Positions 1 through 37,307 of a DNA stretch of 37,307 nt are shown piece by piece (the stretch's first letter is position 1; each line of letters opens with the position of its first letter). Location of the stretch: the NCBI GenBank assembly GCA_038208905.1, contig JBBQYG010000019.1:1-37307 (forward strand), written 5' to 3'. Position numbers and translations under genes: made by a program. The notes beneath the pieces were generated by a model. That model made no database searches and was not told the DNA's origin. It saw only the letters and a list, made by a program, of their open reading frames with translations. Origin of the DNA: Candidatus Sumerlaeia bacterium (lineage in GTDB: Bacteria; Sumerlaeota; Sumerlaeia; SLMS01).

Positions 1-195
1 CTCCACCTCCCCCTCCGCATTCGTCACCTTCTCGCGAAAACGCATCTTCGATTCGTCCGCGGTGCCATACTGCTCGGAAAACTTGGCGCGGATCGACTCC
101 GCGCGCTCCCACCGCGCCAGCAAAGCAACCAACTCCTCGCCGCCGATGGCGGCGCGAGGGGGACAGTCGATGTCGATGTAGTGTCGAATTGGCAT
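1..195 (-). CDS. hypothetical protein, 5' part (runs off the window start)
   Basis: Manual translation from ATG at 195 gives MPIRHYIDIDCPPRAAIGGEELVALLARWERAESIRAKFSEQYG..., open to base 1. Same strand as the amidase gene. Confidence 0.6.
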   Translation of the reverse strand, partial: MPIRHYIDIDCPPRAAIGGEELVALLARWERAESIRAKFSEQYGTADESKMRFREKVTNAEGEVE

Positions 196-202
196 GAAAG
201 GC

Positions 203-373
203 AGGGATGAGGGATGAGGGATGCACGGCAACTACTTGGGAAGTATTGGGTGGGCAGAGTTGGACGGGGCCAGCCGGAAATTTGGCCGGGCCGTGCCCAT
301 AGGCCTGTCCCGTTCATCCCTCAGCCCTCGTACCTCATCCCTTCCGTTCACAGGCCGTTCATCCCTCGTCCCT
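203..373. repeat. intergenic heptamer repeats in inverted orientation
   Basis: AGGGATG x3 at 203-223. Complementary CATCCCT-like units at 315-342 (x4) and 360-373 (x2). Confidence 0.75.
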
Positions 374-374
374 T

Positions 375-2270
375 TCAGTATACGGGTCGGCGCGCAAAGC
401 AAAACGCCGCCGTCCAGTACGCATCGTACAGCGGGTCCTCGGGGTCGAAGCTACTGATCTGGACCTCGGGCGGCGAGGCGTGGATGAAGCGGCCGCCGCC
501 GAGGGAGAGTCCCGTGTGGGTGACGCGCGTGGTCTCGTCGATGAAGAACACAACGTCGCCCGGCTGGAGCAGGCCCTTCTGCCAGAACGTGCCGACGAGT
601 CGTCCCACGAGGACCTGCTGAAAGGCATCGCGCGGTAGTTGAACTCCCTGGGCCGCCCAGGCGACGCCCACGAGGCCGCTGCAGTCGATCCCCTGACTCG
701 TCCGCGCGCCAAAGACATAGGGCGTGCCCAGCATCCGCGCAGCGGTGTCGATGGCGGCGCGCCCGGGGCTGGAGGCCGGATGAAAACGCAGCGCCTCCAC
801 AGCCACGGAATACGACGCCGAGTTCCCCGCGCCGCGGACGGCCCTGGGGAGCGCCAACGTCACGCTGGTCCCGCCGTCCCATCCCTCCACGGGAAGCGCC
901 GCCCCGGCGGGAAGGCGGAAGTCCAGCGCCATCAGGTCCTCCCTCAGCACCGCGCGCGGGCGGCGCATCCACTCGGAGAGCTCCCCCCACGCCATGCGCC
1001 GCACGGTTTCCGACCGCACCCAGCCGATGTAGCCCTCGGGCCCATGAAGGCGTATATACGTCTTGTCGGCGTTCTCCTCCAGCAGCCACACCTCGTCGCC
1101 AAGGATGAGCTGGCTCTGCACGGTTCCGCCCTCCCGCGGGTCTCCCCAGGTCAAGGCCATCGGGATTTGCACGATGCCGTAGATCTCTTCGCCCAGCGCC
1201 GCATCGGGAAGGAGTCGGATCTCGTTCTCCACGGGGCCAACGCCCAGCGCGCGAAAGACCTCTGGCAGTGCCGCGATCAGGCGCGGGTGATTCGCCACGC
1301 CGGAGAGCTTCCATCCGCCGTCGCTCGCCGACACCTTGGCGTCCAGAAGGAAGAACGTGGAATCCGATAGCTGGAACTTCTTGAAATTTGCGATGATGGA
1401 TTGAAGCTGTCCCGCCGTCGTCGGCGGCGCCTCCTGCGACCAGAGTCGACTCGCGATTCCCGCGAAGGGATCGCTCTCTTCACGTGGGGGCACGGGAGCG
1501 GCGTCGGGGAACAGGCGCAGGCGTTCCTCGTCCAGCGCGCCACGCTGCTCCTCCCACATGCGGACAACACCATTGTAGGCGCCGATGGCTTCCTTTTCCG
1601 CGGAGTCCGGCCTCACGACCCACGCATCGAACTCGGGATTGGAGAGGAAGCCGAACTCCACCACCGCGGACGGAATATCGGAACTCGACACCAGCGGATG
1701 ATCGATCACATAGAAGCTGAAGTCCTCCTTCCAGTGAATGGTCTTCTTGACCTCCTCCTCCATGATGCCCGCAAGGGCGCTCTCCAGCGGCTGGGGCTGC
1801 CCCGCCTTGTCCGTCGGCCAGATGAGCATCATCACGCCGTCGGCGGTGCGGCGCGGCGAGCTGTTGTGGTGGAGCGAAAGGAAGAGGTGGGAACGCGTCG
1901 CCTCCGCGATAGCCGTGCGTGCGCCCAGCTCCTCCGCACGCCCGGAATTGCCGGGCGCCACCTTGCGGTCGTCGGTGCGTGTCATGTGGACCTCCGCCCC
2001 GGCATCCTTCAGGAAATGCCGCAGCAGCGACGCCACCTTCAGGTTCACGTCGCCCTCGATCACCTGCGTATTGACGCCGCGCGCGCTCCCCGAATAGCCC
2101 GGCTGGTGGGCGCTCCCGCCGTGCCCGGGGTCCAGGGTAATCACCAAACCGGCGAGCTTGTCCTTTTCGCCCTCGAAGGGAACCGGCCAATCGAGATCAA
2201 CAACATCCTGGCCGCGCACACTCGGCGCGATCAACGAGAGGGCGACTAGTATTCCTGCAATTCGGAGCAT
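375..2270 (-). CDS. secreted N-acetylmuramoyl-L-alanine amidase (Amidase_3) fused to BON-like, SH3 and NlpC/P60 peptidase domains
   Basis: Signal peptide MLRIAGILVALSL. Amidase motifs DPGHGG, EGDVNL, SLHHNS, VVEFGFLSN. SH3-like GPEGYIGWV. NlpC/P60 motifs GTPYVFG, IDCSGLV, HTG, IHAS. Start placed at ATG 2270. Confidence 0.9.
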   Translation of the reverse strand: MLRIAGILVALSLIAPSVRGQDVVDLDWPVPFEGEKDKLAGLVITLDPGHGGSAHQPGYSGSARGVNTQVIEGDVNLKVASLLRHFLKDAGAEVHMTRTDDRKVAPGNSGRAEELGARTAIAEATRSHLFLSLHHNSSPRRTADGVMMLIWPTDKAGQPQPLESALAGIMEEEVKKTIHWKEDFSFYVIDHPLVSSSDIPSAVVEFGFLSNPEFDAWVVRPDSAEKEAIGAYNGVVRMWEEQRGALDEERLRLFPDAAPVPPREESDPFAGIASRLWSQEAPPTTAGQLQSIIANFKKFQLSDSTFFLLDAKVSASDGGWKLSGVANHPRLIAALPEVFRALGVGPVENEIRLLPDAALGEEIYGIVQIPMALTWGDPREGGTVQSQLILGDEVWLLEENADKTYIRLHGPEGYIGWVRSETVRRMAWGELSEWMRRPRAVLREDLMALDFRLPAGAALPVEGWDGGTSVTLALPRAVRGAGNSASYSVAVEALRFHPASSPGRAAIDTAARMLGTPYVFGARTSQGIDCSGLVGVAWAAQGVQLPRDAFQQVLVGRLVGTFWQKGLLQPGDVVFFIDETTRVTHTGLSLGGGRFIHASPPEVQISSFDPEDPLYDAYWTAAFCFARRPVY

Positions 2271-2382
2271 CGTAGGATTCCGCAACGGAGAGTGGCCACG
2301 CGAGAATCATGACCCATGCGCGGATTGGACACAAGTGGGAGTGTATGCTATTCAGTAGAGCGTTCCTCGCGATAGCATAAGC

Positions 2383-3661
2383 TTATTCGCTGGGAAGCGG
2401 TGCCCTCGAGGGCGGGCGGGCCATACACGGCAGAATGGGGATCTCGCCCATGTGGGTATATCCGAATACACTCGCATGGGCGGAGGATGGTCGGGCTACC
2501 TTCGAGCGGCCAATAGATTCATGGGAATGCTGCAACTCTGACTCCGGCAACCGATACCTCTTCAACACAAGCGCCGCCCCATCCCACGTCCACAGTTCTC
2601 CCCGCGCCGGAAGGAGATAGGGACGCGGCCATGTCTTGTTGGCGCCCGGAATCGCAATACGCAGGCTCTCAGACCCGTCCGCCCGGGTCAAAAAAACCGC
2701 GTTCTCGGCGGGGCGCGCGATCCACCATGCGATGGAGGCCGTTGAAGTCTCGAATCAGGAAACCACCATTCGGCGCCGCCACGATGTCGGTTGGATAGTT
2801 GGGATCGCGGCCCCATCCCGCCTTCATGCTGACCAGCCGGCGAAACTCCCCGGGGTCGTCGCTGCCAAGCAGAGGGGGGAATGCCGGACCGCGCCCCTTG
2901 AGATACGGGCCCACGGGGAATGTTTGCGACCAAACGATCCCAGCGCGCGGGTCCAACAGAACCGCGGATCTCGTCTTGAGATCGATACCCATGCACAGGA
3001 GCCAAGGAGTTCCTTTCACCACAGCCGAAGGCATCAGATAGTCCAACGAATTCCCCGCCGGGGTGCGATCCTCATGGTTCTTCTGGCGATGCAGGAATTC
3101 GCCATCGCTCAGGCGGAAGGCCCAAAGCCCGGAGAACTCCTCGGTGGTGCCGCACCCCCGGATAGTGAAGAGCGCCCAGTCGCCCTCGACGCTCACATGC
3201 ATGCTCGAGACCATCGGCGCAGGATCCGTATCCATGACGTTGCACCGCGCGCGCTAGAACCGATTGTCCAGGCGTGGTGTGCCAACAGGGTTCAGAATGA
3301 TAAGCGCCAGCTCGCCGTAGTCGCTCGAATTGCCGGGACTCGGGTAGTGGGCCACTCCCTTTGTCAGGGCGTTTCCGACGATCACTCCCCCGTCGGTCAC
3401 GATGGCGTCGCGAAGCGTGACTCCCCGCTGCCACGACCACTCCACCGCGCCATCGCGGGTAAGCGTATAGACACCCGGCCCCGTCCCCTGGCGCTCGCTC
3501 GGCTCGATGTGGAGCTGGTATTCGCCGGACGGCGATGCGTAGGTCGCGGGGTTGACGAGGGGCGTCGGAAAGCGCGAGGCGGCGAGAGGGCGCGTTGCCA
3601 GCATCGACAATGCTCCCAACACAAGCATTGCCAGACAGGACCATCATGGATTCTTTGGCAT
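2383..3661 (-). pseudogene. decayed gene for a secreted, probably beta-propeller-like protein
   Basis: One frame from ATG 3661 reads MPKNP*WSCLAMLVLGALSMLA...RF*RARCNVMDTDPAP..., with in-frame stops at 3644-3646 (TGA) and 3254-3256 (TAG). It then shifts frame near 2690-2750 into ...TRADGSESLRIAIP...LWTWDGAALVLKRYRLP. Confidence 0.65.
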
Positions 3662-3802
3662 CGGAGTTTCTTCCCGCTCATCGTGACAATTCTCCCCGGG
3701 TGTGTGTTTCGCGGGCCACCAGAATTGTTTTCACGGAGGTTAGCTGATGCGACCCCGCAAACTGGCGCGAATCGTGTTGCTTGACAATTAAGGAGCTCCC
3801 GC

Positions 3803-5212
3803 ATGCCCACCACCTTCGAGAAGTCCACCCCCATCGCTGCGCCCGCCGATTTCGCCTTTGCGTGGCACGGGCGGCCCGGCGCCTTCCAGCGGCTTTCACC
3901 GCCTTGGGAGCAGTTGCGCATCGTCCGCGCGAGCGGGGGAATCCGCGACGGCGGAGAGCTGGAGTTCAAGATCCGCCTGGCGCCCGGCCTCTGGCAGCAC
4001 TGGCACGCGCGCCATTTCGGGTATGTGGAGGGCCAGCAGTTTTGTGACGAACAGGTCAGCGGCCCCTTTGCATCATGGCGTCACATCCACCGATTTGTGC
4101 CCGAGGGCGACGCGGCCTGCCGCATCGAGGACCACATCGAATACGCGCTGCCGATGGAACCGCTCAGCCGGGTCGCGCCCCGCTGCCTGGTGGAGGACAA
4201 GATTGCCGCCATGTTTGCCTATCGGTCCAACGTGGCGCAGAATGACATCGCGCGTCACTGGCGCGCACACCTGACGCCGATGCGCGTCGCCCTGACAGGG
4301 GCCAGTGGCTTGGTCGGCACCGACCTGACGGCGTTCCTGACGACGGGCGGGCATTCGGTGGTTCCGCTCGTGAGGAAGCCGACTCCCGACGGCGTGGTGT
4401 GGAATTCAACCACGGGAATCAGCGAAGCCGAGCTTGCCAAACTCGAAGGCGTCCGCGCCGTGGTGCACCTTGCGGGCGAGCCCGTCATGGGCGTGTGGAC
4501 GGAGGATAAGAAGCGCCGCATCCGCGAGAGCCGGTCCGTGGGCACCCGGGCGCTGTGCGAATCGCTGGCACGGATGAAGGAGAAGCCCGAGGTGCTGGTC
4601 TGCGCTTCCGCCGTCGGGTTCTATGGCAGTCGTGGCGCCGAGCAATTGACGGAGGAATCGACCCCGGGAAACGGCTTTCTGGCGGAGGTGGCGCGCGAGT
4701 GGGAGAATGCCTGCGAGCCCGCGCGCGCAGCGGGAATTCGGGTGGTGAACCTGCGCATTGGGATCGTGCTTTCCCCGCGCGGCGGAGCGCTGGCGGCGAT
4801 GCGCCTTCCGTTTACCTTGGGGCTTGGCGGTCGGCTGGGCTCCGGCACGCAGTACATGAGCTGGATCACCGCCGACGACCTGGTGGGCCTGATCCATCAC
4901 GCCATCGCGACCCCCGCCATGTCGGGGCCCGTGAACGCGGGCTCGCCCAACCCGGCCACCAATGCGGAGTTCACCGGCGCCCTCTCCAGCGCGCTGGGCA
5001 GCTTCGTGGGCATGCCCGCTCCGGCGTTTGTCCTGCGCGCGGCGCCCGGCGGCATGGGCGATGAATTCTTCCTGACCTCCGCGCGCATGATCCCCGCGCG
5101 GGCGCTGGCCAACGGGTTCGCCTTTGCGCATACCGATCTCGAAGCAGCTTTTCGCCTAATACTAGGCCGCAAGCCCACCAAGGGTGCGCGCATGGCGAAC
5201 ACGGCAAGCTAA
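3803..5212 (+). CDS. SRPBCC domain fused to a TIGR01777-family (YfcH-like) NAD-dependent epimerase/oxidoreductase
   Basis: N-terminal FAWHGRPGAFQRLSPPW and DEQVSGPFASWRHIHRF. C-terminal TGASGLVG, VHLAGE, ASAVGFYG, LRIGIVLS, GSGTQYMSWI. RBS AAGGAG at 3790. Confidence 0.9.
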   Translation: MPTTFEKSTPIAAPADFAFAWHGRPGAFQRLSPPWEQLRIVRASGGIRDGGELEFKIRLAPGLWQHWHARHFGYVEGQQFCDEQVSGPFASWRHIHRFVPEGDAACRIEDHIEYALPMEPLSRVAPRCLVEDKIAAMFAYRSNVAQNDIARHWRAHLTPMRVALTGASGLVGTDLTAFLTTGGHSVVPLVRKPTPDGVVWNSTTGISEAELAKLEGVRAVVHLAGEPVMGVWTEDKKRRIRESRSVGTRALCESLARMKEKPEVLVCASAVGFYGSRGAEQLTEESTPGNGFLAEVAREWENACEPARAAGIRVVNLRIGIVLSPRGGALAAMRLPFTLGLGGRLGSGTQYMSWITADDLVGLIHHAIATPAMSGPVNAGSPNPATNAEFTGALSSALGSFVGMPAPAFVLRAAPGGMGDEFFLTSARMIPARALANGFAFAHTDLEAAFRLILGRKPTKGARMANTAS

Positions 5213-5403
5213 GCCCCGGCGAAGTATTGCCTCAAGTTCAGGCATCGGAGATTCTCCATGCGTTTCGCCGCTCCCCACCTCCGAAAGGCCTGACTATCGC
5301 GGCTTCCTAGCCTGCGCGATAAACGCCCGACAGGCTACCCGAGCGCGGATTCTTTTCCTGCGCGTTGACAGCCCCCCGCGACCGCGCCACCTTTCCCGCC
5401 ATC

Positions 5404-6672
5404 ATGGCAACCGAATGTGACATAGCAATCGTCGGCGCCGGTCTGGCGGGGCTGGCCTGCGCCCTGCACCTGCAGGAGGCCGGCATCGACGCTCAGGTAT
5501 TCGAGGCCGCCGACGCCCCGGGCGGACGCGTCCGCACCGACCGCATCGACAGCTTCATCCTCGACCGCGGCTTTCAGGTTCTGCTCGAGGCCTATCCCGA
5601 GTGCCGTCGGATGCTGGACTACGGCGAACTCAACCTCCAGCGATTCGAACCCGGCGCGCTCATCCATCTCAACGGCAAGGTCGAGCGCGTCGCCGACCCC
5701 CTGAGGCGGCCGCGCCACGCGGTGGAGTCGCTCCTCAGCGGCATCGGCACCTTGGGCGACAAGCTGCGGGTGCTCAAGCTACGCCGCCGCGCGCTGGCGG
5801 GGAATTTTCAATCCGTGTTCAAGCGGAGTGAAACGACGGCGCTTGAGGCGCTCCGCCAGATCGGCTTTTCGCGCGGAATGATCGACTCCTTCTTTCGCCC
5901 GTATCTGGGCGGCATCTTTCTGGGCCGCGATCTGGAGACCAGCAGCCGCATGATGGACTTCGTCGTGCGCATGATGGCAAAGGGGAACACCTCCATCCCC
6001 GCCGAGGGCATCGAGTCGATCCCGCGCCAGCTCGCCGCCCGCCTCAGGCCCGGAACGCTTCACCTGAACCAGCCCGCGAAGAAGATCGAACCGGGGAAGA
6101 TCACCTTCTCCAACCGCCACACGGCCCGCGCCCGCGTCGTCGTGGTCGCCACCGACGGCACCGCCGCGTCGGCCCTGAGCGGTGGCGCCATTGCCGATCC
6201 CGGCGCGCGCGACGTGACGTGCCTGTACTTCGCCGCCCCGCGCACGCCCGTCGAGGGAGCGTGGCTGGTGCTCGACGGCGACGGCAAAGGACCGGTGAAC
6301 AACCTTGTCGTCGCTTCGCAGGTCTCCCCCAGCTACGCGCCCCACGGCACACACCTCATCTCCGCTACGGTCCTCGGCGACCCGGGAGTTTCCGACATCG
6401 CGCTGGTCCAGGCAGTCCGCGGCCAGATGGTCGAGTGGTATGGCCGCGCGGCCAAGCAGTGGGAGTTCCTTAGAATCTACCGAATCCGCCACGCCCAGCC
6501 CATGCAGGGACCCGGGTTCTGTGCCCGCCGCAAAGCCGCCGAGGCGAGCGCCGCGGAAGGCGTTGTGTACTGCGGCGACTACCTGGAAACCGCCTCCCTC
6601 CACGGCGCCCTGATCGCGGGGCGGCGCGCCGCCGGGCAATGCCGAAAGCTGCTCTCTTCCAACGCCATATAA
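5404..6672 (+). CDS. FAD-dependent oxidoreductase (flavin amine oxidase family)
   Basis: IVGAGLAGLACA, GGRVRTD, LDRGFQVLL and C-terminal CGDY...SLHGALIAGRRAA. Start placed at ATG 5404. Confidence 0.88.
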   Translation: MATECDIAIVGAGLAGLACALHLQEAGIDAQVFEAADAPGGRVRTDRIDSFILDRGFQVLLEAYPECRRMLDYGELNLQRFEPGALIHLNGKVERVADPLRRPRHAVESLLSGIGTLGDKLRVLKLRRRALAGNFQSVFKRSETTALEALRQIGFSRGMIDSFFRPYLGGIFLGRDLETSSRMMDFVVRMMAKGNTSIPAEGIESIPRQLAARLRPGTLHLNQPAKKIEPGKITFSNRHTARARVVVVATDGTAASALSGGAIADPGARDVTCLYFAAPRTPVEGAWLVLDGDGKGPVNNLVVASQVSPSYAPHGTHLISATVLGDPGVSDIALVQAVRGQMVEWYGRAAKQWEFLRIYRIRHAQPMQGPGFCARRKAAEASAAEGVVYCGDYLETASLHGALIAGRRAAGQCRKLLSSNAI

Positions 6673-6707
6673 CGCCATGCGCCGAGCCAATATCCCGGCA
6701 AGACCTG

Positions 6708-6736
6708 TTGACTGCCGCGATTCATTGTCGCATACT
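6708..6736 (+). promoter_or_regulatory. sigma70-like promoter for the metalloprotease gene
   Basis: TTGACT-N17-CATACT in an AT-rich intergenic stretch. Confidence 0.45.
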
Positions 6737-6827
6737 TTAATTGCAATTATTGATACTTCGTTCGCAAGAGGGGATTCCCCCCTCCGACCCGACCGAATAC
6801 ATCTCACACTGTGAAGGAGCACCCCAC

Positions 6828-7832
6828 ATGAAGAAGCATGTTTTCGCAATGCTGGCCGCCGTCGCGATGGCGGGCGGCGCCCAGGCGCAGGAGTACTTCC
6901 TGTACTATCCCCACACCGGCGAGAAGGTCGCCGCCAAGGACATCCCCGTCCCTTCCGCCAAGGCTCTTGCCGAGAAGACAACCTGGAAGGGCGCTGGCGG
7001 CCTGACCGTGAACTTCATCTACAGCGATCCCGCCACCGTGGGCTGGAACGATACCACAGTCGGGGCAACCCGCAAGGCCACGCTGCAGGCTGTGTTTGCC
7101 TACGTCGATAGCGTCCTGAACCATGTGGCCACGATTGATGTGGTGTGCCAGGTTTCGGATTTCAACGCCTCCGGCGCATTGGGTTCCGCCGGGTCCCTTT
7201 ATGAGGTCGGCGATGGATTTTTTGACGCCATCTCGAAGGAACACATCGTCACGGGTGTCGATCCCGTCCCGGGTGCTGGATTCGAGGACATCTTCATCAC
7301 GATGGACTTCGGCTATATCTGGAACAACGGCCTCGGCGCGCCCGCCATCAGCGAGTTCGACCTTTTCACCGTGCTGCTCCACGAAGTGACACACGGGCTT
7401 GGCTTCGCATCCCTGGCCCAAGCGTCGGGCGCCAGCCAATACTCGAGCGAGCCGCCCCCCAACAAGGCCTTCACGAAGTGGGACAACCTCCTTTTCCGCA
7501 CCTCTGGCGCGGCCAAGCTGTGGTCGGGAGTCTCCCCCAACTATGTCGGCGGAACCTTGGCCGGTGGAGACAATACGTTGGACTTCCGCGGCACGAACAC
7601 CCAGACGAGCTTTGGATCCTTCCCCCCCATTTACTCCCCCAACCCATTTCAGTCCGGCTCCAGCATCTCACACTGGCAGCTCATCGCGCCGATTCCCTCC
7701 AACGCCGTCATGCGTCCTGCCGTTGCGGCGGGCGTCTCCAACCGGGCCTATCTGCCCTTCGAGATCCAGACGCTCAGGGACTTGGGCTACACCGTCAACG
7801 TGACCGCCGTTCCCGACTGGAACCTCTACTGA
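6828..7832 (+). CDS. secreted zinc metalloprotease (HExxH) with C-terminal VPDWNLY motif
   Basis: RBS GAAGGAG; signal peptide MKKHVFAMLAAVAMAGGAQA; LLHEVTHGLGF; GSSISHW; AVMRP Met-turn-like segment. Confidence 0.85.
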   Translation: MKKHVFAMLAAVAMAGGAQAQEYFLYYPHTGEKVAAKDIPVPSAKALAEKTTWKGAGGLTVNFIYSDPATVGWNDTTVGATRKATLQAVFAYVDSVLNHVATIDVVCQVSDFNASGALGSAGSLYEVGDGFFDAISKEHIVTGVDPVPGAGFEDIFITMDFGYIWNNGLGAPAISEFDLFTVLLHEVTHGLGFASLAQASGASQYSSEPPPNKAFTKWDNLLFRTSGAAKLWSGVSPNYVGGTLAGGDNTLDFRGTNTQTSFGSFPPIYSPNPFQSGSSISHWQLIAPIPSNAVMRPAVAAGVSNRAYLPFEIQTLRDLGYTVNVTAVPDWNLY

Positions 7833-7863
7833 TCCAGTCGTTCGCCGTTGTCTGACTTTACCA

Positions 7864-7911
7864 GAAGACCGGATGGCGGGCCCCGCGCCCCCATCCGGTC
7901 TTCGGTTTTTT
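7864..7911 (+). terminator. intrinsic terminator
   Basis: Perfect 13-bp stem GAAGACCGGATGG / CCATCCGGTCTTC followed by GGTTTTTT. Confidence 0.85.
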
Positions 7912-7954
7912 AGGCAGCCATCAAAAATTCCCTTGGAAGTGTCTGAATTTCGTT

Positions 7955-7990
7955 TTGACAAGGTGAAACTCTGGCATAGCCTTTCTTGTC
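7955..7990 (+). promoter_or_regulatory. putative promoter/operator of the CarH-like gene
   Basis: TTGACA (7955) - N16 - TAGCCT (7977). Inverted GACAAG...CTTGTC brackets the -10. Confidence 0.45.
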
Positions 7991-8040
7991 CCCACGGAAA
8001 CCGGGTCGCCCCCGAAACGGCGGCGAGGGATACCGAGCGA

Positions 8041-8967
8041 ATGGAAATGCCCATGCAAGAGTTGGAAGCAGAGACGGAGGGAGCACTGAGCATCGGCGCG
8101 CTTTCCCGCGCGACGGGGATCAGCATCCATAGCCTGAGGATGTGGGAACGCCGCTATGGGGCGCCGGTGTCGATGCGCCGCTCCTCCGGGCATCGGCGCT
8201 ACTCCCCCGACGAAGTCCCCCGCCTGCGCGCCGTGGCCCGCGCCCTGGCCTCGGGGCTTCGCGCTGGGACGGTAGTGCCCGCAACCATCGAGGCCATCGA
8301 CGACATGCTTAATTCGGGGCTTGGGGGCGCCGCCATCGAGGCGAACAGCAGCGTCGTCATCAGGCTCCGCGAAATGATGACGGCGGCCCGCGAACTCGAC
8401 GAGGCCAGCCTTGGCAGGATACTGGAGGAGGATTGGGTCGCCCTTGGCCCGCTGCGATTCATGGAGGACCGCGGCGTGCCCTTCATGCGGGACCTTGGCG
8501 AGGAGTGGAAGTGCGGGAGTCTCGGCGTCGCCCAGGAGCACTTTGCCAGCGAGCGCCTGAGCGACTTCCTCGCAGCGAAGTGGCGCGCGCTAAACCGCGA
8601 GGCCGCCGGCGCGCCTTTCGTTCTGGCGACACTCCCCAACGACCTTCACCGCATGGGCCTCCTCATGGCGGCTGTCAGCACAACGGTCGCCGGGCGGCGC
8701 GTGGTTTTTCTGGGCTCCGGGGTTCCTGTGGAGGAAATCGCCCAGTCGGCACAGATCGCCAAGGCTGCGGCCGTTTGTGTCGGTGTGTCGGGGGCGACTC
8801 CGCCACGCCTTGCCAACACCGCCGCCCGCCAGTTGCTCGATCTGCTGCCCAAGCGGGTTTCCGTCGTGTTTGGCGGGGCCGTCGCCGGACAGATCCGTGT
8901 GGAGAAAGTCCAGATTTTCCGCGAGATTGCGTCGTATGCCGCATGGGTTGGCCAGCTAACCCCGTAA
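8041..8967 (+). CDS. carH: MerR-family regulator with cobalamin-binding domain (CarH/LitR-type photoreceptor)
   Basis: MerR HTH SIGALSRATGISIHSLRMWERRYG and RRSSGHRRYS. W-x9-EH motif (WKCGSLGVAQEH), D-x-H-x-x-G (DLHRMG), VFGG. Start is 8041, 8047 or 8053. Confidence 0.88.
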   Translation: MEMPMQELEAETEGALSIGALSRATGISIHSLRMWERRYGAPVSMRRSSGHRRYSPDEVPRLRAVARALASGLRAGTVVPATIEAIDDMLNSGLGGAAIEANSSVVIRLREMMTAARELDEASLGRILEEDWVALGPLRFMEDRGVPFMRDLGEEWKCGSLGVAQEHFASERLSDFLAAKWRALNREAAGAPFVLATLPNDLHRMGLLMAAVSTTVAGRRVVFLGSGVPVEEIAQSAQIAKAAAVCVGVSGATPPRLANTAARQLLDLLPKRVSVVFGGAVAGQIRVEKVQIFREIASYAAWVGQLTP

Positions 8968-8999
8968 GGTTTTCTCTCGCCACCGCTCTGGAATGGTAA

Positions 9000-9011
9000 T
9001 TGCCTAGACAA
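9000..9011 (+). promoter_or_regulatory. candidate CarH/LitR operator
   Basis: TTGCCTAGACAA matches the site at 21906-21917 at 11/12 positions. Both lie about 60-70 bp upstream of an SDR start codon. Confidence 0.4.
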
Positions 9012-9070
9012 TTAGTGCGACACGGGGAACGGGATAGTATCCCCGCCCGGCGCAAGCATCGGGGGCGCTC

Positions 9071-9838
9071 GTGTCCGATTTGGATAACAAGACATTCTGG
9101 ATCACCGGTGCCAGCAGTGGCATCGGCGCCGCCACGGCGCGCCGCCTAGCCGCTCCGGGGCGTCGAATCGCCCTGACCGCCCGCCGCCGGGACGCCTTGG
9201 AGGCGTTGGCCGAAGAACTGAGAAAAACCGGCGCCACCGTCGAAGTCCACCCCGCCGACGTGACCGACCGGCAGGCGGTGCTTTCCGCCGGGGAACACAT
9301 CGCCGCCAGTCTGGGCGCTGTGGATGTCCTTTTTTCCTGCGCGGGCGACTACGAGCCCTTTGACGCGACAAAATTCGACAGCGCGCGGATCGAGCACACG
9401 ATGCGCGTGAATTACTCCGGCACGATGCACTGCGTCCAGGCGGTGCTTCCCGCCATGATCGCCCGGCGCGCCGGCTATCTGGTCATTGTGTCCAGCATCG
9501 TCGGCTATCGCGGGTTGCCCAACTCATCGCCATACAGCGCGACCAAGGCCGCCCTGATCAACTTTTTCGAGGGCCTGCGCTTCGACCTGAAGCGCCACCG
9601 CATCGACGTGTCGCTGGTGAATCCCGGATTCGTGAAGACCGATCTGACGGACAAGAACGAGTTCCCGATGCCCTTTCGCATCACGGCCCCGGAAGCTGCG
9701 CAGAAGATCGTCGCGGGGATGGAGAAGCGTCGGCGCGAGATTCATTTCCCGTGGCAGTTCACGTGGACGATGAAGCTGCTGCGCGTGATTCCCTTTCCGA
9801 TCTATAGCTGGCTGATCCAGTCGAAGGTGGCCAAGTGA
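9071..9838 (+). CDS. short-chain dehydrogenase/reductase
   Basis: TGASSGIG, YSATK (YxxxK), NPGFVKT. Stop overlaps the next start (GTGA). Confidence 0.92.
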   Translation: MSDLDNKTFWITGASSGIGAATARRLAAPGRRIALTARRRDALEALAEELRKTGATVEVHPADVTDRQAVLSAGEHIAASLGAVDVLFSCAGDYEPFDATKFDSARIEHTMRVNYSGTMHCVQAVLPAMIARRAGYLVIVSSIVGYRGLPNSSPYSATKAALINFFEGLRFDLKRHRIDVSLVNPGFVKTDLTDKNEFPMPFRITAPEAAQKIVAGMEKRRREIHFPWQFTWTMKLLRVIPFPIYSWLIQSKVAK

Positions 9839-11106
9839 GCAGCGGCGCGCTCCGCATCGCGGTGATCGGATCGGGAATCTCCGGCATTGTGGCCGCGCAC
9901 CTCCTTCAGCGGCGCCACGCGGTGACGCTCTTCGAGAAGAAGAGCTATGTTGGCGGCCATACCAACACCGTGAACGTGGACGACGGACCCGACGCGGGAA
10001 CGCCGGTGGACACGGGATTCATTGTCTGCAACGACAAGACATATCCCACGTTTCACCGATTCCTGAAGGACCTTGGCGTGCGGTGGCGCTGGGCCGACAT
10101 GTCATTCGGATTTCACGACGAGACCACCGGCCTTCAGTATGCGGGAACCACGCTGTCGGGCTTGTTTGCCCAGCCCGTCAACGCGCTGAATCCGCGGTTC
10201 CTCCACATGCTGTGGGAGATTCGCCGCTTCAGCCGCCTGGCGCTCCGCGATCTCGGCAACCACCGCCTCGACCGGATCAGTCTGGGCTGGTACCTGCGCC
10301 GCCACCGATTCGGCGCGGGCTTTATCGACAACTTTATCGTGCCGATGGGCGCGGCGATCTGGTCCACGCGGGCCGACAGGATGCTGCGTTTCCCGGCGTG
10401 GACCTTTATCCGATTTTTCAAGAATCACGGCCTACTGGAATTGAAGGATCGCCCGCGGTGGCAGACCATCGTGGGCGGCAGTCAATCCTATGTGAGGGCG
10501 TTCCTCGCGCGCTTTGCCGGCACCGTAAGGCTCAACGCGCGCCTCGCCGCCGTGATCAGGTCCGAATCCGGCGTGACCATTCGCCACGACGACGGCCAAG
10601 ACGAGCATTTCGACCAAGTGGTGATCGCGGCCCACGCCGACGAGGTGCTGCGCGTGCTGGGCGATCCCTCGCCCGACGAACGGCGCCTCTTTGGCGCGTG
10701 GCGCTATGAGCGCAACCGCGTGGTCCTTCACACCGACGAGGCCGTGATGCCGCCCAACCGCCGCGCGTGGGCATCGTGGAACTACACGCGCGAGGCCCGG
10801 GCCGACCGCGGCGCGGCCCTATCGATGACATACGACATGAATCGCCTCCAGGGGTTGAAAACGCGCCGTCGCTATCTGGTAACTCTGAATCGCAAGGGCC
10901 CCATCCACGAGTCGCGCGTCCTTCGCGAGTTCCACTACCGGCACCCGCTCTATACCACGGCCTCCATTGCGACCCAGGCGGAAATCGCCGCGCTGGGCGG
11001 AACCAACAACACATGGTTTTGCGGAAGCTATCACGGCTTCGGGTTTCACGAGGATGGTGCGAAATCCGGCGCCGCGGTGGCCGCGGGATTCGGAGTTACA
11101 CTCTAG
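9835..11106 (+). CDS. FAD-binding oxidoreductase COG2907 (UfaD-like fatty acid desaturase)
   Basis: IGSGISG, GGHTNTV, VDTGFIVCN, FFKNHGLL, AWASWNY, GFGFHEDG. Adjacent to a cfa-like gene. Confidence 0.88.
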   Translation: MSSGALRIAVIGSGISGIVAAHLLQRRHAVTLFEKKSYVGGHTNTVNVDDGPDAGTPVDTGFIVCNDKTYPTFHRFLKDLGVRWRWADMSFGFHDETTGLQYAGTTLSGLFAQPVNALNPRFLHMLWEIRRFSRLALRDLGNHRLDRISLGWYLRRHRFGAGFIDNFIVPMGAAIWSTRADRMLRFPAWTFIRFFKNHGLLELKDRPRWQTIVGGSQSYVRAFLARFAGTVRLNARLAAVIRSESGVTIRHDDGQDEHFDQVVIAAHADEVLRVLGDPSPDERRLFGAWRYERNRVVLHTDEAVMPPNRRAWASWNYTREARADRGAALSMTYDMNRLQGLKTRRRYLVTLNRKGPIHESRVLREFHYRHPLYTTASIATQAEIAALGGTNNTWFCGSYHGFGFHEDGAKSGAAVAAGFGVTL

Positions 11107-11178
11107 TGCAAAACGCTGAAACACCTCGAGGCGCTGAATTGCAGGCGACCCCTATCTCCCCGATGCGGATGGATCGAA

Positions 11179-12450
11179 ATGGACTCTGAGGCCACTACCA
11201 ATCAATCGATCGCGCTGAGCGGCCAACGGTCGGGTCCCATCGAGCGGCTCGCCCAAAAGGCTGTGCTCTCGCACTTCGCAAAAATCCGCCGAGGGTATCT
11301 GGAGATCCAGACGCCCGACGGAGACTGTCACGCATTTGGCGACGAGTCCTCCGCGCTGCGCGGCATCGTCCGCGTCCGCGATACGCAGTTTTTCCGCCGC
11401 AGCCTGGTCGGCGCCGACATTGGATTCGGCGAGTCCTACATGGAGGGCGAATGGGATTCCCCCGATGCGACGGCGGTGCTCCGCGTCCTTGCCGAAAACA
11501 TGCAGCACGCCGACGAGCGTGGCTTTCTCGCGAATCGGATCGTGCGCGCGGGCGACCGCATCCGCCACTTCCTGAACGCAAACACTCGACTCGGCAGCCG
11601 CAAGAACATCGCGCGCCACTATGACTTGAGCAACGACTTCTTTCGCGTCTTCCTCGACGAGACGATGACATACTCCTGCGCGCTCTGGCGGCGGCCGGAG
11701 GAGACGCTGCGCGAGGCCCAGCTCGGCAAGATCCACGCCCTGATCGCGCAGGCCCGCATAGGGCCCAACGACCACGTGCTGGAGATCGGCTCGGGATGGG
11801 GAGCGCTCGCAATCGAGGCCGTCCACAAGACCGGATGCCGCGTCACGACGGTGACCCTTTCCCGCGAGCAGCTCGCGGTCGTGCGGGAGCGCGTCAATGC
11901 CGCCGGCCTCGAGGACCGGATCACTCCCATGCTCTGCGACTATCGCGACGTGCAGGGACAATTCGACAAGGTGGTCTCGGTCGAGATGCTTGAAGCCGTG
12001 GGCCACGAGTATCTGGGCACGTTCTTCAAGACGGTGGATCGGCTCCTGGCGCCCAACGGCATCGCAGCCATCCAGGTGATCACAATCCCGGACCAGCGCT
12101 ACGACAGATACCGCCGCAGCACGGACTGGCTGCAGAAGCACATTTTCCCCGGTGCCGTGGTGCCATCGCTGACCGCGCTGACCAACGCGATGACGCGCGA
12201 TTCGTCGCTCATGATCGAGCGCGCGGAGAACATCGGCATCCACTATGCCCGCACGCTGCGCGAGTGGCGCCAAGTATTCCTCGCCAACATCGATTCCATT
12301 CGCGGGATGGGATTCGACGACCGGTTCTGCCGCATGTGGGACTACTACCTGCGCTACTGCGAGGCCGGCTTCGAGAGCCGCCTTCTGGGCACCATGCACC
12401 TGATGCTGACGCGGCCCAACAACATCACGCTGCCCGTCCATGGCGAGTAA
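11179..12450 (+). CDS. cfa: cyclopropane-fatty-acyl-phospholipid synthase family SAM methyltransferase (Cfa/UfaM-like)
   Basis: GFGESYMEGEW, NIARHYDLSNDFF, MTYSCA, LEIGSGWG, SVEMLEAVG, HIFPG, WDYYLRYCEAGF. Confidence 0.92.
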   Translation: MDSEATTNQSIALSGQRSGPIERLAQKAVLSHFAKIRRGYLEIQTPDGDCHAFGDESSALRGIVRVRDTQFFRRSLVGADIGFGESYMEGEWDSPDATAVLRVLAENMQHADERGFLANRIVRAGDRIRHFLNANTRLGSRKNIARHYDLSNDFFRVFLDETMTYSCALWRRPEETLREAQLGKIHALIAQARIGPNDHVLEIGSGWGALAIEAVHKTGCRVTTVTLSREQLAVVRERVNAAGLEDRITPMLCDYRDVQGQFDKVVSVEMLEAVGHEYLGTFFKTVDRLLAPNGIAAIQVITIPDQRYDRYRRSTDWLQKHIFPGAVVPSLTALTNAMTRDSSLMIERAENIGIHYARTLREWRQVFLANIDSIRGMGFDDRFCRMWDYYLRYCEAGFESRLLGTMHLMLTRPNNITLPVHGE

Positions 12451-12787
12451 CCCCACGCGGGCCGTCCGCCTGGCGGCCACGGCGGTGCTGGTCGCCTTCG
12501 TCGGCTACCTGTGCTGGGAGTTCGCGTTCAACATGCCGTCGAGCTTCGCCGCCGTGATGAGCGAGTTCTGGGGCCGGGCGATGCTGGTGGACCTCTACAT
12601 CGGGGTCGCAATCTTTGCGGCTTGGGTGATCTATCGAGAGGCGGCGTTGCTGCCGCGGGTCCTCTGGCCCATCGCATTTCTCTTCCTTGGCAACGTCGCA
12701 ACACTCCTCTACGTTCTGATTGCGCTTCGGTCGGCAACGGGGCCCGGTGGCATGAATCAATTCTTTCACGGAAGGCGAACCAAATGA
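12440..12787 (+). CDS. small membrane protein, DUF1475-like
   Basis: Three hydrophobic segments; WGRAMLVDLYIG, WVIYRE, LGNVATLLYV. Overlaps both neighbours. Confidence 0.75.
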   Translation: MASNPTRAVRLAATAVLVAFVGYLCWEFAFNMPSSFAAVMSEFWGRAMLVDLYIGVAIFAAWVIYREAALLPRVLWPIAFLFLGNVATLLYVLIALRSATGPGGMNQFFHGRRTK

Positions 12788-13353
12788 CGGCGATCAAACT
12801 CAGGCATCTTGCTGCCGCGATCCTATGTATTGTGGCGTGGGCGATTCCGCTCGCGGCGAAAACCTCGTCCTCGCAGGTCTGCGTTGAGAAGAACTGCTAC
12901 CCCCGCGTCGCGACCATTGCCGAAAAGGAAGTCGCCCTGCGCGGCGCAGCGCTCCTGCGCTTCTGGGGGTTCCATATCTATACGGCCGGCTACTATGAAG
13001 GCAACCGCTCCGCCGATGCGCCGCCCTCTCGCAAGCTCGTCCTCAACTACCTGCGGACGATCACCAAGAAGGACATCGTGAGGGCGACCGAAAAGGGGAT
13101 CGAGAAGAACCCCGACGCCAATCGCGCGGAGCTGGCCGAACGCCTGGACTTGCTCTACTCCGCGTATGTGGACGTGAGGAAGGGCGACAGCTACGAGATT
13201 GTCTATACACCCGGGACCGGCACCGCCGTCAGCTTCAACGGCACCCTGAAAGTGACCATTCCCGGCGACGATTTCGCCGATGCATTTATTGGCATCTGGG
13301 TCTCGGAACACGCACTCAGCCAATCGCTCAGGGACAAGTTGACCAGCGGCTGA
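12784..13353 (+). CDS. secreted chalcone-isomerase-like fatty-acid-binding protein
   Basis: ATGA overlap with the previous gene; signal peptide; LRFWGFHIYTAGYY, DVRKGD, FADAFIGIWVS, LRDKL. Confidence 0.85.
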   Translation: MTAIKLRHLAAAILCIVAWAIPLAAKTSSSQVCVEKNCYPRVATIAEKEVALRGAALLRFWGFHIYTAGYYEGNRSADAPPSRKLVLNYLRTITKKDIVRATEKGIEKNPDANRAELAERLDLLYSAYVDVRKGDSYEIVYTPGTGTAVSFNGTLKVTIPGDDFADAFIGIWVSEHALSQSLRDKLTSG

Positions 13354-13359
13354 CGCGGA

Positions 13360-15141
13360 CTACTTTGGCGGCTGCACGGGCCCCACGTATCGCGGCGTCG
13401 CGATGGGGCCCTCGCCACTGAAAAGGTCGGCGAGGTTCGGATCCGCCAGCGCATCCGCCAGCGGCAGCTTGCGCCCGTCCACCTCCACCATGCGCCGAAT
13501 CGGGCGGATGCCGTGGCTGTAGTCCACGTACCAATCCACATGCACGATCGTCAGCGGCTGGATTGGTTTCCCGGTCTTGTAGTGCCAGCCATAGATCGCG
13601 ACGCGATGGGGCTTCTCCTTCAGGCGGTTGGAGATCACCACGTCCTTCTTGGTTCCGGCGATCAATTGTCCCAGCGGCGCCGCGCCGCGCTGCTCCTCGA
13701 TGAGGCGGTGATTCTCCAGATAAGTCGCAGGTTCCTCGCGGCGCTCGGTCATCGGCTGGGGCTCCAGATGAAGCGTCGCGCTCGTCCAGATGTCGTCCAC
13801 CATCTTCACCGTGGGAAGCGTATATCCAAACGCGTCGCAGAACGCCTGGGCCGTGTATGGATTCATCGGCATGCGGACGAAATCCGCGTCCGATCCGATG
13901 GAGAGATAGTCCGGCATCGCCTCGAACGTTGCAACCCGCCGCGTGCCGTCCAGCGTTGTCGCCACGACGGTGACAGGGACGGTCCTGCGCAAGAACTCGG
14001 GAACATTGCCCGCCGTCAACTGAGCCAGCACGGCCGCCTCGCGCTCTTCCTTGGATAGGCCCTGTATAGACGCGATGAACGCGCTCCCCGTGGAGGCGTC
14101 GGCCGCGCGCGCGGGAATCGGCTTCTCTCCCGCTGCTTCGCCCTCCGTCGGAATGTCCTCGATGAATTGTCCATACGCGCGCGGACCGTCGATGGACGCC
14201 AGCTTCCCCTCAGGCTTCGTGCCCACCGTCATCGCGTGGATGAATCCGTTGCGGTCGCCAACGAGCGCCGTGTGCAGAATCTTCAACTCGGGATTGCGGT
14301 GGATCAGGATCTCGATTCCCGGCGCGCGGAAGTGCTCGTAATCCCCAAGAGTTGTCTCCGGCAGTTCGCGGTCCTTGCGAATCCGGTCAATCATGCGATG
14401 TGTCGCGCGATAGGTGCCGCCAGTGTCGGAGACGATCTTCTTCCCATTCAGCTCCACATTTCGGTCGTCATAGGCCATCGCCACAACCTGTCGCGCGGGA
14501 TCGCCGGCGAGCCATGCCAGGACCTTGTCGCCGTGGCGCTCCTCGTCGCTGTAGCTGTAGTTGCTGTCGAGCCACGCGATCCGGTCCACCCATTCAGGAA
14601 TTGCCTCGACGGCATTGAGGAATCCCGTGGTGAAACTGCCGCCGCCGCTGTGGCCTGTCAGCGTCACCGTGTGCTTCATCCCCGCGAATGGCCTCCGAAT
14701 CTCCTCCACTAGCGCCAGGATGATCGGACCCGGCTCCGCCTGATTCTTACGCCACGTGGGCCAGCTGCGTCCCTCGGCCTCCAGATAGACAACCACCACA
14801 TTGCGATCCGTCATTGCCTCGCGGAGGACCCGCGTCTGGGCCCCGATGTGCTGGATATCGAAATGCCAGTCGAGCCCCTCCTTCCGCGCCCGGCCGATGG
14901 TCTGGTCGGTGGTGTTCCCGTTTGGAAGCGCGTATAGAATGATAGACACAGGCAATGCGGGGTCCACCGTCGGAGGCGCGACGATGCGGACATGCACCCC
15001 CGGATCGAATGTGAACGCGCGGACTTGTTCCGAGAAAACCCCCTGCGTCTCGAACCCCTCAAGCGCGGCCCGCGAATACCCTGGCATCAGGAACGCCAGC
15101 AAGCATCCAATCGACACTCGAATGAAAATCCACCGCGTCAT
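13360..15141 (-). CDS. secreted alpha/beta-hydrolase fused to an uncharacterised C-terminal domain
   Basis: Start ATG 15141 (ATGA overlap with the upstream stop); signal peptide; ALPNGN, GHSGGG nucleophile elbow, WLDSNY. C-terminal domain has DYLSIGSD, RMPM, IYGWH, YVDYSHGIR. Confidence 0.8.
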   Translation of the reverse strand: MTRWIFIRVSIGCLLAFLMPGYSRAALEGFETQGVFSEQVRAFTFDPGVHVRIVAPPTVDPALPVSIILYALPNGNTTDQTIGRARKEGLDWHFDIQHIGAQTRVLREAMTDRNVVVVYLEAEGRSWPTWRKNQAEPGPIILALVEEIRRPFAGMKHTVTLTGHSGGGSFTTGFLNAVEAIPEWVDRIAWLDSNYSYSDEERHGDKVLAWLAGDPARQVVAMAYDDRNVELNGKKIVSDTGGTYRATHRMIDRIRKDRELPETTLGDYEHFRAPGIEILIHRNPELKILHTALVGDRNGFIHAMTVGTKPEGKLASIDGPRAYGQFIEDIPTEGEAAGEKPIPARAADASTGSAFIASIQGLSKEEREAAVLAQLTAGNVPEFLRRTVPVTVVATTLDGTRRVATFEAMPDYLSIGSDADFVRMPMNPYTAQAFCDAFGYTLPTVKMVDDIWTSATLHLEPQPMTERREEPATYLENHRLIEEQRGAAPLGQLIAGTKKDVVISNRLKEKPHRVAIYGWHYKTGKPIQPLTIVHVDWYVDYSHGIRPIRRMVEVDGRKLPLADALADPNLADLFSGEGPIATPRYVGPVQPPK

Positions 15142-16589
15142 GAAGTCGGCCTCCGTCGATAGAATTGCCAAACCTGCACAGGCCCCTGCGGCAGTTCGCC
15201 TTCGAGGGAATAGTTGTCCCGCAAGTCTGCCTCCAGGTCCGCGTCGCCATAGATCGGCTCCGTGTTCCCCCTCAGGTTCACGATCGCGATCCAATCCGGC
15301 TTGGCGGAGGCGAGCGGATGCGTCGCCCACGCCACGTTGCCGCCGTTGCGCCACAGGTGCCGCGCGATTTCCTTGTCGGCCAGCCCCAGCATGTCCACCA
15401 CGCGATGATCCATCAGGCGATAGGAAATCCCGCCGAGCCGGTTCGCGGCCACCGACTCCCCCGGCGCCATGCGCTGCGCAAGCCAGTCGCCCCCCGCAAG
15501 CTGGTTGGCGCCGCGCATCGGCTCGTTCAGTCCGTCCCCGCGCAGATACGCGGGCACCTCGCGCGAAAGCGACAGCGCGCCCGTCAACACAGCCGCCCCC
15601 GCCACCAGCCACACGCCGATTCCCGCCACCGGCAGCACCGCCAACCCACGCGCCGCCTGAACACACACCAGCGCCCACACGGGGATCAGGAACCGCCCAA
15701 ACGGCATCCAGTCGCCCCGTGTATAGACAACCAGCAGGACCGGCGGAATCGTCAGCAGCCCCGCCAGCGCACCGATGCGCCGGGGCCGCGACAGATGGCC
15801 GAGCACCACCAGCGGTGGCAGCGACGCGAGGATGAACGGGCTTAGGTACGCCAGCCCCAGCATCCCCCCAAACGTCCCGGGCGGCTTCGCATAGAACGGG
15901 TTCGGCAGCCACTCGCCGAAATAGGCCAGTCGGAACACCTGCCACGACATCGGGAACGCCAGCCACGTCATGAACAGAACCGGAATTCCCCGCCAACCGA
16001 AGTTCGCGATTCGCCACAGCCCCCACAGCGGACCAAACAGCGCCGCCTCTGGCCGGCACAGCGCCGCGAGCCCCAGCAGTACGGCCGTCCCCCACGCCGC
16101 GCGCCCCGCCTGCTCGCGCTCCAGCGCCGCGATCAGCAGCAGCCCCAGCAACGGAGTCTCCAGCCCCGCCGTCGCATGTACATGCACCCCCGGCGCCGCC
16201 AGAAACAGTCCCACCGCCGCCACCACTGCAAACTCCGGCGCGCCCATCCTCCACAACACTCTCAGCATCAACCATCCCGTCCCCGCCGCACACGCCAGCC
16301 CCACGATCTTTCCCCACGCCACCAGCGCCGCCGCCGAATTCGGCAGCACCAGCGCCGGAATCATCAGCGCCATCCACAGCGGATGGGAGAACCCCTCCAC
16401 CCGCTCCCCCGCGTTGAACACCAACCCATGACCCGCGCGCAGGTTCAGCAGATACCGATACGAAATGAACGCATCGTCGCACGTGTGATTCCACAGCAGC
16501 GCCTGAGGCACCACCAGCGCCACCACCAGCCCCAGCAGGAGCAGCGGTCGCGGAATCATCGCCGCGTCGGAGGGATTCGCCTGAGTCAT
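15138..16589 (-). CDS. multi-TM GT-C family glycosyltransferase (AftB/ArnT-like)
   Basis: DDAFISYRY, GLVFNAGERVEGFSHPLW, GLETPL, RPE, PNPFYAK, GDWMPFGRF, DMLGLAD. Confidence 0.8.
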   Translation of the reverse strand: MTQANPSDAAMIPRPLLLLGLVVALVVPQALLWNHTCDDAFISYRYLLNLRAGHGLVFNAGERVEGFSHPLWMALMIPALVLPNSAAALVAWGKIVGLACAAGTGWLMLRVLWRMGAPEFAVVAAVGLFLAAPGVHVHATAGLETPLLGLLLIAALEREQAGRAAWGTAVLLGLAALCRPEAALFGPLWGLWRIANFGWRGIPVLFMTWLAFPMSWQVFRLAYFGEWLPNPFYAKPPGTFGGMLGLAYLSPFILASLPPLVVLGHLSRPRRIGALAGLLTIPPVLLVVYTRGDWMPFGRFLIPVWALVCVQAARGLAVLPVAGIGVWLVAGAAVLTGALSLSREVPAYLRGDGLNEPMRGANQLAGGDWLAQRMAPGESVAANRLGGISYRLMDHRVVDMLGLADKEIARHLWRNGGNVAWATHPLASAKPDWIAIVNLRGNTEPIYGDADLEADLRDNYSLEGELPQGPVQVWQFYRRRPTS

Positions 16590-16633
16590 TGGAAAAGGGA
16601 ATGATCGATTCGGGAGAAGGAGTCAGCAGGAAA

Positions 16634-16975
16634 TCATCGCGGGAGGGTCCCCGCCAACTCCGCCAGCGCCTTCACATCGCCCTCGCCAACCCCCGGCAGA
16701 ACTCCCACGTCCTCCCACGGAGGAAGTCGCATGGACTCCGCCCCGGCGTCGCGATACAGCAATGTCGCCGTCTTGTGATCCATCCAGTGGCATCCGCATG
16801 GACAGGACAATGGGAGCGGAAGCAGTCAAGATCACCGCAAGAGGAAGGAGCCGACCATCATCAACTCGGCAATGAGGCGGAGGACCGGATTCTCTACGTC
16901 AAAGCTGAACAGTACGGAATTCCCTAGGAGGAAGACCACGATGGTGTGGCCCTCCAACACGAACCATACCCTAGC
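16634..16975 (-). pseudogene. possible frameshifted gene remnant
   Basis: Protein-like fragments in different frames: hydrophobic WFVLEGHTIVVFLLGNSVLF...LMMVGSFLL, and MDHKTATLLYRDAG...VLPGVGEGDVKALAELAG (16634-16783). Confidence 0.25.
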
Positions 16976-17095
16976 CCACCATCAAACCCCCCGCGCCTTG
17001 CCGCCGTCCGTCGCCATGCCGCTTGTCCTCTTCCTTGACCGCCCCTCCTACCTGCTCCATCACAACCCCATGAAACGCAAGGGAACCATCGCGAC

Positions 17096-18052
17096 ATGAG
17101 CCGAATCGCCACCATCGAGGGCGTGGACCTCCACCTGGCCCATCCCGATACCATCGAGCTGAAGTGGATCGGCAACGACCGCGTCAGGGAGCAGCTTCTG
17201 GCGTCGTGGCTGGTGATCGCCCCGGGGGACCTTCCGCTGAACCCGCGCCTGATCGGCAAGCCCGGCGTGGGAAAAACGACGCTGGCATACGCCGTGGCGC
17301 GCTCCTTGGTGGAGAACGTGTATATCATGCAGTGCACCATGGACACCCGGCCAGAGGACCTGATCGTGACGCCGGTCATCGCGGGAGAGGGCCGCATCGC
17401 CTATCATGCGTCGCCGCTCGTTTCGGCGATGATCGCCGGCGGCGTTTGCGTGCTGGACGAGGGGAACCGCATGTCGGAGAAGAGCTGGGCCTCCCTCGCC
17501 CCGCTCCTCGACCGCCGCCGCTATGTTGAGTCCATCGTCGCCGGCCTCAAGATCCCCGCCCATCCCGATTTCCGCGTCTGCGTCACGATGAACGACGACG
17601 CCTCTACCTACGAGCTTCCCGAGTACATCGCCTCGCGCCTCCAGCCCCAGATCGAGGTGACGTTTCCCGACCGCGACGAGGAGATCGAGATTCTGCGCTT
17701 CAACGTCCCCTTCTCGGAAGAGACGCTGCTCGCCTATGTGGCCGACTTCCTCCAGAAGGCCCACTCGGTGGACCTCCCCTTCACCAGCCGCGATGGCGTG
17801 AACATCCTGCGCTTTGCGCTCAAGCTCGGCGCGCTGCGCAAGGAGCCCCCCGCCGGATACCTCAGCGACGCCATCGAGGCCGTCCTCGGCAAGGACGGCG
17901 TCGAGTTCCTGGACACCGGCGTGCCTTCCGACCGGCTGCGCGGCGCATCGCGCGGCATGGATGAGGACGAGGACCGCGACGAGCTGGATATCGAATCGCT
18001 CGACGACCTGTTCGAGATGGAGGACGAGGACGAGGATGACGACGAGCGTTAA
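17096..18052 (+). CDS. MoxR/CbbQ-like AAA+ ATPase with acidic C-terminal tail
   Basis: Walker A GKPGVGKT, Walker B VCVLDEGNR, VTMN sensor, ASRL arginine finger, D/E-rich tail. Confidence 0.88.
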   Translation: MSRIATIEGVDLHLAHPDTIELKWIGNDRVREQLLASWLVIAPGDLPLNPRLIGKPGVGKTTLAYAVARSLVENVYIMQCTMDTRPEDLIVTPVIAGEGRIAYHASPLVSAMIAGGVCVLDEGNRMSEKSWASLAPLLDRRRYVESIVAGLKIPAHPDFRVCVTMNDDASTYELPEYIASRLQPQIEVTFPDRDEEIEILRFNVPFSEETLLAYVADFLQKAHSVDLPFTSRDGVNILRFALKLGALRKEPPAGYLSDAIEAVLGKDGVEFLDTGVPSDRLRGASRGMDEDEDRDELDIESLDDLFEMEDEDEDDDER

Positions 18053-20288
18053 GGGTAGCGTGGGCGTCTTGCCCGCGCCCCGCCGCCCCACTTGGCGCGG
18101 GCGAGGCGCCCACGCTACTCTTTCGGCCATTCTGGCTCTCGCGCTCTGCGCCTGTGGCGAAAGCCCGGACAAGGACGAGGCCCCCTACGTCGGCCCCGCG
18201 ACCGGCGCGCTGGGCAGCGAGGAGAAACTCGCCGCGGAGGTGGACGCAATCCTTGCCGCGTCGCTGGCACAGAGCCGCGAATCAACCCATCGCATCGCCG
18301 GCCTGGAGGGAGCGGGGCTCGAAATTCCCGCGCGGGAACCAATCCTTGCCCCGATTCCTCCGCTCCCCGATGCGGGCCCCATCGCGCCGCTGGGCCCGCG
18401 CGAAATGCCGCTCGGCGAGACGATCACCACGCTGCCGCGCAATCCCCACGCGCTGGCGCTGACAAACGCCGGGCACGCGATCTACTCCGACGATTTGGGC
18501 ATCTTTCTGCAGGGCGACTCCGGCGAAGCGAAGGCGATCTCGCCGTTCGCCGCAGGACGCCTAGCCCTCGATGCGAAGGGCGCGCGGCTCCTGGCACAGC
18601 GCGAGGACAAGGTCCTGATTTTCTCCGGAGACAACTTCGCTCAATCGACTACGATCGCGGAGCACCCGCCGGGCGCGGCGAGCTGGGACACCCGGGAAGG
18701 GCAACTCCTCTTTGCGAGGGAGCGCATCGAGTACTCCGCCAGCGTCAAGGACCGCATCGATCTGGATATCTATCTATACGACCTTGCCTCCAGTCGCGAG
18801 CGCGAGGCCGGATGGGCGCCCTTTGGCCGCTATGCCGCGCTGGGGACGCTTCCCGCCGTCGGGGTCCTGTGGGGGATCTTTCCCCAGCCCCATCAGGTGG
18901 ACCCGGTTCCCGCGCGGCTCTATCGCCTGGACGATGGAACGCCGTTGGGTCCGCTGACGTCGCAATCCGGCGGCGCCGACATCCAGCCCGCCGCCGGGGC
19001 CAACGGCCACTTCCTGTGGATTCGCACCTATCGCCGCGAGAGCAACACCGGGCGCGCGATGTGGAAGCTGATCCGCGCGGAGGACGGCCCGGAACTCCAG
19101 CTAACCGACGCGCCCACCTGGCATGTGGCAATGTCCCCCTCTGGCGAGTGGGGCGCCACCGTCACCGCGGAGGATGGCGGCTTCGCGCTGCGCCGATTCC
19201 GCGCCGGGGACATCCCCGCCCAGCATCAACCCGCTGCGCGCCGCGCCGCCGCGTGGAACGCGGAGGTCGAGCGCGCCCGCCAGGTGGTCGGCGATTTGGT
19301 GCTCACGCTAGAGAAGCGCCCCCTTGGCGCGGCGCTTGAGGAGGCCGACTTCGCGCCCACGCTCGACCGCGTGCCCGCCGCGGACGATTTCGCCGCGATG
19401 GCGGCGGCGCTGCGCGCGGCAATGGCCAAGCACTATCAGGTGAATGACGCCGATCCGCGCGTGTTCCTGCGGCGCATCGATCTGTGGCTCGACGACGCGG
19501 CACCCTACCTGAAGGAGCACCCCGCGCTGATCCTCGCTCTTGGTGGCGCGATGGCCGACGCGCTCCCGGCGAATCGCGGCTGGTCGGCGGAGACGTTCAC
19601 GAAGGCCCTTAGCCAGGACGTGGCGGGCGAAACATGGCGTCGCAGCCTGGAGTTCACCCTGGTCATGCCCATGGGCGCCGCGCGGGAGCGCATCGCATCG
19701 GGGCTCTCGCTCTCCGCGACCGTGGCCGAGATCGCTGCGCGCGGGAAGGCTCCGATCCATCTGGTGGAGAACTTGCGCGCGGAGACCGGCGAGAGCCTGA
19801 TCCCGAAGGAGTGGAAGGACGCGGGCCTGCCGGCAAGCGTCGCGGACCTCACCGCGATCAGGCCGGCGATGGAGAAGCTGGACGTCGCCAACGACGCGCT
19901 CAACGTGGTGGCGCTCTCGATCGCGTCGAGCCAGAAAAGCCCGGCGGGAAGCGAACTGGCGATCTGGACGGCGCTGCGCCTGGCGCGCAACAATCCCGCC
20001 GACGCGGAGGCCCTGACGCTGCTGGGCGACACGCTGAAGGACAACTTCTATACGAGGGCAGCCGCAGCGGTCTTTCGCGCCGCCGCGCTGCTGAATCCCG
20101 AGGACCCCTACCTGCGCGTGCAGAGCGGCGACGCCCTGCTGGCGTTGAGCGATTTTGACGGCGCCCGCGCGGAGTTTGCCATCGCACGCAGCGTTGACAC
20201 CGGCGGCAGCTATGCCGACCAACTTGATCAGCGCGACACGCTTGTCGGCCAGATGGAAAAGTCAGAGAAGGAGGGGGCGACCCCATGA
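18036..20288 (+). CDS. large lipoprotein with a beta-propeller-like region and C-terminal TPR repeats
   Basis: Lipobox LALALCA-C-GES; TPR-like NPADAEALTLLGDTL and LNPEDPYLRVQSGDALL. Start at ATG 18036 overlaps the ATPase stop; alternatives are GTG 18060 and TTG 18069. Confidence 0.75.
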   Translation: MTTSVKGSVGVLPAPRRPTWRGRGAHATLSAILALALCACGESPDKDEAPYVGPATGALGSEEKLAAEVDAILAASLAQSRESTHRIAGLEGAGLEIPAREPILAPIPPLPDAGPIAPLGPREMPLGETITTLPRNPHALALTNAGHAIYSDDLGIFLQGDSGEAKAISPFAAGRLALDAKGARLLAQREDKVLIFSGDNFAQSTTIAEHPPGAASWDTREGQLLFARERIEYSASVKDRIDLDIYLYDLASSREREAGWAPFGRYAALGTLPAVGVLWGIFPQPHQVDPVPARLYRLDDGTPLGPLTSQSGGADIQPAAGANGHFLWIRTYRRESNTGRAMWKLIRAEDGPELQLTDAPTWHVAMSPSGEWGATVTAEDGGFALRRFRAGDIPAQHQPAARRAAAWNAEVERARQVVGDLVLTLEKRPLGAALEEADFAPTLDRVPAADDFAAMAAALRAAMAKHYQVNDADPRVFLRRIDLWLDDAAPYLKEHPALILALGGAMADALPANRGWSAETFTKALSQDVAGETWRRSLEFTLVMPMGAARERIASGLSLSATVAEIAARGKAPIHLVENLRAETGESLIPKEWKDAGLPASVADLTAIRPAMEKLDVANDALNVVALSIASSQKSPAGSELAIWTALRLARNNPADAEALTLLGDTLKDNFYTRAAAAVFRAAALLNPEDPYLRVQSGDALLALSDFDGARAEFAIARSVDTGGSYADQLDQRDTLVGQMEKSEKEGATP
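18055..18118. repeat. GTAG-type REP doublet (REPIN) copy 1, inside a CDS
   Basis: GTAGCGTGGGCGTCTTGCCCGCGCC (18055-18079) and its inverted copy (18094-18118) are 23/25 complementary. Confidence 0.85.
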
Positions 20289-20665
20289 TTAGGGGCATTG
20301 GAATGGACGTGGTGGAGATCCAGCGATTCGAGGAGGCGCTCGAGCGACACGGCGAGCGCCTGCGCAACCGCCTGTTCACTCGGGCCGAGCAGGAATACTG
20401 CGACGCGCACCCCAACCCCGGGACGAGCTATGCCGCGCGCTTTGCCGCCAAGGAGGCCGTGGCCAAGGCCCTGGGAACGGGGATCGCCGGCGGCATCCAG
20501 TGGATCGACATCGAGGTGGTCCGCGACAGCGCGGGGCGCCCGTCGATCATCCTCCACCGCCGCGCGCGGGTGGTCTTCGCCGAACTTCGCGGCCAGCGTG
20601 TTTGGCTGAGCATGACCCACTCGCGCCTGGTCGCCGCGGCCAACGCGGTGATCGAGGGCACGTGA
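20285..20665 (+). CDS. acpS: holo-[acyl-carrier-protein] synthase
   Basis: GIGMDVVEIQR, RLFTRAE, ARFAAKEAVAKALGTG, LSMTHS. Confidence 0.96.
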   Translation: MIRGIGMDVVEIQRFEEALERHGERLRNRLFTRAEQEYCDAHPNPGTSYAARFAAKEAVAKALGTGIAGGIQWIDIEVVRDSAGRPSIILHRRARVVFAELRGQRVWLSMTHSRLVAAANAVIEGT

Positions 20666-21765
20666 GCGGGACGACCCCAGAGGATGCTGTCGCATTCCAA
20701 GGGAGCGTGGGCGTCTCGCCCGCGCGTTGCCCTTGTGGCGGCGGGGCATGGGCAGGGTGCCCATGCCGCTATTGGCGCGCCCTTGTATGTATATTTGTAT
20801 ATGCGATTGCGCTATGGGGTCCGGCGGTGGCCCAGGATGCGCCGTCCGAAGACGACCTCGCGCGCGAGCGCCTGCGGCAGCTTCGCGATTTCCGCCAGTC
20901 CCAGTATCCCGGATTCGTCTCCGAAGAGGCGGTGGCGCCGACGCCCGCCCCCGAGCCGTCGGTCCCTCCGACGCCCGCCCCCCAGCTCCTGGTGGACGAC
21001 ACGCCCTCCACCACGACGTGGTTCCAGACGCGCGAACGCCTCGAACCCGGGATGGAGGAAATCCGCATGCTGATGATTTCCCGCGCCACATCGCAGGAAA
21101 TCGCGGCTCAGGAGGAGAAGTTCATCGGAGACCTGGACGCGGTCGTCCGCATGGCGAATTTCCAGGCGCCCGGCCAGGCGGGCGGCCTGGGGGCAATTCG
21201 CTCTCGCATTGTCCGCCAGCTGGGCTACCTGATCGAGGACTACGCCGCGGGCGAGTGGCGAAAGCTGGAAACCACCGAGGAACTCCTGCGCCGCTCGATG
21301 AAGGAGGCCCAGTATCTCCTCTTCCGCTCCGACCTCGACCGCGGGCTCGCTTCGCCCGCCGCCACGGTGCTACCCGCCGACTGGGACACGAGCCGCTTTG
21401 GCAGTCCCCGCTTCGCGGCGCAGATAGCCGACTGGGACGGCGCGCGCCTGCTGGGTTCCTATCGCGGGCGCCACGCCCAGATCGAATCCGCGCTCCGCCG
21501 CAATCGCCAATTCCACGATCCCATCGCCGCGCGGGAGATGGCCGAACTCGCCCGCCAGCTCGCCACCCGCGTCAACGAAGTCCCCGTCACCTCCGCCACC
21601 GCCTTCCGCGACGCGGCCCTGCGCCTGGACGTGCTCGCCGAGAATCTCGACGACCAGCTCGCGGCCCAGAACACCCTCTACGCCCGCCGCCAGCTCCGCC
21701 TCATGGGCCACGCCATCGACGATGTGGAAGCGTATCTTGCGCTGCGGCGGCAGAACGCGGATTAA
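20662..21765 (+). CDS. secreted alpha-helical hypothetical protein
   Basis: GTGA overlap with the acpS stop; hydrophobic ALVCIFVYAIALWGPAVA-QD signal; Pro-rich linker followed by a helical body. Confidence 0.65.
   Translation: MSGTTPEDAVAFQGSVGVSPARCPCGGGAWAGCPCRYWRALVCIFVYAIALWGPAVAQDAPSEDDLARERLRQLRDFRQSQYPGFVSEEAVAPTPAPEPSVPPTPAPQLLVDDTPSTTTWFQTRERLEPGMEEIRMLMISRATSQEIAAQEEKFIGDLDAVVRMANFQAPGQAGGLGAIRSRIVRQLGYLIEDYAAGEWRKLETTEELLRRSMKEAQYLLFRSDLDRGLASPAATVLPADWDTSRFGSPRFAAQIADWDGARLLGSYRGRHAQIESALRRNRQFHDPIAAREMAELARQLATRVNEVPVTSATAFRDAALRLDVLAENLDDQLAAQNTLYARRQLRLMGHAIDDVEAYLALRRQNAD
20702..20769. repeat. REP doublet copy 2 (diverged), inside a CDS
   Basis: GGAGCGTGGGCGTCTCGCCCGCG ... 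CATGGGCAGGGTGCCCATGCCGC. Left flank CTGTCGCATTCCAA matches CTGTCGTATTCCAA of copy 3. Confidence 0.75.
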
Positions 21766-21905
21766 CCCGCCAAGTCATTCTTCAGCGCGATGCGGTAAAT
21801 CACCATCATCGGGACTACCGGGTTCTGCATCGAGTCGACGAACTCCTCCGCCCTCGCAGACAGCCCAGCCAATCCTGAAGGACGACACGGCATCGGCACC
21901 GATTC

Positions 21906-21917
21906 TTGCATAGACAA
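21906..21917 (+). promoter_or_regulatory. candidate CarH/LitR operator
   Basis: TTGCATAGACAA, near-identical to 9000-9011. Confidence 0.4.
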
Positions 21918-21968
21918 GGCAGCACCCCGCCCCGGGACCGCAAAACACCAGCAATCAGGAGCCAACCC

Positions 21969-22703
21969 ATGTCACAGAAGGTCGCAGTCATCATAGGGGC
22001 CACGGGCGGAATCGGCTCGGCCCTCGCGCGCCAGCTTGCCGCCGACGGATGGGGGCTCACGCTCTGCGCCCGCAACGCGGAGAAACTGGAGGCGCTCGCC
22101 ACCGAAACCGGGGCCGCCTGGGCAGCCGCCGACGCGACCAAGTCAGCCGATGTCGCCAACCTCTTTCGCGAGGCCGCCGAGCATCATGGCTCCGTGACCG
22201 CCGCGGTCAACTGCGTGGGTTCCATCCTCCTCAAGCCCGCCCACCTGACCACCGACGCGGAGTGGGAAGAGACGATCCTGCTCAACCTGACGAGCGCATT
22301 CTACACCGTCCGCGAGGCCGCCAAAGTGATGCGCCGCGGCGGGGGCGCCATCGCGCTGTGCAGCTCCGCCGCCGCACAGATCGGCCTCGCCAACCACGAG
22401 GCCATTGCAGCCGCCAAGGCCGGCGTCATCGGGCTCGCCCGGTCCGCCGCCGCCACCTATGCCGCATCGCGAATTCGCGTCAACGCCGTGGCGCCGGGAC
22501 TGGTGGACACGCCAATGGCCGCCCGCATCGTGAGCAACGAGGCGGCCCTCAAGGTCTCCCTCGCGATGCACCCCCTCGGCCGCATTGGCCAACCGGCGGA
22601 TGTGGCGTCGGCTCTGGCCTGGTTCATCGACCCGCGGCAGTCCTGGGTCACTGGCCAGGTGATCGGCGTGGAAGGCGGTCTGGCCTCGCTGAAGAATCAC
22701 TGA
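21969..22703 (+). CDS. short-chain dehydrogenase/reductase
   Basis: RBS AGGAG; GATGGIG, VNCVGS, IAAAK (Tyr of YxxxK replaced), NAVAPGLVDT, VTGQVIGVEGG. Confidence 0.9.
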   Translation: MSQKVAVIIGATGGIGSALARQLAADGWGLTLCARNAEKLEALATETGAAWAAADATKSADVANLFREAAEHHGSVTAAVNCVGSILLKPAHLTTDAEWEETILLNLTSAFYTVREAAKVMRRGGGAIALCSSAAAQIGLANHEAIAAAKAGVIGLARSAAATYAASRIRVNAVAPGLVDTPMAARIVSNEAALKVSLAMHPLGRIGQPADVASALAWFIDPRQSWVTGQVIGVEGGLASLKNH

Positions 22704-22753
22704 AAGTCAAGGCCGCCTGAAAACGGATCCTCGAAGAAACGCGGCGGCGCCGT

Positions 22754-24190
22754 TCAATCCTCCGTAGCAAAAGGCGCCCGGTGGATTTCATCGTCGCCAC
22801 TGTATAGAATCACTTCGCCACTCAGGCTCTCGCGGCGCAGTTCCGGCGGCAGCGGCCTCTCGTAGAAGAACTCACCCCAGGGATCGTTGTACTCCGGATG
22901 GGCTTCGGCGAGCGCGCGGTCATTGAGCGGATAATTTGCCGCGCCGACGTTCCTGCCTTCCACCACGATCACCACATGGTCGATGGGAGTGGGGGCCAGC
23001 GCCCAGCCGCGCAGGCGGAGTTCGCCCCTCTTGCGACTGTAGCGGACCTTTTCGATCTCCAGCACCAGAGGGAGGCTTTCGGATCGCGGTTCCTTGGGAG
23101 GAGCGAGGGGAGATCCGCCGCCGGGATAGTCCCTTCCGGGGAGTTGCACGGCGGCACCCGGACTCCGGGGCTTCTGGAGGCGGGAAACCAGATCCTCGCT
23201 TTGCAACGCCTCAAGGAGGAACGACGCGAGGACCCGGTCCCCCTCCGGCCGCAGGTGGATACCGTCCATCTGGAAGTAGCGGCGCAGGACGTCGGCCTTG
23301 GGGAGATCATCGAACTTCGCCTTCAGATCGGCAAGGGGCACGGATTCCTTCGCGGCCACCTCGCGGACGATCTGCGCATAGGCCTCGTGGACTGGAACCA
23401 CCTGGGACGGGTCCGACATCCATCGCCGGGCGAGGTAGGCATACTCCCTCCCCTGTATATACGACGTCGGCGCCGTCGCCAGAACGGGGACGATCCCCGC
23501 CTCGCGCGCGAGCCGAACCATTTCCGACAGGTTTTGCCGGAAGTCCTCCGGAGCAACGCGCGGCGGGCGGTTGCCGCCCTGCTTCTGCCCCATGGCCACC
23601 GACAGCCTGATCCCAAGCTGGACGATGCGGAGATTCCGGTATGGATACAGGGGAGAATCGCGGTAGCTCTCGATCTCCTTGTCGGGAACGCCAAAGCCAA
23701 ACCAGTGATCGTTCCAGCCATAGTAGATCACGACGACCTTTGGCTTCAGCGGCAGCACGTCGCGCTTCATCTGCCTCACGCCCTGGTGCGTCGTCCATCC
23801 CCCGACGCCAACATTCAGATAGGAGACCTTCGACCCCGGCGAATCCTGCTCGATGCCATCCACGAGATCGCGGTCATACTTGCCGAACTCCGTGCAGGAG
23901 CAGCCCATGAAGACCAGGTCCACGCCGCCCTTGGCTGCGGCGGCGAGGTTGTCGCGGTAGTAGGGCTGCGTCCACATCAGGTCCTCGTCCTGAATATAGG
24001 CGTTCGAGAATTCCTTGGGATCGGGCCATCCGAACTCGATCTTGTCCGGATAGAAGACATAGCGGAATCCCCCGATACGCAGGCCCAATTCGCCAATCAC
24101 GAGTGCAATGAGCAAGCTGGCGAGCAATAGGCCCACCCTTGCCGCGATAGGGATCCAACCTCGCCGACGCTGTCGGTGCTTGTTCTTCAC
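22754..24190 (-). CDS. membrane-anchored SGNH/GDSL hydrolase with Ig-like C-terminal region
   Basis: N-terminal TM; blocks GCSCT, NVGVGG, YYGWND, DGIH. GTGA overlap with the upstream gene. Confidence 0.85.
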   Translation of the reverse strand: MKNKHRQRRRGWIPIAARVGLLLASLLIALVIGELGLRIGGFRYVFYPDKIEFGWPDPKEFSNAYIQDEDLMWTQPYYRDNLAAAAKGGVDLVFMGCSCTEFGKYDRDLVDGIEQDSPGSKVSYLNVGVGGWTTHQGVRQMKRDVLPLKPKVVVIYYGWNDHWFGFGVPDKEIESYRDSPLYPYRNLRIVQLGIRLSVAMGQKQGGNRPPRVAPEDFRQNLSEMVRLAREAGIVPVLATAPTSYIQGREYAYLARRWMSDPSQVVPVHEAYAQIVREVAAKESVPLADLKAKFDDLPKADVLRRYFQMDGIHLRPEGDRVLASFLLEALQSEDLVSRLQKPRSPGAAVQLPGRDYPGGGSPLAPPKEPRSESLPLVLEIEKVRYSRKRGELRLRGWALAPTPIDHVVIVVEGRNVGAANYPLNDRALAEAHPEYNDPWGEFFYERPLPPELRRESLSGEVILYSGDDEIHRAPFATED

Positions 24191-26133
24191 TGGTGATCCG
24201 CGCTATTGCCGGGCTGCTTCATGAACATGACGCTCTCCACGGTCACGCTGGCTCCAACCGCGGGGGAAAGTCCTGCGTCGAAAACCGCCTGATGGTGATC
24301 GAACCCCGGATGATCCCTCAATATGACATTCAGGGGGGCCGTCCCCTCGGCGATGGGGATTCCGGTGTCGGCCTCCGTCAACGTGATCGCGACGGGACCA
24401 TCGGCCTTGATGACAATCGTGTATGCCCCCGGCTCGATATCCGCGTCATGAAACACTGCGGGATCGCCTGCCTTGATGCGGAGCGTCACTCTGCCATTCC
24501 ATCCGAGGTTCGCGACGTTGTTTCCGACCCCCGCAAAGAAGTGCACTGGAAATCGGACGTTTCCCTCGCCGTCCGGGCGATAGCCGATACTGGGGCTGTC
24601 CCTTCGCACCCAGGCATAGAACTTCTTGCGGCCCTTCCCCGGCTCCGGCTCCGCCGCCACGAAGCGGCAAATCGAATACATCGCCAGAAAGCCCGGATCG
24701 ACAATCAATTCGAGCCCCGACCGATAGACGGGATGGATGCCCATGTCATAGTTTAAGAGCACCATGTCGGGCTTGAGGGCGAGTACATAGGCGCCATCGC
24801 CCTTTTCATGTCCGATTCGCCCCGTTCCAAAGTCCACTGGGATGGTCCTCGCGATGTGATGGTCGTTCAATCCCAGCATGTCGATGGCGGGAAACCCGCT
24901 CCAGAACGGCACGGCGCCCGCCGCATCGACCGCGATAGTCGGGGGATTGTCTCCAAAGGCCCTCTTGAGTCCTGCGCCCACTAACTGGTTATCCCACTCC
25001 CACCGCTCGGAGAACGGATTGCGATTCGACTCCGGCAAGTATCCCGCCACCAGCATCGCGGCTGCGAATGCCGCGGTCGCAAGGAGGCCGCCGCGCCACG
25101 ACCTCAGCACATCCAGTCGAGCACTCGCTTCCGCAACTGCCTCGCCACAGAGCAGCGCGATCAGGCACACCACCGGAACCCCGTGCCGCCACGCGGGGAA
25201 TATATCTCCCCCGAGATAGGCGAGATAGGCCAACCACGCGACAATGGGCAAAAGGATCTGCGTTGTCCGCAAGCGCAGTGCAGTATCCCCACTCCTGAAA
25301 ACCCCCACGCAGTGCCAACCAGCCAGCAGCACAGCCGGGGCGATCGAAAGCAGCAGCACTCCCGCATAGATGGCGCCGCCAATCGCGTGGGCGGCAGACG
25401 GGCTGATCTTGACGAGCGCGGTGTTGGGAACCCACTCGCCATAGTAGAGAAGGCGAAACGCCAACTGCCCCGCCACGCTCAGCGCGGGAATGATGGACAC
25501 CAGAATGGCGGCCCCCCATGCCGAGCGCGTCGCCCGCCCGGCAATCAGGAGGCCGAGCATCGTCGTCGCGACAAAGATCGGCCCATCGGGCCTCGTTAGG
25601 CATAGCAGCCCCAGGCAGAATCCCGCCCCCAGCAAATGCCTCCGCGCGGGGATGCCATCCTCGCCCACAAGCGTCAGCAGGACCGCCCACACCGCCAGGC
25701 AAGCAATCAGCGGCGCCTCCAGCCCCCCGATTGTCCAGACGGCCACCGGCGGAGACAGTGCCATCGCAAGCGCCGCCACGGTGAACGCGCCAATGTTTGG
25801 CTGGGTGCCGCCAAGAAACCTGCGGCCAAAAGCTGCCAGCACACCCACATGCGCCGCAAAACCAAGAAGCCGAACCGCCAAAACCAAATCCATCCCCAGC
25901 CAACCCAGACCCGCGGAGAGCAGCACCCAGAGCAGATTGGAGTAACCCTCCACCCGTGGAACGCCATCGTTCCAGGTGAGCCCCTGCCCGGTGATCAGCC
26001 GCTCCGCATAGCGAAGCGAAATCAGGGCGTCGTCGGTAAGGAAGGGAAGGTGGATTGCCGCGTGCGCGGCGAGTAGCGCCACTGCGCCCGCCATGAGGAG
26101 CGCGTTGGGGGTGATCCATTTTCTGCTCGTCAA
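24187..26133 (-). CDS. multi-TM GT-C family glycosyltransferase (AftB/ArnT-like) with soluble C-terminal extension
   Basis: DDALISLRY, RVEGYSNLLW, GLEAPL, RPDG, PNTALVK, GGDIF, DMLGLND. Start uncertain; TTG 26133 chosen. Confidence 0.8.
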   Translation of the reverse strand: MTSRKWITPNALLMAGAVALLAAHAAIHLPFLTDDALISLRYAERLITGQGLTWNDGVPRVEGYSNLLWVLLSAGLGWLGMDLVLAVRLLGFAAHVGVLAAFGRRFLGGTQPNIGAFTVAALAMALSPPVAVWTIGGLEAPLIACLAVWAVLLTLVGEDGIPARRHLLGAGFCLGLLCLTRPDGPIFVATTMLGLLIAGRATRSAWGAAILVSIIPALSVAGQLAFRLLYYGEWVPNTALVKISPSAAHAIGGAIYAGVLLLSIAPAVLLAGWHCVGVFRSGDTALRLRTTQILLPIVAWLAYLAYLGGDIFPAWRHGVPVVCLIALLCGEAVAEASARLDVLRSWRGGLLATAAFAAAMLVAGYLPESNRNPFSERWEWDNQLVGAGLKRAFGDNPPTIAVDAAGAVPFWSGFPAIDMLGLNDHHIARTIPVDFGTGRIGHEKGDGAYVLALKPDMVLLNYDMGIHPVYRSGLELIVDPGFLAMYSICRFVAAEPEPGKGRKKFYAWVRRDSPSIGYRPDGEGNVRFPVHFFAGVGNNVANLGWNGRVTLRIKAGDPAVFHDADIEPGAYTIVIKADGPVAITLTEADTGIPIAEGTAPLNVILRDHPGFDHHQAVFDAGLSPAVGASVTVESVMFMKQPGNSADHQ

Positions 26134-26265
26134 TGTGGATCCAATCGATGGGGCTTTACCATGTGGAAATCGAGCAGGATAAGGCCTGCATTTTAAGGGA
26201 AGCTTTAGTGCGATAATCCTCGCCAACGAGACTAAGCGCAAGCCCGACTCGGCGCCACTCCGGAA

Positions 26266-27495
26266 CTATTGGCGGTCTCGCTGGTTCCTCCTCACCCCCC
26301 ACATATCCCAGCCAATCAAAACCGCCAGCACCATATAGCAACCCGGAACCAGGTAGAACGCCGAACGCAGGTCGCCGCTGATGCTGCCGAGGTAGCCCAT
26401 GAGCCACGCGAAGAATCCGCACCCGGGGATTCCCGCGCAGGAGAGCAGGACGAAGAGCATCGTCGTGTCCACGCCGGGGAGGCGGTCCGAGCAGTAGCTC
26501 TGGACACTTGGCCAGAACGGCCCCGTGGCGATTCCGGCGAGGAACAGCAGGCCGAAGAAGAGCCACAAATTCTGCATGGTCGGGAACAGCAGCGTGATCG
26601 CCGTGCCTGCGACGGCGGAGCCAACGATGAGCACCGGGAGTTGCCGCTGGCGAATGAAATACCCCCACCCGATACGCCCCGCGACCATGCCTCCCGCGAA
26701 GAACGCGGTGCCGACCCCGCCGGCCCAAGGTGCGGGGTTGAAGGAAAGCTGCACATAGCTGGCGCACCAGAACGTCAGGCAGAACTCGCCGCCGCCCGCC
26801 ACGAACATCGCGGCGAAGAAGAGCCAGAATCGCGGGATGCGCATGATCGCGCGCGCGTGATTGATGACCGTGCGCCAGTGCAGGGGTTCCGGGTGCTCGG
26901 GAAAGGGCGTTCCCTTGCGCCCGACGGGAAGCAGCAGCATCGCCGCCGGGATCAGCGCAAGCGCGCCAAGGCCTCCGGTCAGCCATCTCCACGAGACACC
27001 CATCGTGAGCAGCACGCCTGCGGCCAGCACGGTGACCAGCACGCCCAGCGACCAGAAGGCGTGGGCGAAACTGATGTAACGGCCAGGCTCCTGTGGATGG
27101 AGGTCCTGGACGAAGGGCGTCGCGAGGCCCTCGATGATGCCCTCGGCGAATCCCGCGATCAGCATCCCCAGCATCAGAATGCCATAGATCGGCGCCACCG
27201 CGCACACGGCCACGCCAACGGCCATCAGCACCACCGACCACCCAAACGTCCGCCGCTTACCCCACCGCCCAGCGGCAAACCCACACAGCACCATCGCCAC
27301 CACCATGGGGATAGTCCGGCCCAGGTGCAGGGCGCCGCCCTCCGCCATGCCGCCATCCTCCAGCGGAAAGTTCAGATCGCGCGCCAGCTCCACCAACGCG
27401 ACCGGCACCACCACCGACCCGCCGGCATAGGCAAGGAAGCTGATGAAGGTGGCATAGTCGTAGCGGCCAAACGTCATGCGGCGTGATGCGGGCAT
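26266..27495 (-). CDS. MFS transporter (fucose-permease-like)
   Basis: About 12 hydrophobic segments; GFAAGRWGKRR MFS motif-A variant; HAFWSLG. Divergent from the GH20 gene. Confidence 0.88.
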   Translation of the reverse strand: MPASRRMTFGRYDYATFISFLAYAGGSVVVPVALVELARDLNFPLEDGGMAEGGALHLGRTIPMVVAMVLCGFAAGRWGKRRTFGWSVVLMAVGVAVCAVAPIYGILMLGMLIAGFAEGIIEGLATPFVQDLHPQEPGRYISFAHAFWSLGVLVTVLAAGVLLTMGVSWRWLTGGLGALALIPAAMLLLPVGRKGTPFPEHPEPLHWRTVINHARAIMRIPRFWLFFAAMFVAGGGEFCLTFWCASYVQLSFNPAPWAGGVGTAFFAGGMVAGRIGWGYFIRQRQLPVLIVGSAVAGTAITLLFPTMQNLWLFFGLLFLAGIATGPFWPSVQSYCSDRLPGVDTTMLFVLLSCAGIPGCGFFAWLMGYLGSISGDLRSAFYLVPGCYMVLAVLIGWDMWGVRRNQRDRQ

Positions 27496-27611
27496 TCAAG
27501 TGGGGCCTCTCGCGGGAAATGGACGGCGCTCCCCCCGTGCGGAGGCAAGCCCCGCCGCATCGCCCGATTTTTCCGCTGGCGCCGTCGCGCGGCCCCGGCC
27601 ATCAACGCACC

Positions 27612-29588
27612 ATGAAAACACGGCGCGCCGCGCGGCGGCATCTATTCCGGATTATCGCAGTCCTCCTTTTCGCCTGCGCCACGGTCGCTGGCGCCCAGAC
27701 CCCTCCATCACAGGAACCTGCCTTGAACCTGCTCCCGCTTCCCAAGTCCATCCAGCGCTCGCCGGGGCGCTTTGTCCTTCAGGATGGCACTCGCATCTAC
27801 CTGCCCACGGGAATCGAGCAGCCCGAACTCCTCGCCGCGCTCCGCCTCCGCGATGCCTGGTGGGACGTCGCCACGCGCGCGGCGCACCTTGACCGCCTCG
27901 CCGTCGGCGAGGCACAGCCCGCCGCCGGCGTCTTTCTCGGCGTCCGCAACGCGGCGGAGATCGATCCGGTCAAGCGCGACAGCTACTCCCTCATCATCAC
28001 GCCGGAGCGAATCGAGCTTCTGGGCGGCGGCAATGCGGGGCTCTTCAACGGGCTCCAGACACTGCGTCAACTGGCCGACCAGTTCGGCGCGGAACTCCCC
28101 TGCCTCCAGATCGACGACACGCCGGACTTCGGATTCCGCGGCTTCTATTTCGACGTGTCGCGCGGCAAGGTGCCGACGCTGGAGACCCTCCAGTGGCTGA
28201 TCGATCTTCTCGCCGATCATAAGATCAACCAGTTCCAGCTCTACGTGGAGCACCCCTACAATTTCCGCTTCGCGCCGGGCATCGCCCAGGGGCTCGATGC
28301 GCTGACGGCGGAGGAGCTGATCCTCCTCGGCGCCTATTGCAAGGATCGCCGAATCGACTTCGTGCCGTCGCTCCAGTCCTTCGGCCACATGGCCGGCGTG
28401 CTGAGCCTCCCCGAGTACCGCCACCTCGCCGAAATCGAGGTCGGCCCGTGGGAGGAGCTAAGCTGGAACGATCGCATGAAGGGCGCCACCATCGACATGA
28501 TGAACCCCGAGGCGCTGGAGTTGTTGACGAAGATGCACGCGGAGTTCCTGCCGCTCTTCGACTCGCCCTACGTCAACGTCTGCGCCGACGAAACCTATGC
28601 CCTGGGCAACGGCAAGAACAAGGAACTGGCCGGGAAGGAAGGGAAAGGCACCCTCTACCTGCGCCACATCAACTGGCTCAATAACCTGGTAAAGTCCCAC
28701 GGCCGCCGCATGATGTTCTGGGGAGACGTGGTCAAGCAGCACCCCGAAAGCATTCCCGAAATCCCCAAGGATGCGATCCTGCTCAACTGGGGCTATCACC
28801 GCACCACCGACTTCGAAAGCACCGCCAAGTTCGCCGAAGCGGGCCTCGAGTTCTATGTATGCCCGGGAACCAGCGGCTGGAATCGCATCCTCAACGACGT
28901 CGCCAATGCCGACCTGAACATCCGCCGCTATGCCGCCACCGGAAAGAAGTACGGCGCCACGGGGCTGCTGAATACCGACTGGGGCGACCACGGCCACTAC
29001 AACTTGCTGGCGGGATCGCTGCACGGCATCGTGCTGGGCGCGGCGATGGCGTGGAACGTGGACGGGCCGGACGAGATGGAATTCGACCGGGCTTGGAACG
29101 ACATGACCTTTGGCGTGAACGACGGCAAGGGGGTGGCCGCGCTCCGCGAGCAGTCCATCGCCACTCAGGACATCCCCACCTGGAAAGCGCTGTATTGCGG
29201 CTTCCGCGATGAGGAACACATGAAAAACATGACAGAGGAGATGGCCCTGAACCTGATGGGCGCCGCAGCGGATGCGCAGATGACCTTCGAGGGCTACCTG
29301 ACCACCGGCGCCGGCGCCCCTTGGATCGCCGAGGAACTCCACCACATGGCCCGCGCCAACGCCCTTCTGGCGGAGAAGTTCCTCTTGGTCAAGGAACTCA
29401 AGGACGGCCCCAAGCCGGGCTTGGCCAAGCGCCTGCGCCGGTTTGCCGACAACGCGGACAAACTCTATGCCGACTACGAGCCGCTATGGATGGCGCGGAA
29501 CAAGCGCACCGACTTGGCACGCGTCGAGGAAAAATTCCGCCTGATCGCCACCGAGGCCCGCGCCGAAGCCGAGTCGCTGGCGGAGTAA
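27612..29588 (+). CDS. secreted GH20 beta-N-acetylhexosaminidase
   Basis: Signal peptide; LLPLPK, DTPDFGFRGFYFDVSRGKVP, QSFGH, catalytic ADET pair, LLNTDWGDHGH. Confidence 0.9.
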   Translation: MKTRRAARRHLFRIIAVLLFACATVAGAQTPPSQEPALNLLPLPKSIQRSPGRFVLQDGTRIYLPTGIEQPELLAALRLRDAWWDVATRAAHLDRLAVGEAQPAAGVFLGVRNAAEIDPVKRDSYSLIITPERIELLGGGNAGLFNGLQTLRQLADQFGAELPCLQIDDTPDFGFRGFYFDVSRGKVPTLETLQWLIDLLADHKINQFQLYVEHPYNFRFAPGIAQGLDALTAEELILLGAYCKDRRIDFVPSLQSFGHMAGVLSLPEYRHLAEIEVGPWEELSWNDRMKGATIDMMNPEALELLTKMHAEFLPLFDSPYVNVCADETYALGNGKNKELAGKEGKGTLYLRHINWLNNLVKSHGRRMMFWGDVVKQHPESIPEIPKDAILLNWGYHRTTDFESTAKFAEAGLEFYVCPGTSGWNRILNDVANADLNIRRYAATGKKYGATGLLNTDWGDHGHYNLLAGSLHGIVLGAAMAWNVDGPDEMEFDRAWNDMTFGVNDGKGVAALREQSIATQDIPTWKALYCGFRDEEHMKNMTEEMALNLMGAAADAQMTFEGYLTTGAGAPWIAEELHHMARANALLAEKFLLVKELKDGPKPGLAKRLRRFADNADKLYADYEPLWMARNKRTDLARVEEKFRLIATEARAEAESLAE

Positions 29589-29780
29589 CCCGCGTTTGGG
29601 GGGGCAAAAACCGAATGCCGGGGAGTTAGTAGGTAGATTCATACCCACAGCGGCGCCAAATCACGTTGCAGAAACGCAACATCGCAAGAAACCGGCGGGG
29701 TGCCAAAAGCCACCTTGTTCCCCCGCGCAAACAAAGACACCCACAACGCTTCTTCACAGCATTAACGCCTTAAATAGCGC

Positions 29781-29809
29781 AATCCCGGAGGTGATTGGCC
29801 TCCGGGATT
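29781..29809. other. perfect intergenic hairpin, possibly a terminator
   Basis: AATCCCGGAGG-TGATTGG-CCTCCGGGATT, an 11-bp stem with no U-tract. Confidence 0.5.
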
Positions 29810-29948
29810 AGACTTGCCCTGCTCAGGGGTAGCGCCGTTGCTCTGGCTAGGTGACTCGCAACAAGAGAGCCATAGTTTGGGACTAGCACAAAAAATCCTG
29901 AACCCGACCCGTAACATCACCCCAAGCAGGATACGAGGATAGAGGCCG

Positions 29949-30536
29949 ATGACGCAGTTCCCGATGAAGGGAAGGACGGCCCTTGTGCTCGGCGCCGACA
30001 ACGCCGTGGGGCGCGGCGCGGCACTCCAATTTGCTCGCGCTGGTGGCCAGGTCATCGTGGCCGGCCCCGATACTGAAGCCATCAAGCTCCTCCACCGCCT
30101 GATCCTCGATAAAAAGGGGAACCCCGTCGAGGCCGCCCTGCCCGAAACGATCAACGAAGCCGTCGCCCTCCTGCGCGAGAAGCGCGACCTGCTGGGCCAT
30201 GTCCACTACCTGATCAACGCCATGCACGCCGTGGAGGGCGCCGACGACGCCTGGTCTCGAAAGCTCTACGCCGCCGTGCTCGACCTGATCGCTGGCCGTG
30301 GCGCCGTGCGACTGGCAACGATCTGGCCCGATGACGCCGGATCACCGCCTCCATTTCCATCGGGCGCATGGCACACCCTCGTGCGTTTTGCCCGCCTCGC
30401 CCACGAGGACCAGGAGGAAACCAGCGACTCCCTCCGCCCCGGCGCCGTCGCCGAGGCCACCCTCGCCCTCCTCCACTGCCCTCCCGGCGCCTGCCCGCTC
30501 GAAACGCGCCTGGGATTCAGACCGCTGAAGGGTTGA
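29949..30536 (+). CDS. short, atypical SDR-like Rossmann protein
   Basis: GRTALVLGADNAVGRGAALQFARAG and HYLINA; no YxxxK seen. Confidence 0.7.
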   Translation: MTQFPMKGRTALVLGADNAVGRGAALQFARAGGQVIVAGPDTEAIKLLHRLILDKKGNPVEAALPETINEAVALLREKRDLLGHVHYLINAMHAVEGADDAWSRKLYAAVLDLIAGRGAVRLATIWPDDAGSPPPFPSGAWHTLVRFARLAHEDQEETSDSLRPGAVAEATLALLHCPPGACPLETRLGFRPLKG

Positions 30537-30732
30537 GGCAGGAAGCGCCGACTCCGTTCCCTCCTTCTCCCTCTCGTTCCCTGCTTTTCGCTGCCGTTCC
30601 CTGCCATCAAAAGGCTTGCCGTGCAATGCCCCAGACTCTAAACCTGCCTCAAGGCCGACTAAGTGGAGGCCACGCAATGGCCCACGACCGCGCAGGTGGA
30701 GGGTTGGGAATCGCCACCGGGACCAAGGGGAT

Positions 30733-32145
30733 ATGGCACGCTTCGAACTAAAAGACACCGACTACTCGTTCAATGCGAGTCTCGACCCGTTCATGGTGCT
30801 CAAGAAGATGGGCTTCACCGAGCACTCCATGTATCAGGAGGGTGCCATTGTCCGCGTCCACTGCCCCATCCATAAGGACCTCGTCCGCAAGTCCCTGATC
30901 GTGGACACGGCGGAGCGCACGTTCCGCTGCCAGTATGCCAACTGCGACGCCCACGAGGGCGGGCTGATGGTGGAACTCGTCGCGCTGTACTACGACTGCG
31001 AGATTTCCGAAGTTTCCAAGGCCCTTTTTGGCGAGGAAGACAAGTCGGCGGACCTCTTGTTCCGCGGCGAGATGTTCATCAACCAAGGGCGCCATCTGGA
31101 GGCGCTGCCCTACCTTGAGCAGGCCACGGATCTGAACCCGCGGCACGAGATCACGCGATGCAAGCTGGCGGCGCTCTATCTGGAGCTGGGCCGCAAGGAC
31201 GACGCCTATCGCGAGTACCTCTCCGCGGCGGAGAGCTACGCCGTTCGCGGCGAACTCGACAAGACGCTCTCCATCTACAACATCCTCATCATGCTTCAGC
31301 CGGGCGCCGTAAAGGCGCGCAAGGAACTCTCCTTCCTTTTCGCGCGCCTTGGCCGGCCCGACGCCGCCGCGGAGCAGCTCAAGTGGGTGGTGGACTTCTA
31401 TCTGAAGTACAACCAGCACAAGGGCGCCCAGGAAACCTGCGAGCAGATCATCGAGCTGGATCCCACCAACGGCATGGCCTATTTCCTGATGGGGAAACTG
31501 CTCCAGCTTACCGGCAAGCGCGTTCCCGCCGTGCAGAACTACGAGCAATCCGTCCGCCTTCTCCTCGCAGCGGAGGACCTCAACCGAGCCTCCGAGGTGC
31601 TGGCCGAAGCGATCGAACTCGCTCCCACGAATTCCCGCCTGAAGGAACTGAAAGGACAGCTTGACGAGGCATTCGCCAAGCTCCCCCCCGGGGAAGTGAA
31701 CTCCTCTTTCAACGACCCGCTCGCCCTTCGGGAAGACGAGGCCAACTTTATCGAGTGGCTCGCCGACGTGGACACCAAGTTGCAGTCGGGCACCTTCCAG
31801 ACGTCCCTGCGCGACGGCGTCAAGGTCAGCACCGACGGCATTCCCGTCTTCGAGGCTCCCAAGGACTCGGTCGGCGCCGCATCGTCCGATGGCAGCTCGC
31901 GGGACGAGACGTCGGAGATTTCGCCGGAGGACCGCCGCGTGGCGCTGTGCCTGGGCGACATGAAGGAACTCGATTCCGATCAGCTCGAAGCTATGCGCCA
32001 GCAGCTCATCAGCATGTTCACCGACGTCCGCAAGAGCTACGAGGAAGGCCTCCTGTCCGACTGGGAGATGCGCACCATCAAGGACTTCTACAAGTCCTTC
32101 TGCATCGCCGTGGACATGCACCGCCGCAAGAGCAGCGCCGTCTGA
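30733..32145 (+). CDS. CHC2 (DnaG-type) zinc-finger domain fused to TPR repeats
   Basis: HCPIH...SLIV...FRCQYANC..GG zinc-binding pattern, several TPR units, acidic linker, helical C-terminus. RBS AAGGGG, ATG 30733. Confidence 0.8.
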   Translation: MARFELKDTDYSFNASLDPFMVLKKMGFTEHSMYQEGAIVRVHCPIHKDLVRKSLIVDTAERTFRCQYANCDAHEGGLMVELVALYYDCEISEVSKALFGEEDKSADLLFRGEMFINQGRHLEALPYLEQATDLNPRHEITRCKLAALYLELGRKDDAYREYLSAAESYAVRGELDKTLSIYNILIMLQPGAVKARKELSFLFARLGRPDAAAEQLKWVVDFYLKYNQHKGAQETCEQIIELDPTNGMAYFLMGKLLQLTGKRVPAVQNYEQSVRLLLAAEDLNRASEVLAEAIELAPTNSRLKELKGQLDEAFAKLPPGEVNSSFNDPLALREDEANFIEWLADVDTKLQSGTFQTSLRDGVKVSTDGIPVFEAPKDSVGAASSDGSSRDETSEISPEDRRVALCLGDMKELDSDQLEAMRQQLISMFTDVRKSYEEGLLSDWEMRTIKDFYKSFCIAVDMHRRKSSAV

Positions 32146-32231
32146 CAGTTTACCACTGGCTGGGAGCCACCCGCCAGCGGCCCCGCACGAGTCACATTCC
32201 CAACCCACACAACACAGGGGAACGCCTCACC

Positions 32232-34487
32232 ATGCGCAGAATGCTTGGACTCGCCCTCTTTTGCCTAGCCGCCACCGCCGCCGCCGATATCACGCCGGAC
32301 ACGTTTCAGATCGAGGAGCCGTTTCCCGCCCTCACCTTCGCCCATCCCATCCAGATGCTGGAAGCACCGGACGGCTCCAACCGCATCTTCGTGCTTGAGC
32401 GCGCCGGCAGGATCAAGGTGTTCCCCAAGTCGGGCTCCGTGACCCCCGCCGAGGTCGCCCTCTATCTGGATATCAGCGCCCGCGTCGCAACGCAGCGCGA
32501 CTTCGCCCTCAACAGCTTCGCCTTCCACCCCGACTTCGCGGCGAACGGCGAGGTGTATATACACTACAACTGGAACAACGGCCTGGGAGTCGACGACCTC
32601 GACTACGGCTCGGGGCGCATCTCCCGCATCGTCGCGGCAAACCCCGCCGACAATGCGATCAGCAGCGCCGCGATGGACGAGGAGGTGCTCTATCAGCACC
32701 GCAAGCCGAAGGTTCCCGAGCTGACTTTCCCGCTTCAGGATCACAATGGCGGCACCATCGCCTTCGGCCCCGACGGCATGTTGTATATCGCCTTTGGCGA
32801 TGGCGGGTCCACCTCGCCCCAGCTCTATGCGAATACGAACCCCCTCAGCTTCGATCCTCTCGGCAACGCCCAGAACACCGAGAACAATCTGGGCGCCATC
32901 ATCCGCATCGACGTGGATGGCGCGCCCGACCCGGGGCTGAACTATCGCATCCCCACCGACAATCCCTTCTACAGCGGCGGCCCCGCGGGCGCCCTGACGC
33001 GGAAGGAAATATGGGCCTATGGCCTGCGCAATCCCTGGCGCATGGCATTTGACAATGCGACCGGCGACCTGCTGGCTGTGGATGTCGGCGCCAAGTCGGC
33101 GGAGGAGATCAACCTCATCCTCCCGGGGCAGAACTATGGCTGGCGACTGATGGAGGGGAATAGCTGCGTTCCATCTCCGCCAGCGCCGGACCCGTGCGTC
33201 ACGACGGGGCTGACACCGCCGCTCGTCGAGCACATCTGGACGACTGGTCTCTATCGCTCGCTGACCGGCGGGTATTCCTACCATGGGTCTGCCGCGACGC
33301 AGCTCGACGGCCGCTTCATCTACGCCGACTATGTGGACGGCGGCATCTTTGCGATGAAGCGCGACGGCTCGGCGGCCACGACGCTCCGACTGCTCGACAC
33401 CGCCCACCTGATCGCCGGCTTCGGCCAGGACCAGTCCGGCGAGGTGTATATCCTCAGCTACTCCGCCACCGGCCGCATCTGGCGCCTCAAGGCTGACCCC
33501 GCCGTCTATCCCTCCGCCTCCCCCGCGACCGAGAACGCCACGGAAATCGTCGCGCTCAACGGCCAGCTTGTGGCCACAGACGTTGGCGGTGTCACATCCT
33601 ACGAGATCGTGGGCCAGCCCGCATCCGGCACGCTGAACCTCGCCGTCGCCACGGGCGCATATACATATACACCGAACAACCTGGCCGCGAACACGGTGGA
33701 CACCTTCACGTTCCGCGCGCTGGATGCCCAGTCCAACGAGTCCAACCTCGCCACGATCACAATCAACATCGCCGCCGCGAATGACGCACCGGCGATCGCG
33801 GGCACGCTGGCGGCGACGCTGCCGGGCGGCGACACGACCCTGACGATCACAACCACGACGCTTGAGGGAACCGATCCCGACTCGCCCGCCGCGAGCGTCG
33901 TCTTCCGCGTCGGCACCGCGCCGGCCCACGGCACCATCAACGTCTCGGGAACGCCCGCCACTCAGTTCACCCGGGCCGACCTCGCGGCGTCGCTCGTGAC
34001 CTACGCCTTCACTGGAAATTCCAACGTCACTTCCGGCGATGCCTTTGCCCTAACCGTCGAGGACGAGAGCGCCGTCGCCTCGGCGCCGTCCACTGTCAGC
34101 ATCACGATCCTCGACATCAACGACGCTCCGTCGATCACCGGAACGCTGGCGGCGACACTGCCGATCGGCGATACGATTCTTCCGATCGCCGCGGCACTCG
34201 GCGCCACCGATCCCGACTCCCCCGCCGCCAACGTCCTCTTCCGCGTGAGCGCCGCGCCGGCCCACGGCACCGTGAACGTTTCTGGTGTACCCGCAACGCA
34301 GTTCACCCAGGCCGACCTCGCCGCGTCGCGGGTCACCTATGTCTTCACCGGCAACGCCGCGCTGGTGCTCGGCGACACCTTCGGCGTCACCGTCGAGGAC
34401 GAGAGCGCCGTCGCATCCGCGCCCTCTGCATTCACGGTCACCATCGAGCAACCCACGACGCCCGTCGATGACTGGAAAGTCCTGTAA
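32232..34487 (+). CDS. secreted PQQ-dependent sugar dehydrogenase (GSDH) with Ig/cadherin-like repeats and C-terminal VDDWKVL motif
   Basis: Signal peptide; HNGGTIAFGPDGMLYIAFGDGG, IWAYGLRNPWR, EEINLI..GQNYGW, FGQDQSGEVY. One Big_9-like domain and two cadherin/CSPG-like domains. Confidence 0.9.
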   Translation: MRRMLGLALFCLAATAAADITPDTFQIEEPFPALTFAHPIQMLEAPDGSNRIFVLERAGRIKVFPKSGSVTPAEVALYLDISARVATQRDFALNSFAFHPDFAANGEVYIHYNWNNGLGVDDLDYGSGRISRIVAANPADNAISSAAMDEEVLYQHRKPKVPELTFPLQDHNGGTIAFGPDGMLYIAFGDGGSTSPQLYANTNPLSFDPLGNAQNTENNLGAIIRIDVDGAPDPGLNYRIPTDNPFYSGGPAGALTRKEIWAYGLRNPWRMAFDNATGDLLAVDVGAKSAEEINLILPGQNYGWRLMEGNSCVPSPPAPDPCVTTGLTPPLVEHIWTTGLYRSLTGGYSYHGSAATQLDGRFIYADYVDGGIFAMKRDGSAATTLRLLDTAHLIAGFGQDQSGEVYILSYSATGRIWRLKADPAVYPSASPATENATEIVALNGQLVATDVGGVTSYEIVGQPASGTLNLAVATGAYTYTPNNLAANTVDTFTFRALDAQSNESNLATITINIAAANDAPAIAGTLAATLPGGDTTLTITTTTLEGTDPDSPAASVVFRVGTAPAHGTINVSGTPATQFTRADLAASLVTYAFTGNSNVTSGDAFALTVEDESAVASAPSTVSITILDINDAPSITGTLAATLPIGDTILPIAAALGATDPDSPAANVLFRVSAAPAHGTVNVSGVPATQFTQADLAASRVTYVFTGNAALVLGDTFGVTVEDESAVASAPSAFTVTIEQPTTPVDDWKVL
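33780..34445 (+). repeat. intragenic tandem duplication of an approximately 113-aa cadherin-like domain
   Basis: Units start at 33780 and 34119 and share NDAP.I.GTLAATLP, TDPDSPAA, APAHGT.NVSG.PATQFT.ADLAAS, TVEDESAVASAPS. Confidence 0.9.
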
Positions 34488-34516
34488 GCGTCCCCCTCGC
34501 GAGCTTGTATATACGA

Positions 34517-34548
34517 GAAGCCCCCGGGAAATCTTCCGGGGGCCTTTC
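34517..34548. terminator. probable bidirectional terminator between convergent genes
   Basis: GCCCCCGGGA-AATC-TTCCGGGGGC stem flanked by GAA and CTTTCGTTT. Confidence 0.7.
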
Positions 34549-34587
34549 GTTTCCAAACTCGCGCCCAAGATGCACGCGCCACGCGCG

Positions 34588-36006
34588 CTACCCCCGCATC
34601 GCGTCCTTGCCCGGCTGCCACGGGCCGGTGATTGCGAGCGTGAGGCCATCGCCCTGAATGTTCACGAACAGCGTGCTGCCGTCGGGCGAAAAGCACGGGC
34701 CCGCCATTTCGGAATCGCTGATGGCGTTGCGGCCAAGCCGATAGACTTTTCCCGCGGGCGTGATGCCGAGCAGGAACTGGTCGGGCCCCGCGCCGTCCTC
34801 CACCACCAGAACGTCTCCCCACGGAGCAATCGTCAGGTTGTCCGCGTTGTCCACGATCTTGCCGTCGTTGGGCTCCACGAAGAGCTCGAGCTTGCCCGGA
34901 TTCGACGACTCGCCGGAGAGCCCCTCGTCGCTACTGGGAATGTAGCGCCAGACTTGGCCCTTTTTCCGCGCGCCGCCGTTGGTGCAGGCAAAGTACACCG
35001 CGTCGCGGCCATACCACATGCCCTCTCCGCGCGCGAATCGCGCCGCGCCCGCCGCGAAGCCGCGCAGCCGCAGGTCGTCCTCGGGCGCCTCCACGTTGTC
35101 CATTTCGATCCACTCCACCTCCATCGCCTCGCCCACCGCGACGGTGGCCGACTCCCAGTTGCGCGTGTCCAGGCTCTTCTGTCCCTTCACCGCCAGCGCC
35201 TGCAACCGCCCGCCCTTGGCCAGCGCGCCGGGCTGGTCGGGAAGGAAACGGTAGATCAATCCATCGCCGACGTCCTCCGTTTGATAGACGATGCCGGAGT
35301 GCGGATCGACCGCCACGGCCTCGTGGTTGAAGCGGCCCATCGCCTTGAGCGGCACCGGCGCCGCGAGGCCCCGGCCAAGCCACGCGGGGACCTCGAAATT
35401 GTAGCCGTGGGCCTTCTGGATCTTCATCCCCCCGACGTCGTCGCCCTCGTCCAGCACGATCTCCTCGCAGGTGATCCACGAATTCCACGGGGTCGGCCCG
35501 CCCGCGCAATTGCGCAGCGTGCCCGCGAGCGACAGGCGGTGTTCCAGCACCTTTCCCGAGCGCGTGTCATACACGATGCTGGTGGTGCCGCCGCCGGCGG
35601 GCCTGCCGCCACCCATGTCATAGATCGATTCGGAAGCCAGCTTGCCAAGCAGGCTGAAGTCCTTGCCAAATGGCCCATCCGCCGAGTGCTCCGGATTGAG
35701 CTCGTGATTGCACACCACCACCGTCGTCCCGTTGCGCCCGGGGAACGCCGCCATGCCATCGGGCCGCGATGGAACGATGAATCCGTCGCTCATCGTGGCG
35801 CCTTGCCGCGCGATGATCGCATAGGCGAATCCCGCGGGCAGATCGAGCACGCCCTTGGGATCGGGGATCAGCGGGCCATGCCCCAACCCGCCGGTGGCGA
35901 TCATCGCCGACACGGCGGTTGGGTCGGCCGAGGCGAGCCGAAGCCCCCCGAATCCAACAGTCACAAGCCCGGCAGTCTGCAAGAAACCACGACGCGATTG
36001 ATTCAT
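34588..36006 (-). CDS. phoX: Tat-exported PhoX-family (DUF839) alkaline phosphatase
   Basis: Tat signal SRRGFLQ; PDGMAAF, CNHE, NCAGGPTPWNSWITCEE, GRFNHEA, RGEG, DNL, VEDG, SEMAGPCFSPDG. Confidence 0.9.
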   Translation of the reverse strand: MNQSRRGFLQTAGLVTVGFGGLRLASADPTAVSAMIATGGLGHGPLIPDPKGVLDLPAGFAYAIIARQGATMSDGFIVPSRPDGMAAFPGRNGTTVVVCNHELNPEHSADGPFGKDFSLLGKLASESIYDMGGGRPAGGGTTSIVYDTRSGKVLEHRLSLAGTLRNCAGGPTPWNSWITCEEIVLDEGDDVGGMKIQKAHGYNFEVPAWLGRGLAAPVPLKAMGRFNHEAVAVDPHSGIVYQTEDVGDGLIYRFLPDQPGALAKGGRLQALAVKGQKSLDTRNWESATVAVGEAMEVEWIEMDNVEAPEDDLRLRGFAAGAARFARGEGMWYGRDAVYFACTNGGARKKGQVWRYIPSSDEGLSGESSNPGKLELFVEPNDGKIVDNADNLTIAPWGDVLVVEDGAGPDQFLLGITPAGKVYRLGRNAISDSEMAGPCFSPDGSTLFVNIQGDGLTLAITGPWQPGKDAMRG

Positions 36007-36207
36007 CTTTTGGGAACCTCTCTGAATTGGGAAGCCATGAAAACGCAGCGGCACACCCCCCGTCAATCCCGCGCGCCCGTCGCCACGAACTTGTCAACGC
36101 GGCGGGCTGCTATCCGGACTCGCTCCCCCGCCAGAGCGGAGCACGCTCGCGAGCAAAAACAACACGGGCGCCCGCGAGGAATCGACATGCTGCGAGGCCG
36201 GGCGACA

Positions 36208-36852
36208 TCATGCCGCCGTGGCAACCATTCCCCCGCCGGGCGGCGCCGCACTGCGCCGCCCAAACAGCGAGCGGAACACCTTGCGCGTTACGTTGAAGCA
36301 GCCCTTCAGGAAGAAGAAGGCGCCCACCAGCATCAGCAACAGAAGGAAAATCGCCAGCACCGGACTGAAAGCCACGATGCCCATGAAGCCAACGACAACC
36401 ACGTCCTCCAGGAAGCTGACAACGGGGCTCACCACCGGACTCGTCCCCGTGCTGTGGGCGAGGATGCGCGTGGTTGCCTTGACCGAGTGGGAACCCAGCG
36501 CCAGCGATCCGCCGATCAGGCCCGCGAACATCTGAAGCTCCAGCGGCACATCCCCCAGCGCACCCGCCGCCAGCAACGCGCCCGCGGGAATCCGGATAAA
36601 CGTGTGGATCGCGTCCCACGCGGTATCCACGGCGGGAATCTTGTCGGCAAAGAACTCGATCGTGTACATCGCCAGCGCGGGCCAGATGACCCAGTGGCTG
36701 CCGAGGACCGACAAGTCCCCGGGAAGAGTGAACCCATCCGCATACCGGTGCATCAGCCCCAGCACCGCCACCGTTGCGTACAGGTTGATACCCGCCGTCC
36801 AGCTCGCCCCCATCGCGACCGCAATCGTCGAGATGACCATCATCGCGTCCAT
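36208..36852 (-). CDS. DUF4126 family membrane protein
   Basis: GINLYATV, EFFADKIPAVDTAWDAIHTFIRIPAGALLA, SFLED. RBS AAGGAG. Confidence 0.88.
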   Translation of the reverse strand: MDAMMVISTIAVAMGASWTAGINLYATVAVLGLMHRYADGFTLPGDLSVLGSHWVIWPALAMYTIEFFADKIPAVDTAWDAIHTFIRIPAGALLAAGALGDVPLELQMFAGLIGGSLALGSHSVKATTRILAHSTGTSPVVSPVVSFLEDVVVVGFMGIVAFSPVLAIFLLLLMLVGAFFFLKGCFNVTRKVFRSLFGRRSAAPPGGGMVATAA

Positions 36853-37000
36853 GTTTCGTGTCTCCTTTGGTGACCCGCTCTGGAATGACTTACGATGGAG
36901 GGAGGAGGTTTATTCAACGGCGGGGAAAAGCGGGGAAAGCCGGAAACGGCGGGAAAGGCGGAACGTAGAGTGACTCTCGAAAGTCCTGTCGTATTCCAAC

Positions 37001-37062
37001 GTAGCTTGGGCGTCTCGCCCGAGCCCCGTCGCCCCAACACGCGGGCAAGATGCCCACGATAC
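37001..37062. repeat. GTAG-type REP doublet (REPIN) copy 3, intergenic
   Basis: GTAGCTTGGGCGTCTCGCCCGAG ... CGCGGGCAAGATGCCCACGATAC. Loop CCCCGYCGCCCCA and right flank ACTCTTT are shared with copy 1. Confidence 0.85.
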
Positions 37063-37165
37063 TCTTTTACGGCGTCCTCCATCGCGACAAGACTTTCGAA
37101 CCGCTCTCACGCAAAGCGACTTCTGTAAACTCCTCAGCCCTACGGTAGTGTAACCCAACCCCTGC

Positions 37166-37307
37166 TCCCGTCGTTCCCGCTTTTCCCGTCGTTCCCGTCG
37201 TTCCCGTCGTTCCCGCCTTTCCCGCCTTTCCCGCCTTTCCCGCCTTTCCCGCCGTTCCCGCCGTTCCCGCCGTTCCCGCCGTTCCCGCCGTTCCCGCCGT
37301 TCCCGCC
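37166..37307. repeat. 9-bp tandem repeat array running to the window end
   Basis: 15 full units plus one partial unit of TCCCGTCGT / TCCCGCCTT / TCCCGCCGT, strictly 9-periodic. Degenerate inverted units at 36917-36965. Confidence 0.95.

Follow-up and report, generated by a model that had tools for sequence, protein, structure and literature searches.

A short C-terminal tail centred on tryptophan, a candidate sorting or anchoring tag, recurs on unrelated exported proteins of Sumerlaeota-like bacteria

Introduction

Predicted proteins of four unrelated domain families, a zinc metalloprotease, a PQQ-type dehydrogenase, an EEP phosphoesterase and a PPC-domain protein, end in the same kind of C-terminal tail, five to seven residues long and built around a tryptophan. 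Sumerlaeota, and probably some allied uncultured lineages, appear to place this tail on Sec-exported enzymes. The chances that it is a short linear C-terminal sorting or anchoring tag, not previously described, are judged to be about even from the sequences compared here. C-terminal sorting tags are of interest because, in organisms that cannot be cultured, they show which proteins are secreted or placed on the surface. The discovery of every such tag has also brought to light a new enzyme that processes it (sortase, exosortase, archaeosortase, rhombosortase, myxosortase).

Results

Two exported enzymes of one window

The window, that is, the whole stretch of 37,307 nucleotides that was analysed, encodes an exported metalloprotease and an exported dehydrogenase (Table 1). 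Its G+C content is 65%, which is above the 54-60% of the Sumerlaeota genomes compared from Table 1 of PMC8092238. The protease has no Pfam match at E ≤ 0.001. Against the NCBIfam model NF038122 ('metallo_LGF') it scores 47.5 bits, where the curated cutoff is 80 bits, and by that cutoff it is a distant relative of the family and not a member. An AF2 model of the protease has a mean pLDDT of 86, and a structure comparison with this model returned weak matches of the MMP, matrixin and karilysin kind, the best with an E-value of 7e-3 and none at or below 0.001. The residues H185, E186, H189 and G192 are invariant in both alignments made of the protease, A1 and A2. The dehydrogenase matches PF07995, the glucose/sorbosone dehydrogenase beta-propeller, with 147.5 bits and an E-value of 7.7e-43 (cutoff 25 bits), and it also matches PF16184 and PF17803; with TIGR03606 it reaches 77 bits, under the cutoff of that model.

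Table 1. Positions of the two tailed genes of the window and of features in and beside them
Feature	Position	Strand	Basis or detail
Protease ORF, 334-aa exported zinc metalloprotease	6828..7832	+	Open frame 6741..7832, likely start ATG 6828
Signal-peptide-like N terminus of the protease (21 residues: basic start, hydrophobic core, A-x-A-like end)	6828..6890	+	Translation, by eye; hydrophobic 10-mer score 2.60
H-E-x-x-H-x-x-G zinc-binding motif of the protease	7380..7403	+	Alignments
C-terminal tail of the protease (last nine residues, core D-W-N-L-Y)	7803..7829	+	Translation; TGA stop 7830-7832
Dehydrogenase gene, 751-aa exported PQQ-type glucose/sorbosone dehydrogenase with two cadherin-like repeats	32232..34487	+	Open frame 31755..34487, likely start ATG 32232
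Signal-peptide-like N terminus of the dehydrogenase	32232..32285	+	Translation, by eye; hydrophobic 10-mer score 2.56 (entry P0063)
C-terminal tail of the dehydrogenase (last nine residues, core D-W-K-V-L)	34458..34484	+	Translation; TAA stop 34485-34487
Terminator-like hairpin (8-bp G+C stem, 8-nt loop) and T-run	34520..34552	+	DNA read directly, 3' of the dehydrogenase gene

A preliminary description had drawn attention to the ends of these two proteins, TAVPDWNLY-stop (7803-7832, TGA) and TPVDDWKVL-stop (34458-34487, TAA), and both are confirmed by translation. Both stops are the true gene ends, because no hydrophobic stretch is encoded in the protease frame downstream of position 7832 and because the dehydrogenase gene is followed by the hairpin and T-run. 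The same description had stated that the two proteins are alike only in their signal-peptide-like N termini and that other exported proteins nearby are without the tag; indeed, Pfam finds no common domain in the pair, and no tryptophan lies close to the ends of the amidase/NlpC-P60, GH20 and PhoX proteins.

The resemblance of the window pair by itself is within chance. When C-terminal 9-mers of unrelated proteins were compared, 145 of 44,778 cross-family pairs (0.32%) had at least four identities, and about 1.4 pairs with at least four identities in nine are expected among the 435 pairs that some 30 proteins form; for the exported proteins alone, 0.05 are expected among 15 pairs. The match exceeds chance only because the tail recurs outside the window.

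The tail in relatives of the protease

A search of 5.8 billion proteins with the protease returned 58 matches, and the three best of them carry the tail: P0005, which is 99% identical and the same protein, P0006 (46% identical) and P0007 (47%). All three end in V-x-D-W-x-h-Y, with the register first described for the window pair. Among 185,579 species genomes, 79 protease loci were located, none closer than 42% identity, and the best match to a named genome is a Sumerlaeota protein at that identity. On this identity and its G+C content, the window can be assigned to Sumerlaeota only loosely.

The ORF ends of the 79 loci were classed by pattern matching. PEP-CTERM-like ends are the commonest named type (25 loci), followed by other hydrophobic-plus-basic tails (10), T9SS-like ends (6) and the tryptophan tail (3); 28 loci have other ends and 7 run off their contig. 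The PEP-CTERM-like, hydrophobic-plus-basic and T9SS-like ends come immediately after the catalytic domain, as the tryptophan tail does. The tryptophan tail is found on all three loci titled Sumerlaeota or Sumerlaeia (L001, L003 and L015), versus none of the 69 other loci with a readable end. The proteases of L001, L003 and L015 end in D-W-V-L-Y-N-Y, H-W-N-L-Y and D-W-T-I-Y-E, respectively.

These three tails also delimit what is general in the motif, since because of them the register with the stop is not fixed and a valine before the tryptophan is not general. The pattern T-x-V-x-D-W-x-h-h in exact register with the stop, as it was originally put forward, describes the window pair correctly, but it is too specific and fails elsewhere. 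The distance from the tryptophan to the stop ranges from three to five residues, and the threonine five residues before the tryptophan (T(-9)) is not kept in relatives. The valine three residues before the tryptophan is present in six of six close relatives of the window proteins but absent in L001, L003 and L015.

In alignment A1, the tail of the window protease falls column for column on the T-A-V-P-E-P start of the PEP-CTERM signals of relatives such as P0026, P0028 and P0029. The model TIGR02595 (cutoff 16 bits) confirms PEP-CTERM in P0028 with 24.3 bits and in P0026 with 16.2 bits; P0023 and P0029 score just under the cutoff.

The tail in relatives of the dehydrogenase

The whole dehydrogenase was searched against 1.84 billion representatives, and 51 dehydrogenase-type proteins among the 150 best matches listed were inspected. 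Nine of the 51 carry the tryptophan tail (P0172, P0203, P0226, P0242, P0309, P0192, P0252, P0229 and P0299). The closest dehydrogenase relatives among the matches listed, P0172 (64% identical) and P0203 (51%), both belong to these nine; they keep V-x-D-W and have one extra terminal residue compared with the window dehydrogenase. In P0263, also among the dehydrogenase-type matches listed, the motif lies 16 residues short of the end. The tailed dehydrogenases consist of the propeller alone, of the propeller with cadherin-like repeats, or of the propeller with a cytochrome-like C-terminal region. T9SS-like ends were recognised by eye in 10 of the 51 dehydrogenase-type matches listed, and in P0313 this is confirmed by TIGR04183.

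A tryptophan stands fourth or fifth from the end in 11 proteins of the dehydrogenase set (matches listed), where 2.3 are expected (P 3e-5). The half of the protein with the cadherin-like repeats was used as a separate query and found 109 repeat proteins, in which the only tail was that of the query itself (1/109). This set serves as a control and is uninformative on orthologues; in it, two proteins have a tryptophan fourth or fifth from the end, with 2.3 expected (P 0.68).

Two further families

Two further carriers were met beside protease homologues. In L015, a gene at 7084-7638, 2.3 kb upstream of the protease, encodes a tailed exported protein of 184 residues, whose PPC-like domain is a weak match to PF04151 (23.6 bits against a cutoff of 25.9, E 9.4e-5). 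Both L015 proteins end in A-R-[D/N]-W-x-h-Y-E, and in the PPC protein this sequence follows a P/T-rich linker. In L039, an exported EEP-family protein (PF03372) adjoins the protease homologue and carries the strict motif.

With the L039 EEP phosphoesterase as query, 79 matches were obtained. In 12 of them, one being the query's own copy P0330, the tryptophan is the fourth residue from the end; in 15 it is the fourth to sixth. The 12 compare with 0.79 expected per position, as estimated from positions 7-30 (Poisson P 6e-11); the Poisson values for this and the dehydrogenase set overstate independence, since matches within one family are related. Some of the tailed EEP proteins are short, and others have an LTD domain. 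Among the remaining EEP relatives, dockerin-like repeats, PEP-CTERM signals or T9SS domains stand at the C terminus, the last confirmed by TIGR04183 in P0402.

The strict motif was also counted over whole loci. It ends 5 of 343 ORFs of at least 100 residues in the window and the three Sumerlaeota loci, versus 1 of 3037 ORFs in 1.07 Mb of non-Sumerlaeota loci, the sole match there being the L039 EEP protein. Fisher's test gives a P of 6e-5 for this comparison, in which four of the five Sumerlaeota-set matches had been reached through the query family or through the finding itself and the motif had been refined after it was seen. The independently found match only, 1/339 versus 1/3037, yields a P of 0.19 and is not significant alone. 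The background rate of the motif is about 1 in 1500-3000 protein ends, or roughly 0.03-0.07%.

The preliminary description had mentioned similar ends on Sumerlaeota proteins, and this was accurate: in addition to L001, L003 and L015, two carriers have names of this lineage at NCBI, the dehydrogenase P0299 (Candidatus Sumerlaeia) and the EEP protein P0377 (Sumerlaeia). Of its proposal, the part that concerns a recurrent, lineage-associated C-terminal motif on otherwise unrelated signal-peptide proteins is supported by the further families, with the lineage range judged from few named carriers, as most tail-bearing proteins come from metagenome contigs.

Properties of the tail

Compared by eye, the tails follow the consensus [small/polar]-W-x-hydrophobic-[Y/F/L], after which zero to two residues remain. 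The tryptophan is invariant. The residue before it is small or polar, mostly D, N, E or S; the residue after it is free and is followed by L, I, V or M (rarely R or H) and then by Y, F or L. Some tails end in E, D, R or H, and these ends, together with the variation of zero to two residues in the distance from the tryptophan to the C terminus, make it less likely that the free carboxylate is what a simple reader recognises. The motif differs between sub-lineages, being V-x-D-W in the relatives of the window proteins and A-R-[D/N]-W-x-h-Y-E in L015.

The tail is usually preceded by a short linker rich in P, T, S, A and G, similar to the stalks before other sorting signals. Residues 328-334 of the protease have a pLDDT below 50 in the AF2 model, suggesting that the tail is free and disordered and is not packed on the enzyme. 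Signal-peptide-like N termini were recognised by eye in 20 of 27 distinct tail carriers. The sequences of the remaining seven start within the mature domain and seem to be truncated; for two of them, longer cluster members restore a start of this kind.

A second short tail, P-V-x-L-S-x-F-x-x-E/D, was seen at the C terminus of proteins of the same families.

Genes near the tagged genes

The surroundings of the tagged genes examined revealed no candidate machinery and no PDZ gene. In the window, a TPR gene upstream of the dehydrogenase (30733-32142) was considered as a receptor and rejected; its product lacks both a signal peptide and a membrane helix, begins with a zinc-finger-like region and is cytoplasmic by sequence. 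In L015, the gene between the two tagged genes (8044-9852) encodes a membrane protein with TPR repeats that gives generic TPR matches only. This protein has no similarity to the 684-aa membrane protein of the window and no counterpart in the window. When the window, L001, L003, L015 and L039 were compared, the protease was the only family common to all; L001 and L003 also share a membrane protein without a Pfam match and a radical SAM/B12 protein.

Discussion

Proposed role of the tail

As a sorting or anchoring tag, the tail would act in three steps. Export by Sec would leave it free and disordered; a dedicated receptor or processing enzyme would read it in the periplasm or at the outer membrane; and the protein would then reach the surface of the cell, or be kept on it by a tether at its C terminus. 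Having no membrane helix, the tail could not be read within the inner membrane in the manner of sortase-type signals. Its task would be the one that PEP-CTERM/exosortase, T9SS domains and dockerin-like modules perform on homologues in other phyla. The main grounds for sorting or anchoring are the stalk-like linkers and the fact that, in other phyla, members of three enzyme families have proven modules for surface sorting or anchoring where the tail stands.

A broader proposal is held more tentatively and is regarded as possible rather than probable. Sumerlaeota and allied bacteria might possess a new sorting system, in which the tag of five to seven residues, with neither a membrane helix nor a folded domain, directs Sec-exported enzymes to the cell surface, replaces both PEP-CTERM/exosortase and T9SS and is served by novel machinery; P-V-x-L-S-x-F-x-x-E/D would then be a sister tag, and the two would belong to a wider class of miniature C-terminal tags in diderms.

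If the tail is a sorting tag, it would be read in a different mode and at a different place from the known ones, and the surface proteome of Sumerlaeota would become readable from sequence alone. The tail is a concrete query for phylogenetic profiling by which the reader could be found. Should it be only a stability or adhesion motif, it would be a useful annotation marker of modest interest.

Alternative explanations

The tail could be read by a periplasmic PDZ protein, of the HtrA/DegS type or a tail-specific protease, and control stability, maturation or stress signalling instead of destination. In most tails the last residue is hydrophobic or aromatic and the tryptophan lies three residues before it, which may liken them to hydrophobic ligands of PDZ domains and to the DegS-activating Y-x-F ends; the AF2 model predicts a free, disordered tail. 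A subset of tails does not fit: both L015 proteins, P0299, P0354, P0360 and P0364 consistently end with one or two extra, often charged residues, unlike classical ligands. The position that the tail shares with PEP-CTERM, T9SS and dockerin modules points to localisation, and the neighbourhoods examined are devoid of PDZ genes. Reading by a PDZ protein is considered unlikely, though still to be reckoned with.

It is also quite unlikely that the tail is a self-sufficient adhesive end, whose W and Y/F residues stick to envelope glycan, lipopolysaccharide or the membrane interface without any machinery. Five or six residues would provide very little binding energy, and the conserved polar residue before the tryptophan and the hydrophobic residue before the tyrosine suggest a specific reader. 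A flexible stalk that bears two aromatic residues at a spacing of three positions is what an adhesive end might look like, and the lack of machinery near the tagged genes is in keeping with it, but a missing neighbour gene is weak evidence, as the genes for the enzymes of known sorting tags usually lie in other parts of the genome.

The column-for-column alignment with P0026, P0028 and P0029 and the prevalence of PEP-CTERM-like ends in the protease family raise another explanation, namely that the tail is a degenerate remnant of PEP-CTERM, a functionless stub from which helix and basic cluster were deleted after loss of the exosortase. Such a stub would be expected to decay. Yet the tryptophan and the hydrophobic/aromatic pair, which lie outside the PEP motif, have been kept in proteins that are 36-64% identical and differ in their linkers. 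The tail also follows cadherin-like, LTD, PPC and beta-propeller domains, and some of the families in which it occurs have relatives with T9SS domains or dockerins in place of PEP-CTERM, so that a PEP-CTERM remnant is considered very unlikely.

Finally, a resemblance by chance or composition without biological meaning, which the number of chance pairs expected in the window and the definition of the motif after it was seen would allow, is close to refuted by the motif counts, by the sharp peak of tryptophan at the fourth and fifth residues from the C terminus, which two further family searches show and the control set does not, and by the conservation of the tail in orthologues.

Comparison with known sorting signals

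The sorting or anchoring tag proposed here invites comparison with the established C-terminal signals. Those of sortase, exosortase, archaeosortase, rhombosortase and myxosortase consist of a signature motif, a membrane helix and an Arg-rich cluster, as described in 10.1101/2023.06.07.544157. In common with LPXTG, PEP-CTERM, GlyGly-CTERM, PGF-CTERM and MYXO-CTERM, the tail is a short signature at the extreme C terminus of unrelated signal-peptide proteins. PEP-CTERM and the other tripartite signals resemble it further in occurring in several copies per lineage, in being restricted to lineages and in following a low-complexity linker, and in the protease family the tail holds exactly the position of PEP-CTERM. 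On the other hand, the window tails read V-P-D-W and V-D-D-W without P-E-P, and the tail stops three to five residues after the tryptophan without a helix or a basic cluster. TIGR02595 at E ≤ 10 has no match on the window pair or their last 40 residues, on P0006 and P0007, on the L015 pair or on the L039 EEP protein, and no exosortase is matched by Pfam among the ORFs of the window. A sortase signal of the LPXTG type was rejected for the window tails, from which the L-P-x-T-G motif, the membrane helix and the basic tail are all missing. The earlier view that the tag lies outside the sortase and exosortase architecture therefore stands, there being no membrane helix, no basic tail and no match to TIGR02595, TIGR04183 or other sorting models.

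The C-terminal domains of the T9SS (TIGR04183/PF18962) resemble the tail in its proposed role, as they are carried by Sec-exported enzymes, are read after export, in the periplasm or at the outer membrane, and serve secretion and surface attachment. They sit at the position of the tail in Bacteroidota-type relatives from the protease, dehydrogenase and EEP families. With some 70-100 residues the T9SS signal forms a folded domain, whereas the tail has five to seven residues and is predicted to be disordered. Neither TIGR04183 nor PF18962 matches the tail-bearing proteins searched with them, and TIGR04183 does match the positive controls P0402 and P0313.

A description of such a tail did not emerge from the texts covered by a full-text literature search, and the main text of PMC8092238, on Sumerlaeota genomes, contains neither 'secretion system' nor 'outer membrane'. 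The search of NCBIfam and Pfam for a prior description, which had been suggested at the outset, produced no model for the tail among all NCBIfam models at E ≤ 10 and Pfam at E ≤ 0.001; the same search detects the PEP-CTERM and T9SS signals of the relatives.

Two other kinds of C-terminal element were considered and rejected. The outer-membrane-protein beta-signal is contradicted by the carriers, which are soluble enzymes (a protease with a zincin fold in the model, a beta-propeller dehydrogenase and an EEP protein), and by the tails themselves, in which hydrophobic positions do not alternate and some ends are E, D, R or H. The WxL cell-wall-binding domain (PF13731) of Firmicutes also has W-x-L near the C terminus; it is well over 100 residues long and belongs to monoderm bacteria. 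No match to PF13731 was found among the 22 window ORFs scanned (E ≤ 0.001).

In its brevity the tail is like the C-terminal tags that are read by receptors, such as the PTS1 signal (S-K-L) and K-D-E-L of eukaryotes and the ends of bacterial outer-membrane proteins that are read by PDZ domains. In these, as in the tail, a few C-terminal residues make up the whole signal and no membrane segment is involved. They differ from it in compartment, organism or pattern, and the tail tolerates zero to two extra residues. Judged by these sequence comparisons, the tail appears as a lineage-associated element of no known class with an unusually minimal architecture.

Genes beside the W-tailed proteins

The neighbourhoods of genes for exported proteins with the W tail, a short C-terminal tag with a tryptophan-centred motif, were compared among the window, the Sumerlaeota loci L001, L003 and L015, and locus L039. 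In two genomes (L001 and L003), a membrane protein and a radical SAM/B12-binding protein are kept beside the W-tailed protease. The membrane protein is 58% identical between the two and fits no Pfam family. In L015, the gene placed between the protease and the PPC-domain protein, both W-tailed, adjoins a GT9 heptosyltransferase-like gene; its placement is suggestive, and no link to the tail was found. In the window, the genes immediately downstream of the tagged protease may constitute a lipid-modification cluster under light or B12 control.

Features in the window and in Sumerlaeota loci
Location	Strand	Feature
L001 613-1479	minus	Membrane protein and radical SAM/B12-binding protein, neighbours of W-tailed protease
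L003 4166-5227	minus	Same pair, neighbours of W-tailed protease
L015 8044-9852		602-aa membrane protein (about ten helices; TPR repeats at the C-terminus), between both W-tailed genes
Window 7873-13353		MerR-type regulator with B12-binding domains (CarH-like), SDR, amine-oxidase-like flavoprotein, cyclopropane-fatty-acid-synthase-like methyltransferase, chalcone-isomerase-like protein, in this order
Window 17096-18052		MoxR-like AAA_5 ATPase, followed by two large ORFs (region 17096-21765)
Window 22754-26241	minus	Membrane protein with many helices, about 635-684 aa, adjoining GDSL-type esterase
Window 30554-30604		20-bp unit, 2.5 copies, immediately upstream of TPR gene
Window 37166-37307		Tandem array of 9-bp unit TCCCGCCGT, 15.8 copies, 93% matches, reaching the window end

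Unassigned genes and DNA repeats

Searches against Pfam and NCBIfam assigned no family to the two ORFs that follow the MoxR-like ATPase (824 and 421 aa as listed), the first of which ends in TPR-like repeats. No family was obtained either for the membrane protein adjoining the GDSL-type esterase, its sole match being a chance-level one to a Leptospira putative glycosyltransferase model; the esterase itself carries an N-terminal membrane anchor. Read on the minus strand, the 9-bp array has an open frame encoding an R-E-R repeat, with low third-position G+C.

Variant and alternative C-terminal tails

In the dehydrogenase relative P0263, a W-x-L-Y-E motif lies 16 residues ahead of the C-terminus instead of being terminal, a displacement that may reflect loss of the stop codon or a sequencing error.

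Another short tail, P-V-x-L-S-x-F-x-x-[E/D], was observed in relatives from outside the window, at the C-terminal extremity and with no membrane helix. Its carriers in the protease family are L011 (a Thermoanaerobaculia locus, region 879-1709) and P0009, and those in the EEP phosphoesterase family are P0337, P0339, P0366, P0369, P0371, P0373 and P0374. Occupying the position of the W tail in relatives from both families, it may be a sister tag.

What the first reader, a model, noticed from the sequence alone, without database searches (positions are those of the whole stretch)
18036..18160. REPIN translated as the basic n-region of a lipoprotein signal peptide
Seen: a 64-bp GTAG-type REP doublet (18055-18118) lies between the start ATG (18036) and the lipobox and reads GSVGVLPAPRRPTWRGRGAHAT. 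There is no in-frame ATG/GTG/TTG between the element and the lipobox Cys, so the palindrome must be at least partly translated, and it supplies most of the positive charge. Established: REP/REPINs are normally extragenic and mobilised by RAYT transposases; in-frame palindromic insertions are known from Rickettsia (RPE). Inference: cleaved signal peptides may be a safe landing site, and the 25-bp mRNA stem may tune translational coupling to the ATPase.
Basis: partly seen in the sequence, partly recalled or inferred. Interest (0 to 1): 0.72.

Follow-up and report, generated by a model that had tools for sequence, protein, structure and literature searches.

The report
Mobile hairpin translated inside signal peptide
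A small mobile DNA hairpin (a REP doublet) sits between the start codon and the membrane-targeting core of a conserved lipoprotein gene in an uncultured Sumerlaeota bacterium, so it is almost certainly read as protein; this is a clear new example of a habit already described for such repeats.

Summary
Window 18055-18118 is a GTAG-headed REP doublet (REPIN). Its family has about 145 units in 89 clusters in this Candidatus Sumerlaeota MAG, which also encodes a REP-flanked RAYT. The element begins 2 nt after the stop of an AAA_5 ATPase gene and ends at the hydrophobic core and lipobox of a 750-aa lipoprotein.

The orthologues I could read have short signal peptides, most starting within -17 to +14 nt of the ATPase stop. 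No ATG, GTG or TTG lies between the element and the lipobox Cys. ATG 18036 has a well-spaced Shine-Dalgarno-like GAGG. G003 has the same ATG-at-minus-14 overlap but no repeat.

Three other strains carry the identical insert, and the gene shows purifying selection (11 synonymous, 8 non-synonymous changes). Translation as a 22-residue, Arg-rich n-region is therefore well supported but inferred; there are no RNA or protein data.

Three further loci in this genome look the same, one at window 20662-20830. My crude enrichment test was not significant (p = 0.09). Codogenic and N-terminal GTAG REPs are in print (Di Nocera 2013), and this scan has noted REP doublets in signal peptides in other genomes.

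In passing: four related genomes carry a RAYT gene nested in frame inside leucyl-tRNA synthetase.

The parts
17096..18052 (+). Upstream AAA_5 (MoxR-like) ATPase gene of 318 aa with an acidic tail; stop TAA at 18050-18052
   Evidence: ORF. Pfam AAA_5, E 2.2e-19. 6 synonymous and 0 non-synonymous differences to a second strain.
18020..18035 (+). Three Shine-Dalgarno-like GAGG motifs (18020, 18026, 18032) inside the ATPase tail; the one at 18026 starts 10 nt before the ATG
   Evidence: Sequence. In this genome GAGG and GGAG peak at -15 to -10 from predicted starts.
18036..18038 (+). Most likely start codon (ATG) of the lipoprotein gene; it overlaps the ATPase gene by 17 nt
   Evidence: G003 has the same ATG-at-minus-14 overlap with the ATPase stop.
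18051..18123 (+). REPIN including its short conserved flanks, i.e. the extent of homology to other copies
   Evidence: 47 hits begin at 18051; 54 end at 18118 and 15 end at 18123. Full-length alignments to major-clade REPINs are 81-83% identical.
18055..18079 (+). 5' REP unit (GTAG head, inner 7-bp palindrome), read as S-V-G-V-L-P-A-P
   Evidence: 1 mismatch to the family consensus.
18060..18071 (+). Alternative in-frame starts inside the 5' arm (GTG 18060, TTG 18069), both buried in the stem
   Evidence: Their upstream Shine-Dalgarno-like motifs are weak or badly spaced (my reading).
18080..18093 (+). 14-nt loop, homologous to the loop of other family members
18094..18118 (-). 3' REP unit in inverted orientation, read on the + strand as R-G-R-G-A-H-A-T
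18120..18155 (+). Hydrophobic core LSAILALAL and lipobox L-C-A-C; the conserved Cys40 codon is 18153-18155
   Evidence: The Cys aligns with the lipobox Cys of orthologues, e.g. L020 ...LVTACGES.
18036..20288 (+). Lipoprotein gene (750 aa, no Pfam family)
   Evidence: Found in 21 of 41 related genomes, G000 included. 11 synonymous and 8 non-synonymous differences between strains, P = 0.003.
20662..20830 (+). Second case in the window. GTG 20662 forms a GTGA overlap with the upstream stop. It is followed by a degenerate REPIN (REP unit 20702-20726) and then the signal-peptide core WRALVCIFVYAIALWGPAVA/QD. The only in-frame starts are GTG 20662 and GTG 20707, the latter inside the REP.
   Evidence: The second strain differs by a 3-nt indel inside the element and by two synonymous changes in the hydrophobic core.
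37001..37062 (+). Ordinary intergenic copy of the major REPIN clade, for comparison

Best explanation
A REPIN has landed in the tight junction of a two-gene operon (AAA_5 ATPase, then lipoprotein). A REPIN is an inverted doublet of GTAG-headed REP units, the kind of non-autonomous element moved by RAYT transposases. It sits directly after the ATPase stop codon and a few codons after the lipoprotein's start.

The lipoprotein is still made. Translation most likely starts at ATG 18036, which overlaps the ATPase gene by 17 nt and has a Shine-Dalgarno-like GAGG at -10. It then reads through the whole hairpin. The element adds about 22 residues (GSVGVLPAPRRPTWRGRGAHAT, four Arg) to the n-region of the signal peptide. 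The n-region is cut off on export, so the extra residues cost the mature protein nothing.

Shown: the element belongs to a repeat family; a RAYT is present; no downstream start exists; orthologues keep a signal peptide; the junction is tight in relatives; the insert is fixed in four strains; the gene is under purifying selection.

Inferred: that translation reads through the element; which start codon is used; that the pre-insertion N-terminus was roughly MTTSVK-LSAILALALCAC; and that the upstream ribosome helps to open the 25-29 bp stem (translational coupling).
For: (1) The element is a genuine family member. The RAYT on C219 scores 81.4 bits on NF047646 (cut-off 80) and has REPs on both sides.

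(2) 21 of 41 related genomes, G000 included, have the lipoprotein. I could read the junction in 10 orthologous loci. In 6 the start lies -17 to +14 nt from the ATPase stop (L005 +14, L007 +6, L013 +12, L015 -1, L016 -1, L011 -14/-17). L004, L012 and L020 are further away (+39 to +453). Orthologue n-regions are mostly about 6-15 residues, though L010 and L012 may have longer ones. G000 has 28.

(3) There is no ATG, GTG or TTG from the end of the element to GTG 18240, beyond the lipobox.

(4) The genome uses Shine-Dalgarno sites: 36% of predicted starts against 14% for a control region. A canonical anti-Shine-Dalgarno 16S tail motif is present. GAGG sits at -10 from ATG 18036.

(5) The identical element is bridged by a metagenome contig 0.8% diverged from the window (22 mismatches in 2732 nt, no gap) and by contigs from two other runs (X1 with 3 differences and X2 with 10, both with 0 gaps and no joints).

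(6) Between strains the gene has 11 synonymous and 8 non-synonymous changes, where 74% of sites are non-synonymous (binomial P = 0.0032). The two X2 changes just after the Cys (18158, 18173) are synonymous by my reading.

(7) The same genome has parallel cases. C74 is a TPR lipoprotein, MMPIQ-GSAGVSPAP-ALRAVLLLAAVLLFAGC, with GGAG at -14. C60 is an esterase, MNNS-[REPIN]-LVCLILAIFALL..., with AAGGAGGAG upstream of its ATG. The third is window 20662-20830.

(8) REP sequences of this family are read through inside an essential gene, LeuRS, in G000 and four relatives.
Against: There is no direct evidence of translation or of the start site. The organism is uncultured.

The stem starts 15 nt after ATG 18036 and should hinder initiation there. 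GTG 18060 and TTG 18069 are buried in the stem.

An open frame through the element is weak evidence on its own. 5 of the 6 frames of a REP unit lack stops, and the genome is 64.5% G+C.

The lipobox has an unusual Cys at -2, and no signal-peptide predictor was available.

No allele lacking the element was found, so the pre-insertion state is reconstructed. The nearest orthologues are only 30-37% identical.

There are no polymorphisms inside 18036-18157 to test coding constraint on the element itself.

Gene calls for the genome-wide counts are my own crude codon-score calls.
Confidence: 0.75

Rival explanations
1. Only part of the REPIN is translated. Initiation is at GTG 18060 or TTG 18069 inside the 5' arm, perhaps by ribosomes terminating at TAA 18050-18052 and re-initiating a few bases downstream. 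ATG 18036 is then a chance in-frame codon in the ATPase tail.
For: Both codons are in frame. A ribosome stopping at 18050-18052 would have opened the base of the stem (inference). AAGG precedes GTG 18060. At the second window locus a GTG at the equivalent REP position (20707) is one of only two possible starts.
Against: Both codons are paired in a stem of -71 kcal/mol. Their Shine-Dalgarno-like motifs are weak or outside the -15 to -10 peak, whereas ATG 18036 has GAGG at -10. G003 uses an ATG at the same -14 position relative to the ATPase stop. In C74 and C60 a well-placed Shine-Dalgarno motif plus ATG lies upstream of the REP.
Confidence: 0.15
2. The REPIN is untranslated. It is an ordinary extragenic repeat between two genes, and the lipoprotein starts at a non-canonical codon just downstream (ATT 18129 or CTG 18132).
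For: 70 of 89 REP clusters are intergenic in my crude gene calls. REPs typically lie just after stop codons (PMC3733652, passages). That paper warns that many N-terminal 'intragenic' REPs may be extragenic.
Against: Starting at 18129 or 18132 leaves only MLALALCAC before the lipid-modified Cys. That has no n-region and a core of about 6 residues, whereas the orthologue cores I could read are about 10 residues or longer. No Shine-Dalgarno-like motif precedes these codons (my reading).
Confidence: 0.04
3. The insertion disabled export or expression. The gene is a decaying or re-purposed (cytoplasmic) remnant, and the open frame through the element is an accident of high G+C.
For: Open frames are cheap at 64.5% G+C. 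There are no expression data.
Against: The 750-codon frame is intact and shows fewer non-synonymous changes than expected between strains that all carry the element (P = 0.0032). It aligns over nearly its whole length with orthologues. Synonymous-only changes lie between the lipobox and the next possible start (my reading).
Confidence: 0.05
4. Assembly artefact: a repeat copy was wrongly joined into this locus of the MAG.
For: The genome is a 301-contig MAG, and contigs of two runs stop near the element.
Against: Three independent assemblies bridge the element with unique sequence on both sides and no gap.
Confidence: 0.01

Closest known systems
REPIN-RAYT systems: REP doublets mobilised by REP-associated tyrosine transposases (Bertels & Rainey 2011, PMC3116915; seen in search listing and abstract only)
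   Same: A GTAG-headed imperfect palindrome of about 25 nt. Head-outward inverted doublets. Tens to hundreds of copies, including a near-identical 'master' clade of roughly 40 copies by my count. A RAYT gene flanked by family REPs. Mostly intergenic.
   Different: The host is Candidatus Sumerlaeota, not a proteobacterium. This copy and at least three others lie inside reading frames. The RAYT on C219 is flanked by a sister sub-family (GTAGCATGGGCG...), not by the exact sequence found here. A second Y1 transposase of IS200 type (C12) also sits next to REPs. Mobility itself was not tested.
Intragenic ('codogenic') GTAG/CGTC REPs surveyed by Di Nocera et al. 2013 (PMC3733652; abstract and passages read; supplementary table of intragenic REPs not opened)
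   Same: REP singles and dimers encoding 20-30 residues inside conserved genes. More cases lie at the N-terminus than at the C-terminus. tRNA synthetases are among the decorated proteins. G-T pairing in the stems is taken as a sign of transcription.
   Different: That paper treats most N-terminal cases as possibly extragenic because downstream starts exist. Here no downstream start exists and the element abuts a required signal-peptide core. In the passages I read the paper does not single out signal peptides. My searches found no paper that does.
Rickettsia palindromic elements (RPE) inserted in frame in protein genes (recalled: Ogata et al. 2000; cited as refs 13, 14 and 49 in the passages of PMC3733652 read)
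   Same: A palindromic mobile repeat tolerated in frame within functional genes, some at N-termini, with expression shown in Rickettsia.
   Different: RPE-1 elements are longer and have no known RAYT partner. They sit on protein surfaces and are kept in the mature protein. Here the insert lies in a segment that is removed by signal peptidase II.

Membership tests
GTAG-type REP / REPIN | 5' GTAG head followed by a short imperfect palindrome | tested here: met
   Unit GTAG-C-GTGGGCG-TCT-(T/C)GCCCGC-GCC. The head is strongly conserved across 145 units: G 143, T 140, A 126, G 106.
GTAG-type REP / REPIN | Many dispersed copies, far above chance | tested here: met
   82, 98 and 145-147 hits at <=3, <=4 and <=5 mismatches. 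Seven control patterns gave 0 at <=4 and 0-3 at <=5. The genome search' own reversed-pattern control gave 0.
GTAG-type REP / REPIN | Two units in inverted, head-outward orientation forming a hairpin | tested here: met
   44 of 86 clusters are simple +/- doublets. This one has a 14-nt loop, and the loop is also homologous to other copies.
GTAG-type REP / REPIN | A cognate RAYT gene in the genome, flanked by the REPs | tested here: met
   The C219 protein scores 81.4 bits on NF047646 (cut-off 80) and has REPs at C219 187-207, 834-854 and 943-963. Caveat: the flanking REPs belong to a sister sub-family, 2-5 mismatches from the unit searched.
GTAG-type REP / REPIN | Mobilisation by the RAYT | not testable with these tools
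   The only indirect sign is the clade of near-identical copies.
Codogenic (in-frame, translated) REP/RPE insertion | The element lies in the reading frame of a conserved, functional gene with the frame kept open | tested here: met
Codogenic (in-frame, translated) REP/RPE insertion | Orthologues lack the insert | tested here: met
   None of the <=3-mismatch REP hits in relatives (G009 8, G003 5, G022 1, G033 1) lies on the contig that holds the orthologous locus. Most orthologue n-regions I could read are short. No close allele (>37% identity) without the insert was available.
Codogenic (in-frame, translated) REP/RPE insertion | The encoded residues are actually made | not testable with these tools
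   No transcript or protein data exist for this organism in the tools available.
Bacterial lipoprotein (SPase II) signal peptide | Positive n-region, hydrophobic core, and a lipobox ending in Cys (pattern recalled: [LVI][ASTVI][GAS]C) | tested here: inconclusive
   n-region +5. Core LSAILALAL (Kyte-Doolittle 11-residue mean 2.6). Lipobox L-C-A-C, with an unusual Cys at -2. The Cys aligns with orthologue lipobox Cys. No dedicated predictor was available.
Intrinsic terminator between the two genes | G+C-rich stem followed by a U-run | tested here: not met
   0 terminator-like sites in 17600-18500. Only TCTTT follows the stem.

The most novel reading that the evidence does not exclude
In Sumerlaeota the REP-RAYT system lives largely inside reading frames.

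RAYT genes without an obvious start or stop of their own are nested in frame, between two REP-derived segments, at one and the same site of the essential leucyl-tRNA synthetase. This is seen in four genomes from three families. Other RAYT copies are nested in other genes. The REP arms there are read in the same frames as here (5' arm GSxGVSPx, 3' arm RGRxAxAT).

On this reading, REPINs such as the one at 18055 are frame-compatible derivatives. They persist where extra residues are harmless: signal-peptide n-regions at tight operon junctions, loops of membrane proteins, and a variable linker of LeuRS. Nesting in an essential frame would protect the transposase gene from nonsense and frameshift decay.

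This would be an intein-like lifestyle without splicing, and I found no paper describing it.
Probability: 0.3. Interest if true: 0.8.

Novelty: new member of a known kind. Interest (0 to 1): 0.42.

Why it matters
It gives an unusually clean case that a REPIN can be carried inside a coding region. No rescue start codon lies downstream, the signal peptide is needed, the junction is tight in relatives, and selection persists. The segment it occupies is one the cell discards.

This bears on how such repeats persist at low cost. It also bears on annotation: gene callers tend to clip or mis-start these genes, as my own crude caller did at 20662 and on C60. And it extends REPIN-RAYT systems to a barely studied phylum.

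The larger value may be the lead it opened. RAYT genes are nested in frame in leucyl-tRNA synthetase across several Sumerlaeota genera. If they are expressed, this would be a new way for a domesticated transposase to be kept.

Tried and rejected
- The search for homologous proteins with the lipoprotein returned nothing at E <= 1e-20. This is uninformative, because candidates were capped.
- No RNA holder was listed among the sequencing runs, so expression could not be examined.
- In runs X4 and X6 no contig bridges the element; the pieces stop at or near the repeat. This says nothing either way.
- No promoter-like or terminator-like site lies in 17600-18500.
- Rfam gave only a sub-threshold generic hairpin match (MIR1437, 34.6 bits against a gathering score of 168).
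- The DNA alignment of the G000 and G003 junctions is too diverged to place the insertion point base by base. I rely on the shared architecture only.
- The signal-peptide enrichment test was not significant.
- The stop-codon distance survey found 24 of 145 REP heads with a well-scoring ORF ending within 90 nt. Four of these use the TAG inside the GTAG head. The window locus fell below my score threshold, so I did not use the survey further.
- I considered a Tat-type signal because of the RR pair. It was rejected because the residues after RR do not fit the recalled twin-arginine consensus. This was not tested with a tool.
- I first read the REP-like 25-mer in G000 LeuRS as an insertion. Alignment to solved LeuRS shows it replaces a variable linker and adds no net length.
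- The frame preference of translated REP units is only a trend. Head-first units are 8 against 2. Tail-first units are 4 against 4, and two of those are probably chance 5-mismatch hits.
- The RAYT tree is unresolved within the main clade. It therefore cannot tell single from multiple entries into LeuRS.
Full report
**What is there.** Window 18051-18122 holds an inverted repeat with 29-nt arms, 90% complementarity and a 14-nt loop. As RNA the region folds at -71.2 kcal/mol, against -45.7 +/- 3.7 for 200 dinucleotide-preserving shuffles, none of which folds as well. Each 25-nt core (18055-18079, and 18094-18118 inverted) starts with GTAG and contains its own 7-bp palindrome. The two differences between the arms give G-U pairs on the + strand (read). 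With only two positions, this is no evidence for strand-specific selection.

**It is a member of a repeat family.** A 25-nt pattern built from the arms finds 68, 82, 98, 145 and 181 places in the 4.24-Mb, 301-contig, 64.5% G+C genome at <=2 to <=6 mismatches. A reversed pattern and six shuffled patterns give 0 hits at <=4 mismatches and 0-3 at <=5.
- The units form 86 clusters when linked at 150 nt, or 89 when linked at 60 nt. Of the 86, 44 are simple head-outward doublets, mostly with 12-nt loops and some with about 40-nt loops.
- Roughly 40 doublets, by my count, are near-identical and share conserved flanks.
- The window copy is a diverged member. Its homology to other copies, loop included, runs from about 18051 to about 18123.
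- The window holds two more copies: an ordinary intergenic one at 37001-37062 and a degenerate one at 20702 onward.

**A transposase partner exists.** PF01797 finds two Y1 transposase genes.
- The one on C219 scores 81.4 bits on NCBIfam NF047646 (REP-associated tyrosine transposase, cut-off 80). It has REPs of a sister sub-family on both sides.
- The one on C12 is IS200-type (NF033573, 69 bits, cut-off 55) and lies about 200 nt from a REP pair.
- Among 40 relatives the pattern (<=3 mismatches) occurs in only four genomes, with 8, 5, 1 and 1 hits, against 82 in G000.
- Relatives of the ATPase are Candidatus Sumerlaeota MAGs.

**The genes around it.** ORF 17096-18052 is an AAA_5 ATPase. The 750-codon frame from ATG 18036 has no Pfam family but has relatives in 21 of 41 related genomes, G000 included. 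That covers 10 of 10 genomes from its own family, at 25-37% identity over nearly the full length.
- The orthologues whose N-terminus I could read begin with a signal peptide ending in a lipobox Cys, for example MRLPIRLIFFIVLMVCTITIVSC, MLPRGCRTLALCLAVFILTLVSSC and MLYLLLAVFLVTACGES.
- Where the ATPase gene is on the same locus, it lies directly upstream.
- I could read the junction in 10 orthologous loci. In 6 of them the lipoprotein start lies -17 to +14 nt from the ATPase stop. Three lie further away (+39 to +453).
- G003 (L011) has ATG codons at -14 and -17, overlapping the ATPase end. This is the same architecture as ATG 18036, which is also at -14.

**Why the element must be read.** From ATG 18036 the frame reads MTTSVK-GSVGVLPAPRRPTWRGRGAHAT-LSAILALALCACGES.
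- The hydrophobic core starts at the first codon after the element.
- The next canonical start after the element is GTG 18240, which is 28 codons past the lipobox Cys.
- Weak non-canonical codons at 18129 (ATT) and 18132 (CTG) would leave only MLALALCAC, which is too short to be a signal peptide by comparison with the orthologues I could read.
- A functional exported protein therefore needs a start at TTG 18069, GTG 18060 or ATG 18036.
- The genome uses Shine-Dalgarno sites. GGAG and GAGG peak at -15 to -10. A motif is present at 36% of well-scoring predicted starts against 14% for a control region inside genes. One canonical anti-Shine-Dalgarno 16S tail motif is present.
- ATG 18036 has GAGG starting at -10. 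The two internal codons have only weak or badly spaced motifs and are paired in the stem.
- Removing 18054-18119 (66 nt, 22 codons) would leave MTTSVK-LSAILALALCAC and keep the ATPase stop. This would be a typical short lipoprotein leader. It is a reconstruction, not an observation, and the true boundaries are uncertain by a few bases.

**The gene is alive with the element in place.** Two contigs of one metagenome match the window at 99.2% identity: 22 mismatches in 2732 nt, and 28 mismatches plus one 3-nt gap in 3683 nt. They carry the identical element.
- In the lipoprotein gene the strains differ at 11 synonymous and 8 non-synonymous sites, where 74% of sites are non-synonymous (binomial P = 0.0032).
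- The ATPase gene has 6 synonymous and 0 non-synonymous differences.
- Contigs from two further runs bridge the element without a gap or joint. X1 covers 17501-18348 with 3 differences. X2 covers 17500-18430 with 10 differences.
- The two X2 differences just after the Cys (18158, 18173) are synonymous by my reading.
- No strain differs inside 18036-18157, so constraint on the element's own codons cannot be judged.

**Parallels in the same genome.** I used a codon log-odds score trained on long ORFs and crude gene calls (3170 genes, 86% coding). Of 89 clusters, 70 are intergenic, 4 lie in the first 150 nt of a gene, 10 are internal, 1 is at a 3' end and 4 touch an edge. Three further loci look like the window case.
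- Window 20662-20830. The next gene's signal peptide (WRALVCIFVYAIALWGPAVA/QD) follows a degenerate REPIN. The only in-frame starts are GTG 20662, which forms a GTGA overlap with the upstream stop, and GTG 20707 inside the REP. The second strain has a 3-nt indel inside the element and two synonymous changes in the core.
- C74. A TPR lipoprotein reads MMPIQ-GSAGVSPAP-ALRAVLLLAAVLLFAGC, with GGAG at -14 from its ATG. The upstream gene ends in the TAG of the REP head.
- C60. A PF00756 esterase reads MNNS-[65-nt REPIN]-LVCLILAIFALLTPTLSRA/AEA, with AAGGAGGAG upstream of its ATG.
- My labels for the upstream genes at these loci (acpS-like, Obg-like, gpsA-like) are recalled from their sequences and were not tested.

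**Enrichment is not shown.** 12 of 24 REP-adjacent predicted starts have a hydrophobic N-terminal segment, against 1040 of 2986 other genes (one-sided Fisher p = 0.09). The caller mis-started at least two REP-adjacent genes, which I did not correct for the test. REP flanks abut gene ends more often than gene starts (57 against 36 flanks), as is usual for REPs.

**What it is not.** There is no terminator-like or promoter-like site in 17600-18500. There is no Rfam family above threshold. It is not an assembly artefact, because three independent assemblies bridge it.

**Comparison with what is known.** The element meets the sequence-level criteria of a GTAG REP/REPIN with a RAYT; mobility is untestable here.
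- Di Nocera et al. 2013 (PMC3733652; abstract and passages read) already describe GTAG and CGTC REPs inside genes in several species. The inserts encode 20-30 residues. More lie at N-termini than at C-termini, and tRNA synthetases are among the hosts. The authors caution that many N-terminal cases may be extragenic.
- The present case removes that caveat for one locus and places the insert in a cleaved leader.
- My searches found no paper linking REPs or RPEs to signal peptides. Subscription journals are not covered, and I did not open that paper's supplementary table.
- This scan has noted REP doublets in signal peptides before, on other DNA from Acidobacteriota, Verrucomicrobiota and Omnitrophota. 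Those notes are unchecked by me. They agree with this reading and suggest the habit is widespread.

**A lead outside the finding.** The 4-mismatch REP unit at G000:C53 5859-5883 lies inside leucyl-tRNA synthetase and is read as RGAGVSPAE. It replaces a variable linker of the editing domain without adding net length.
- In G003 the same site carries, in one 1082-codon frame, a REP, a RAYT homologue and an inverted REP. The RAYT scores 70 bits on NF047646 over residues 416-514, just under the cut-off of 80. G000 LeuRS aligns to both sides, at 79% and 70% identity, around a 207-residue insert.
- G016, G023 and the contig-truncated G015 have the same arrangement at the same site. These four genomes come from three families.
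- All 41 genomes show one LeuRS locus.
- G014 and G018 are same-genus relatives of G016 and G023, and they lack the insert. Eight insert-free relatives have an ordinary linker with no REP-like sequence at <=6 mismatches.
- The nested copies keep the HVH and Y-x-x-x-N-P motifs and show no ATG near their N-termini (the meaning of the motifs is recalled).
- Other copies sit in frame in a methylase-like ORF (G040) and after a U32-peptidase-like ORF (G000 C219). Those two labels are recalled and untested.
- I found no paper pairing RAYT with LeuRS.
- In these nested cassettes the REP arms are read in the same frames as in the window element. Across G000 the preference is only a trend.

**Verdict.** The core interpretation is well supported but inferred. 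The idea is a new member of a kind already in print and already seen by this scan. The most novel thread is the in-frame nesting of the RAYT itself.

Noticed in passing
window 20662-20830: A second translated REP(IN) in the same window. The signal peptide of the gene after the acpS-like ORF can only start at GTG 20662 (a GTGA overlap with the upstream stop) or at GTG 20707 inside the REP. A second strain differs by a 3-nt in-frame indel (20737-20739) inside the element.
   Followed up: partly
L123 (G003:C29:119500-126000) 1224-4472 minus strand; also L126 (G016), L128 (G023), L125 (G015): A RAYT homologue flanked by REP-derived segments is nested in frame inside leucyl-tRNA synthetase, at one and the same site of the editing domain. 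It is seen in four genomes from three Sumerlaeota families. Same-genus relatives lack it. No paper was found pairing RAYT with LeuRS.
   Followed up: partly
L105 (G000:C53:3500-8500) 1408-4044; REP unit at G000:C53 5859-5883: G000's own LeuRS carries a single REP-derived 25-mer (4 mismatches), read as RGAGVSPAE. It sits exactly where relatives carry the nested RAYT, and it replaces the normal linker.
   Followed up: partly
L127 (G000:C219:1-2293), L131 (G040:C127:5727-9311): Other RAYT copies also lie in long open frames continuous with host ORFs. In G000 the RAYT follows a U32-peptidase-like ORF. In G040 it sits inside a DUF1156/methylase-like ORF. Both host labels are recalled and not tested.
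   Followed up: no
L106 (G000:C74:12800-14600) 458-1105 minus strand; L107 (G000:C60:1-2600) 2-1078 minus strand: Two more exported proteins have a REP or REPIN between a Shine-Dalgarno-preceded ATG and the hydrophobic core: a TPR lipoprotein and a PF00756 esterase. In C74 the upstream gene ends in the TAG of the REP head.
   Followed up: partly
G000:C5 42673-42697, C25 8060-8084, C43 16449-16473, C111 6652-6676, C148 6042-6066 (loci L108-L112): REP units lie inside long open frames of polytopic membrane proteins. Two of these have PMT or PMT_2 hits. It is not resolved whether they are loop insertions or two genes fused by an open frame.
   Followed up: partly
L001 (G000:C12:7124-10459) 1411-1863 minus strand: A second Y1 transposase, of IS200 type (NF033573, 69 bits), lies about 200 nt from a tandem pair of major-clade REP units. 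The family may therefore have two candidate mobilisers.
   Followed up: no
genome-wide; e.g. window 36970-37075: Roughly 40 near-identical REPINs share conserved flanks well beyond the REP cores. Several copies share at least 30 more bases on one side. The active element is therefore larger than the doublet.
   Followed up: no
L118 (G009:C179:900-2150), L116, L117: G009 carries tandem arrays of a related long REPIN: GTGG-headed units about 115 nt apart, repeating every 225 nt or so.
   Followed up: no
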